From: Macrostomum lignano
Taxonomy: Eukaryota
Reading direction: 5' to 3'
Assembly: GCA_002269645.1 (NCBI GenBank)
Contig: NIVC01002474.1
Location: 1-46,102 of the forward strand
DNA: 46,102 nt
This document shows positions 1 through 46,102 of this stretch, piece after piece. Both the position numbers and the translations under genes were made by a program. Positions within the stretch are counted from its first letter, which is position 1; every line of letters begins with the position of its first letter. The notes under the pieces were generated by a model. The model made no database searches. It was not told where the DNA came from and was given only the letters and a program-made list of their open reading frames with translations.

Positions 1-96
1 ACATTAGGGAAAGCGTTTGTTTCATATTATCCATAAACGTAGGAGTGAATACAAAATGGTCTAATAAAAGTACATAGACGGAGGCATTTAACTCAC

Positions 97-3000
97 TTGT
101 AGTGCAATGTCTTTGTGACCCACTTCCAGATTTTTCTCACAATAGCGATGCCGCTTTGGTTTCGGCTTGCAGCACAACTGCAAACGACTTTGGATGTACA
201 GTTTTCGGCGACAGTTTTTCACGTAGCACTGGCGCACGGACACAGAACGCTTGCAGTGCTTGCTGCAGCCACCGATTTTAACTTTTGGCTTGCCGGCATG
301 TCGGCGGCACAAAATGCGCCGCTTGGTGACTCGTTTCACTTTCTTACAGCCGCCATGCTTGGAGCCGCTGGGGCGATAAGTCACCTTCGTTTTTACCATG
401 TCTTGCCGTTAATGGCGCACCCGGCGCGTTTGGAACCTCGCTGGCAATGGCAGAAGCGCAGCACTGTGCGTCGTTTGCGCACGCAACCGCAACCGCGGCG
501 TTTCGTCCATTCGATTGAGAACCGATTGTACCAAGCGCGGTGTCGCTTGAGCCCGCAGTGTCGCTTAGTGAGTCGACGCCGTACGTAGCGACGCGGACAG
601 TTGATGTGTTTGCGCCAGCGTCGGGTAGTGCAGCTGCACGTGGCGGCGCCGCGCTTGCTGTAGCAGGACTTGCGCGTGTAGACCAGGTCTCCGGCTTTAG
701 CGTCGCAGCGACGACTTTTGGTAGATTTCTTCGCACAATCTGGATGCGTCAGTGTATCGAAGTAAGTGTTTTAAAAGTGATTGCAAACAGCTTCTAAATA
801 CAAATGGCCGAAGATATTTTTATTAATACTTTCACTCACTGCAAGCAAACACTCGAACTACAGCGCGTCGTCGACATTTGCACCGATGCACCCAGTGTTT
901 GACTGTGGTCCTCTTTCGGCGAAAATTGCGACACTTAGTCCAGGAAACACTTCGACGTTTGCATCGGATTCTAGTGTGCTTCTTCGTTATTTTCAGCACG
1001 CACGTGCGCCTGCGAATCCATCTACGATGATGCAATCTCTTAACTATTTTAAGACGCCATTTGCGGATTTTGGTTGTCAGAACTGTGCCCTTGCGAGAAC
1101 AGCGCTGTCGACGAGTAGGCTTCGGACAGCGGCAAGGTTCCGTATACCTGAAATTAAAACGTGCGCTCGTAAAATCTATTATAATTAAATTTCAGTTAGC
1201 AACTTGCAAACTTCAGGACCGAACAGCTTCTTACCATACTTTCCGACGCTTTAGACAATGCCTCTTAACTAGTTTGCTGCGCGGATGCGACAAATGATAG
1301 GTGATCCGGTAAACCCGCCTCTTAATTCGCTCTGAAGTGCACTTCTCTTTCACAGTACGCGGCGGTCGACACATGCACAGCAATTGACGAATTCGTTTGC
1401 GGCGATGGCACCGACAGGCTACTCGACTGTAGCGCACGATCACAACTTTCTGTTTGGTGTGTCGGTTGCACTTGCTGGCTCGAGTCGAACCTTTCGGGCA
1501 GACAATTTTGCGCGAGACAATCCGCCTACGCTTGAGACACTTTCCGTGGGAGAGGCGCCAAAACTGTTTGATGTTTTGGACAACTCCCTTGGCTGCCTTG
1601 CAGCGCTTGTAGTGCTTCGGTCGAGGACAGCAGCACATTTTAGTGCGAATGATTCGCTTTGCTATTGCGCATTTGCAATTCTTCACTTCGTAGAGCAGAA
1701 TAACTCGATGCTTTTTGCAATCCTTTCTGCAGCGACCGATTCGTACTCGCTTTCGCTTGCATCGAACACTGACTCGAATCCGTTTGACCTTCTGCAAGCA
1801 GTGGCCCTTGAATAGATTGTGTTTAGTCAGCACAGTTACCATTGGTTTTCTAAGCAACGCTTTACTCTAGTCGGCTTTGGACAACAGCAAACGATGGGTT
1901 TGGATCGGGTAATTCGTTTGCAGCGGCATTTTTTCAACTGATACCAATTAGTGGTGATTTTTCCTTGACAGTCTGGCTTAGTTGGACACTTCTTTTCGCG
2001 CCAACGACGCTTAGGACATTCTAGATGGTTAGTAATAGTTTTGACGCGCTTGACGCAACGATTTTCGAGTCGCGAAATTTTCCAGCTAGTTCTGACTTCA
2101 AGCTTCCGCTCGTCACCTTTGCAGAACTTTTTTGTGTAACTCTTTGGACAGTCTGGCAGAAATTCGGATCAGGGAGTTTTATAGAATGACTGTTTTTTAA
2201 ATTAAAATTAAACAAAGATACTCGTATTTCTCAGCAACACTTACGACAGATGATCTTTCGTTTAACAGTGCGCTTTTTACAACTACACTTATGCCTTAGA
2301 GGCTTATAGGAAACGCAAACTTTGATCCGATAGCCGGTGCTTTTGTTGCATTTTCCCAACTTGCAACCGCCTCTTTTGCAAGCTGGAAAGGGGAATGAAT
2401 AACAATCTTTACTATTTAAAATAGAACATGCAATCGCAGTATTAGACTAAGAGGCTTTCGGTTACCAAGTCGACGAACGAGCACGACTTTCCTGCGACGC
2501 ACGCAGGCTCGTCTAGAAGCGATAAACACAGTCCATTTGCTCTCTCGTTTTGTCGCTCCGCTGCTCCGATCGCAATATACTCGACTGGTCGGGTTGCGCT
2601 TGCAACAGCAGCGAACTTTAATTACCTGGCGATGCTTGCGGCACTTGAAATGATCTCCGTGGCCAGATGAGGTGTACCAGGTCTTCACAATAGACTTGTG
2701 ACAGCTGGTCTTGCTGCATTTGGTTCGCTTAACTCGAGTGTTTGGACAACCTGACGGTGGATAATTTGATTTGAACAATTGGATAATATAAAAAAGCTAC
2801 AAGCTAATATTTAACATACATAAGCTTGGAATGAAACTTACTGCACAGCACTCGATGAGTGACTCGACGGTAAACTTTGCACCGACACTTTTTCGGTCGC
2901 CGTAGCACCTTCCGAACTGTTCGGTGCCGAGTCTTTTTATTACATTTGCTTCGGTAGATTGTGTTGCGACACTTGTGCAACCGGTGCAGCAATTTTTTGA

Positions 3001-6000
3001 CAACTTTAGTTTTACACTTGTAGGTGTCACGGTTAAACACTCGGCGCTTAGTGATTCTAACAACATCGCGATCATTCACGCATTTGACATTGGACCTAAC
3101 AGCTGGTCTGCAGCAGCAAGTTCGGTGGGTGATTTTGTGCCGAATAGCGCAACGGCAGCCCTTGGGTTTGTGTAAAATTTTTACAATTTTACGCTTGCAA
3201 GTGCGACGGCTACACGCTAGTACTCGAGTTTTAACATCGCGTCGACAGGTCAGTTGATGCCTCTTTGTGGTGACTCGCTTAACGCAACGACCATGACTGA
3301 GATGCCAGGTGATCTTACTCCGAAGCCACTGGTGCTTGGACCTGTCGCAGCGCACTGGCAGGCGTTTTGCTCGTGGACAACAGCAGACTTTACTGACACG
3401 CTTAACCCGACGTCGGCACCGGCAATGATGAACGTAGTGATCGATCTGCTTAACGACTCGACGGCAGGTGTGCCGATTGCACGATCCAACTTTCTTTTGC
3501 TTTACATGCTTAGAACAGCGAACGGGCGTTCGGACTGTGCTTCGTCGACGTACGCAAACGTGCTTCGAAGCATTGAATACGTAGTAGACTCGGGTGTGAA
3601 CCCAAGCCGCAGTGGCAGAGTCACAGCGTTTCGTTCGCTTAGGTCGCTGTAGACAGCAACAGGTGCGGTGGCGTCGCTTGATGGCTACTCGCCGACAGCG
3701 GCAATGAGGTCGGGAAACCTTGTACACTAGAGTGTGCAGCGGCTGTTTACAGGTAGTACGATCGCACCTGGGATGTTTTAGTATTTTTTATCATGTTGTA
3801 AGTTAAAATTGATGAGACAATACTTTGAAAATATGGGGCATGCGATGAATCTAGAAATCTTTAAAAGCATTCCCTCAAATACAAATTTTACGGAATCGAT
3901 ATTTAACTTACTTTCCTACTACAGTCTTCCGTTTGGCCTTGCAGTGCCAAGATCTTATTAATCGCAATTGTTTGATACGCACACAACGCCAGTTCCGAAG
4001 CCGCACTAGCGTCACTCGCTCGTAGATTGCGCTCCGACGACAGAATCGCTTTCGCTTTGTCTTGCCTCGACAGCAACAGACGCGCTTCTTTCCTGTGAGC
4101 CGGCTGATCTTACGGCACCGACATCCGTGAACCACGTGGTGAACCTTGCGCTGATGGCTGATGCATTTGTGTCGGTCGCAGGGCTGCCAAACAAGCTGGC
4201 GAAGCTTGGTGCACGCGACTGGGCGTGTCTTTCGCTTTAGCCAACGTTTGCAGCCGCACTTTTTGCCGCTCAAAACTCGATAGCCAACAGTCACTTGTTG
4301 CCAAGCTTTGCCGTCCTTGACGCAACGCTTTGGATGTTTCACAGTCTTTGGACAGCAGCAGGGGCATGCGATTCGCTTTACAACCGCATAGTAACACGAG
4401 CATCGCTTGCTGTCAAGTTTCAGCTTCATTGTGTAGATGTGGCGTTTCTTGCAACCAGTTTTCTTGCAAGCTGTGTATCTACGGCGGATCTTGTGTCGAC
4501 ACGTCACCCTCTGCTTGCGCCTTTTTACGCGTTTGTAACAGCGGCCGTGACGCAGAGCAAAGGATGTGGTCTCAGTAACCCAGGAACCAGCGCGACAAAG
4601 GCGTTTGCGTCCACCAGCTGGGCAGCGGCATCGAATGCGGCGAGTTACGTAGCGAACTGTTTTACAACGCTTTTTAGCGGAGTCCCAACGTCGAATCTGG
4701 GTGACGATTCGTCGAGTAAAGCCAGCCTTCGGGCACTTGTATTTGCGGGTTATTGTCTTGCAGTCTGAATGAGGTGCATAATAATGTTCTCATGAAAATA
4801 TGCTAATTAGATAGAAAAAATCGTGCGTACTATCGATAAAATTAAAAATACATAAAGCTTAAATGCGCAAGAAGTTTCACTTACGGCAGTTTCGTCTCTT
4901 CTTGACTCTTCGCTTAATGCATCGACAGCCCTTGCGAACTTCGTAGACTTTTGTCTCAACGTAGTGCTTATTCTTAATGCACTTTGTGACGCTATAGTGA
5001 GTCTTCTGGCTGCATGCTGTTAATAGAAGTAATTCGATTGTTAAAAAAGTATTTTGCAGTAACAAAACAGTTCTACAATTGACTTACAAACTCGATGGCT
5101 CTTGGTAGTTTTCTTTTTGATGCAACGCTCCTTCTTATGACTCCACGTTTGAGTATGCACTTCGGTCACTACTACGCCCTCAGCTCTGCGACAATAGCGT
5201 TTCCGGCGAACCTTGTGAGCGCATCCACATTTGCGCGATCGACGTTTAACTGCTCGCACGCAGGAGCACTTCCGCTTGACCGAGTAGTGCGTCAGCGTCA
5301 CTTGAATGCGTCGTTTAACGTCGCACTTTTTCTTCTCGGTGAACGATTGCGGACAGCTGTACGCCCGATATCTCTTCTGACGCTTGCGAACGCAGGAACC
5401 CTTCTTCAGCACGTAGCGATAGGTGACTGTCACTTTCAGGTTGCGATGTTTATCGCAATATTTTCTGCGGTCATGCTTGGCTTCTTTGTTCTCACGGTTG
5501 CAATCTGAGGAAAAAGTTGCTTTCATTCTGTATGATATCGTCTGTAGAGGTCAGATAACAATGACAATGTGCAGACTTACTGCACCGAAGTCGATTCTCT
5601 AGAGACCATTGCCTGACACAGCGGCATCCTTTCGGCTTCAAAATTCCAATGTAGACCAACTTCACTCCAGATTTTGGTTTGCAGACGCTCTTTCGTTTGA
5701 CGCTATGCGAGCAGGTCACTTGGCTGACCTTGACTCTGCGTCGCTTGACGCACTTTCCAGACTTCAACAGCCAGTAGGTGGTGCGAGTGACGTAAGCGCT
5801 CGACTCGTGATCGCAGTGGCGTTTTCCAACGATCGGCTTGGGGCATTCTGAAATAAAAGATTAGCTTAAATTAGCCGGAAAATCAACTACCGGTGCTGCA
5901 GTTGAATATTTAAAAGGAATTTTGCACTCACTGCAACGTCTTCGCGTGACTCGCTTTTTTTGCACGCATTTGCATCCCTTGCGCTTCCAATGCGTCACCG

Positions 6001-9000
6001 TGACGGTTAAAACACCAGTTTTCTTGTCGCACCGTTTAGTTCGTTTCGTCTTCCGTCGACAATGCACCGGAGTTCGAGTCTCTCGCACCCGTTGCACGCA
6101 GGTCCGGCAGCCGCGCAGTTTCCAGCTCACCTTCCTAGTGATCCACTCTCCGGTGACGCGATTGCAGCGTCGGCTCGTTTTAGTCGGATTGCATCGCTTG
6201 CGACAGGTTCGCTTGGCAACGGTTGACAGACAGCGGCAGTTCTTCACGTGCCAGCGATAGGTGGCGATATAGTAGTAGCCAGGCTTCGGATGCGGCAGAC
6301 GCTTCTTAATGGCGGTCCCCTCGCTATTGTGCTTGCATCGAATTCTGGAGGTCGTCGTGCGTCTCAAACGGACGCATTCGTGTTTGTCCTTGCTGAGCTT
6401 GGTGTAGGTGACTTGTTTGACGGAGTGCTTGTGCGAACGGCACCAAGTCTTTACGCGCTTGTTGCTGGTGCAGCAGCAAGGGAAATGGATGTGCTTAAAC
6501 ACCTGGAATAGTTTTGTTTGATGCTCCCATTGCTTATGAAATATGACGGGTACAACTTTCACGGGTGGCTAGATTAAAGTACATGACGTACCTTAGCATG
6601 ACAGTGCTTTCTCTTGTGATGTTTGTCTCCATCCCGCGACCATTTTGTAAAGTAAAAATACGTCTTAGTATAATGGCACTTGGAGCCACACTTCTTACTA
6701 TTGCAGCCAGTCTTCGGACATTTTGTCGTTTTGACGAAGTTGCCCTGCGGACAGCCGCACAACTCTTTGACGGTGCGCCGGACTTTCTCGCAGCTGCAGC
6801 TGCCCTTCTTTCGGCGATAATATTCGTAGCGGACTTTACGATAGCGTGAGACGCCTTTGCCACCTGAGTGATGACAGGGCCCGGCGTGTCGGTAGACACC
6901 GTGCAGGCAGTCTGCGTGAGTACGAATTCTAATTTAGTTTAGTTTGCAGAAAAGCTTGTAAATTGTACAGACAAACGGACAAAATACATACTTGCTCCAG
7001 ACAGGGATATACAGACAATCAGACATGATCATAGCCTGTTAGACATGCTCATTACCTGTTGGACAAGTTCATCACCTGTTAGAAGAATCATAGCCTGTTA
7101 GACAGGGTCATCACCTGTTAGACAGGGTCATCACCTGTTAGACAGGATCATCACCTGTTAGACAGGGTCATCACCTGTTAGACAGGGTCATCACCTGTTA
7201 GACAGGGTCATCACCTGTTAGACAGGATCATCACCTGTTAGACAGGATCATCACCTGTTAGACAGGGTCATCACCTGTTAGACAGGATCATCACCTGTTA
7301 GACAGGGTCATCACCTGTTAGACAGGATCATCACCTGTTAGACAGGGTCATCACCTGTTAGACAGGATCATTATCTGTTAAACAGGATCATCACCTGTTA
7401 GACAGGGTCATCACCTGCTAGACAGGATCATCACCTGTTAGACAGGATCATCACCTGTTAGACAGGGTCATCACCTGTTAGACAGGATCATCACCTGTTA
7501 GACAGGGTCATCACCTGTTAGACAGGGTCATCACCTGCTAGACAATATCATTATCTATGAAACCATCCAAAAATATTTGAAAATATTTACCATACAAGTA
7601 TTTTACAACTGTTTGGAATTAGATAGAGAATGCGATTTAAAGCTGTCTAAAATCTAGCAAAAAGTGCAAATCGAAACTCACGCAGTCTTGCCACTCGTTT
7701 CGACCGCCTCTTGACGCAGTCGCCATTTTTGAGGACGTACCAGATTTTCGTGAACACCTTAGCACCAGTGACTTTGTCGCATCGAGCCTCCTTTTTAGCT
7801 GGTGGACAAGCAACCCGGTACTTTCTGGTGGTTGTCTTCTTACGACACTTGTGATCTTCTAGCAGGTATTGCACCTTGATCAGCTTCTTCCAATAGCGAT
7901 CGACTCGCACAATTTTCTTGTAGCCCTTCGGACAACCTTTTAAAAATGTGAAAAAATTTTTTGTTTTTAAGAAAAAATCAGTGTTTCTAAGAAAAATTCA
8001 TTGTTTCTAAGAAAAAAATCAATGTTTCTAAGAAAAATTCGTTGTTTCTAAGAAAAAAAATCAATGTTTCTAAGAAAAATTCTTTGTTTCTAAGAAAAAT
8101 TCAAGCAGTTTTCAAAAACGACTACTAAAAACTGAAAATTAAAGATTTTTAAGAGGCAGGAGGCCTGGAGAACTTTGAGCGACATTGTTGCACAACCGGT
8201 GAAAGGCATTACTGCCAATTCTGCCGACTCCCCTGAGCAGGCACACACAAGCGCGCGGATACGTACGCCGTCATGCGCAGGGGCCATAACTTTATTTATC
8301 GTTAGGCATGTACACTTCACTGTGCCTTGGGAGTGGGCCCTCAAAGCCCTCAATTGCACGAGCAGAGCCAAGCCGAGATTCCAATTTAGCCCCAAATTAA
8401 TGCGACTGCACATGGAATCGAGCCTGGGCGGCTGGTGCACAGGATTTCCAAGGATACAGACTAGCTTCGACTTCGTTTCGTTTCGCATTTTCTATTTAGT
8501 GAAGACTTTGTGTCAGAGTTCGTCTACTGATGAGTAGAAAGTATAATGTAGAGCTAAATTTGGCATACGTCTGGCAAAAAAACAGGTCGAGTCGACAAAG
8601 CAAGACAGAATAGAAATATCTTTGCCAAACTCACAGCATTTTCCAACCAGCCGCTTAACAACTTTTTTACTGCACTTGCATCCACTGAGCTGGTAATAGC
8701 TGGAAATCTTGGTCGCTTTGCACGTCTTTCGTTGGCAAATCAGCTTTGCTTGGCGTCTCTTGGGGCAGTTAATCTTCCGTTTCACTTGGCGCACCCAACG
8801 AACGCATTTGTTGTTCTTGAGCCGCAATCCAGTTATTTTCTTAATCCGATAGCCGTTAGAGCAACTACGCTTTACGATGCGCTTCTTGCTACAATAGCAG
8901 AGCAGGTTATGCTCCTTGGCCAGCTTCCAGATGCATTTGCAGTTTCTCGCTTGCTTAGTGTACACCAGCTTCTTGCGATGTTTGCGTCCCGGCGCGCACT

Positions 9001-10536
9001 TCTTGAGAACGGTTCGTCTGCCCGAGCATTCTGTGATTAAAAAGGTAGAAGCGTAGATAGATTAAAAGGTAAATTACACATGGTGAGAGTGACTCTCTGA
9101 GAGAGACAATCTCTGTAACCTCGCTAATTGGGCCACATGTGCAACCGACAGCTCAGCCGCAGCTAATGCGCGGCACATCTGCAGGTTGCTAACGGCGGGG
9201 TCACCGCACACCCTCAATTATCCCCAGCTAATGCTGGCACCCATTTTACAGCTGGGTGAACTGAAGCAATGCAGAGTTAAGTTGCTCAAGGACACAAACT
9301 GTTCCAGTGCGATCGGGAATCGAACCCCCGACCTTCAAGTCGCGAGTCTGACGCTCTGACAACTAGGCTACAACCCCTGCCTTAATCTAATGCTTAAAAA
9401 AACAAAATTGTTATAATTATAAGCTCACTAATTTTCTTCACAACTTGTCGTCGGGTTATTCGCTTGCACTTGGTGCACTTCTCGGCGGCTTTGAACACCT
9501 TGGTGACGCGGACCAGTTCGGTGTGTTTCACGCATTTGCTGCTGCTGACAACCTTCAGCTGGCCAGAGGGAGGGCAGGGACACTTCTTGCTGACTCGAGT
9601 GACTCGACGCAGACAGCGGTGCTTGCCGTGGGTCTCTCGGTATTGCACAATGCGCTTGCCTGTTCGCACGCCTTTGCAGTAATTGCACGGCTGCAGCTTG
9701 GTCTTGGCTATGCTGGGACAGGCTGCAAATGAATGGGTTGATTGCGGCTGCTTAAAGCGTAACTTATCACCTTGGTGCTGGCGCCCCTTGGTGCTGGCGC
9801 CCCTTGGTGCTGGCGCCCCTTGGTGCTGGCGCCCCTTGGTGCTGGCGCCCCTTGGTGCTGGCGCCCCTTGGTGCTGGCGCCCCTTGGTGCTGGCGCCCCT
9901 TGGTGCTGGCGCCCCTTGGTGCTGGCGCCCCTTGGTGCTGGCGCCCCTTGGTGCTAAAGCCACTGGTGCTAAAGCCCCTGGTGCTAAAGCCCCTGCTGCT
10001 AAAGCCACTGGTGCTAAAGCCCCTGGTGCTAAAGCCCCTGGTGCTAAAGCCCTTGGTGCTAAAGCCCCTGGTGCTAAAGCCCTTGGTGCTAAAGCCCCTG
10101 GTGCTAAAGCCCCTGCTGCTAAAGCCACTGGTGCTAAAGCCCCTGGTGCTAAAGCCCCTGCTGCTAAAGCCACTGGTGCTAAAGCCCCTGCTGCTAAAGC
10201 CACTGGTGCTAAAGCCCCTGGTGCTAAAGCCCCTGCTGCTAAAGCCACTGGTGCTAAAGCCCCTGGTGCTAAAGCCACTGGTGCTAAAGCCCCTGGTGCT
10301 AAAGCCTATTCACCAGCCATTCACAAAGCCCGATCACCCGATCAGCAATAATCAGTTTTGTTCTATGTAAAAAAGGTGTCCACAGAACACGAACTCACCC
10401 CCGCACGGTTCGTAGCGGACTACAGTGCTCTTGATGCACTTGCCGTGCGGACCGGGCAGATAACGAATCGATTTTATTATTCGATTTTTGTACCGCGTGG
10501 AGCACTTGGACTCGATCCGGCGCTTGTTTGGGCAGC
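97..10536 (-). CDS. Exons 5-20: array of roughly 45-50 cationic Cys-rich modules of about 45 aa
   Basis: Two recurring alternating motifs: CP-x6-8-C-...-W/Y-x-L-x2-3-G-x-C-x-K/R-R-...-C and C-...-C-...-GCxC-x10-11-CCC. K+R was 21 of 70 residues in a counted sample, with very few D/E. Most introns are phase 1, just before a module-opening Cys. Confidence 0.8.
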
Positions 10537-13500
10537 CTGAATAGAAAGTTAGCGAGCGGCTTTAAGCTTCAACTCAAATGTTAAAGATTTGAACAAATTG
10601 AAGAAAACAATTGTTGATTGTTTCTCTATTTTGGCGCTAACTGACTCCGTTATCTGGCATTCTATTTCGGCGCCAGCTGACACTCTACTTGGCGTCCAAA
10701 CTGACACTCTATTTTGGCGCCCAAACTGACACTCTATTTTGGCGCCCAAACTGACACTCTATTTTGGCGCCCAAACTGACATTCTATTTTGGCGCCTAAA
10801 CTGACATTCTATTTTGGCGCCTAAACTGACATTCTATTTTGGCGCCCAAAATGACATTCTATTTTGGCGCCTAAACTGACATTCTATTTTGGCGCCCAAA
10901 ATGACATTCTATTTTGGCGCCTAAACTGACATTCTATTTTGGCGCCCAGACTGACCCTCTATTTTGGCGCCTAAACTGACATTCTATTTTGGCGCCCAGA
11001 CTGACCCTCTATTTTGGCGCCTAAACTGACACTCTATTTTGGCGCCTAAACTGACACTCTATTTTGGCGCCCAAACTGATACTCTATTTTGGCGCTAACT
11101 GAATCTCCATTTTGGCGCCATCTTAACGCTCTTTTTGGCGTCAACTAACTTTTAATTTGAGCTATCTTACTTTATTTTGGCGCCAACTGACACTTTCTAC
11201 ACCTAAACATAATCCAGAAATCATTAGAAAATTTCAAAACGAACGAGCCGTAAAAAAGCAACTCACGACACTTATTGCGGCCGCAAGTGGCCGCGCAGAC
11301 AGCCTTGTACAGCGGCTTGCTGCATTTCCCTTGCCGCAAAATATTTTTGCACAATTTGTCGCTAAACTGATTCTCCCCGCATCTTGTCTCGCAGTGGCCG
11401 CAGGTCAGCCGGCAGAATCGCGCCATCACCTCCGGATACCTCTTGCACCGGCCGCGAGCTCGCCACTTCAGACACTTTTTCCGAGGCATTCTGTCCAAGC
11501 ACAGTTTGTTCAGGCACTCGCACTCCTTGGGCGGCACGCAGCGGTTGCTGCTGTCCAGGACGAAGCCTCGCTTGCAGCGACAGCCTTCGGCGCTGGGCAG
11601 GTGAAAGCATTTCTTAGGTGTGCCGAAGAAATGACTGCCGCATGTGGCAGGACATGGGCTGGCCCTGCTGGTGAAGTGCTCGTTCGGGCCGCACTTTATT
11701 GCTGAAGGTTGTTGTTGAGGAGGCTGATTTGGTTGAATATTTTAGGTCGATTAGCCATGCGTTTGATCTATAATTTAATCAGAGGCCACGGCACCTTATC
11801 TCTGATTTCACCTGCGATGAGGGCCGCCACCCACCCCCACCTTATCTCTGATTTCACCTGTGAGGAGAGAGGGCCGCCACCCACCCCCACCTTATCTCTG
11901 ATTTCACCTGAGATGAGGGCCGCCAACCATCTCCACCTTATCTCTGATTTCACCTGTGAGGAGAGAGGGCCGCCACTCACCCCACCTTATCTCTGATTTC
12001 ACCTGAGATGAGGGCCGCCAACCATCTCCACCTTATCTCTGATTTCACCTGTGAGGAGAGGGCCGCCAACCACCCACCTTATCTCTGATTTCACCTGTGA
12101 GGAGAGAGGGCCGCCAACCACCCACCTTATCTCTGATTTCACCTGTGAGGAGAGAGGGCCGCCAACCATATCCACCTTATCTCTGATTTCACCTGTAAAA
12201 AGCCGCTCCTACACTTTTCCTTTTTTAAACAAGAATAAAAGTATTGCTAATTGATGCTACTCATAGTAGGTGAATTGCGCATCAACTTATTAGTTATAAA
12301 CACAGCTTACGACATCCGCTTCGATGCCTCCAAGACAGCGGCTTGTGGTGCCTGGCGCAGCGTCTCGATTGCAGGTAGAAGCTGGCGCACAGAATCTTCT
12401 TTCTGAGAGCCCCCTTAGCCGAGCAGGCGTCTGCGATGCACGGCCGCAGTACTTCTCGATTCAAGCAGCCGTCCTTGCCGTTAATCACCCGACTGCACCG
12501 GTGCACAGCCTCCCGCTTGGCGGCCGAGCTCAGGCATCGAAGCTTCCGCTTGACCGGACGGCAGCCAGCCTCGGACAGCCAGCTGCCGACTTCGTCCTTG
12601 CCGTGTCCGTCGCAGTCGCCGGCCAGACCCTCCAGCTTGCCGCGGTACTTGCCGCTCAGCCAGTAGGTGGCGGACCAGTCTCCGTCGAAGCCGACCCAGA
12701 AGTTGCAGCGCTTGTGCGCCAGCACCAGGTCTTCGCCGGAGAAGAAAATCCTCACACCTTTGTCCGGCCCGTGGGGCACCGACTTCAGCTGGCCGTTCAC
12801 CTGCGATGGTTGTGCGAAATATCGGTTTGGCCTTGGGCAACCAGAGTCTTACACATGCTCCCACGGGGTGTACACGGTTTCTGATCGTCAGGAATGTACA
12901 CTCTCTACGCCTTGAGGGTTGGCTCTGATGGGTGTGAATATCTAGCATAACATGTCTAGAGTTCAGGAAGCTTTTAGAATTCCCAGATGCTCAGTTGCTG
13001 GGCCAGCCACCCAAATCCTCAGTTGCTAAGCCAGCCTCCCAGATCCTCAGGTGCTGGGCCAGCCTTCCAGATCCTCAGTTGCTAAGCTAGCCTCCCAGAT
13101 CCTCAGTGCTGGGCCAGCCTCCCAAATCCTCAGTTGCTGGGCCAGCCTCCCAGATCCTCAGTTGCTGGGCCAGCCTCCCAGATCCTCAGTTGCTGGGCCA
13201 GCCTCCCAGATCCTCAGTTGCTGGGCCAGCCTCCCAGATCCTCAGTTGCTAAGCCAGCCTCCCAGATCCTCAGTGCTGGGCCAGCCTCCCAGATCCTCAG
13301 TTGCTGGGCCAGCCTCCCAGATCCTCAGTTGCTAAGCCAGCCTCCCAGATCCTCAATTGCTGGGCCAGCCTCCCAGATCCTCAGTTGCTGGGCCAGCCTC
13401 CCAGATCCTCAGTTGCTGGGCCAGCCTCCCAGATCCAAACCAAACAATAATCAAACACCAGCCAAACTCACGGTGAGTTTCCGCCCAGCCAGCAGTCGAT

Positions 13501-14617
13501 AGACCTTCCCATCGACTTTAACGGTGACGGCACTCAACCGGGACAGGCCGCTGCTCGGACCGCTGACAGCTTTGAAGCTGGCCAGAATCTCCAGCTCGCA
13601 CAGCGATGAAGCATCCTTGTCGGCAACGGATCTCGTCAACAGCAGATCCCGTTTAAGGCAGCCTCCGAGGGCGGGGTCGGCAGTCACCCTGCCGCCATCG
13701 AACTGATAAATATGGCCTCTGGCGCCGCCGACGCTGGCGTAACAGTCTATTGAGTTAAAGGAAAACAAATGGCTTTGATTTGAGCATATCTACACCTGCT
13801 TCCATCTCCCATAATGTCTACCCTAATCTACATGTACCAGTTATGAGTACCCTCAATTTCTACCCTAATCTACCAATTATTACCTCTCAACAATGTGTAC
13901 CTTTAACTACCAGTCATACTTATCTCTGAATGTCTACCATAATATACGAAGTTTAATTACCTCTCAATGTCTACCTTGATCTGCCAATTATAATTTCCTC
14001 TCAATGCCAACCCTGATCTACGAATTAAAATTACCTCTCAATGTCTACCCCAATCTACCAATTTTAATTACCTCTCAATTTATACCCTGATCTACCAATT
14101 TTACCCCTCAATGTCTACCATGATCTACCAATTTTAATTACCCCTCTATGTCTACCCTGATCTACCAATGAAAATTACCCCTCAATGTCTACCTGATCTA
14201 TTAATTAAAATTATCTCTCAATGTCTACCCTGATCTACCAATAAAATTACCTCCCAATGTCTACCCTGATCTACCAATAAAAATTACCTCCCAATGTCTA
14301 CCCTAATCTACCAGTTATAATTTAACCCCAATGTCTACCCTAATCTACCAATTATAATTTAACCACAATGTCTACCACAATCTACCAATAAAAATTACCT
14401 CAATGTCAACCCTAATCTACCAATTATAATTACCCCTCAATGTCCAATCCATCAAGAAATACCTTAAAAGCCTGTATCTATACCTGCATCCACCTGTAAC
14501 GCATCCCGCTCAACGCCAACAACAATAAAGAAACTCACCACTATGAGCCAACGCAGGGGCACTCAGAGCTGCAAGGCAAACAAGAGCAGCTAGAAGCGGC
14601 ACTTGTCCAGCAGCCAT
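97..14617 (-). CDS. Giant secreted vWD-C8-TIL-ShKT2 protein with a long Lys/Arg/Cys-rich modular tail (mucin/adhesive-like); 20 exons in window, 3' end outside window; two 1-nt frameshifts
   Basis: Hand-built exons with canonical GT/AG sites and consistent phases: 14617-14539, 13746-13472, 12800-12311, 11701-11267, 10536-10399, 9722-9429, 9030-8635, 7936-7682, 6911-6592, 6502-5932, 5847-5581, 5504-5088, 5016-4885, 4764-3912, 3767-2842, 2750-2466, 2382-2245, 2152-1235, 1147-840, 739-97. These sum to 8140 nt, or 2714 codons if one G is restored at each of 1839-1840 and 396-397. The last exon ends CAA/GTGAGT, so the gene continues left of the window. Confidence 0.85.
7015..7558. repeat. Intronic 20-bp minisatellite (GACAGGGTCATCACCTGTTA), about 26 copies
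   Basis: Direct inspection; GGGT/GGAT variants. Confidence 0.97.
7962..8103. repeat. Short 21-23 bp tandem repeat (GTTTCTAAGAAAAA...), about 6 copies
   Basis: Direct inspection. Confidence 0.85.
8222..8445 (-). mobile_element. SINE family B copy lacking the A box
   Basis: Reverse complement aligns to about 40880-41095. Confidence 0.7.
9085..9377 (-). mobile_element. tRNA-derived SINE, family A (CORE-like body)
   Basis: Head GGGGTTGTAGCCTAGTTG (A box)...GGTTCGATTCC (B box); body TGTGTCCTTGAGCAA...CTTAAC...CTGTAAAATGGG resembles the CORE/V-type SINE domain; second copy at 22645-22824. Confidence 0.75.
9770..10306. repeat. Two abutting intronic arrays: 16-bp TGGTGCTGGCGCCCCT and 15-bp GGTGCTAAAGCCCCT
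   Basis: Direct inspection; the switch is at about 9950. Confidence 0.95.
10625..11150. repeat. Intronic 25-bp minisatellite (CTGACACTCTATTTTGGCGCCCAAA), about 19-20 copies
   Basis: Direct inspection. Confidence 0.95.
11267..11701 (-). CDS. Exon 4: TIL domain followed by two ShKT domains
   Basis: TIL: CGPNEHF...CPATC...C...EGCRCKRGFVLDSSNRCVPPKEC. ShKT1: CLDRMPRKKCLKWRARGRCKRYPEVMARFCRLTCGHC. ShKT2: CGENQFSDKLCKNILRQGKCSKPLYKAVCAATCGRNKC. Confidence 0.85.
11790..12198. repeat. Intronic 41-55 bp repeat with core CCTTATCTCTGATTTCACCTG, 9 copies
   Basis: Direct inspection. Confidence 0.93.
12311..13746 (-). CDS. Exons 2-3: von Willebrand factor type D domain plus C8 domain
   Basis: DCYASVGGARGHIYQFDG (vWD start, like C-x4-GDPHY-x-TFDG); WVGFDG; YRGKLEGLAGDCDG (like GLCGNFDG); C8 pattern CIADAC...LCASFYLQSRRC...LSWR...GC. 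Confidence 0.85.
12985..13436. repeat. 28-bp minisatellite (CTGGGCCAGCCTCCCAGATCCTCAGTTG), about 16 copies
   Basis: Direct inspection; same family, inverted, at 33445-34460. Confidence 0.95.
13810..14450. repeat. Degenerate repeat of about 41 bp in intron 1 (AATGTCTACCCTGATCTACCAATT...)
   Basis: Direct inspection. Confidence 0.85.
14539..14617 (-). CDS. Exon 1 of the secreted protein: signal peptide
   Basis: GAAG-ATG-G start; translates MAAGQVPLLAALVCLAALSAPALAHS (hydrophobic core, A-x-A cleavage site); GTGAGT donor in phase 1, matching the next exon. Too short for the ORF track. Confidence 0.85.
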
Positions 14618-14750
14618 CTTCAATTCGCACAGAATGAAGAGCTATATTTGTTGCTATCCAAATTCCAAGTTGTCAAGGTGAAACACTGATCCAAAGACAA
14701 CTTTGCTAGCACAACTCAAGAGGCAAATCTGGATTCCTGGGGCCAACAAA

Positions 14751-14756
14751 TTTATA
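14751..14756 (-). promoter_or_regulatory. Candidate TATA box for the secreted-protein gene
   Basis: TATAAA on the minus strand 134 bp upstream of the ATG at 14617; position only, no transcript support. Confidence 0.3.
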
Positions 14757-15219
14757 CAGAAATTTTGCAATCTGCAACCCCCCCCCCGACTGTTTATGCT
14801 GAGCCAAGCAGATAGCTAAAATCATGATTTATGATTATACTACTGATCAACCCAATTTTCAATCAGTAGTGTTTAAAAGACACCTGCCTTTGCCAATAAA
14901 TTATTTATTTCTAGTTGACAAGATTTTTCGGTTGATTTTTATGTTCTGATATCCAAGTCGAGAGGTGCATTCGATCCAAATCAGAATTTCACCTGTTGTT
15001 TTATTCTTCGCTCTGACTACAGCATGCAACAATCAAAATAGCAAGTCAGTCAAACCGATTCACAAAAAATTATTGACAATGCCAAAGTGATTTTTTATTG
15101 AATCGAAAAATCCTATGATTAGGTCAGCAGTTTTAATCGAGCAAGCAAAATATGTCCTCTACTAGTGATTAGACTGCTAGTCATATACTTAATAAGAAGT
15201 GAAAACACCACCTCCATCT

Positions 15220-16195
15220 CATCCTAGTCTAACCTCTATCTCACCCTAGTCTAACCTCTATCTCACTCTAGTCTGACTACTATCTCATTCCATTCTCCCC
15301 TCTATCTCACCCTAGTCTAAACTCATCTGACCGTAGTCTAACCTCTATCTCACCCTAGTCTAACTACTATCTTCTTCCATTCTCCCCTCTATCTCACCCT
15401 AGTTTAACCTGCATCTCACCCTAGTCTAACCTCTATCTCACCCTAGTCTAACTACTATCTCATTCCATTCTCCCCTCTATCTCACCCTAGTCTAACCTCT
15501 ATCTCACCCTAGTCTAAACTCATCTGACCGTAGTCTAACCTCTATCTCACCCTAGTCTAACTACTATCTCATTCCATTCTCCCCTCTATCTCACCCTAGT
15601 CTAAACTCATCTGACCGTAGTCTAACCTCTATCTCACCCTAGTCTAACTACTATCTCCTTCCATTCTCCCCTCTATCTCACCCTAGTCTAACTACTATCT
15701 CCTTCCATTCTCCCCTCTATCTCACCCTAGTCTAAACTCATCTGACCGTAGTCTAACCTCTATCTCACCCTAGTCTAACCTCTATCTCACCCTAGTCTAA
15801 CTACTATCTCCTTCCATTCTCCCCTCTATCTCACCCTAGTTTAACCTGCATCTCACCCTAGTCTAACCTCTATCTCACCCTAGTCTAACCTCTATCTCAC
15901 CCTAGTCTAAATACTATCTCCTTCCATTCTCCCCTCTATCTCACCCTAGTTCAACCTGCATCTCACCCTAGTCTAACCTCTATCTCACCCTAGTCTAACC
16001 TATATCTCAAACTAGTCTAACTACTATCTCATTTCAATCTCCCTTCTATCTCACCCTAGTCTAACCTCTCACCCTAGTCTAACCTCTATCTCACCGTAGT
16101 CTAACCTCTATCTCATCCTAGTCTAACCCCTATCTCACCCTAGTCTAACCCCCTACCCTACCCTAGTCTAACCTCTTAATCTCATCCTAGTTTAC
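15220..16195. repeat. Intergenic composite satellite with a 22-bp core (TCTAACCTCTATCTCACCCTAG) plus 21- and 44-bp variants
   Basis: Direct inspection. Confidence 0.93.
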
Positions 16196-16508
16196 ACTAT
16201 ATTTCACCTTAGGATAACGTATATCTGAAACAATCTAGCATATGTCTCACACATTCTTACGTGTATCTCTTTCAGTCTAAATTCAATATGCAAGGCAATC
16301 GAATGGTGAAATGAAATAATTAAACCGAAAATAACAAACAAAAAACTACAGATTTTCTTTTTCGAACACGTTTTAAAACAAAAAATGCAATTATAATTAT
16401 AATATGGGATGTTAAAGATTGTTTTAATTCTACAAGCAATGATAATTAAAAGCTAAATTGACTTATTTCTAAGGTAGCAAAAATAATTAATAAATTTAAT
16501 ACAAAATA

Positions 16509-16849
16509 ACGGGTGTCCCAAAAAAAGGCAACACTCTGTGCGCTCACTGTGAGTGAGCAGTTAGGCCTATAGCACAGTAATTTAACAGGTCCGCAGTAAA
16601 CATTTGTAAGTTCCTCCCACAAACATTTGGTTGCGAAAGATTGTCTATGGCAGCTGTGTATGGCAAAGCTTGGCAGAAAAGCTAGCGTACACTTCTGCTC
16701 AATAACTCGCCTCTGGAGCAATTTTTCGCAACCAAATGTTTGTGGGAAAAACTTACAAATGTTTACTGTGGACCTGTTAACTGTGCTATAGGCCTAACTG
16801 CTCACTCACAGTGAGCGCACAAAGTGCCACCCCCCTTTGGGACACCCGT
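16509..16849. mobile_element. 341-bp MITE (Tc1/mariner-like) with long TIRs
   Basis: TA/ACGGGTGTCCC...GGGACACCCGT/TA; arms of about 130 bp, nearly perfect apart from a variable patch near the ends; spacer of about 80 bp. Confidence 0.82.
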
Positions 16850-17350
16850 TATAAACTAATGAAATGCAATCGATTTACTACTAAGTTTGTTTGGAGTAAA
16901 ATTTCTTGTACACACCTAACCAAAATTCACGTCACACAAAATTCTTAGCCATAGACAGATGGACTTGCAGTCTAGATAAGACAGACTATGTACATAGCTG
17001 AAGGTTAGGCCACAGACTAAAATAATAATAGAATCAAGTTTTTGTCTATAGAGTTCTGCCTCAAGCTTGACTGACTTGGAAAGCTAATTTTATCGCTACT
17101 AGTCTGTTTCTAAGGCAGTCTCCAGTCAGGGTGACTTTTAACCATAGAAATTTCAAATTTTTACCCCGTCATATACGAAACTAAACTTGCAGCATGGCAC
17201 AAAATCTTGGCATACGTTTTTAAAGCTAGCAATAACAGATTCGCGTATAAAGGATTATAAAAAATAAACTTGTCAATATACAGTACAGGTTGAATATAAT
17301 ACAAATAGAATAATTGCAATTCACTGCGCTCATTTAACTGTTTTTTACAC

Positions 17351-19470
17351 AAAATCACTGACTCAGATACGAAATCACTGACCCAGTTATCAAATCACTG
17401 ACTCAGATACCAAATCACTGACCCAGTTATCAAATCACTGACTCAGATACCAAATCACTGACCCAGTTATCAAATCACTGACTCAGATACCAAATCACTG
17501 ACCCAGTTATCAAATCACTGACTCAGATACCAAATCACTGACCCAGTTATCAAATCACTGACTCAGATACCAAATCACTGACCCAGTTATCAAATCACTG
17601 ACTCAGATACCAAATCACTGACCCAGTTATCAAATCACTGACTCAGATACCAAATCACTGACCCAGTTATCAAATCACTGACTCAGATACCAAATCACTG
17701 ACCCAGTTATCAAATCACTGACTCAGATACCAAATCACTGACCCAGTTATCAAATCACTGACTCAGATACCAAATCACTGACCCAGTTATCAAATCACTG
17801 ACTCAGATACCAAATCACTGACCCAGTTATCAAATCACTGACTCAGATACCAAATCACTGACCCAGTTATCAAATCACTGACTCAGATACCAAATCACTG
17901 ACCCAGTTATCAAATCACTGACTCAGATACCAAATCACTGACCCAGTTATCAAATCACTGACTCAGATACCAAATCACTGACCCAGTTATCAAATCACTG
18001 ACTCAGATACCAAATCACTGACCCAGTTATCAAATCACTGACTCAAATATCAAATCACTGACTCAGATACCAAACCACTGACCCAGTTATAAAACCACTG
18101 ACTCAAATACCAAATCACTGACCCAGTTATCAAATCACTGACTCAGATATCAAATCACTGACCCAGTTATCAAATCACTGACTCAGATACCAAATCACTG
18201 ACTCGGATACCAAATCACTGACCCAGTTATCAAATCACTGACTCAGATACCAAATCACTGACTCGGATACCAAATCACTGACCCAGTTATCAAATCACTG
18301 ACTCAGATACCAAATCACTGACCCAGATATCAAATCACTGACTCAGATACCAAATCACTGACCCAGTTATCAAATCACTGACTCAGATACCAAATCACTG
18401 ACTCAGATACCAAATCACTGACCCAGTTATCAAATCACTGACTCAGATACCAAATCACTGACCCAGTTATCAAATCACTGACTCAGATACCAAATCACTG
18501 ACCCAGTTATCAAATCACTGACTCAGATACCAAATCACTGACCCAGTTATCAAATCACTGACTCAGATACCAAATCACTGACTCGGATACCAAATCACTG
18601 ACCCAGTTATCAAATCACTGACTCAAATATCAAATCACTGACTCAGATACCAAACCACTGACCCAGTTATAAAATCACTGACTCAAATACCAAATCACTG
18701 ACCCAGTTATCAAATCACTGACTCAGATACCAAATCACTGACCCAGTTATCAAATCACTGACTCAGATACCAAATCACTGACTCGGATACCAAATCACTG
18801 ACCCAGTTATCAAATCACTGACTCAGATACCAAATCACTGACCCAGATATCAAATCACTGACTCAGATACCAAATCACTGACCCAGTTATCAAATCACTG
18901 ACTCAGATACCAAATCACTGACTCAGATACCAAATCACTGACCCAGATATCAAATCACTGACTCAGATACCAAATCACTGACCCAGTTATCAAATCACTG
19001 ACTCAGATACCAAATCACTGACCCAGTTATCAAATCACTGACTCAGATATCAAATCACTGACCCAGCTATCAAATCACTGACTCAGATACCAAATCACTG
19101 ACCCAGTTAACAAATCACTGACTCAGATACCAAATCACTGACCCAGTTATCAAATCACTGACTCAGATACCAAATCACTGACCCAGTTATCAAATCACTG
19201 ACTCAGATACCAAATCACTGACCCAGTTATCAAATCACTGACTCAGATACCAAATCACTGACCCAGTTATCAAATCACTGACTCAGATACCAAATCACTG
19301 ACCCAGTTATCAAATCACTGACTCAGATACCAAATCACTGACCCAGTTATCAAAATCCCTGACCCAGTTATCAAATCATTGACCCAGTTATCAAATCATT
19401 GACCCAGTTATCAAACCCCTGACACAGTCATCAAATCCCTTATTCAGTTATCAAAACCCAGTTATCAAAT
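17351..19470. repeat. About 2.1-kb satellite: 40-bp dimer of 20-bp monomers (CAAATCACTGACTCAGATAC / CAAATCACTGACCCAGTTAT)
   Basis: Direct inspection; a variant block recurs at 18041 and 18621 (580-bp higher-order repeat). Confidence 0.98.
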
Positions 19471-19506
19471 CAAATTTTCATTTAGTCCGATATTACATGT
19501 ATTTCG

Positions 19507-22500
19507 TTAATTCTTTTTCTTCCTGCCGCCTCTGCCGCCGCGTCCGCCCCTGCTGCTCGCGAGAAGAGCGGCAGCACCAGAAGGCAGCCGGGCGGTGCCC
19601 CGCCTGGAAGTGCTGGACACCAGCACCTGAGGCGGCGGCGTCACGCCCTCGACAGGTTCTATTAGCGACGAGTCCCTGTAGGCACTCTCGTCGTAAAGAA
19701 GCCGAGCGACTGGCCTCTTAGGAACTGTGGCCGGGACCTGAGGCGCAGCTGCGGCCTCCGACTGCCGCTGTTGCGACGCCTGGGGCGCCGACGTCAGCTC
19801 CGTCGGGGATGTTAGTGCAGAACTGGGCACAGAGGATCTGCGAGAGGTGTTAGATAGATAACCTACCTGAGGAAACTGAACCCTACCTGAGGAATCTGAA
19901 CTCTACCTGAGGAATCTGAACTCTACCTGAGGAATCTGAACTCTACCTGAGGAATCTGAACCCTACCTGAGGAATCTGAACTCTACCTGAGGAATCTGAA
20001 CCCTACCTGAGGAATCTGAACTCTACCTGAGGAATCTGAACCCTACCTGAGGAATCTGAACTCTACCTGAGGAATCTAAACTCTACCTGAGGAATCTGAA
20101 CTCTACCTGAGGAATCTGAACTCTACCTGAGAAATCTGAACTCTACCTGAGGAATCTGAACTCTACCTGAGGAATCTGAACTCTACCTGAGGAATCTGAA
20201 CTCTACCTGAGGAATCTGAACTCTACCTGAGGAATCTGAACTCTACCTGAGGAATCTGAACTCTACCTGAGGAATCTGAACTCTACCTGAGGAATCTGAA
20301 CTCTACCTGAGGAATCTGAACTCTACCTGAGGAATCTGAACCCTACCTGAGGAATCTGAACTCTACCTGAGGAATCTGAACCCTACCTGAGGAATCTGAA
20401 CTCTACCTGAGGAATCTGAACCCTACCTGAGGAATCTGAACTCTACCTGAGGAATCTAAACTCTACCTGAGGAATCTGAACTCTACCTGAGGAATCTGAA
20501 CTCTACCTGAGGAATCTGAACTCTACCTGAGGAATCTGAACTCTACCTGAGGAATCTGAACTCTATCTGAGGAATCTGAACCCTACCTGAGGAATCTGAA
20601 CCCCCAAACTGAGAAATCTGAACCCTATCTGAGGAATCTGAACCCTATCTGAGGAATCTGAACCCAACCTGAGAAATCTGAACCCCCAACCGGAGGAAGC
20701 TGAACCCTACCTGAGGAATCTGAACCCCACCTGAGAAATCTGAACCCAACCTGAGAAATCTGAACCCTACCTGAGGAATCTGAATCCCCAAACTGAGGAA
20801 TCTGAACCCAACGTAAAGAATCTAAAAGACACACTAAAAGCAACCCAATAGACCACAAACCCATCATACGCAGTCCTGGCGGCAGTTTGGCTGCGCAAAA
20901 GCCGCGCGGAGCTACCAGCCGTATCCCCAGTTGTCGGCGTGGTCGACATCTGTGGGGTTGACATCTCCGACACCGAGTCCATTTCCCCAGTGCTGTCGTC
21001 CTCCTCAGAGGAGAAAATCATATCTCTTGTTAATCGAGAAGGCTGAAAAAAAGAGTTTCAGATTGTCCGTCATAAATATATTAAAGCTGTTGTCTTTCTA
21101 GACACAAATGTATTTATTAAATACAATTTGTTTACAAGAAACACAAGCATGGTCTTAACAAATATTTAATACTGAAGAAAATACTGATAAATAAATAGCA
21201 CATCCAATGAATACAGAATGAATCCAATGAATACAGATCCACAAGTTCATTTCTAAAAACGTCATTAAATTCTAATTTCCAAGAAACACGGATCCGTTAA
21301 GTTCATTTTCTAAGAATGAAAATCAATTAATTCCATTTCAAAAACAGAGATTAATAACTCATATCTAAGAAACGCTGATCAATAAATCGCATTTCTAAGA
21401 AACGCAGATCAATAAATCGAAATGCAGATCAATAAATCGCATTTCTAAGAAACGCAGATCAATAAATCTCATTTCTAAGAAACGCTGATTAATAAATATA
21501 ATTTTTAAGGAACGCAGATTAATGAATCTCATTTCTAAGAAACGCAGATCAATAATTATCATTTCTAAGAAACGCAGATTAATAATCTAATTTCTAAGAA
21601 ACGCAGATCGATAAATCGCATTTCTAAGAAACGCAGATTAATAAATATAATTTCTAAGAAATGCAGATAAAAAACTTATTTCTAAGAAACGCAGATCAAT
21701 AAATCGCATTTCTAAGAAACGCAGATCGATAAATCTCATTTCTAAGAAACGCAGATGAATAAATCTCTTTTCTAAGAAACGCAGATCAATAAATCTCATT
21801 TCTAAGAAACGCAGATCAATAAATCTCATTTCTAAGAAACGCAGATCAATAAATCTTATTTCTAGGAAACGCAGATCTATAAATCTCATTTCTAAGAAAC
21901 GCAGATCTATAAATCTCATTTCTAAGAAATGCAGATCAATAAATCGCATTTCTAAGAAACGCAAATCTATAAATCTCATTTCTAAGAAACGCAGATAGAA
22001 ACGCAGATCAATAAATCTCATTTCTAAAAAATGCAGATCAATAAATCGCATTTCCAAGAAACGCAGATCTATAAATCTCATTTCTAAGGAACGCAGATTA
22101 ATAAATCTCTTTTCGAAGAAACAAAGAACTAAAACTCCCTAAAGTTCAAATTTTTGAATTTTTAAATTAAAAAAAACCAAAGGGAACTCACCCTAACCCG
22201 CTGCCGTTTAGTACCCGCTTTCACAGTGGCGGATGTCGTCGAGCAAGTCGAAGCTCTTGACGACAAACGCGGCGGCGGCGGCGGCGGCGGCAACTGGAGC
22301 TGCTCGATTTTATCCTGGAGCTTAGCGTTATCCAAATGAAGGCTGGCCACCTTAGCCATCTCGGCCTCCAACTCCCGTTGGGCCTTGGCTCGTTCGGCCA
22401 GCCTGTTATTCTCGGCCGCTTCAAGATTTCGCCGACTTTCAAGCCGGCGCTCTTCTAATTTGCGCCTATACGCGTCCTTCTCATCCTCCAGGTCGCGTTT

Positions 22501-24902
22501 GAGCACTTCTAAACGGCCCTGCAAGTCCGCTACGTTGCGTCTCGCAACCTCAGCTTCTGCCTCGGCAGCGGTTGCACGGTTCTCCGACTATGAAGAGTGA
22601 GTTGGAGTTGTTGAGTCTTAATTATTGCGTCTAAGATTGAGGGGGGGGGTCGCCACACACACCCTCAATTACCTCCAGCGAATGCTGGCAACCCATTTTA
22701 CAGCTGGGTGAACTGAAGCAATGCAGAGTTAAGCTGCTCAAGGACACAAATTGTTCCAAGTGGAATCGAACCCCCAACCTTCAGGTCGTCAGTCCGACGC
22801 TCTAATCACTAGGCTACAAACCCCGGTGCCAGCAGCTTAGGCTCGATTTCAAGTGCAGTCACATTAATTTTTGGGGCTTAAAATCGGAATCTCGGCTTGG
22901 CTCTTCTCGTGCAATTAACGCCCAGCTTGATGGCCAACCCTCAGAGCACAAATCAAGGCTATGAAATGTACATAATAAGACTCACAGCTTGGATGAGCTG
23001 GCTAGTTTCTTTCGAACGTTGAGCTAACTGCTCTTTCAGCTCATTAATCTGATTTTGTTTGGCTTGAATAGTATCTGTATCCGCTGATAGTTGCTCTTGG
23101 AGCTGTAATAAAATAATTTAGTTTTCGTATGTTTTTACTTACAGTAGACAAAATGCGAACTAGTCTACAAATTTAGTTGTGATTTTTTTATTTACCAACG
23201 TTATCCTTTCTTCAGAGTCCGTATTGTTCACGGAGAGGCGCTGCTTTAAATCAATCAGTAACTGATCTTTTTCAATAGATGCAACTGATTCAAGCTCCAG
23301 TTGTTGCTCCAGCTGTTGAGATCAAAGCATGGACTATTATAGAGCTTAGGAGAAACAGTACAAAAAAATGCTTACTGGCTGTTTGTACAGGGATGGGACT
23401 AGCTGTTTGTACAAGGGTGGGACTAGCCGTTTGTACAGGGGTGGGACTAGCTGTTTGTACAGGGATGGGACTAGCTGTTTGTACAGGGATGGGACTAGCT
23501 GTTTGTACAGAGGTGAGACTAGCTGTGTGGTACAGAGGTGGGACTAGCTGTTTGTACAGGGATGGGACTAGCTGTGTGGTACAGAGGTGGGACTAGCTGT
23601 TTGTACAGGGGTGGGACTAGCTGTGTGGTACAGAGGTGGGACTAGCTGTTTGTACAGGGATGGGACTAGCTGTGTGGTACAGAGGTGGGACTAGCTGTTT
23701 GTACAGGGGTGGGACTAGCTGTGTGGTACAGGGGTGGGACTAGCTGTGTGGTACAGGGGTGGGACTAGCTGTGTGATACAGGGGTGGGACTAGCTGTTTG
23801 TACAGGGGTGGGACTAGCCGTTTGTACAGGGGTGGGACTAGCTGTTTGTACAGGGATGGGACTAGCTGTGTGGTACAGGGGTGGGACTAGCTGTTTGTAC
23901 AGGGGTGGGACTAGCTGTTTGTACAGGGGTGGGAATAGCTGTTTGTACAGGGGTGGGACTAGCTGTTTGTACAGAGGTGAGACTAGCTGTGTGGTACAGG
24001 GATGGGACTAGCTGTGTGGTACAGGGGTGGGACTAGCTGTGTGGTACAGGGGTGGGACTAGCTGTGTGGTACAGAGGTGAGACTAGCTGTGTGGTACAGG
24101 GGTGGGACTAGCTGTGTGGTACAGGGGTGGGACTAGCTGTGTGGTACAGGGGTGGGACTAGCTGTTTGTACAGGGATGGGACTAGCTGTGTGGTACAGGG
24201 GTGGAACTAGCTGTGTGGTACAGGGGTGGGACTAGCTGTGTGGTACAGGGCTGGGACTAGCTGTGTGATACAGGGGTGGGACTAGCTGTGTGGTACAGGG
24301 GTGGGACTAGCTGTGTGGTACAGGGGTGGGACTAGCTGTGTGATACAGGGGTGGGACTAGCTGTGTGGTACAGGGGTGGGACTAGCTGTGTGGTACAGGG
24401 GTGGGACTAGCTGTGTGGTACAGGGGTGGGACTAGCTGTGTGGTACAGGGGTGGGACTACAGAGCACTCACCGAATGAATTTTCTCAGCATTTTCGGCTT
24501 CTTTGTTTGCAATTTGCTGCCGCAGTTCATTCAGCTCAGTTTCCTTTGCATCGAGCTTGGCTTGCCCAGCAACTAGCTCATCTCGGAGCTAGAATTGTGG
24601 AAATATATGCGAATAAATTTAATAAGTTTAACAAGTATAAATTAAACATGAGATTTCATTTCTGCTAAGAGCGAACCTGCAAAAATTACAAAAAAACATA
24701 AATTCTATAAACAGAAGATAGCGAGCGGAAAACGAAATCATAAATCATTTTTCCGGAACAAGCATGTACAAGCCTACTAAGACAAGTTAAATGAAAGTCA
24801 GACAGAAAAGAAACTAGGATGGACAAGCCAAAACAAAAATACAGTCATTTAAAAAAAATGTACTAAAACAGAAAAGGCCGATACAGACAGACAGACAGAC
24901 AC

Positions 24903-24951
<49 letters not shown>

Positions 24952-27900
24952 AAGAAGACGAAGACGCTCGAGTTAGTTAATACGAGCTATTATCAGACTT
25001 TTTTGGGATAAGTTACCATATGTTCCCAGATGTGACACACTGTTTCCCATATGTGACACCATGTTCCCATATCGGACACCCTGTTCCCATCTGACACCAT
25101 GTTCCCATATCGGACACCCTGTTCCCATATGTGACACCCTGTTCCCATATCGGACACTCTGTTTCCCATCTGACACCCTGTTTCCCATCTGACACCCTGT
25201 TTCCCATCTAACACCGTTTCCCATCTGACACCCTGTTACCCATCTGACACCCTGTTTCCCATCTGACACCCCGTTTCCCATCTAACACCGTTTCCCATCT
25301 GACACCCTGTTTCCCATCTGACACCCTGTTTTTCATCTGACACCCTGTTTCCCATCTGACACCCTGTTTCCCATCTGACACCCTGTTTTTCATCAGACAC
25401 CCTGTTTCCCATCTGACACTTTGTTTAACATCTGACACCCTGTCTCCCATCTGACACCCTGTTTAACATCTGACACCCTGTCTCCCATCTGACACCCTGT
25501 TCCCATATCTGACACCCTGTTCCGATATCTGACACACTGTTTCGCATCTGACACCCTGTTTCCCATCTGACACCCTGTTTCCCATCTGACACCCTGTTTC
25601 CCATCTGACACCCTGTTTCCATATCTGACACCCTGTTTAACATCTGACACCCTGTTTCCCATCTGACACCCTGTTCCCATATCTGACACCCTGTTTCCCA
25701 TCTGACACCCTGTCTCCCATCTGACACCCTGTTTCCCATCTGACACCCTGTCTGCATATCTGACACCCTGTCTCCCATCTGACACCCCGTCTAAAGCTCA
25801 TTTTCTTAAGCTCACCTGCTTAAGCTGATTCTCAGCTTCAGACTCAGCTTCATCCAGCCGACGCCGAAGCTCCAGCAGCTGCTCATCCTTTGCTGAGGAC
25901 TCCGCCGAAATGGACTCCAACTTCGCTTCAGACTGGCGGAGCTTCTCAACCTTCAATGAAAAACAATAGGTTGATAAAAAATAAGAGACGAGTCCCAACT
26001 CCCACACGCTTGCTTACCGTCTCATTCAGTTCGATAGAGAGCTTATCACTGTCACGTGACTTTTCTGCCAATTGCGACTGGAGTTGGGCTAGCTGCTGAT
26101 TTAGCTGAAATGAATGTTCAAAATGGCTCAATTATTTTACTGAGGCTAATAATATATTTGTAATACTTTAATAGCACTAATTTGCTAACCACTTCTATTC
26201 GCTTATCAAGTTTTCGTATTTGGTAATTTTTCAGGTTTCTTGAAAATCCTCCTTTTTGGCAATTTTTCGGGTGTGTTGAAAATCCTTATATTTCGGCAAA
26301 TTTTGGGGTCTGTTGAAAATCCACCTATTTCGGCAATTTTTCGGGTTTGTTAAAATCCTCAGATTTGCAGCAATTTTTCGGGTTTGTTAAAATTCTCAGA
26401 TTTGCAGCAATTTTTCGGGTTTGTTAAAATTCTCAGATTTGCAGCAATTTTTCGGGTTTGTTAAAATCCTCAGATTTGCAGCAATTTTTTGGGTTTGTTG
26501 AAAATCCTCAGAGTTCAGCAATTTTTCGGGTTTCTTGAAAATCCTCAGATTTCAGCAATTTTTCGGGTTTCCCGAAAATCCTCAGATTTCAGCAATTTTT
26601 CGGGTTTGTTGAAAATCCTCAGATTTCAGCAATTTTTCGGGTTTCCCGAAAATCCTCAGATTTCAGCAATTTTTCGGGTTTCTTGAAAATCCTCAGAGTT
26701 CAGCAATTTTTCGGGTTTCCCGAAAATCCTCAGAGTTCAGCAATTTTTCGGGTTTCTTGAAAATCCTCAGAGTTCAGCAATTTTTCGGGTTTCCCGAAAA
26801 TCCTCAGATTTCAGCAATTTTTCGGGTTTCTTGAAAATCCTCAGAGTTCAGCAATTTTTCGGGTTTCCCGAAAATCCTCAGAGTTCAGCAATTTTTCGGG
26901 TTTCTTGAAAATCCTCAGATTTCAGCAATTTTTCGGGTTTCCCGAATCCTCAGAGTTCAGCAATTTTTCGGGTTTCCCGAAAATCCTCAGAGTTCAGCAA
27001 TTTTTCGGGTTTCTTGAAAATCCTCAGAGTTCAGCAATTTTTCGGGTTTCCCGAAAATCCTCAGATTTCAGCAATTTTTCGGGTCTGTTGAAAATCCTCA
27101 TTTCGGCAATTGTTCCTGTTTGTTGAAGTTTTTGATATTCGGTAATTTTTCAGGTTTGTTTAGGATACTAACATTTCGGAAACTTTTCTGAATCGTTGAA
27201 AATCCTCATTGGTAATTTTCAGGTTTTTTTAATTTTTTAATATTTCATATGTCTCACCCTGTTTCCCATCTGACACCATGATCCCACATCTGACACCCTG
27301 TTCCCATATCTGACACCTGATCCCACATCTGACACCCTGTTTCTCATCTGACACCCTGTTTCCCATCTGACACCCTGTTTTCATATCTGACACCAGATCC
27401 TATATCTGACACCCTGTACCCATATCTGACACCTGATCCAATATCAGACACCTGATCCCACATCTGACACCATGATCCCATATCTGACACCCTGTTCCCA
27501 TATCTGACACCTGATCCCACATCTGACACCCTGTTCCCATATCTGACACCTGATCCCACATCTGACACCCTGTTTCCCATCTGACACCATGATCCCACAT
27601 CTGACACCCTGTTTCCCATCTGACACCATGATCCCACATCTGACACCCTGTTTCCCATCTGACACCATGATCCCACATCTGACACCCTGTTTCCCATCTG
27701 ACACCATGATCCCACATCTGACACCCTGTTTCCCATCTGACACCATGATCCCACATCTGACACCCTGTTTCCCATCTGACACCATGATCCCACATCTGAC
27801 ACCCTGTTTCCCATCTGACCCCATGATCCCACATCTGACACCCTGTTTCCCATCTGACACCATGATCCCACATCTGACACCCTGTTTCCCATCTGACACC

Positions 27901-30900
27901 ATGATCCCACATCTGACACCCTGTTTCCCATCTGACACCATGATCCCACATCTGACACCCTGTTTCCCATCTGACACCATGATCCCACATCTGACACCCT
28001 GTTTCCCATCTGACACCATGATCCCACATCTGACACCCTGTTTCCCATCTGACACCATGATCCCACATCTGACACCCTGTTCCCATATCTGACACCTGAT
28101 CCAATATCAGACACCTGATCCCACATCTGACACCCTGTTTCTCATCTGACACCCTGTTTCCCATCTGACACCCTGTTCTTTTATCTGACACCCTGTTCCT
28201 TTATCTGACACCCTGTTTTCCATCTGACACCCTGTCTCCCATCTGACACCCTGTTTCCCATCTGACACCTGATCCCATATCTGACAGCCTGTTTCTCATC
28301 TGACACCCTGTTTCCCATCTGACACCCTGTTCCTTTATCTGACACCCTGTTCCTTTATCTGACACCCTGTTTTCCATCTGACACCCTGTCTCCCATCTGA
28401 CACCCTGTTTCCCATCTGACACCTGATCCCATATCTGACAGCCTGTTCCCACATCTGACACCTGATCCCATATCTGACACCATGATTCCAAATCTGACAC
28501 CTGATACCATATCTGACACCTGATCCTATATCTGACACCAGTTCCCATATCTGACACCCTGTTCCCATATCTGACACCTGATCCCACATCTGACACCCTG
28601 TTTAACATCTGACACCCTGTCTCCCATCTGACACCCTGTTTCCCATCTGACACCCTGTTTAACATCTGACACCCTGTTTAACATCTGACACCCTGTCTCC
28701 TATCTGACACCTGATCTTATATCTGACACCCTGTTCCTTTATCTGACACTCTGTTTTCCATCTGACACCCTGCCTAAAGCTCATTATCTTAAACTCACCT
28801 GCTTAAGCTGATCCTCAGCTTCCGACTCAGCTTCATCCAGCCGACGCTGAAGCTCCAGCAGCTGCTGATCCTTTGCTGAGGACTCCGCCGAAATGGACTC
28901 CAACTTCGCTTCAGACTGGCGGAGCTTCTCAACCTTCAATGAAAAACAATAAGTTGATAAAAAATAAGAGAAGAGCCCCAACTCCCACACGCTTGCTTAC
29001 CGTCTCATTCAGTTCGATAGAGAGCTTATCACTGTCACGTGACTTTTCTGCCAATTGCGACTGGAGTTGGGCTAGCTGCTGATTTAGCTGAAATGAATGT
29101 TCAAAATTGCATCTGCATTTGACACCCTGTTCCCACATCTGACACCTGATCCTATATCTGACACCTGATCCCATATCTGACAGCCTGTTCCCACATCTGA
29201 CACCTGATCCCATATCTGACACCATGATCCCAAATCTGACACCTGATACCATATCTGACACTTGATCCTATATCTGACACCTGATCCAATACCTGACACC
29301 ATGATCCTATATCTGACACCTGATCCCATATCTGACACCCTGTTCCGATATCTGACACACTGTTTCGCATCTGACACCCTGTTTCCCATCTGACACCCTG
29401 TTTAACATCTGACACCCTGTTTAACATCTGACACCCTGTTTAACATCTGACACCCTGTTTAACATCTGACACCCTGTTTAACATCTGACACCCTGTTTAA
29501 CATCTGACACCCTGTTTAACATCTGACACCCTGTTCCCATATCTGACACCTGATCTTATATCTGACACCCTGTTTCCCATTTGACACCCTGTTCCCATAT
29601 CTGACACCCTGTCTCCCATCTGACACCCTGTTTCCCATCTGACACCCTGTTTCCCATCTGACACCCTGTTTCCCATCTGACACCCTGTTCCCATATCTGA
29701 CACCAGATCCTATATCTGACACCTTTTTTATCTGACACCCTGTCTCCCATCTGACACCCTGTCTGCATATCTGACACCCTGTCTCCCATCTGACACCCTG
29801 TCTAAAGCTCATTTTCTTAAGCTCACCTGCTTAAGCTGATTCTCAGCTTCAGACTCAGCTTCATCCAGCCGACGCTGAAGCTCCAGCAGCTGCTGATCCT
29901 TTGCTGAGGACTCCGCCGAAATGGACTCCAACTTCGCTTCAGACTGGCGGAGCTTCTCAACCTTCAATGAAAAACAATAAGTTGATAAAAAATAAGAGAC
30001 GAGTCCCAACTCCCACACGCTTGCTTACCGTCTCATTCAGTTCGATAGAGAGCTTATCACTGTCACGTGACTTTTCTGCCAATTGCGACTGGAGTTGGGC
30101 TAGCTGCTGATTTAGCTGAAATGAATGTTCAAAATTGCATCTGACACCCTGTTTCCCATCTGACACCCTGTTCCCATATTTGACACCAGATCCTATATCT
30201 GACACCTTTTTTTATCTGACACCCTGTCTCCCATCTGACACACTGTCTGAATATCTGACACCCTGTTTTCCATCTGACACCCTGTTTTCCATCTGACACC
30301 CTGCCTAAAGCTAATTTTCTTCAACTCACCTGCTTAAGCTGATTCTCAGCTTCCGACTCAGCTTCATCCAGCCGTCGCTGAAGCTCCAGCAGCTGCTCAT
30401 CCTTTGCTGAGGACTCCGCCGAAATGGACTCCAACTTCGCTTCAGACTGGCGGAGCTTCTCAACCTTCAATGAAAAACAATAAGTTGATAAAAAATAAGA
30501 GACGAGCCCCAACTCCCACACGCTTGCTTACCGTCTCATTCAGTTCGATAGAGAGCTTATCACTGTCACGTGACTTTTCTGCAAATTGCGACTGGAGTTG
30601 GGCTAGCTGCTGATTTAGCTGAAATGAATGTTCAAAATTGCATCTGCATCTGACACCCTGTTCCCACATCTGACACCTGATCCTATATCTGACACCTGAT
30701 CCCATATCTGACAGCCTGTTCCCACATCTGACACCTGATCCCATATCTGACACCATGATCCCAAATCTGACACCTGATACCATATCTGACACCTGATCCT
30801 ATATCTGACACCTAATCCAATACCTGACACCATGATCCCATATCTGACACCTGATCCCATATCTGACACCCTGTTCCGATATCTGACACACTGTTTCGCA

Positions 30901-33900
30901 TCTGACACCCTGTTTCGCATCTGACACCCTGTTTAACATCTGACACCCTGTTTAACATCTGACACCCTGTTTAACATCTGACACCCTGTCTCCCTTCTGA
31001 CACCCTGTTTAACATCTGACACCCTGTTTAACATCTGACACCCTGTTTAACATCTGACACCCTGTCTCCCATCTGACACCCTGTTTAACATCTGACACCC
31101 TGTCTCCCATCTGACACCCTGTTCCCATATCTGACACCTGATCTTATATCTGACACCCTGTTTCCCATTTGACACCCTGTTCCCATATCTGACACCCTGT
31201 CTCCCATCTGACACCCTGTCTAAAGCTCATTTTCTTAAACTCACCTGCTTAAGCTGATTCTCAGCTTCCGACTCAGCTTCATCCAGCCGACGCTGAAGCT
31301 CCAGCAGCTGCTCATCCTTTGCTGAGGACTCCGCCGAAATGGACTCCAACTTCGCTTCAGACTGGCGGAGCTTCTCAACCTTCAATGAAAAACAATAAGT
31401 TGATAAAAAATAAGAGACGAGTCCCAACTCCCACACGCTTGCTTACCGTCTCATTCAGTTCGATAGAGAGCTTATCACTGTCACGTGACTTTTCTGCCAA
31501 TTGCGACTGGAGTTGGGCTAGCTGCTGATTTAGCTGAAATGAATGTTCAAAATTGCATCTGACACCGTACCCTGTTTCCACATCTGACACCTGATCCTAT
31601 ATCTGACACCTGATCCCACATCTGACACCTGATCCTATATCTGACACCTGATCCCACATCTGACACCTGATCCTATATCTGACACCTGATCCCATATCTG
31701 ACACCTGTTCCCATATCTGACACCTGTTCCCATATCTGACACCCTGTTTCCCATCTGACACCCTGTTTCCCATCTGACACCCTGTTCCCATATCTGACAC
31801 CAGATCCTATATCTGACACCTTTTTTATCTGACACCCTGTCTCCCATCTGACACCCCGTCTAAAGCTCATTTTCTTAAGCTCACCTGCTTAAGCTGATTC
31901 TCAGCTTCATCCAGCCGACGCCGAAGCTCCAGCAGCTGCTCATCCTTTGCTGAGGACTCCGCCGAAATGGACTCCAACTTCGCTTCAGACTGGCGGAGCT
32001 TCTCAACCTTCAATGAAAAACAATAGGTTGATAAAAAATAAGAGACGAGTCCCAACTCCCACACGCTTGCTTACCGTCTCATTCAGTTCGATAGAGAGCT
32101 TATCACTGTCACGTGACTTTTCTGCCAATTGCGACTGGAGTTGGGCTAGCTGCTGATTTAGCTGAAATGAATGTTCAAAATTGCATCTGACACCGTACCC
32201 TGTTCCCACATCTGACACCTGATCCTATATCTGACACCTGATCCCACATCTGACACCTGATCCTATATCTGACACCTGATCCCACATCTGACACCTGATC
32301 CTATATCTGACACCTGATCCCATATCTGACACCTGTTCCCATATCTGACACCTGTTCCCATATCTGACACCCTGTTTCCCATCTGACACCCTGTTTCCCA
32401 TCTGACACCCTGTTCCCATATCTGACACCAGATCCTATATCTGACACCTTTTTTATCTGACACCCTGTCTCCCATCTGACACCCCGTCTAAAGCTCATTT
32501 TCTTAAGCTCACCTGCTTAAGCTGATTCTCAGCTTCAGACTCAGCTTCATCCAGCCGACGCCGAAGCTCCAGCAGCTGCTCATCCTTTGCTGAGGACTCC
32601 GCCGAAATGGACTCCAACTTCGCTTCAGACTGGCGGAGCTTCTCAACCTTCAATGAAAAACAATAGGTTGATAAAAAATAAGAGACGAGTCCCAACTCCC
32701 ACACGCTTGCTTACCGTCTCATTCAGTTCGATAGAGAGCTTATCACTGTCACGTGACTTTTCTGCCAATTGCGACTGGAGTTGGGCTAGCTGCTGATTTA
32801 GCTGAAATGAATGTTCAAAATGGCTCAATTATTTTACTGAGGCTAATAATATATTTGTAATACTTCAATAGCACTAATTTGCTAACCACTTCTATTCGCT
32901 TATCAAGTTTTCGTATTTCGGCAATTTTTCGGTTCTGTTGAAAATCCTCAGATTTCAGCAATTTTCAGGTTTGCTAAAAATATCAACTAATGGGTGTTGC
33001 CTAGAGTTTCTGTATATAAATCATTTTATTGATCAGTAATTGAAAAAATGAGCTCACTAAATCTGATGATTTGCTAGAGGCATCAACTCCGCTCTGAGAA
33101 GATTCCAGCTGGTCTTTCAGCTCCAGCAGCTGTTGATTGAGCTGAAGCAGGCGTTCAGAGACGAAAAAGCATTTTACTTGAGCCTAATGTTAGTAATGAA
33201 AGTTAAGCATCTCTTTGTAAAAACTAATTCAAATTCACAATATGCAACTCACAAGTTGAACTTTTTGCTCAGCTTCGGATTCCAACAGCGCCAACTTCTC
33301 TTGCAGACTGTCAATCTGCTTGTCTTTGGCCATGGAAGCTGACAGTTCCAATTCCAATTGCTCTTCAAGCTGGATAGTTGATTTCATGATTGTTGCTTTA
33401 TTAAAACTTATAAAGAACATGTCTACATTCACCGCACTTAGGAACCTGGGAGGCTGGTGACCCAGCAACTGGGGATCTGGGAGGCTGGTGGCCCAGCAAC
33501 TGGGGATCTGGGAGGCTGGTGGCCCAGCAACTGAGGATCTGGGAGGCTGGTGGCCCAGCAACTGGGGATCTGGGAGGCTGGTGGCCCAGCAACTGGGGAT
33601 CTGGGAGGCTGGTGGCCCAGCAACTGGGGATCTGGGAGGCTGGCCCAGCAACTGAGGATCTGGGAGGCTGGTGGCCCAGCAACTGGGGATCTGGGAGGCT
33701 GGTGGCCCAGCAACTGGGGATCTGGGAGGCTGGTGGCCCAGCAACTGGGGATCTGGGAGGCTGGCCCAGCAACTGAGGATCTGGGAGGCTGTTGGCCCAG
33801 CAACTGAGGATCTGGGAGGCTGGTGGCCCAGCAACTGGGGATCTGGGAGGCTGGTGGCCCAGCAACTGGGGATCTGGGAGGCTGTTGGCCCAGCAATTGA

Positions 33901-36900
33901 GGATCTGGGAGGCTGGTGGCCCTGCAACTGGGGATCTGGGAGGCTGGCCCAGCAACTGAGGATCTGGGAGGCTGGTGGCCCAGCAACTGGGGATCTGGGA
34001 GGCTGGTGGCCCAGCAACTGGGGATCTGGGAGGCTGTTGGCCCAGCAATTGAGGATCTGGGAGGCTGGTGGCCCTGCAACTGAGGATCTGGGAGGCTGGT
34101 GGCCCAGCAACTGGGGATCTGGGAGGCTGGTGGCCCAGCAACTGGGGATCTGGGAGGCTGTTGGCCCAGCAATTGAGGATCTGGGAGGCTGTTGGCCCAG
34201 CAATTGAGGATCTGGGAGGCTGGCCCAGCAACTGAGGATCTGGGAGGCTGGCCCAGCAACTGAGGATCTGGGAGGCTGGCCCAGCAACTGAGGATCTGGG
34301 AGGCTGTTGGCCCAGCAACTGAGGATCTGGGAGGCTGGTGGTCCAGCAACTGAGGATCTGGGAGGCTGGTGGCCCAGCAACTGAGGATCTGGGAGGCTGG
34401 CCCAGCAACTGAGGATCTGGGAGGCTGGTGGTCCAGCAACTGGGGATCTGGGAGGCTGGCAGCAGCCAAAGCCCTATAATACTGCCATAAGTAGTATATC
34501 GTTAGTATAAGTATCATACCTGCTGCAACTGGGCCTCAGCCTGCGAGCTAATTCGTAGAACTTGCTCATTCATCTCTTCTAGTTTGGCGTCCTTAGCCTT
34601 GGAATCGGCCATTTCTTCGCGGAGTTTCTGGACGAGCTGGCAAATGATTAAAGAATAGAAATTTGAAACGGAGATTCTTCAAAGAAGAAAGCGTATTCTT
34701 CTTTAACAAACTATTGCTTATTGGACTAGATCACCCTTTCTACATCTCTTCCACGAGTCTTAATTATGTATTAAGCATTTAGCTACGGTATCTACCCAAT
34801 TCTATCTCCCAGCCACTGAGCACTTCTCATGAACATCGTCAATGCATAAGAATATTAATACGAAAACCAAATATCTAAGCAACACGGTAGTGATCACTCA
34901 CGCATTCAACTCTTTCCTCTAGATCAACATCAGCCTTAGCAGCCTCTTTCAAATGCTCGTTAGCCATTTGGCAGCAGCTTTGATCGGATTCAATGTTCTT
35001 AGCAGTATAAGCTTCATTGTCTATGGCATCGGCAGATTTAGCAGCGGGCTCTGATCCTTGTTCGGCATGCCCGAGGGCTTCGATGCGACTCCTTAACTGG
35101 CTGATGGTTTCCGCCTGGGTGCAAGTGGTGCATTTTCAGAGAGAGTCATTCATATGCTTTGACTGTTCCTCGTGTCTACCTTCTCCTCCTCTCCCATCTC
35201 CGCTCTCCCTCTACCATCTCCTATCTCCCTTCTCCCATCTCATATCTCCCTTCTCCTATCTCCCTTCTCCCCTCTCCTATCTCCCTTCTCTCCTCTCCTA
35301 TCTTCCTTCTCCCATCTCATATCTCCCTTCGCCCCAAACCGCTCTCGCATTTCCCTTCTATATCCCCCGTATCGACTCTCTCCTCTCCTATCTCCCTATC
35401 TGGTCTCTGCATCTGTGTATCTACCATCTAATCTCACACTCAATCTCCAATTCAACTCTATTCTCAAGCCAGTTCCCCTCACCTGCTCCTCAACAGTCAG
35501 CCGTGCAGTCTTCAACTCCTCAGCCAGCAATTCTCGCTCCATCCTGAGTCCATCCAGCATCTCCTGTGAGCAGGCCAGCGTGGCAGTCATGGCGCCTACC
35601 TGTCGCTCTCGGTTCTCCTGCTCTTCAACCAGTTCAGCCTCCAGCTCGTGAACCAGAAACGAGTCGTTCTTAAGCAGAGTGGCCCGCATTGCAGACCGGT
35701 GCTGATTGGTGGGCGGAGGCGGGTGCGACCTGGCCAGGCTGCTGATATCTGCAGACTCCGCTAGCCGCCTGTGCATATCGCCGATTCTCCTGACTCGAAT
35801 GTTTACTTCGGCTTCGATGGCCTCTTTAGTGGAGACGCTCTGAGCAGCGGCCAGCTCCATCTCCAATTTCTCAACTTTATTATTCAAATTTTCCAACTGC
35901 TCATCTTGCTGCTCAGCCTCCGACCTGGCCTCGCCAAGTTGCTCTTCTAATCTATCGATTTTTGCTTGCAGTTCGGCCAGCTTGCGTTTGTGAGCCTCAA
36001 CCATGCGCTTCTTCAGGTTGTCGCTGATCCGCTGGGAAGTGTCCAGGTACTCGCGCAGGCGGGTGTCGTGGCGCTCCTGCAAGGGTCAATGGGGAATGGT
36101 TTAGTAGTTATAAATCAATGTCAGAGGCAAATTTTAAGAATTCAATCGCTAGACTCTAGGAAAAGGAATAGAAATGGCAGATTTTAACCACGAAATGGCA
36201 GATTTAACTACAAAATGGCAGATTTAACTACAAAATGGCAGATTTAACTACAAAATGGCAGATTTTGAATCTACAAAATGGCAGATTTAACTACAAAATG
36301 GCAGATTTTGAATCTACAAAATGGCAGATTTTGAATCTACAAAATGGCAGATTTTGAATCTACAAAATGGCAGATTTAACTACAAAATGGCAGATTTAAC
36401 TACAAAATGGCAGATTTTAGCTACAAAAATGGCAGATTCTGAATCTACAAAATGGCAGATTCTGAATCTACAAAATGGCAGATACTGAAACTACAAAACG
36501 GCAGATTCTGAAACTACAAAATGGCAGATTCTGAAACTACAAAATGGCAGATTCTGAAACTACAAAATGGCAGATTCTGAAACTACAAAATGGCAGATTC
36601 TGAAACTACAAAATGGCAGATTCTGAAACTACAAAATGGCAGATTCTGAAACTACAAAATGGCAGATTCTGAAACTACAAAATGGCAGATTCTGAAACTA
36701 CAAAATGGCAGATTCTGAATCTACAAAATGGCAGATACTGAAACTACAAAATGACAGATTCTGAAACTACAAAATGGCAGATTCTGAAACTACAAAATGG
36801 CAGATTTTGAAACTACAAAATAATTGAAGAATCTTGGAATAGCATTGCTCAGTTATATCACAACGTACCTCTTGCAGCTCCTTCTGCTCCTGAAGCTGCT

Positions 36901-39900
36901 GCTCAAATCGCTCCTCCACCTCGCTCATCAGCCGGTCCCGTTCGGCAATGAGCTCGCGTCTAATGCGCATCTCCCGCTCCTCCATCTCCTCCTCTTGCTG
37001 CTGCACAGTTTGGCGCAGGTCTCCAATGAGCTTCAGCATCTCCTGCAGTAGTTTTAGGATTGGATTATCGTTTAATTTAGATATTGAAGTCACTAGATCT
37101 ATTTATTGAAGCCTCTACATTAATCCAGCTATCTAGACGAGAAATCGATAGTTCATCTAGCCGGTTTTTTGAAAACAGATAGAAATGCTTCAGGTCTCAC
37201 TCTTAGATCTCAGAAATCACCCTTCGATACCCTTCAGGCCTCACCGTTAGATATCTTTCAGGCCTCACCCTTGGATATCCTTCAGGTCTCACTCTTAGAT
37301 ATCCTTCAGCCCTACTCTTAAATTCATCCGCACTACACTATTGAAAAGAGCATCATTTAAAGGAGTGCAAACCCACACCTCAAGCACTGCAACTCGCTCA
37401 TTCCTTACCTCCTTACTACACTGGGCAATGTCGGCCATTTCGAATTCATTCGCATCAACGTAGGTCACTTCGTACTGCTGCTCATCCTCGCCATCGGAGT
37501 CTTCTTGATGGTCGCCGATCTCGTCTACTATTGGCTCAATTGGCTCAATTGGCTTAATCTCCTCCTGTTCATCTTTCTTAGCAACCGTCGTCATAGCAGC
37601 CGCAGTAACAACTGTAGCTGTCATAGTTTTAGTCTGATAGACTGGCACAATAATAGTAGAATTATTATGACTGCTACTCTTAGCAGTAGCTGTAGTAACC
37701 GTAGTAGAAGTCTTATTACTATTAGTAGTAGTAGTAGCCGTAACCTTCCTAATTCCAATGCCGGGAGAGGCGGCATTCGGAGCGGCCAAGTGAAGCCGGT
37801 GCGGGGTCGGCGCCGTCACGGTGATGTTGCTGGCTAGCGCGCTGAATCTCAATACGTTTAAAGTGTCATCAAACAGACTGGCGCACCTGCTGATATTCAC
37901 AATCATAGTGGCCCTGCCGCTGCCGCTGAAGTACGGCTGTATCAACTGGGTGAGTTTGGACTCGCGGAACGGCACCAGCCTGGCTGATTTCGGATTCTGC
38001 TGATTGTGCTGAAGTGTTTCAATGCACCTGCGCAGAGTCAGCAGGCTGCTGTTGATGCTGCAGGCCTCGCGAGCGCGGTCGTTTGCGCCGATGTTGGCGC
38101 CGTATCGGGCTGTGCGCTGGCTCTCTGAACCGGCCAGGTCGCAGAATGTTAAACTGGACACCTGTTGTTTCCAATGCGTGTTTATGCTGGGCTGTATAAT
38201 AAACTCTCCGGAATATCTTCATCGGAATTCCCCAGATAAATACAAATTCAGAATCCTACTTACTGACTGAATTCCCCAGACTCTCTATGTGAATTCCCCA
38301 GACTCTCTATGTGAATTCCCCAGACTCTCTATGTGAATTCCCCAGACTCTCTATGTGAATTCCCCAGACTCTCTATGTGAATTCCCCAGACTCTCTATGT
38401 GAATTCCCCAGACTCTCTATCTGAATTCCCCAGACTCTCTAACTGAATTCCCCAGACTCTCTAACTGAATTCCCCAGACTCTCTATCTGAATTCCCCAGA
38501 CTCTCTAACTGAATTCCCCAGACTCTCTAACTGAATTCCCCAGACTCTATCTGAATTCCCCAGACTCTCTATCTGAATTCCCCAGACTCTCTATCTGAAT
38601 TCCCCAGATTCTCTATCTGAATTCCTCAGACTCTCCATATGAATTACCCATGCTCCCTATCTGAATTCCCCAGACTCCCTATCTGAATTCCCAAGACTCT
38701 TTATCTGAATTCCCAAGACCCTCTATCTGAATTCCGCAGACTATCTGAATTCCCTAGACTATCTGAATTCCCTAGTAGACTATCTGAATTGCACAACATC
38801 TCTATCTGAATTCCCCAGACTATCTGAAATCCCCAGACTCTCTACCTGAATTCCCTCGAAAAATGAATCTGAATTCTCTAGAATCCATCTAAATTCCCCC
38901 AAAATCCATCTGAATTCCCTAGACTCTCTATCTGAATTCCCCAGAGCCCCTTACCAATCCAAAATTAGGCGCCTCCTTATCCAAGCAGGTGACCAGGCGA
39001 ACAGCGAACAGCGAGTGACTCCTGGAGGACTGCTGATTCAGAACGGTAGCGGCCACGCTCTGGTTCTGTTTGCCCAGCAACACGAGCCTGCAGGCGTCCT
39101 GAGCGCTGCACACAGGCAGGCAGCGCAGGCCTTTGATATAAAATTTGCCTGTCTTGTCCCAACGAACATCCAGAGCAGTCCGGCTCGGCTTCCGGCCGCG
39201 TTGAACAATCGGCTCCAGCAGGTCGTACACGACTTCGTTGTAGATCTCGGCGTACGAAACCCAGACGCAGAAGCGCTTCTGCGATGACGGAACTGACGAA
39301 GCATCGCCAATCACTTCGCTGTCTGATTCGCAGGTTGTCGAAGAATCGACAGCAGCGTCCGATGACAGGCGGGAATCGAAAATCACTGAATCGCGGGAAT
39401 TGTTGCACCTGCAGTGGTTTTGCGATGGGGATGCGAGAAAGGATTTATATAAGTTGGCTAGGAATTCGATTTAAGATTATTCAGATGGGAGATTTTCCCT
39501 GAAAATGGGATATTCTTCAGGAGATGGGAGATTTTAATTAAGAATGGGATTTTTTCAAATGAGAGATTTTTCCCTAAAAACGGGATTTTTTCAGAAGATG
39601 GGAAATTTTCCCGTAAAATGGGAGATTCTTCAGAATATGGGACATTTTTCCTTTAAAATGGGATATTTTTCAGAAGATGGGAGATTTTTTCCCTGAAAAT
39701 GGGATATTATTTTGAAGATGAGATTTTTCCCTGAAAATGGGATTATTTTCAGAAGACAGGAGATTTTTCCCTAAAAACGGGCGTTTTTTAAAGATGTAAT
39801 TTTCCCTAAAATGGGATGTTCTTAAAATGGGAGATTTTCCCTGAAAATGGGATATTCCTAAAATGGGAGATTTTTTCCAAAAAATGGGACATTCTTTAAA

Positions 39901-41828
39901 TGGGAGATTTTATTCGAAAATGGGATTTTCATCAGGATATTGGAGACTTTTCCCGAAAAATGGGAAACTCGTTACAATATAGGAGATTTTCTGGTAAAAA
40001 TAGGATATGATGGGAGATTTTTCCCTAAAAATGGGATCCTCTTCAGAAGATAGCAGATTTTTCTCTGAAATTGGGAGATTCTTCAGAGGAGCTTCTTTCC
40101 CTATTGAAAGGGAAATTCAATAGTTGTAATTAATAAACTGCTGCAAGTATACCAACTACAAATAGAAACAACCTACCAGGCGGTTGCCACAGCCTCTCCA
40201 GCCTCATAGGACTGCAGTAGGGCTTTGGTTTTCTTAAACGCAGCTTCAGCATCTCCTCTGGACAGCTGGACAGCTTGGCTAAAACTGTCCGGACGGAATA
40301 AACAGCCAGGCTGAGCAGGCGTTGACAACAGGCGGTCGCCAATGTTGTCGAACAGAGATTTCAGGGCGCGCGGCAGAATGCCGGGTTGGTCGCCGCTGCC
40401 CTGCAAAAATGATACGATTAATTTTCTGATTACGCGCTCTGATGTGCCCCGATGAAAATGGTACCTGTGCCAAAAAGCATCCCAGAGTCACTTGCGTCGC
40501 CTTGTTGTAGGTAGGTAATACAGGTAAAATGTAAAAATAAGTGACCCAAGACTCTGAAACGACCCGGGGCGATTCTACAAATATATCGACTCTGGAGCAA
40601 AATATTAGTATCTGAGGAAGTATCTCCCCTCTCTCCTATCTACCTCTCTCTTATCTACCTCTCTTCTATCTACCTCTCTCCTATCTACCTCTGTCCTATC
40701 TACCTCTCTCTTATCTACCTCTCTTCTATCTACCTCTCTCCTATCTATCTCTGTCCTATCTACCTCTACTTATCTACGTCTACTTATCTACGTCTACTTA
40801 TCTACGTCTACTTATCTATTTCTCTCCTATCTACCTCTCTTAAGGGGGCCGTAGCCCAGCGGTAGCGCAGCTGCTCTGGTGTGCCAGCGGCCCAGGCTCG
40901 ATTCCAAGTGCAGTCGCATTAATTTGGGGCTGAATTGGAATCTCGACTTGGCTCTGCTCGTGCAATTAACGGCCTTGAGAGCCAACCCCCCAAGGCGCAG
41001 TGAAGTGTACATGCCTAACGATAAAATAAAGTTAGGGCCGCTGTACACTCCTGTGTGAGTGTGTGCCTGTGCGTATGACTGCTCAGGGGAGTCAGGCGCC
41101 AGGATAACCACAGCCCCTGGCCTCTACATTATAGTATTTATAGCTTCAAAATCCAGCGATGTGAATAGGAGGATTGAAAGCCAGTCCAACTCACTTGAAT
41201 AGTATGAGTCTTGCCAGCGCTTGTGACACCATAGCTGAAGACAAGGCCGCTGTGACCTTGCAGCAGCTGCTTGACAAGGTCAGCCACTGTACCGTCAAAC
41301 ATCTGCGACTGACTGACTGACTCGTTGAACACTCGGCTGAAGGCGAACCGATGCGACAGGCGCTCGCTATCCCGCAGATGCCCAGCAGGTGGAGCGTCAG
41401 CCGATGCGTTAGCAACAATTGATTTTGGCCCGTCAATTGTGAAGCAGTGCTTCTCTTCGCCAGCAGCGAGCTCGGCTTCAGTGAGAGGTCGGACTCGCAG
41501 GTAGATTTTCATTCGATCCGACACCGCATGCGCTGTTGATGCCGATGCAACGCTGCCAGTCTGCTCTGAGCGGCTGACGTCCAGGCTGCTGAATCGCAGC
41601 TTCTGACGAATGGACTGCAGTGGCAGTTCAGCTTCCAGCTTGTCAACATCTGGCTGAGGCTGGGGCGCATTGGGGCGCTTGTTCTGCAGCTCCGCTAGGG
41701 TGTCTGGTTAAGTATAAAAAAGAACAGCAGTATCGATTAAATATGATTCTAAATATACAACCTTTGAACTTACACAAGCCAAGAGACTTGTCGGAGGGCT
41801 CTGCAGGTAGACACAGGTTTTTCAACAT
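19507..41828 (-). CDS. KIF20: Kinesin-6 family motor (KIF20A/MKLP2-like) with a repeat-expanded coiled-coil stalk; about 2,028 aa, 31 coding exons
   Basis: Exons: 41828-41774 (tentative first), 41703-41195, 40400-40177, 39408-38955, 38161-37409, 37042-36869, 36076-35483, 35114-34902, 34636-34520, 33369-33253, 33141-33058, seven A/B pairs (32801-32715/32647-32513, 32161-32075/32007-31885, 31533-31447/31379-31245, 30618-30532/30464-30330, 30115-30029/29961-29827, 29087-29001/28933-28799, 26104-26018/25950-25816), 24588-24472, 23312-23196, 23102-22986, 22587-22192, 21042-20870, 19837-19507 (TAA). All GT-AG and in frame; total 6087 nt. Confidence 0.92.
19860..20812. repeat. Intronic 20-bp minisatellite (CTACCTGAGGAATCTGAACT), about 47 copies
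   Basis: Direct inspection. Confidence 0.97.
21355..22115. repeat. Intronic 30-bp minisatellite (TTTCTAAGAAACGCAGATCAATAAATCTCA)
   Basis: Direct inspection. Confidence 0.95.
22645..22824 (-). mobile_element. tRNA-derived SINE, family A (second copy)
   Basis: Same A/B boxes and body as 9085-9377. Confidence 0.75.
22825..22975 (+). mobile_element. SINE family B fragment, head-to-head with the family A copy
   Basis: GGCTCGATTTCAAGTGCAGTCACATTAATTT...GGAATCTCGGCTTGGCTC matches family B. Confidence 0.65.
23370..24460. repeat. Intronic 24-bp minisatellite (GGGACTAGCTGTGTGGTACAGGGGT-type), about 45 copies
   Basis: Direct inspection. Confidence 0.96.
24882..24950. repeat. (GACA)n microsatellite
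   Basis: Direct inspection. Confidence 0.95.
25025..32490. repeat. 19-21 bp satellite (ATCTGACACCCTGTTTCCC and variants) filling most introns of the exon-pair array
   Basis: Blocks at 25025-25790, 27255-28770 and between copies 6, 5, 4, 3, 2 and 1; alternating 19/20-bp dimer at 27550-28080. Confidence 0.96.
25816..32801 (-). repeat. Seven near-identical tandem copies of a two-exon unit encoding a 74-aa coiled-coil repeat
   Basis: Exon A (87 nt) LNQQLAQLQSQLAEKSRDSDKLSIELNET, a 67-nt intron, and exon B (135 nt) VEKLRQSEAKLESISAESSAKDEQLLELRRRLDEAESEAENQLKQ. Every copy keeps TTTCAG/GTAAGC and TGAAG/GTGAG sites. Copy 2 has an in-frame 12-nt deletion. Confidence 0.93.
26205..27200. repeat. 37-bp minisatellite (GAAAATCCTCAGATTTCAGCAATTTTTCGGGTTTCTT)
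   Basis: Direct inspection; one to two related monomers at 32915-32975. Confidence 0.94.
33445..34460. repeat. 28/31-bp minisatellite (CAACTGAGGATCTGGGAGGCTGG(TGG)CCCAG)
   Basis: Reverse complement of the 12985-13436 family. Confidence 0.96.
35180..35420. repeat. CT-rich low-complexity intronic repeat (CTCCTATCTCCC-type)
   Basis: Direct inspection. Confidence 0.8.
36172..36820. repeat. 20/23-bp minisatellite (CTACAAAATGGCAGATTCTGAAA)
   Basis: Direct inspection. Confidence 0.96.
37800..41520 (-). CDS. KIF20: Kinesin motor domain (kinesin-6 type), spread over 4 exons
   Basis: KIYLRVRP; P-loop YGVTSAGKT; GILPRAL followed by a long loop-6 insert before VWVSYAEIYNE (kinesin-6 hallmark); switch I NQQSSRSHSLF; switch II DLAGSE; VPFRESKLT...MIVNIS...DTLNVLRFSALA. 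Confidence 0.95.
38258..38945. repeat. 22-bp minisatellite (TGAATTCCCCAGACTCTCTATC)
   Basis: Direct inspection; it begins a few bases inside the 5' splice site at 38954. Confidence 0.94.
39480..40090. repeat. Degenerate repeat (AAAATGGGAGATTTTTCCCT-type)
   Basis: Direct inspection. Confidence 0.82.
40622..40840. repeat. 14-16 bp pyrimidine-rich repeat (TCTACCTCTCTCCTA)
   Basis: Direct inspection. Confidence 0.85.
40844..41105 (+). mobile_element. tRNA-derived SINE, family B (most complete copy)
   Basis: GGGGCCGTAGCCCAGCGG (A box), GGCTCGATTCC (B-box-like); body GCAGTCGCATTAATTTGGGGCT...GTGAAGTGTACATGCCTAACGATAAA shared with 8222-8445 and 22825-22975. Confidence 0.72.
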
Positions 41829-42532
41829 ATTATAGTATATGCCCCCTATTGGAATAAATGTTGAAAACTTGTGGACACACGCTTTAGAAAAAGAGTCAAA
41901 TTATTTTACCGCACTTTATGATTATTAGAAATCATTTTCTGTCGAAATCAAAATTTGCCAACTTTTGAAATCGTAATTAAAATTTTCCAAAATCAAAATT
42001 CAGAAAAACAAAGTTTACTATGACCAAAACTCACTTTTTACTATTGATTTACTGCTCATGCAAAACAAAATACATGGATATATAGCGCAAATTAGTTTAT
42101 TTTTAGCCACTTTTTATACGCTTCCAAAATTTTCACTTCTAAATTGTTTTGAAATCGAAATTCTACATTTTGGAAAATCAAAATCAAAATTTTTGAACAT
42201 GTCTAAGCATTATACAAGAAATACGAGTGTATAAGCCCCTTCCACAAAGGTATTAGACCCTCTTCATGTATATTTATTTTCTAGAGCAGCAGCCAGTAGG
42301 AAAAGGGCAGCTTTAATAAAGGGCAATTTAGAAAAAATTTGAAAGTGCGCCAGACACTGTCCGCGGTTTTACAACTTTTTCCTATAGGGTATATGCCTCT
42401 TTAACTGATAGGCATCTCACCTTGAAGGTTTTATTTCATATACAATTATTATTCATCACTATACCTAAAAAATCAAAAAATAATTATAGCATGGCTTAAT
42501 TTATTGGCTTTATAAATCTTTTCTACCATCTA

Positions 42533-43840
42533 CGAGGGCTGAGCAATAAGTTTCCGGATGTTGCCCAGACAGAAATAGTTAGAGAGAAAAAAACAGTTAC
42601 ATCTTTTCAAAGTACTCTCCAGCAGATTCGATGCAAATTTTCATGCGCTCAAACCACTTGCTGAAGCAGCTGGACCAATCTGAAGCAGGCACCTCCACCG
42701 CATGCCGGATGAAGGCCTCCACTGCAGCTTCTGGTGATCCATAGCGGATTCCACGCATCCTGCGCTTGATTTGTGGAAACACAAAAAAGTCGCAGGGGGC
42801 CAGGTCGGGGCTGTAGGGTGGATGACCGAGCTTTTGAATGCGCTCTCCGGCCAGAAACTCCGCCATCTGTCATGCCTTGTGGGCCGGGGCGTTGTTGTGA
42901 TGGAGAAGGATGCCCCGAGCTCGAGTCCTTGGGCGACGCCTGGAGAGAGCGCTCAGCACTTCTGGCAGGCAAACATTGGCATACCAGTCACCGGTGACTG
43001 TGCCCTGCTGCACGAGTGGAACCGTGGCCAGATGACCGGTTTTCGCCACAAAAACGGCCACCATCTGCTTCGCCACGCTGCGCTCTCGCCGAAGCTTGGA
43101 TGGTGGGGTGCCGCCAACTGGAGTCCACTGGGCCGACTGCTGCTTAGTCTCCGGGTCGAAACTATAGATACAGGACTCGTCACCACTGACAATATCCCAG
43201 ACCGAGTTTGAGCTGCCTCCGTTGAATCTGTCGAGCATGGTGCGGCACCAGGTCACCCGAGCCTCCTTCTGCTCCGGAGTCAGCTGATGAGGCATCCAGC
43301 GTGCAGAAATCTTGCTCCGGTTGAGCTGCGAATGCAGGATCGTCCTGATGGATCCTGATGAGATGCCCATCTCTGCCTCTATCTGGGCCACAGTCACTCG
43401 GGCATCATCCTCAACCATGGCCCGGACAGCAGCAACATTATCCTCGGTCGTCGCGGAGACCGGCCGGCCACTGCGCTCCTCATCATCCAGACTCTGCCTG
43501 CCGCGTCGAAATTCGGCAAACCAGTCAAAAACGGTGGATCTAGATAGTGCTTCATCCCCAAAAGCTCCTTGCAATCGCTCAACTTTCTTGCTGCCGCAAA
43601 CCACTTTTATAATCGTAATAAATCATTGCTCTAAAATGACTCCTATTGAGCTCCATTGTGAATTTGATAGATAGGGTGGGTATGCTAGCTTGGTTTGGGT
43701 GCTGCACTGGCTATATATGACCAGTGTGTCTGAAACTTTACAAACATTGTACTTATATAATGTACTTGACACCTATGGTGTCAGATTTTGTCAGCCGCCT
43801 CTCAACTATGCACATCCAGAAACTTATTGCTCAGCCCTCA
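42533..43840 (-). mobile_element. Full-length (1308 bp) defective mariner (DD34D) transposon
   Basis: 29-bp TIRs: CGAGGGCTGAGCAATAAGTTTCCGGATGT at 42533-42561 and its inverse at 43812-43840 (2 mismatches). TA target duplications at 42531-32 and 43841-42. Confidence 0.93.
42597..43656 (-). pseudogene. Mariner transposase pseudogene
   Basis: ATG at 43656 (MELNRSHFRAMIYYDYKSGL); HTH motif RSGRP; WMPHQL; GDES; HHNNAPAH (catalytic D changed to N); YSPDLAPCD with 34-residue spacing. Frameshift near 43577 and an in-frame TGA at 42870-42872. Confidence 0.92.
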
Positions 43841-44451
43841 TATTGCACATATTGTTACAGTCAGCTAAGAATCATAAAATAGATTCATAAAACCAATAAC
43901 ATAAGCTATGCTATTTTTATATAGTATTTTTAAGTATAGGACACATTTAGATTAACCTAGAATGCTGACTTTCTATACAAAAGGCTTTATGAATATCCAT
44001 AATTATAAGAAAGCTAAAACATATTAAAAGATAAACATTAGGTCTAGCTCCTATTGAAAGCAATTATTTCTGTGCAAAAAAAGCTCTTTTTTTCAAGGTA
44101 ATGAAGAAGCATTAAAAGTGGCTAAAAAGTGTATAAAAGAGCGGCTAAAAATAAACTAATTTATGCTACATATGCATATATTTTGTCTTGCATAAGTAGT
44201 AAATCAAGAATAAAAAAATGAGTTTTGGTCATACTAAACTTTTTTTTAATTTTGATTTTGGAAAATTTTAATTATGATTTTGGAAAGTAAACAAATTTTG
44301 ATTTTGACAGAAAATGATTTCTAAGAATCCTAAAATGTGGTAAAATAATTGGACTTTTTATAAAGCATGTGACTACAAGTCTTTAATATTTATTCCAATA
44401 GGGTTTATTCCCATAGGTATAAGGCCATATATATCAAATATATCATTATTA

Positions 44452-45306
44452 GTGTTCCGCTGTAGCCATAGTGGAGGGATCCTATGGCAAATATGGTAAA
44501 ATAGGTGCCTATGGCAGCTATGGATATGCCTACAGTAGCTAGCTGCTCTTATAGCTACGACTATGGAAATATGGTAGTTGCTATCACATTCAGCAGATTC
44601 CCATAGCCATAGTTATTAATGTTAAAAAAATTGAAAAAATATTAGAAACAGGTAGAGTAAAACAAAGATACTTTTAGTTAGTGTTCCACCGTAAGGAGGG
44701 TCAATGTACCATAGCTGTAGCCATAAGCAAAACTATGGCTTATTCCAATTTGCCGTAGGGACCCCGAAATTACCATATTCCCATAGTTCCCATAGCTATA
44801 GCCGTAGTTTTAACAAAAAGTCTAGAAAACAAAATATTTTGAATCAAGAAGATAACCTAATGCTAAACAACTGCAAATTAAGTTAGAAATAAAAGAAACA
44901 TTTGATTGCCCTTGTATTGTAAGATTATTTTTTCTTTTTTAGAGCAACAATCCCAATTGTTACTAAAAGTACTAATGCTAAACTTTTTCACATTAATTAA
45001 AATTAGAGTTTGCTTGTATTTTATTGTACTTTTTTAGATATATTTTATAAGTTTCTAGTTGATAATACAGTTTACTAAAAGTATATTTGTTTTATTCTAC
45101 CTGTTTCTAATATTTTTTCAATTTTTTAATATTAATAAATATGGCTATGGGAATCTATGGAATTGACAGCAACTACCATATTTCTGTAGTTGTAGCCATA
45201 ACAGCAGCTAGCTACCGTAGGTGTATTTGTAGCTGCCGTAGGCACCTATTTTACCATATTTGCCGTAGAATCCGTAGTAGTAGTAGCTACAGCTATGGCA
45301 GAACAC
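44452..45306. mobile_element. MITE-like element with about 230-bp inverted arms and TA flanks
   Basis: TA/GTGTTC...GAACAC/TA ends; 44452-44678 is the inverse of 45073-45306. A second TA-GTGTTCC end lies inside, at 44679. Confidence 0.72.
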
Positions 45307-46102
45307 TACTTCAGGAAAACTGAAGGACCTTTGTAGGAATTTTAGGCATTCATTTTAGAGAATTTTTTTTTTTTTTTGGTGTACACTGGCATACATTTAG
45401 CTGAGATAGGATTTTTGTTCTGGCATACATTACTATACTATCTAGACCCTGGACAAAAGGAATTATTATAATGTAATAATTCTGTTTTAGCATCAATCTT
45501 CCTAGCTAGGCATTCCAATGAGGTTTGTGAAATATGTCCCAAAACACGAAAAACGTGAAAATGTGTCCTACATAGAATGAAGAAAAAAGGTACTAAATTA
45601 CAAAATAAAGACAAACTGAAATATACAACAGAAACTAGACAAATTATACTTTCCAAAATGTGTTGAACATTCTTATAGTATGACATAAGAAAAAAGTTAT
45701 AAGTGTCGAAAGTTACAAAAAGCGTCACAAATACGAAATGAAGCCAATCGTAAAAATGAGGGTTCATACGGCCAATTGAAATATCACCTTAAAGCGTGCT
45801 AGGAATAACAAATTAAATGAAAGGAATGAATAAAGGATATAGTAAAGCACAAATTTTGCAATTAAAAATGAAAAAAAAATTTCTAAGCCCCCTCTACTGT
45901 CAGTTGAAAAATTTTCATAACATGTTTTTCTTTGTGTCGTCATGAAAGGCTGCATTTTAAACAATGACTTGCTGCAAGGCAGCTGAGCCTCTGTTCCTTT
46001 ATACATGTAAACTGCCATTAAGAAGACAATAAAGTTGATGTCTCTCTTTACAGATGCGCAGACAAGGAAATTAAACATGTTATAATATTGTAGATTTCCA
46101 TG

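What the first reader, a model, noticed from the sequence alone, without database searches (positions are those of the whole stretch)
97..14617. Giant secreted polycation: mucin-type vWD-C8-TIL head, two ShKT domains, then about 50 disulfide-patterned Lys/Arg modules (candidate adhesive, cocoon or defence protein)
Seen: once 20 exons are joined, signal peptide, vWD, C8, TIL and 2 ShKT are followed by over 2,200 aa of about 45-aa modules (about 30% K+R in a counted sample, regular Cys, almost no D/E). Established: vWD-C8-TIL is the polymerising assembly of gel-forming mucins and vWF, normally followed by an acidic or O-glycosylated PTS region. From memory, the flatworm temporary-adhesion proteins Mlig-ap1/ap2 pair vWD/TIL with K/R-rich or repetitive regions. 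Inference: here the PTS region is replaced by folded polycationic beta-rich modules that I cannot assign to a named family, so this may be an undescribed cationic polymer-forming secretion that binds polyanions or surfaces.
Basis: partly seen in the sequence, partly recalled or inferred. Interest (0 to 1): 0.85.

Follow-up and report, generated by a model that had tools for sequence, protein, structure and literature searches.

The report
Giant secreted polycationic flatworm repeat protein
The window holds a real 20-exon Macrostomum lignano gene for a secreted protein of at least 2,700 residues, with a mucin-like head and about 50 small, disulfide-bonded, strongly positively charged modules. 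The modules belong to an uncurated family found so far only in flatworms, and where the gene is expressed and what it does are still untested.

Summary
On the minus strand, 14617 to 91, twenty GT-AG exons join into 2,715 codons. The order is signal peptide, VWD, an 8-Cys segment, TIL, two ShK domains, then 2,288 residues with 32% K+R, 9.9% Cys, 3.2% D+E and net charge about +664. That body consists of about 50 modules of about 45 aa.

Two single-base frame breaks had to be bridged. A consensus donor sits just before the stop, so the gene may continue beyond the window's left edge.

The modules match no Pfam family and no PDB sequence. AlphaFold2 folds them with high confidence as three-stranded beta sheets. 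A profile of them finds 74 protein clusters among 1.84 billion, and every named one is a flatworm protein. Many relatives are charge-balanced, so the positive charge is a feature of a subset laid on a conserved fold.

Pleiotrophin and midkine are the top fold matches and share one cysteine spacing, but nothing is significant. The protein is not Mlig-ap1 or Mlig-ap2.

Best reading: a secreted protein that probably forms disulfide-linked multimers and binds sulfated glycans or other polyanions in a flatworm secretion or matrix. Tissue and function are untested.

The parts
14539..14617 (-). Exon 1: ATG at 14617 and signal peptide (aa 1-24, MAAGQVPLLAALVCLAALSAPALA)
   Evidence: Only hydrophobic stretch in the protein; donor GTGAGT; collinear with the N-terminus of paralogue P0024
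13472..13746 (-). Exon 2: N-terminal half of the VWD domain (starts DCYASVGGARGHIYQFDGG)
   Evidence: AG/GT borders; VWD hit on the spliced head; junctions free of gaps against P0024
12311..12800 (-). Exon 3: C-terminal half of VWD (to about 12585) and an 8-Cys 'C8-like' segment (12536-12312)
   Evidence: Pfam VWD; eight cysteines at aa 207-281 read directly; Pfam C8 not matched; donor C|GTAAGC
11267..11701 (-). Exon 4: TIL (11693-11520), ShK 1 (11513-11391), ShK 2 (11381-11268)
   Evidence: Pfam TIL 4.9e-10 and ShK with two stretches; 100% identical to UniProt M. lignano fragments P0004/P0007
10399..10536 (-). Exon 5: one complete module (C-x9-C-x21-C-x10-C)
   Evidence: Junctions RNKC|R|CPNK and EPCG|A|CPS are reproduced in P0006/P0007; phase-1 borders
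9429..9722 (-). Exon 6: modules. The 15/16-mer tandem array at 9770-10306 upstream of it is intron
   Evidence: Acceptor tttgcag|CC; repeat array; spliced out in P0006/P0007
8635..9030 (-). Exon 7: modules
   Evidence: no gap at the junctions against P0024/P0088
7682..7936 (-). Exon 8: modules
6592..6911 (-). Exon 9: modules
5932..6502 (-). Exon 10: modules
5581..5847 (-). Exon 11: one double unit (two modules)
   Evidence: first sequence of the single-module AlphaFold2 model
5088..5504 (-). Exon 12: modules
4885..5016 (-). Exon 13: one complete module (44 aa)
3912..4764 (-). Exon 14: about six modules
2842..3767 (-). Exon 15: about seven modules; source of the double unit modelled by AlphaFold2 (3368-3667)
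2466..2750 (-). Exon 16: modules
2245..2382 (-). Exon 17: one complete module (46 aa)
1235..2152 (-). Exon 18: modules, with a 1-nt frame break between 1846 and 1845 (in GAAAACCAATGGTAA)
   Evidence: Both reading frames carry module sequence on either side, so one base was inserted in the model. The alternative 71-nt intron would delete a well-formed half module
840..1147 (-). Exon 19: modules
91..739 (-). Exon 20: modules, with a 1-nt frame break between 403 and 402 (in GGCAAGACATGGTAA). The ORF ends ...IALQVS, stop TAA at 90-88
   Evidence: P0001 reads 'GKDM' across the same site
91..96 (-). GTGAGT, a possible splice donor after ...IALQ (last exon base would be 97); the gene may continue left of the window
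   Evidence: Same hexamer as most donors of this gene; the last module is cut off mid-way. Inference, untested
91..10534 (-). Module array as a whole (aa 428-2715, introns included): about 25 double units, about 50 modules

Best explanation
**What it is.** This is a protein-coding gene of Macrostomum lignano for a secreted, disulfide-rich giant protein: at least 2,715 aa and about 317 kDa after signal-peptide removal.

**How it probably works.** The N-terminal VWD / 8-Cys / TIL assembly and two ShK domains are followed by about 50 tandem modules of about 45 aa. Each module is a small three-stranded antiparallel beta sheet pinned by two disulfides. In this paralogue nearly all exposed positions are Lys or Arg, so the body is a long bead-chain carrying about +0.29 charge per residue.

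The most likely mechanism has three steps:
1. The protein is exported.
2. It is cross-linked into dimers or multimers through its D-type head. This is inferred from VWF and mucins.
3. Its cationic module faces bind polyanions electrostatically. Candidates are the sulfated glycosaminoglycans known from flatworm slime and rhabdites, the glycocalyx, or acidic surfaces. It would then act as a cohesive or condensing scaffold in a secretion or extracellular matrix.

**Shown:** gene structure, domain order, composition, module fold prediction, family distribution, and conservation of cysteines and charge.

**Inferred:** secretion, multimerisation, polyanion binding, and the tissue of action.
For: - **Gene model.** Twenty GT-AG exons give one frame of 8.1 kb with no in-frame stop, although 32% of codons are K/R codons that lie one mutation from a stop.
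- **Independent support for splicing.** The first 14 junctions run without gaps through alignments to the annotated paralogues P0024 and P0088. Junctions 4-5-6 are reproduced in P0006/P0007.
- **Organism.** Hits at 100% identity to UniProt M. lignano fragments.
- **Secretion.** The only hydrophobic segment is the N-terminal signal peptide.
- **Head.** VWD, TIL and ShK score above Pfam cut-offs.
- **Body.** K+R 32.3%, Cys 9.9%, D+E 3.2%, net +664.
- **Fold.** pLDDT 91.5 for a double unit and 95.5 for a single module, strands only.
- **Real disulfide scaffold.** Optional cysteines at unit columns 63 and 91 co-occur in 116 units, are both absent in 233 and occur singly in 18 (Fisher p about 1e-72). 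Hydrophobic strand columns alternate with K/R-rich columns.
- **Selection on scaffold and charge.** The paralogue is 45-46% identical over 1,480-1,650 aa. Cysteines are conserved 137/140 and 167/167; 64-65% of K/R positions stay K/R and about 3% become D/E.
- **Relatives are expressed as one mRNA.** P0014 has the same head and a polycationic array on a 12.9-kb transcript contig from a public run.
- **Plausible partners and precedent.** Sulfated GAGs occur in flatworm rhabdite slime (PMC5450325). Heparin blocks the function of the cationic Mlig-ap1 in the same species (PMC6410801).
Against: - No transcript, in situ or proteomic evidence for this gene was obtained. Six head peptides were absent from the footprint and tail proteome supplements of PMC6410801, though those files are truncated.
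- Two frame breaks need repair.
- Pfam C8 and any C-terminal cystine knot are missing within the window, so mucin-style end-to-end polymerisation is not supported by the full domain set.
- The fold match to the heparin binders pleiotrophin and midkine is not significant (E 0.16-3.9, TM about 0.26). Profile comparison gives probability of 16% or less.
- Many relatives of the module family are charge-balanced, so the fold itself is not a dedicated polyanion binder.
Confidence: 0.5

Rival explanations
1. It is chiefly an extracellular-matrix or basement-membrane component, which may be the ancestral role of the module family. The positive charge anchors it to heparan-sulfate proteoglycans inside the body, and it is not released in an external secretion.
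For: Relatives in cestodes, trematodes and monogeneans are giant and charge-balanced, and several carry VWA domains typical of matrix proteins, such as E. granulosus W6UV63 named 'Collagen alpha-3(VI)' and M. lignano P0054 with VWA+VWD. The family persists in parasites that lack duo-gland adhesive organs.
Against: The head here is VWD/TIL/ShK without VWA. A charge density of +0.29 per residue is far above that of the matrix-like relatives. There are no expression data either way.
Confidence: 0.2
2. It is a defence polycation of the surface mucus. A multivalent cationic scaffold would agglutinate or permeabilise microbes, or deter predators, with the ShK domains adding a toxin-like activity.
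For: Extreme positive charge with a disulfide-stabilised fold, as in many antimicrobial peptides. Two ShK domains. One generic single-module fold match is a defensin-like bacteriocin, laterosporulin (rank 11, TM 0.64, not significant).
Against: A size of about 317 kDa and a D-type head suit a structural polymer better than a diffusible effector. From general knowledge, ShK domains are common in non-toxic helminth surface and matrix proteins. No amphipathic or hydrophobic segment lies outside the signal peptide.
Confidence: 0.12
3. This particular copy is a recently disabled or mis-assembled paralogue, and function, if any, resides in other copies.
For: Two frame breaks. A truncated last module. 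Several 98-100% identical copies exist in the older assembly. No protein model in the 5.8-billion-sequence collection covers exons 15-20 except one garbled fragment.
Against: There is no in-frame stop in 8.1 kb of stop-prone K/R codons. All 38 splice sites are intact. Both breaks are single missing bases, and module sequence continues on both sides of each. The other assembly differs at one break only by homopolymer lengths, as expected for long-read errors.
Confidence: 0.1
4. The modules are true divergent members of the pleiotrophin/midkine or thrombospondin-type-1 superfamily, and the protein acts as a multivalent heparin-binding signalling or guidance cue.
For: Pleiotrophin is the top PDB fold match, midkine-a is rank 4 and midkine-b rank 23. 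The module spacing C-x9-C-x21/22-C-x10-12-C matches the midkine C-domain C-x9-C-x21-C-x9-C. Both are basic three-stranded sheets arranged in pairs.
Against: E-values are 0.16-3.9 and TM about 0.26. The single-module search returns only generic hairpins. hhalign probability is 16% or less. PTN_MK_C matches 1 of 62 units at E 0.5. WSxW and CSxTCG are absent.
Confidence: 0.08

Closest known systems
Uncharacterised flatworm giant proteins with the same module, e.g. M. lignano PAA59660.1/PAA60779.1 (Mlig029998g6, Mlig010738g1), PAA86075.1 (Mlig022224g1), Echinococcus granulosus W6UV63 ('Collagen alpha-3(VI) chain'), Echinostoma caproni A0A183A713, Cichlidogyrus casuarinus KAL3317405.1
   Same: The same unit of about 90 aa with 8 conserved cysteines (profile E down to 2.7e-139 and up to 46 stretches per protein). 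Several share the VWD/TIL/ShK head (head identity 28-50%). P0024 and P0088 are collinear module by module.
   Different: Most relatives are charge-balanced (K+R about 15%, D+E about 11%) and many carry VWA domains. Only a subset (this gene, P0014, P0018, P0024, P0054, P0034, P0048) is polycationic. None has a described function, and their database names are automatic.
Mlig-ap1, and the split-off ap3 of other flatworms: the cationic cohesive proteins of flatworm temporary adhesion
   Same: Same species; giant secreted protein; very high K+R content; contains vWD and TIL. Mlig-ap1 function is blocked by heparin, which shows that polycation-polyanion chemistry is used in flatworm secretions (PMC6410801, PMC9229212).
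   Different: The ap1/ap3 K/R regions are low-complexity Gly/Arg/Lys repeats without cysteines and flank a C-lectin/vWD/17-EGF core. Here the K/R sits on folded 4-Cys modules, the head is N-terminal, and no lectin or EGF was found. The epitope motifs SRKPRRKNRKSRKP, KNNKRRVRKARKNN and KSRKVN occur 0 times.
Gel-forming mucins and von Willebrand factor (D assemblies: VWD-C8-TIL)
   Same: N-terminal VWD followed by an 8-Cys segment and TIL, in a very large secreted Cys-rich protein.
   Different: There is one D assembly, not three or four. Pfam C8 is not matched and there is no PTS/O-glycan domain. No C-terminal cystine knot lies within the window. The central region is cationic and folded, not anionic and extended.
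Pleiotrophin / midkine (heparin-binding, two TSR-like domains)
   Same: Basic, disulfide-pinned three-stranded beta sheets arranged in pairs. The midkine C-domain cysteine spacing is the same as in the module. These are the best PDB fold matches.
   Different: No significant sequence, profile or fold score. PTN and MK are 13-kDa cytokines with two domains, not arrays of 50.
Thrombospondin type-1 repeat arrays (e.g. the C-terminal TSP-1 repeats of Mlig-ap2, SCO-spondin)
   Same: Tandem arrays of small three-stranded, disulfide-bonded modules in giant secreted proteins.
   Different: The defining WSxW and CSxTCG motifs are absent and there is no Pfam TSP_1 hit.
Helminth surface mucins with ShK/SXC domains (e.g. 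Toxocara TES mucins; from general knowledge, not tested here)
   Same: ShK domains attached to a large repetitive secreted structural protein of a worm.
   Different: Those carry Ser/Thr-rich O-glycosylated anionic mucin cores, whereas this gene carries a cationic cysteine-module core.

Membership tests
Flatworm 4-Cys module family (uncurated; P0008-P0081) | Repeated unit of about 90 aa with conserved cysteines at unit columns 2, 12, 35, 48, 58, 77, 79, 90 | tested here: met
   About 20 near-full units in this protein and 367 non-redundant units across the family; Cys frequency 0.8-1.0 at those columns
Flatworm 4-Cys module family (uncurated; P0008-P0081) | Significant profile match to other members | tested here: met
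   74 clusters at E<=1e-3 and 14 at E<=1e-30 among 1.84 billion representatives; all named members are Platyhelminthes
VWF / gel-forming mucin D assembly | VWD domain above the Pfam gathering score | tested here: met
   32.2 bits against a cut-off of 22.9 on the spliced head
VWF / gel-forming mucin D assembly | C8 domain (PF08742) | tested here: inconclusive
   No Pfam hit at E<=0.1, but eight cysteines lie in the expected position at aa 207-281
VWF / gel-forming mucin D assembly | TIL domain | tested here: met
   37.8 bits against a cut-off of 24.5
Gel-forming mucin | Central Pro/Thr/Ser-rich O-glycosylated region | tested here: not met
   S+T 12.5%, P 3.0%, Cys 9.9%, folded modules
Gel-forming mucin / VWF | C-terminal cystine-knot dimerisation domain | tested here: inconclusive
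   None within the window; the ORF ends in a truncated module next to a donor-like GTGAGT, so later exons may lie outside the window
Gel-forming mucin / VWF | Disulfide-linked multimerisation | not testable with these tools
   Needs non-reducing gels or mass photometry of native or recombinant protein
Mlig-ap1 / ap3 cohesive proteins | Cysteine-free low-complexity Gly/Arg/Lys repeat regions with the published repeat peptides | tested here: not met
   0 occurrences of the three published peptides; Cys 9.9% in a regular pattern (PMC6410801, PMC9229212)
Mlig-ap1 / ap3 cohesive proteins | C-type lectin plus EGF array core | tested here: not met
   No such Pfam hits on any exon or on the spliced head
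Mlig-ap1 / ap3 cohesive proteins | Expression in adhesive gland cells and presence in footprints | tested here: inconclusive
   Six head peptides were not found in the footprint/tail supplements, but the files are cut and trypsin would shred the body
Pleiotrophin / midkine | Match to Pfam PTN_MK_N or PTN_MK_C | tested here: not met
   0 of 15 local units; 1 of 62 family units at E 0.5
Pleiotrophin / midkine | C-domain cysteine spacing C-x9-C-x21-C-x9-C | tested here: met
   The exon 5 module is C-x9-C-x21-C-x10-C and the typical module is C-x9-C-x21/22-C-x12-C. The midkine sequence was checked against PDB 1mkn and 1mkc
Pleiotrophin / midkine | Significant fold or profile similarity | tested here: not met
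   Foldseek E 0.16 and TM 0.26; no such match for the single module; hhalign probability <=16%
Thrombospondin type-1 repeat | WSxW and CSxTCG motifs, Pfam TSP_1 | tested here: not met
   0 motif occurrences; no Pfam hit
ShK (ShKT) domain proteins | Six-Cys ShK domain above the Pfam cut-off | tested here: met
   24.0-28.8 bits against a cut-off of 20.9, two stretches

The most novel reading that the evidence does not exclude
The about-45-aa four-cysteine beta module is an undescribed domain family restricted to flatworms. This gene and a few relatives have turned it into a folded 'anti-mucin'. By this reading it is a disulfide-multimerised, rod-like polycation of more than 300 kDa. It would condense or cross-link sulfated glycans to build a flatworm secretion such as rhabdite slime, glue or an egg coat. 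That mechanism would be distinct from the disordered K/R repeats of the known adhesion proteins.
Probability: 0.3. Interest if true: 0.8.

Novelty: new variant of a known kind. Interest (0 to 1): 0.6.

Why it matters
- **Bioadhesion.** Flatworm temporary adhesion is one of the few such systems understood at the molecular level, and it depends on a polycation whose charge sits on disordered repeats. This gene puts similar charge density on a rigid, disulfide-stabilised scaffold with a mucin-type head. If it is secreted, it offers a second design for wet adhesion, mucus structuring or granule packing. It would also be a tractable model: single modules fold confidently and could be expressed.
- **Flatworm biology.** The module family spans free-living and parasitic flatworms and reaches 5,000-residue proteins in Echinococcus, yet it has no Pfam entry and only automatic names. 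Defining it would improve annotation of helminth genomes and point to unexplored matrix or surface proteins.
- **Proteomics.** Proteins like this are nearly invisible to trypsin-based proteomics, which may explain why it has been missed.

Tried and rejected
- **Tandem repeat as coding sequence.** Reading the 15/16-mer array at 9770-10306 as coding (ALAPG... or GFST... frames) was rejected. It lies between a GTGAGT donor and a good acceptor, other introns hold similar arrays, and P0006/P0007 skip it.
- **Frame breaks as short introns.** Bridging the two breaks with introns of 71 and 134 nt from the GTAA sites was rejected as less likely. The 'introns' encode well-formed half modules in the shifted frame.
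- **Pfam.** Scans of exons, 15 local units and 62 family-wide units gave nothing recurrent.
- **PDB sequence searches.** Two profiles gave nothing at E<=10.
- **Single-module fold search.** Foldseek returned only generic beta hairpins such as ribosomal proteins and OB fragments.
- **Midkine comparison.** hhalign against midkine alignments gave probability of 16% or less.
- **Cystine-knot reading.** This was suggested by C-x-C ... CCCP and by a UniProt 'CTCK' label on a module-only fragment. No cystine-knot protein appeared among the fold matches, and the label sits on ordinary modules.
- **Protein database searches.** Searches with exon 15 and with the C-terminal 318 aa found only one garbled fragment, P0001.
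- **Literature.** Searches for accessions and for Macrostomum gland markers gave no paper on this gene or family.
- **Footprint proteome.** The peptide search found nothing. Peptides of the abundant 6,570-aa VWA protein in that proteome are not in this family set.
- **In situ screens.** The supplements of published screens held no usable link to this locus.

Full report

Six-frame translation of 1-15 kb shows a chain of stop-free, K/R- and Cys-rich segments on the minus strand only. Scoring donors and acceptors between successive segments gave one clear solution for almost every junction. Reading the sequence settled the rest.

The result is a 20-exon model, all GT-AG. It runs from the ATG at 14617 to the last sense codon at 91, with the stop at 90-88, and encodes 2,715 residues.

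Fourteen of the 19 introns are phase 1. In the body they fall inside the motif C|x|CP at module borders, and exons 5, 13 and 17 each hold exactly one module. That is the signature of a module-duplication history.

The organism is Macrostomum lignano. Fragmentary UniProt models are 98-100% identical to the head and first modules and reproduce junctions 4-5-6.

The first 14 junctions also pass without gaps through alignments to two independently annotated paralogous proteins.

Three caveats apply:
- Two single-base frame breaks lie between 1846/1845 and 403/402, both within ATGGTAA. Module sequence continues in the shifted frame on both sides. The older assembly differs at one site only by homopolymer lengths. 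I treat them as probable assembly errors but cannot prove it.
- The minisatellite at 9770-10306 is intronic, as are arrays in five other introns.
- The last module is cut mid-way and a consensus donor precedes the stop, so the gene may run off the window.

**What the protein is**

The only hydrophobic stretch is the N-terminal signal peptide.

On the spliced head Pfam gives VWD, TIL and ShK above their curated cut-offs, with two ShK stretches. C8 is not matched, although eight cysteines occupy its place.

The body, residues 428-2715, has these properties:
- 32.3% K+R, 9.9% Cys, 3.2% D+E
- pI 11 and net charge +664, at +22 to +40 per 100 residues throughout
- only two N-glycosylation sequons and no PTS character

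Cysteine spacing repeats every 90 residues or so. Self-profile searches find about 25 such units. The two halves of the unit are homologous (hhalign probability 96.5%, E 9e-10). The basic module is therefore about 45 aa, with spacing C-x9/10-C-x~20-C-x~11-C, and there are about 50 of them.

Units within the protein are only 20-35% identical. The array is old, not a recent tandem expansion.

**Fold and family**

AlphaFold2 with only the window's own modules as alignment gives pLDDT 91.5 for a double unit and 95.5 for a single module. Each module is a three-stranded antiparallel sheet with strands of about 12 residues.

No Pfam family and no PDB sequence matches the 15 local units or 62 units sampled from the whole family.

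A profile of the units against 1.84 billion representative proteins finds only 74 clusters. All 30 that I could name are flatworm proteins:
- several M. lignano paralogues
- cestodes: Echinococcus, Sparganum, Dibothriocephalus
- trematodes: Echinostoma, Paragonimus, Dicrocoelium, Calicophoron
- a monogenean: Cichlidogyrus

These proteins reach up to 5,275 residues and 46 matched stretches.

Across 367 non-redundant units, eight cysteine columns are nearly invariant. Two optional cysteines co-occur almost perfectly (116 both, 233 neither, 18 single), as expected for a real extra disulfide.

Many relatives are charge-balanced and carry VWA domains. A subset is polycationic. It includes this gene, its M. 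lignano paralogues and a 4,171-residue protein encoded on a single 12.9-kb transcript contig.

The fold is therefore conserved across the phylum, and the charge is a derived overlay. In this gene K/R fills nearly all non-cysteine, non-hydrophobic columns, and in the strands hydrophobic columns alternate with K/R-rich ones.

Against the 45-46% identical, collinear paralogue, cysteines are conserved 137/140 and 167/167. K/R stays K/R at about 65% of sites and becomes acidic at about 3%. Both scaffold and charge are under constraint.

**Comparison with known things**

*Mlig-ap1 and ap3.* These are the cationic cohesive proteins of flatworm adhesion. They carry their charge on cysteine-free low-complexity repeats around a lectin/vWD/EGF core (PMC6410801, PMC9229212). 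None of their repeat peptides occurs here. This is a different protein with a parallel chemistry.

*Mucins and VWF.* They share the D-type head only.

*Pleiotrophin and midkine.* The double-unit model's best PDB match is pleiotrophin, with midkine-a at rank 4 and midkine-b at rank 23. The module's cysteine spacing equals that of the midkine C-domain, whose sequence I verified against PDB entries. However:
- E-values are 0.16-3.9 and TM about 0.26.
- The single-module search gives only generic hairpins.
- Profile-profile comparison is negative.

I therefore record 'works like a chain of midkine-type basic sheets' as a lead, not a membership.

*TSP1.* Its motifs are absent.

**How it most likely works**

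- Shown: a secretory signal, a D-type head, about 50 disulfide-pinned basic sheets, and conservation of both.
- Inferred: export, covalent multimerisation through the head, and multivalent electrostatic binding of polyanions.

Flatworm slime and rhabdites contain sulfated glycosaminoglycans (PMC5450325). Heparin disables the cationic Mlig-ap1 (PMC6410801). Suitable partners and a precedent therefore exist in this biology.

I could not find where the gene is expressed. Published proteome supplements do not contain its head peptides but are truncated, and trypsin would reduce the body to di- and tripeptides. The in situ screen supplements gave no link to this locus.

The rivals cannot be excluded: an internal matrix protein, a defence polycation, a disabled copy, or a true PTN/TSR relative. 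They are scored in the rivals section.

**Novelty and verdict**

The gene is real, unusual and unannotated in its full form: only one garbled fragment covers exons 15-20 in 5.8 billion proteins. Its repeat is an uncurated flatworm domain family.

It is still a variation on a known theme, namely giant vWD-headed secreted proteins with cationic repeats in this same animal. Its function is untested. Interest is 0.6.

Noticed in passing
window 88-99: The ORF stop (TAA, 90-88) is immediately preceded by CAA|GTGAGT, the same donor hexamer used by most introns of this gene, and the last module is truncated. The gene may continue beyond the left edge of the window.
   Followed up: partly
window 1839-1850 and 396-408: Both single-base frame breaks lie in the same heptamer ATGGTAA, at the homologous position of two modules. 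Each could also be read as a TG|GTAA donor. Assembly error, real mutation or odd splicing cannot be told apart without reads.
   Followed up: partly
window 7021-7544, 9770-10306, 10654-11119, 11792-12196, 12981-13436, 13835-14444: Almost every long intron of the gene contains its own minisatellite (units of 15-46 bp, 8-34 copies).
   Followed up: no
window 12981-13436 and 33446-34459: The 28-mer array in intron 2 of this gene and the 31-mer array in the neighbouring gene look like the same repeat family in opposite orientation (CCCAGCAACTGAGGATCTGGGAGGCTGG...).
   Followed up: no
window 15200-32500: The stretch between the two genes and inside the neighbour's tail is largely satellite: arrays of 19-40-mers up to 2.1 kb (17352-19455), with strong C-over-G skew.
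   Followed up: no
window 19507-41524 (minus strand): The upstream neighbour on the same strand is a kinesin. Its motor domain lies in three exons (41524-41138, 39386-38928, 38161-37295), followed by a long coiled-coil tail in exons scattered among satellites down to about 19507. One UniProt model (P0005) wrongly fuses this tail to the vWD head.
   Followed up: partly
window 42870-43604 (minus strand): An open reading frame of 244 aa has Mos1/mariner-type HTH and partial DDE transposase domains. It is a transposon remnant upstream of the kinesin gene.
   Followed up: partly
proteins P0001, P0002, P0005, P0100 (UniProt M. lignano models): The automatic names 'NTR domain-containing', 'TRAF-type domain-containing' and 'CTCK domain-containing' sit on fragments made of these Cys-rich modules. 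They look like profile artefacts and should not be taken as domain evidence.
   Followed up: partly
PMC6410801 supplementary dataset 2 (footprint proteome): M. lignano footprints contain other giant VWA/VWD proteins (for example 6,570 aa with pI 9.7, and 3,169 aa) besides Mlig-ap1/ap2. Their peptides are not in the module-family proteins retrieved here.
   Followed up: partly

Follow-up and report, generated by a model that had tools for sequence, protein, structure and literature searches.

The flatworm Macrostomum lignano serves as a model animal that regenerates and is open to transgenesis, and KIF20A/MKLP2 is represented in Drosophila by Subito. Kinesin-6 motors carry a loop-6 insertion as the family hallmark, their stalks and tails are divergent, and the stalk of KIF20B (MPP1), described as a vertebrate innovation, reaches about 1000 aa (PMC5909929). 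Repeated coding exons are known from other genes. In the KIV-2 array of human LPA, two complete exons and their splice sites form a tandem unit, which preserves the frame, occurs in near-identical copies and varies in copy number, and the size of the protein depends on the allele (PMC6314250, PMC11515395, PMC4378929). Tandem exon duplications such as SNAP25 exon 5 and insect Mhc place duplicates of the same phase next to each other, and the frame is kept when one is switched for another (PMC9741552, PMC2581893, PMC2257972). Here we describe a stretch of M. lignano DNA of 46,102 nt (the window) that carries a kinesin-6 gene with a sevenfold exon array in its stalk. The reading that we favor, and consider reasonably probable, is a whole-exon coding VNTR in a KIF20-type kinesin-6, in which an exon pair (A and B) was recently and repeatedly amplified by intronic minisatellites, with most copies probably included in the product and the added sequence evolving near-neutrally.

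The gene lies on the minus strand (Table 1) and was placed by similarity scores and motifs as a kinesin-6 of the KIF20/MKLP2 type. The N-terminal motor contains the P-loop GVTSAGKT, switch I SSRSH and switch II DLAGSE, and it matched Pfam PF00225 (Kinesin) over the full profile with E = 7.9e-83. Its best match among solved structures was KIF20A (6.5e-86), aligned over query residues 1-456, the complete motor with its loop-6 insertion. The next structure, 5x3e (deposited as 'Kinesin-like protein'), scored 4.7e-53, and other families 1e-41 or weaker. The database matches to the motor were named KIF20A, except for one KIF20B and several unnamed or hypothetical proteins. The loop-6 insertion is long, with about 110 residues from GILPRAL to FCVWVSYAEIYNE in the model. 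The kinesin-6 assignment made in the first-pass annotation of this DNA was thus upheld by both the profile and the structure match. The first coding exon (MDQVK) is outside the window, about 950 nt past its right end; the candidate first exon E1a (41828-41774) was rejected because the annotated proteins begin MDQVKN, and the model was shortened from 2031 to 2018 aa. The model of the distal coiled coil and tail is less certain, since the donor of E29 is weak. For the stalk and tail, no similarity beyond Macrostomum was detected in protein searches, one of which was run with the single contiguous exon E6. An M. lignano paralogue (P0001), 50% identical in the motor search, shares intron positions and is without the long stalk. 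No coiled-coil exons were found downstream in its locus (L001), and it does not inform the history of the array. A literature search on the gene identifiers returned nothing.

The array itself consists of seven pairs of an 87-nt exon A and a 135-nt exon B separated by a 67-nt intron, arranged as direct copies of a unit of about 385 nt. The acceptor and donor of exon A are TTCATTTCAG and GTAAGC, and those of exon B are CATTGAAG and GTGAGC or GTGAGT, all read on the minus strand. When spliced, the B-to-A junction taken from the gene model would be AAGCAG|CTAAATCAG, and a B-to-B junction AAGCAG|GTTGAGAAG. The first-pass annotation had reported seven near-identical copies with 28 intact splice sites, phase 0-0 exons and no stops, together adding about 514 aa or a quarter of the protein. 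The gene model gave exactly the same start (32801) and end (25816), with 28/28 GT/AG splice sites, 14/14 exons in phase 0-0 and 0 stops, and the array encodes 514 aa (residues 1086-1599), or 25.5% of the corrected model. On both sides the array is bordered by older, diverged stalk modules, whose exons are mutually related (z = 4-9 vs shuffles); one of them, the 28-aa E10, resembles exon A.

Table 1. Features of the kinesin-6 gene and its exon array in the window.
Feature	Positions	Strand	Parts and remarks	Basis
Motor and N-terminus	37409-41703	minus	E1b 41703-41195; E2 40400-40177; E3 39408-38955; E4 38161-37409	gene model, profile search
Neck and proximal stalk	34902-37042	minus	E5 37042-36869; E6 36076-35483; E7 35114-34902	gene model
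Older diverged stalk modules, phase 0-0	33058-34636	minus	E8 34636-34520 (39 aa); E9 33369-33253 (39 aa); E10 33141-33058 (28 aa)	
Pair 1		minus	A1 32801-32715; B1 32647-32513	gene model
Pair 2		minus	A2 32161-32075; B2 32007-31885, with 12-nt in-frame deletion	gene model
Pair 3		minus	A3 31533-31447; B3 31379-31245	gene model
Pair 4		minus	A4 30618-30532; B4 30464-30330	gene model
Pair 5		minus	A5 30115-30029; B5 29961-29827	gene model
Pair 6		minus	A6 29087-29001; B6 28933-28799	gene model
Pair 7		minus	A7 26104-26018; B7 25950-25816	gene model
Repeat unit of about 385 nt, seven direct copies			25758-26142; 28741-29125; 29769-30153; 30272-30656; 31187-31571; 31815-32199; 32455-32839	
Older modules downstream of array, 117 nt (39 aa), phase 0-0	22986-24588	minus	E25 24588-24472; E26 23312-23196; E27 23102-22986	
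Distal coiled coil and tail	19507-22587	minus	E28 22587-22192; E29 21042-20861; E30 19837-19507 (stop codon)	
19-nt intronic minisatellite, largest block	27255-28772	none	CATCTGACACCCTGTTTCC and variants	
19-nt minisatellite, other spacer blocks			25033-25787; 29116-29802; 30138-30303; 30647-31221; 31571-31855; 32199-32483	
37-nt minisatellite	26218-27226	none	upstream of last unit	

The units differ from each other at 0-11 positions over a 347-nt core (0-3.2% divergence) and at 0-4 of 74 amino acids. Such near-identity is impossible as a product of chance, and the divergence agrees with the earlier proposal of a recent amplification. Apart from a 12-nt deletion, units 1, 2, and 7 have the same core, and the two youngest blocks (31534-32801, minus strand, 640 and 628 nt) are distinguished by one substitution and this deletion. 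As had been noticed before, it is the sole indel of the array and is in frame. The deletion is located in B2 and takes out one member of a pair of GAAGCTGAG direct repeats with a 12-nt spacing. We rejected its in-frame state as a sign of selection, because slippage between direct repeats explains it and a slippage product 12 nt long keeps the frame automatically. The intact splice sites and open frames were considered in the same way. There are 16 variable sites in the array, the essential splice nucleotides occupy 8 of the 347 positions per unit, and 5.4% of random exon substitutions produce a stop. With so few variable sites and critical positions, an array in which everything is intact has roughly a 50% chance under neutrality, so that intactness is expected without selection in an array so young and weighs little.

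Two further assembled copies of the gene were compared with the window. The Mlig_3_7 contig (L003) is colinear with it and 97-99% identical, and carries five intact units with mosaic variants, a deletion of the 39-aa exon E9, and frameshifting indels; the two missing units are the two youngest blocks. The other duplicated gene copy (L002) contains E1b-E10 in full and one exon A, together with at least 13 copies of exon B only, which are identical over all 135 nt and are joined by a junction different from that in the window. The window has 7 pairs, L003 has 5, and L002 has 1 A and at least 13 B, as counted in assemblies and not in genotyped individuals, and the variation suggested in the first-pass annotation exists between assembled genome copies. 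The difference of 5 vs 7 units could partly come from collapse in the older PacBio assembly and not from a true allelic difference. The genome of M. lignano is hard to assemble, owing to simple repeats and polyploidy (PMC5730564), and the near-identical blocks 1 and 2 are precisely those missing from L003, while units 1, 2, and 7 share one core; all this would suit an array with fewer true units, in which the seven copies, or the two youngest, came from misassembly of a minisatellite-rich region. We regard such an artefact as very unlikely, since three contigs, each assembled independently, contain amplified arrays that differ in their junctions, in the lengths of their spacers and in their mosaics of variants, and the spacers are unequal in length and internal structure. 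Moreover, older gene predictions from a third assembly (P0122 and P0126) also have consecutive B exons, in P0122 with exact B copies. We conclude that the amplification is genuine, has occurred more than once and differs in copy number between the assembled gene copies.

The introns around the units point to the way in which the array arose. A 19-nt minisatellite occupies every inter-unit spacer and is found in both duplicated gene copies, and one or two units related to the 37-nt minisatellite occur upstream of the first unit as well (about 32880-32981). Three types of duplication junction were found: the minisatellite fused to position -21 of exon A, the minisatellite fused to the 37-nt repeat and native flank, and a 37-nt-like repeat fused to position +6 of the A-B intron. 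The native flank upstream of exon A is common to units 1 and 7, and the deletion of E9 in L003 falls precisely at the end of a minisatellite. Since the units are embedded in these repeats, the likely cause is that the 19-nt and 37-nt minisatellites of the flanking introns recombined unequally or slipped during replication. In the history that we propose, the stalk would have been built earlier by serial duplication of phase 0-0 exons of about 39 aa, and one A+B pair (74 aa) would have been amplified recently, an event that would have happened repeatedly, each time independently, after the whole-genome duplication. A genome duplication has been reported for M. lignano (PMC10468722), and the synonymous divergence of the two duplicated gene copies is about 0.09-0.11; compared with this, a unit divergence of at most 3.2% makes the amplification younger. 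Open reading frames within the 19-nt minisatellite were rejected as coding, because its unit is without stop codons and hence open in three phases. A tRNA scan of the SINE-like repeats gave 0 matches.

Whether the copies reach the protein was approached through the annotated proteins of this gene, which are 97-100% identical in the motor. The public models have lengths of 1255, 1108, 905, and 805 aa and are all truncated or collapsed in the array region. The mRNA-derived annotation of the window locus (P0124, grouped in a 90% cluster represented by P0121) uses at least one A and one B, and joins E10-A-B-E25 with exactly one pair. As the only annotation-level protein of the locus, it fits an array that is genomic but whose extra copies are skipped, with mRNAs carrying one A-B pair or a variable subset and a stalk shorter by about 440 aa than in the model with every copy included. 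Any skipping would preserve the frame because all exons are phase 0-0, and E9, another phase 0-0 stalk exon, is also missing from the annotated proteins even where the contig contains it. Furthermore, 5 of the 7 A acceptors (copies 2-6) keep just about 21 nt of native upstream intron, which makes their branch sites uncertain. We hold this skipping to be possible, though clearly the less probable outcome. The single pair in P0124 weighs little, because an assembly of short transcript reads merges 222-nt repeats of >98% identity, whatever the true level of inclusion, and because of the frameshifts in L003; in addition, P0121, the model derived from L002, stops inside the first B, as expected where an assembler meets a repeat. 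Exon sequence and donors are identical in every copy, the internal intron is complete, and even the B-only units of L002 retain 62 of its 67 nucleotides. The spacer introns between pairs (214-2694 nt) fall within the range of the other introns of the gene. As each unit has its own splice sites and is frame-neutral, we infer that most copies are probably spliced into the mRNA, so that each would lengthen the helix by about 11 nm, and the gene copies would then encode stalks of differing length.

This length was estimated in the first-pass annotation from a 74-aa unit, and it is fair if the unit forms a coiled coil. In an AlphaFold2 single-chain model, a continuous helix was predicted over residues 58-239 with a pLDDT of 92-97, across both the A/B and B/A junctions, and in a Viterbi assignment each 74-aa unit has one heptad register and a single stutter-like skip, at residue 71. 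The accompanying view that a variable stalk would be unusual for a conserved mitotic motor was overstated, given the known divergence of kinesin-6 stalks and the length of the KIF20B stalk (PMC5909929).

To evaluate selection, substitutions in the repeated exons were compared with those in their neighbors. A+B showed 9 nonsynonymous and 3 synonymous changes, compatible with neutrality (p = 0.74), compared to 10 and 31 in the flanking stalk exons (Fisher p = 0.004); the A+B test rests on 12 changes at array sites that are not fully independent. The neck and proximal stalk (E5-E7) is under purifying selection, with a pN/pS of 0.09 between the two duplicated gene copies. Within the array, exons and non-coding sequence did not differ significantly in variability (7/222 vs 9/125 variable sites, p = 0.11). 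A and B thus look neutral, unlike the constrained stalk exons next to them, a pattern that would also be expected if most copies stayed out of the protein.

The same pattern counts against tight functional tuning, the molecular-ruler idea of the first-pass annotation, in which selection would drive or maintain the expansion and copy number or regulated skipping would determine how far the motor reaches at the central spindle. In favor of such tuning, each of the two duplicated gene copies independently expanded the same part of the stalk, every unit preserves the frame and the heptad register and is predicted to be helical, and vertebrate KIF20B also evolved a long stalk (PMC5909929). Yet a shared hotspot, the 19-nt minisatellite in both gene copies, explains the recurrence equally well. 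Haplotypes or assemblies that are nearly identical differ in copy number, and one of them lacks E9, which resembles drift; as evidence of tuning, neither the in-frame indel nor the intactness of the splice sites counts. We therefore consider tuning unlikely. A bolder version, which we find doubtful, has the whole array expressed and the length of the stalk under selection, both copies having independently lengthened the same segment after the genome duplication, by seven 74-aa or at least 13 45-aa units, in convergence with KIF20B; alleles that segregate with different copy numbers would in that case offer a natural series for studying the effects of stalk length on a cytokinesis motor. The substitution pattern, with no sign of a selected ruler, indicates instead that the gene tolerates the added sequence, which is near-neutral, and under the favored reading of a coding VNTR the length variation is real but probably neutral.

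If the units reach the mRNA, natural alleles and duplicated copies of a cytokinesis kinesin would have stalks differing by hundreds of residues, and this allelic series in a model flatworm could be used to ask whether the stalk length of a kinesin-6 matters. The locus is also a clear case of intronic minisatellites adding or removing whole exons, with A+B amplified, B alone amplified, and E9 deleted. For annotation, it is a warning that public models of this gene are unreliable across the array region.

The mechanism is not new in kind, as there are well-known precedents for both tandem exon amplification and coding VNTRs. Compared with KIF20A/MKLP2, the motor aligns in full, loop-6 insertion included, with about 40% identity to vertebrate KIF20A, but the matched proteins have about 650-780 aa and the model here about 2018 aa. 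With KIF20B the gene has in common an N-terminal kinesin-6 motor, the loop-6 insertion and a long stalk (about 1300 aa from motor to tail in the model); its motor is nevertheless closest to KIF20A, and the long stalk would have arisen separately by exon amplification in the flatworm. In SNAP25 exon 5 and insect Mhc the duplicates are ancient, diverged, and functional alternatives, whereas the M. lignano copies are 97-100% identical, so that swapping them alters nothing and only the number included could matter. Mutually exclusive tandem exons were rejected for this reason, as the copies differ by so few residues and the B copies of L002 by none. The array is built of head-to-tail units of complete exons with intact splice sites and a preserved frame, as in a multi-exon coding VNTR, and it shares with LPA KIV-2 the two-exon unit, the near-identity of the copies and, as counted between assemblies, differences in copy number. 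In KIV-2, however, a unit of about 5.5 kb codes for a folded kringle domain, and it has been demonstrated there that all copies are included and that protein size is polymorphic, while the M. lignano array, known here from genomic sequence, has units of 0.5-3 kb that encode a coiled coil and lie in intronic minisatellites.

A unit of about 385 nt is present in seven direct copies between 25.7 and 32.9 kb of the window, and the spacers between the copies are very unequal in length. Each unit holds two exons, A and B, which would add 74 aa to the stalk of a KIF20-type kinesin-6. The hand-built gene model rests on open frames and splice sites, with homologues as a check. It places the array at 32801 to 25816, exactly as in the first-pass annotation, with 514 encoded aa, and the 14 exons of the array are all phase 0-0. 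Exon B of unit 2 (numbered in order of transcription) is 12 nt shorter. What it has lost is one member of a pair of GAAGCTGAG direct repeats spaced 12 nt apart, so this deletion is a slippage product that kept the frame by construction.

Features of the kinesin gene, its exon array and the surrounding sequence
Feature	Location (window unless stated)	Strand	Description
Exon A		minus	87 nt; LNQQLAQLQSQLAEKSRDSDKLSIELNET; acceptor TTCATTTCAG; donor GTAAGC
Intron between A and B		minus	67 nt; one per unit
Exon B		minus	135 nt; VEKLRQ...ENQLKQ; acceptor CATTGAAG; donor GTGAGC or GTGAGT
Predicted B-to-A exon junction			...CAGCTTAAGCAG/CTAAATCAGCAGCTAGCC; peptide NQLKQ/LNQQL
Predicted B-to-B exon junction			...CTTAAGCAG/GTTGAGAAGCTCCGC
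Predicted B-to-E25 exon junction			...CTTAAGCAG/CTCCGAGATGAGC
Duplication junction type 1			19-mer joined to -21 of exon A
Duplication junction type 2			19-mer joined to 37-mer and native flank
Duplication junction type 3			37-mer-like sequence joined to +6 of A-B intron
Stalk exons E8, E9, E25, E26, E27			39 aa (117 nt) each; phase 0-0
Thr/Ala/Ser-rich low-complexity linker	37409-37850, within E4		about 90 aa; TATTTTNSNKTSTTVTTATAKSSS...; between motor and neck
First coding exon	outside, about 950 nt past right end (colinear contig L003, 10001-10016)		ATGGATCAAGTTAAAA = MDQVK + 1 nt
Mariner-type DNA transposon	42531-43842		intron 1 of kinesin gene
Dispersed repeat	8226-8435, 9194-9377, 22643-22950, 40884-41093	both orientations	about 200-300 nt; 80-85% identity
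Intronic minisatellites (examples)	40628-40840, 39483-40087, 38267-38945, 36172-36821, 33446-34459, 23374-24459, 21262-22122, 19863-20807		
Further minisatellite array	17352-19455		just downstream of kinesin gene
Neighbouring gene(s)	11175-12848 and 1-9000	minus	downstream of kinesin gene

The motor carries the motifs GVTSAGKT, SSRSH and DLAGSE and matched Pfam Kinesin at 8e-83. It aligned end to end with KIF20A structures, including the loop-6 insertion (6.5e-86; the next was 5x3e at 4.7e-53), and almost all of its named database matches were KIF20A at about 40% identity. As the first coding exon lies outside the window, intron 1 would exceed 4.4 kb and include the mariner element. This element has 31-nt terminal inverted repeats (42531-42561 and 43812-43842, 94% complementary) and a minus-strand transposase ORF (43622-42600) with Pfam Transposase_1 and HTH domains and one in-frame stop near 42870. 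In the stalk, the five 39-aa exons and exon B were related to each other beyond composition (z = 4-9 versus shuffles), and E10, the last exon before the array, resembles exon A. These relationships make the array the newest round in a long history of exon duplication within the stalk.

The amplification is recent, as had been proposed. The units differed at 0-11 positions of a 347-nt core, corresponding to a divergence of at most 3.2%, and units 1, 2 and 7 were identical. The first two array blocks, including their spacers, are one substitution and a 12-nt deletion apart. The array also has a higher-order structure, in which units 6 and 5 resemble units 4 and 3, and units 7 and 1 have the native upstream flank in common. 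M. lignano, a hidden polyploid, has recently duplicated its whole genome, an event absent in M. cliftonense and M. hystrix (PMC10468722). The synonymous divergence between the two duplicated gene copies was about 0.09-0.11; as the units have diverged less than this, the amplifications postdate the genome duplication. The 28 intact splice sites and the absence of stops were borne out, but they are not evidence of splicing competence or selection. Because variation is confined to 16 sites and a random exon substitution creates a stop in 5.4% of cases, such intactness is the neutral expectation at the age of the array and has a chance of about one in two.

Further copies of the gene were retrieved by a full HMMER scan with exon E6, and the contigs of the matches were taken from the Mlig_3_7 assembly. 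The scan yielded the M. lignano proteins P0121 (PAA55420.1), P0124 (PAA49536.1, same cluster) and P0122 (UniRef entry) at 88-97% identity. A word-indexed protein search had missed P0121 and P0122 despite stretches identical to the query, and nulls of indexed searches with repetitive or coiled-coil queries are no proof of absence. The contig L003 (NIVC01003851.1) follows the window colinearly, at 97-99% identity, and carries five A-B units. All five are intact, their mosaic of the same variants differs from that of the window, and exactly the two youngest window blocks are missing. L003 also lacks 213 nt including exon E9 (window 33253-33369; L003 about 23536), with the junction at the end of a 31-nt minisatellite. 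Exon E9 is likewise missing from the annotated P0121 and P0124, although the contig L002 carries it, and could represent either a cassette exon or a presence/absence polymorphism.

The contig L002 (NIVC01002757.1) holds the second gene copy, with exons 94-98% identical to those of the window. It contains E1b-E10, one exon A and at least 13 B-only copies, all identical; this count is a lower bound, as the examined stretch ends at 31.9 kb inside the array. Duplication was joined at +6 of the A-B intron, with 37-nt-type repeats just before the junction, and the B-only units keep 62 of the 67 nt of this intron. Four units form a higher-order repeat of 3.76 kb. In the older-assembly gene model P0125, an L002-type copy runs B-E25-E28-tail and then into the same neighbouring gene, so that the kinesin tail is fused to the neighbour. 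Copy number, which had been suspected to vary, thus does so among the assembled contigs: seven units in the window, five in L003, and one A with at least 13 B in L002. The amplification goes beyond the first description in that its expansion appears recurrent, as judged from assemblies rather than genotyped individuals.

Every array spacer is made up of a 19-nt minisatellite, and the last unit has a 37-nt minisatellite on its upstream side. The three types of duplication junction, together with the minisatellite-edged deletion of E9, show that whole exons were gained and lost repeatedly and independently at minisatellite borders. From this anatomy, unequal recombination or replication slippage is the likely route. 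Minisatellites are abundant in the window, and 15% of the M. lignano genome consists of simple and tandem repeats (PMC5730564). Most of the larger introns (19.8-40.9 kb) have a distinct minisatellite each, with units of about 14-40 nt. The same holds for the locus L001 of the M. lignano paralogue P0001 (11.4-21.1 kb of L001), where nearly all introns contain a minisatellite of their own. A 28/31-nt family occurs inverted, at 85-90% identity, in the neighbouring gene region (12981-13436) and in the E8-E9 intron (33446-34459), which suggests that minisatellite families disperse, possibly carried on mobile elements. The translation of the dispersed repeat contains a GFDS/GSIP motif resembling a tRNA T-arm, so the repeat may be SINE-like; ARAGORN found no tRNA in these copies. 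The downstream neighbour or neighbours encode TIL and ShK domains (Pfam) and gave a weak match, below threshold, to part of a VWD domain (E=3.4e-4, 21.4 bits versus a cut-off of 22.9). These are followed by a long series of Lys/Arg/Cys-rich repeated modules in ORFs of 200-330 aa, for which a Pfam search gave zero matches.

The exon order of P0124 is E10-A-B-E25 with one A-B pair only, and at least one A and one B are therefore used as exons in mRNA-derived annotation. P0124 derives from short-read transcripts, whose assembly would collapse a 222-nt repeat, and it was mapped to L003. Exon E28 of this contig (33079-33469) has deletions of 1 nt and 2 nt relative to the window (22587-22192). As a result, the tail of PAA49536.1 (1255 aa) is frameshifted, SRTVQPLPRQKLRLRDAT, and about 300 C-terminal residues for which the window has an open frame are missing. 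P0121 breaks off within the first B. In copies 2-6, no more than about 21 nt of the native intron remain ahead of exon A. Because exons, donors and the internal intron are identical and intron sizes are ordinary, most copies are probably included in the mRNA.

To compare constraint, substitutions between the window and L002 were counted. The pN/pS was 0.04 in the motor, 0.29 in the E4 linker, which also has in-frame indels between the copies, and 0.09 in stalk exons E5-E10 (31 synonymous, 10 nonsynonymous changes). E8 and E10, the immediate neighbours of the array, showed seven synonymous and no nonsynonymous changes, while A+B showed one and five. With within-array variation added, the nonsynonymous to synonymous ratio of A+B was 9:3, which fits neutrality (p=0.74) and differs from E5-E10 (Fisher p=0.004), though changes are few and array sites not independent. 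Within the limits of these small, non-independent counts, the amplified module appears much less constrained than its neighbours.

AlphaFold2 predicted a continuous helix over the A/B and B/A junctions (pLDDT 92-97), and in a heptad Viterbi assignment the unit kept one register throughout, with one stutter-like skip in every 74 residues. A coiled coil rises about 0.15 nm per residue. The earlier estimate of about 11 nm per unit would follow from this prediction if the stalk forms a coiled coil. The idea of a molecular ruler is without support, and the neutral substitution pattern in A+B counts against it.

Kinesin-6 stalks and tails are divergent, and the KIF20B stalk has about 1000 aa (PMC5909929). 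The 2018 aa of the hand-built model would be notable but not unprecedented. Because its copies are nearly identical, the array is unlike mutually exclusive duplicated exons. Among known systems, it is closest in kind to KIV-2, the copy-number repeat of two exons in human LPA (PMC6314250).
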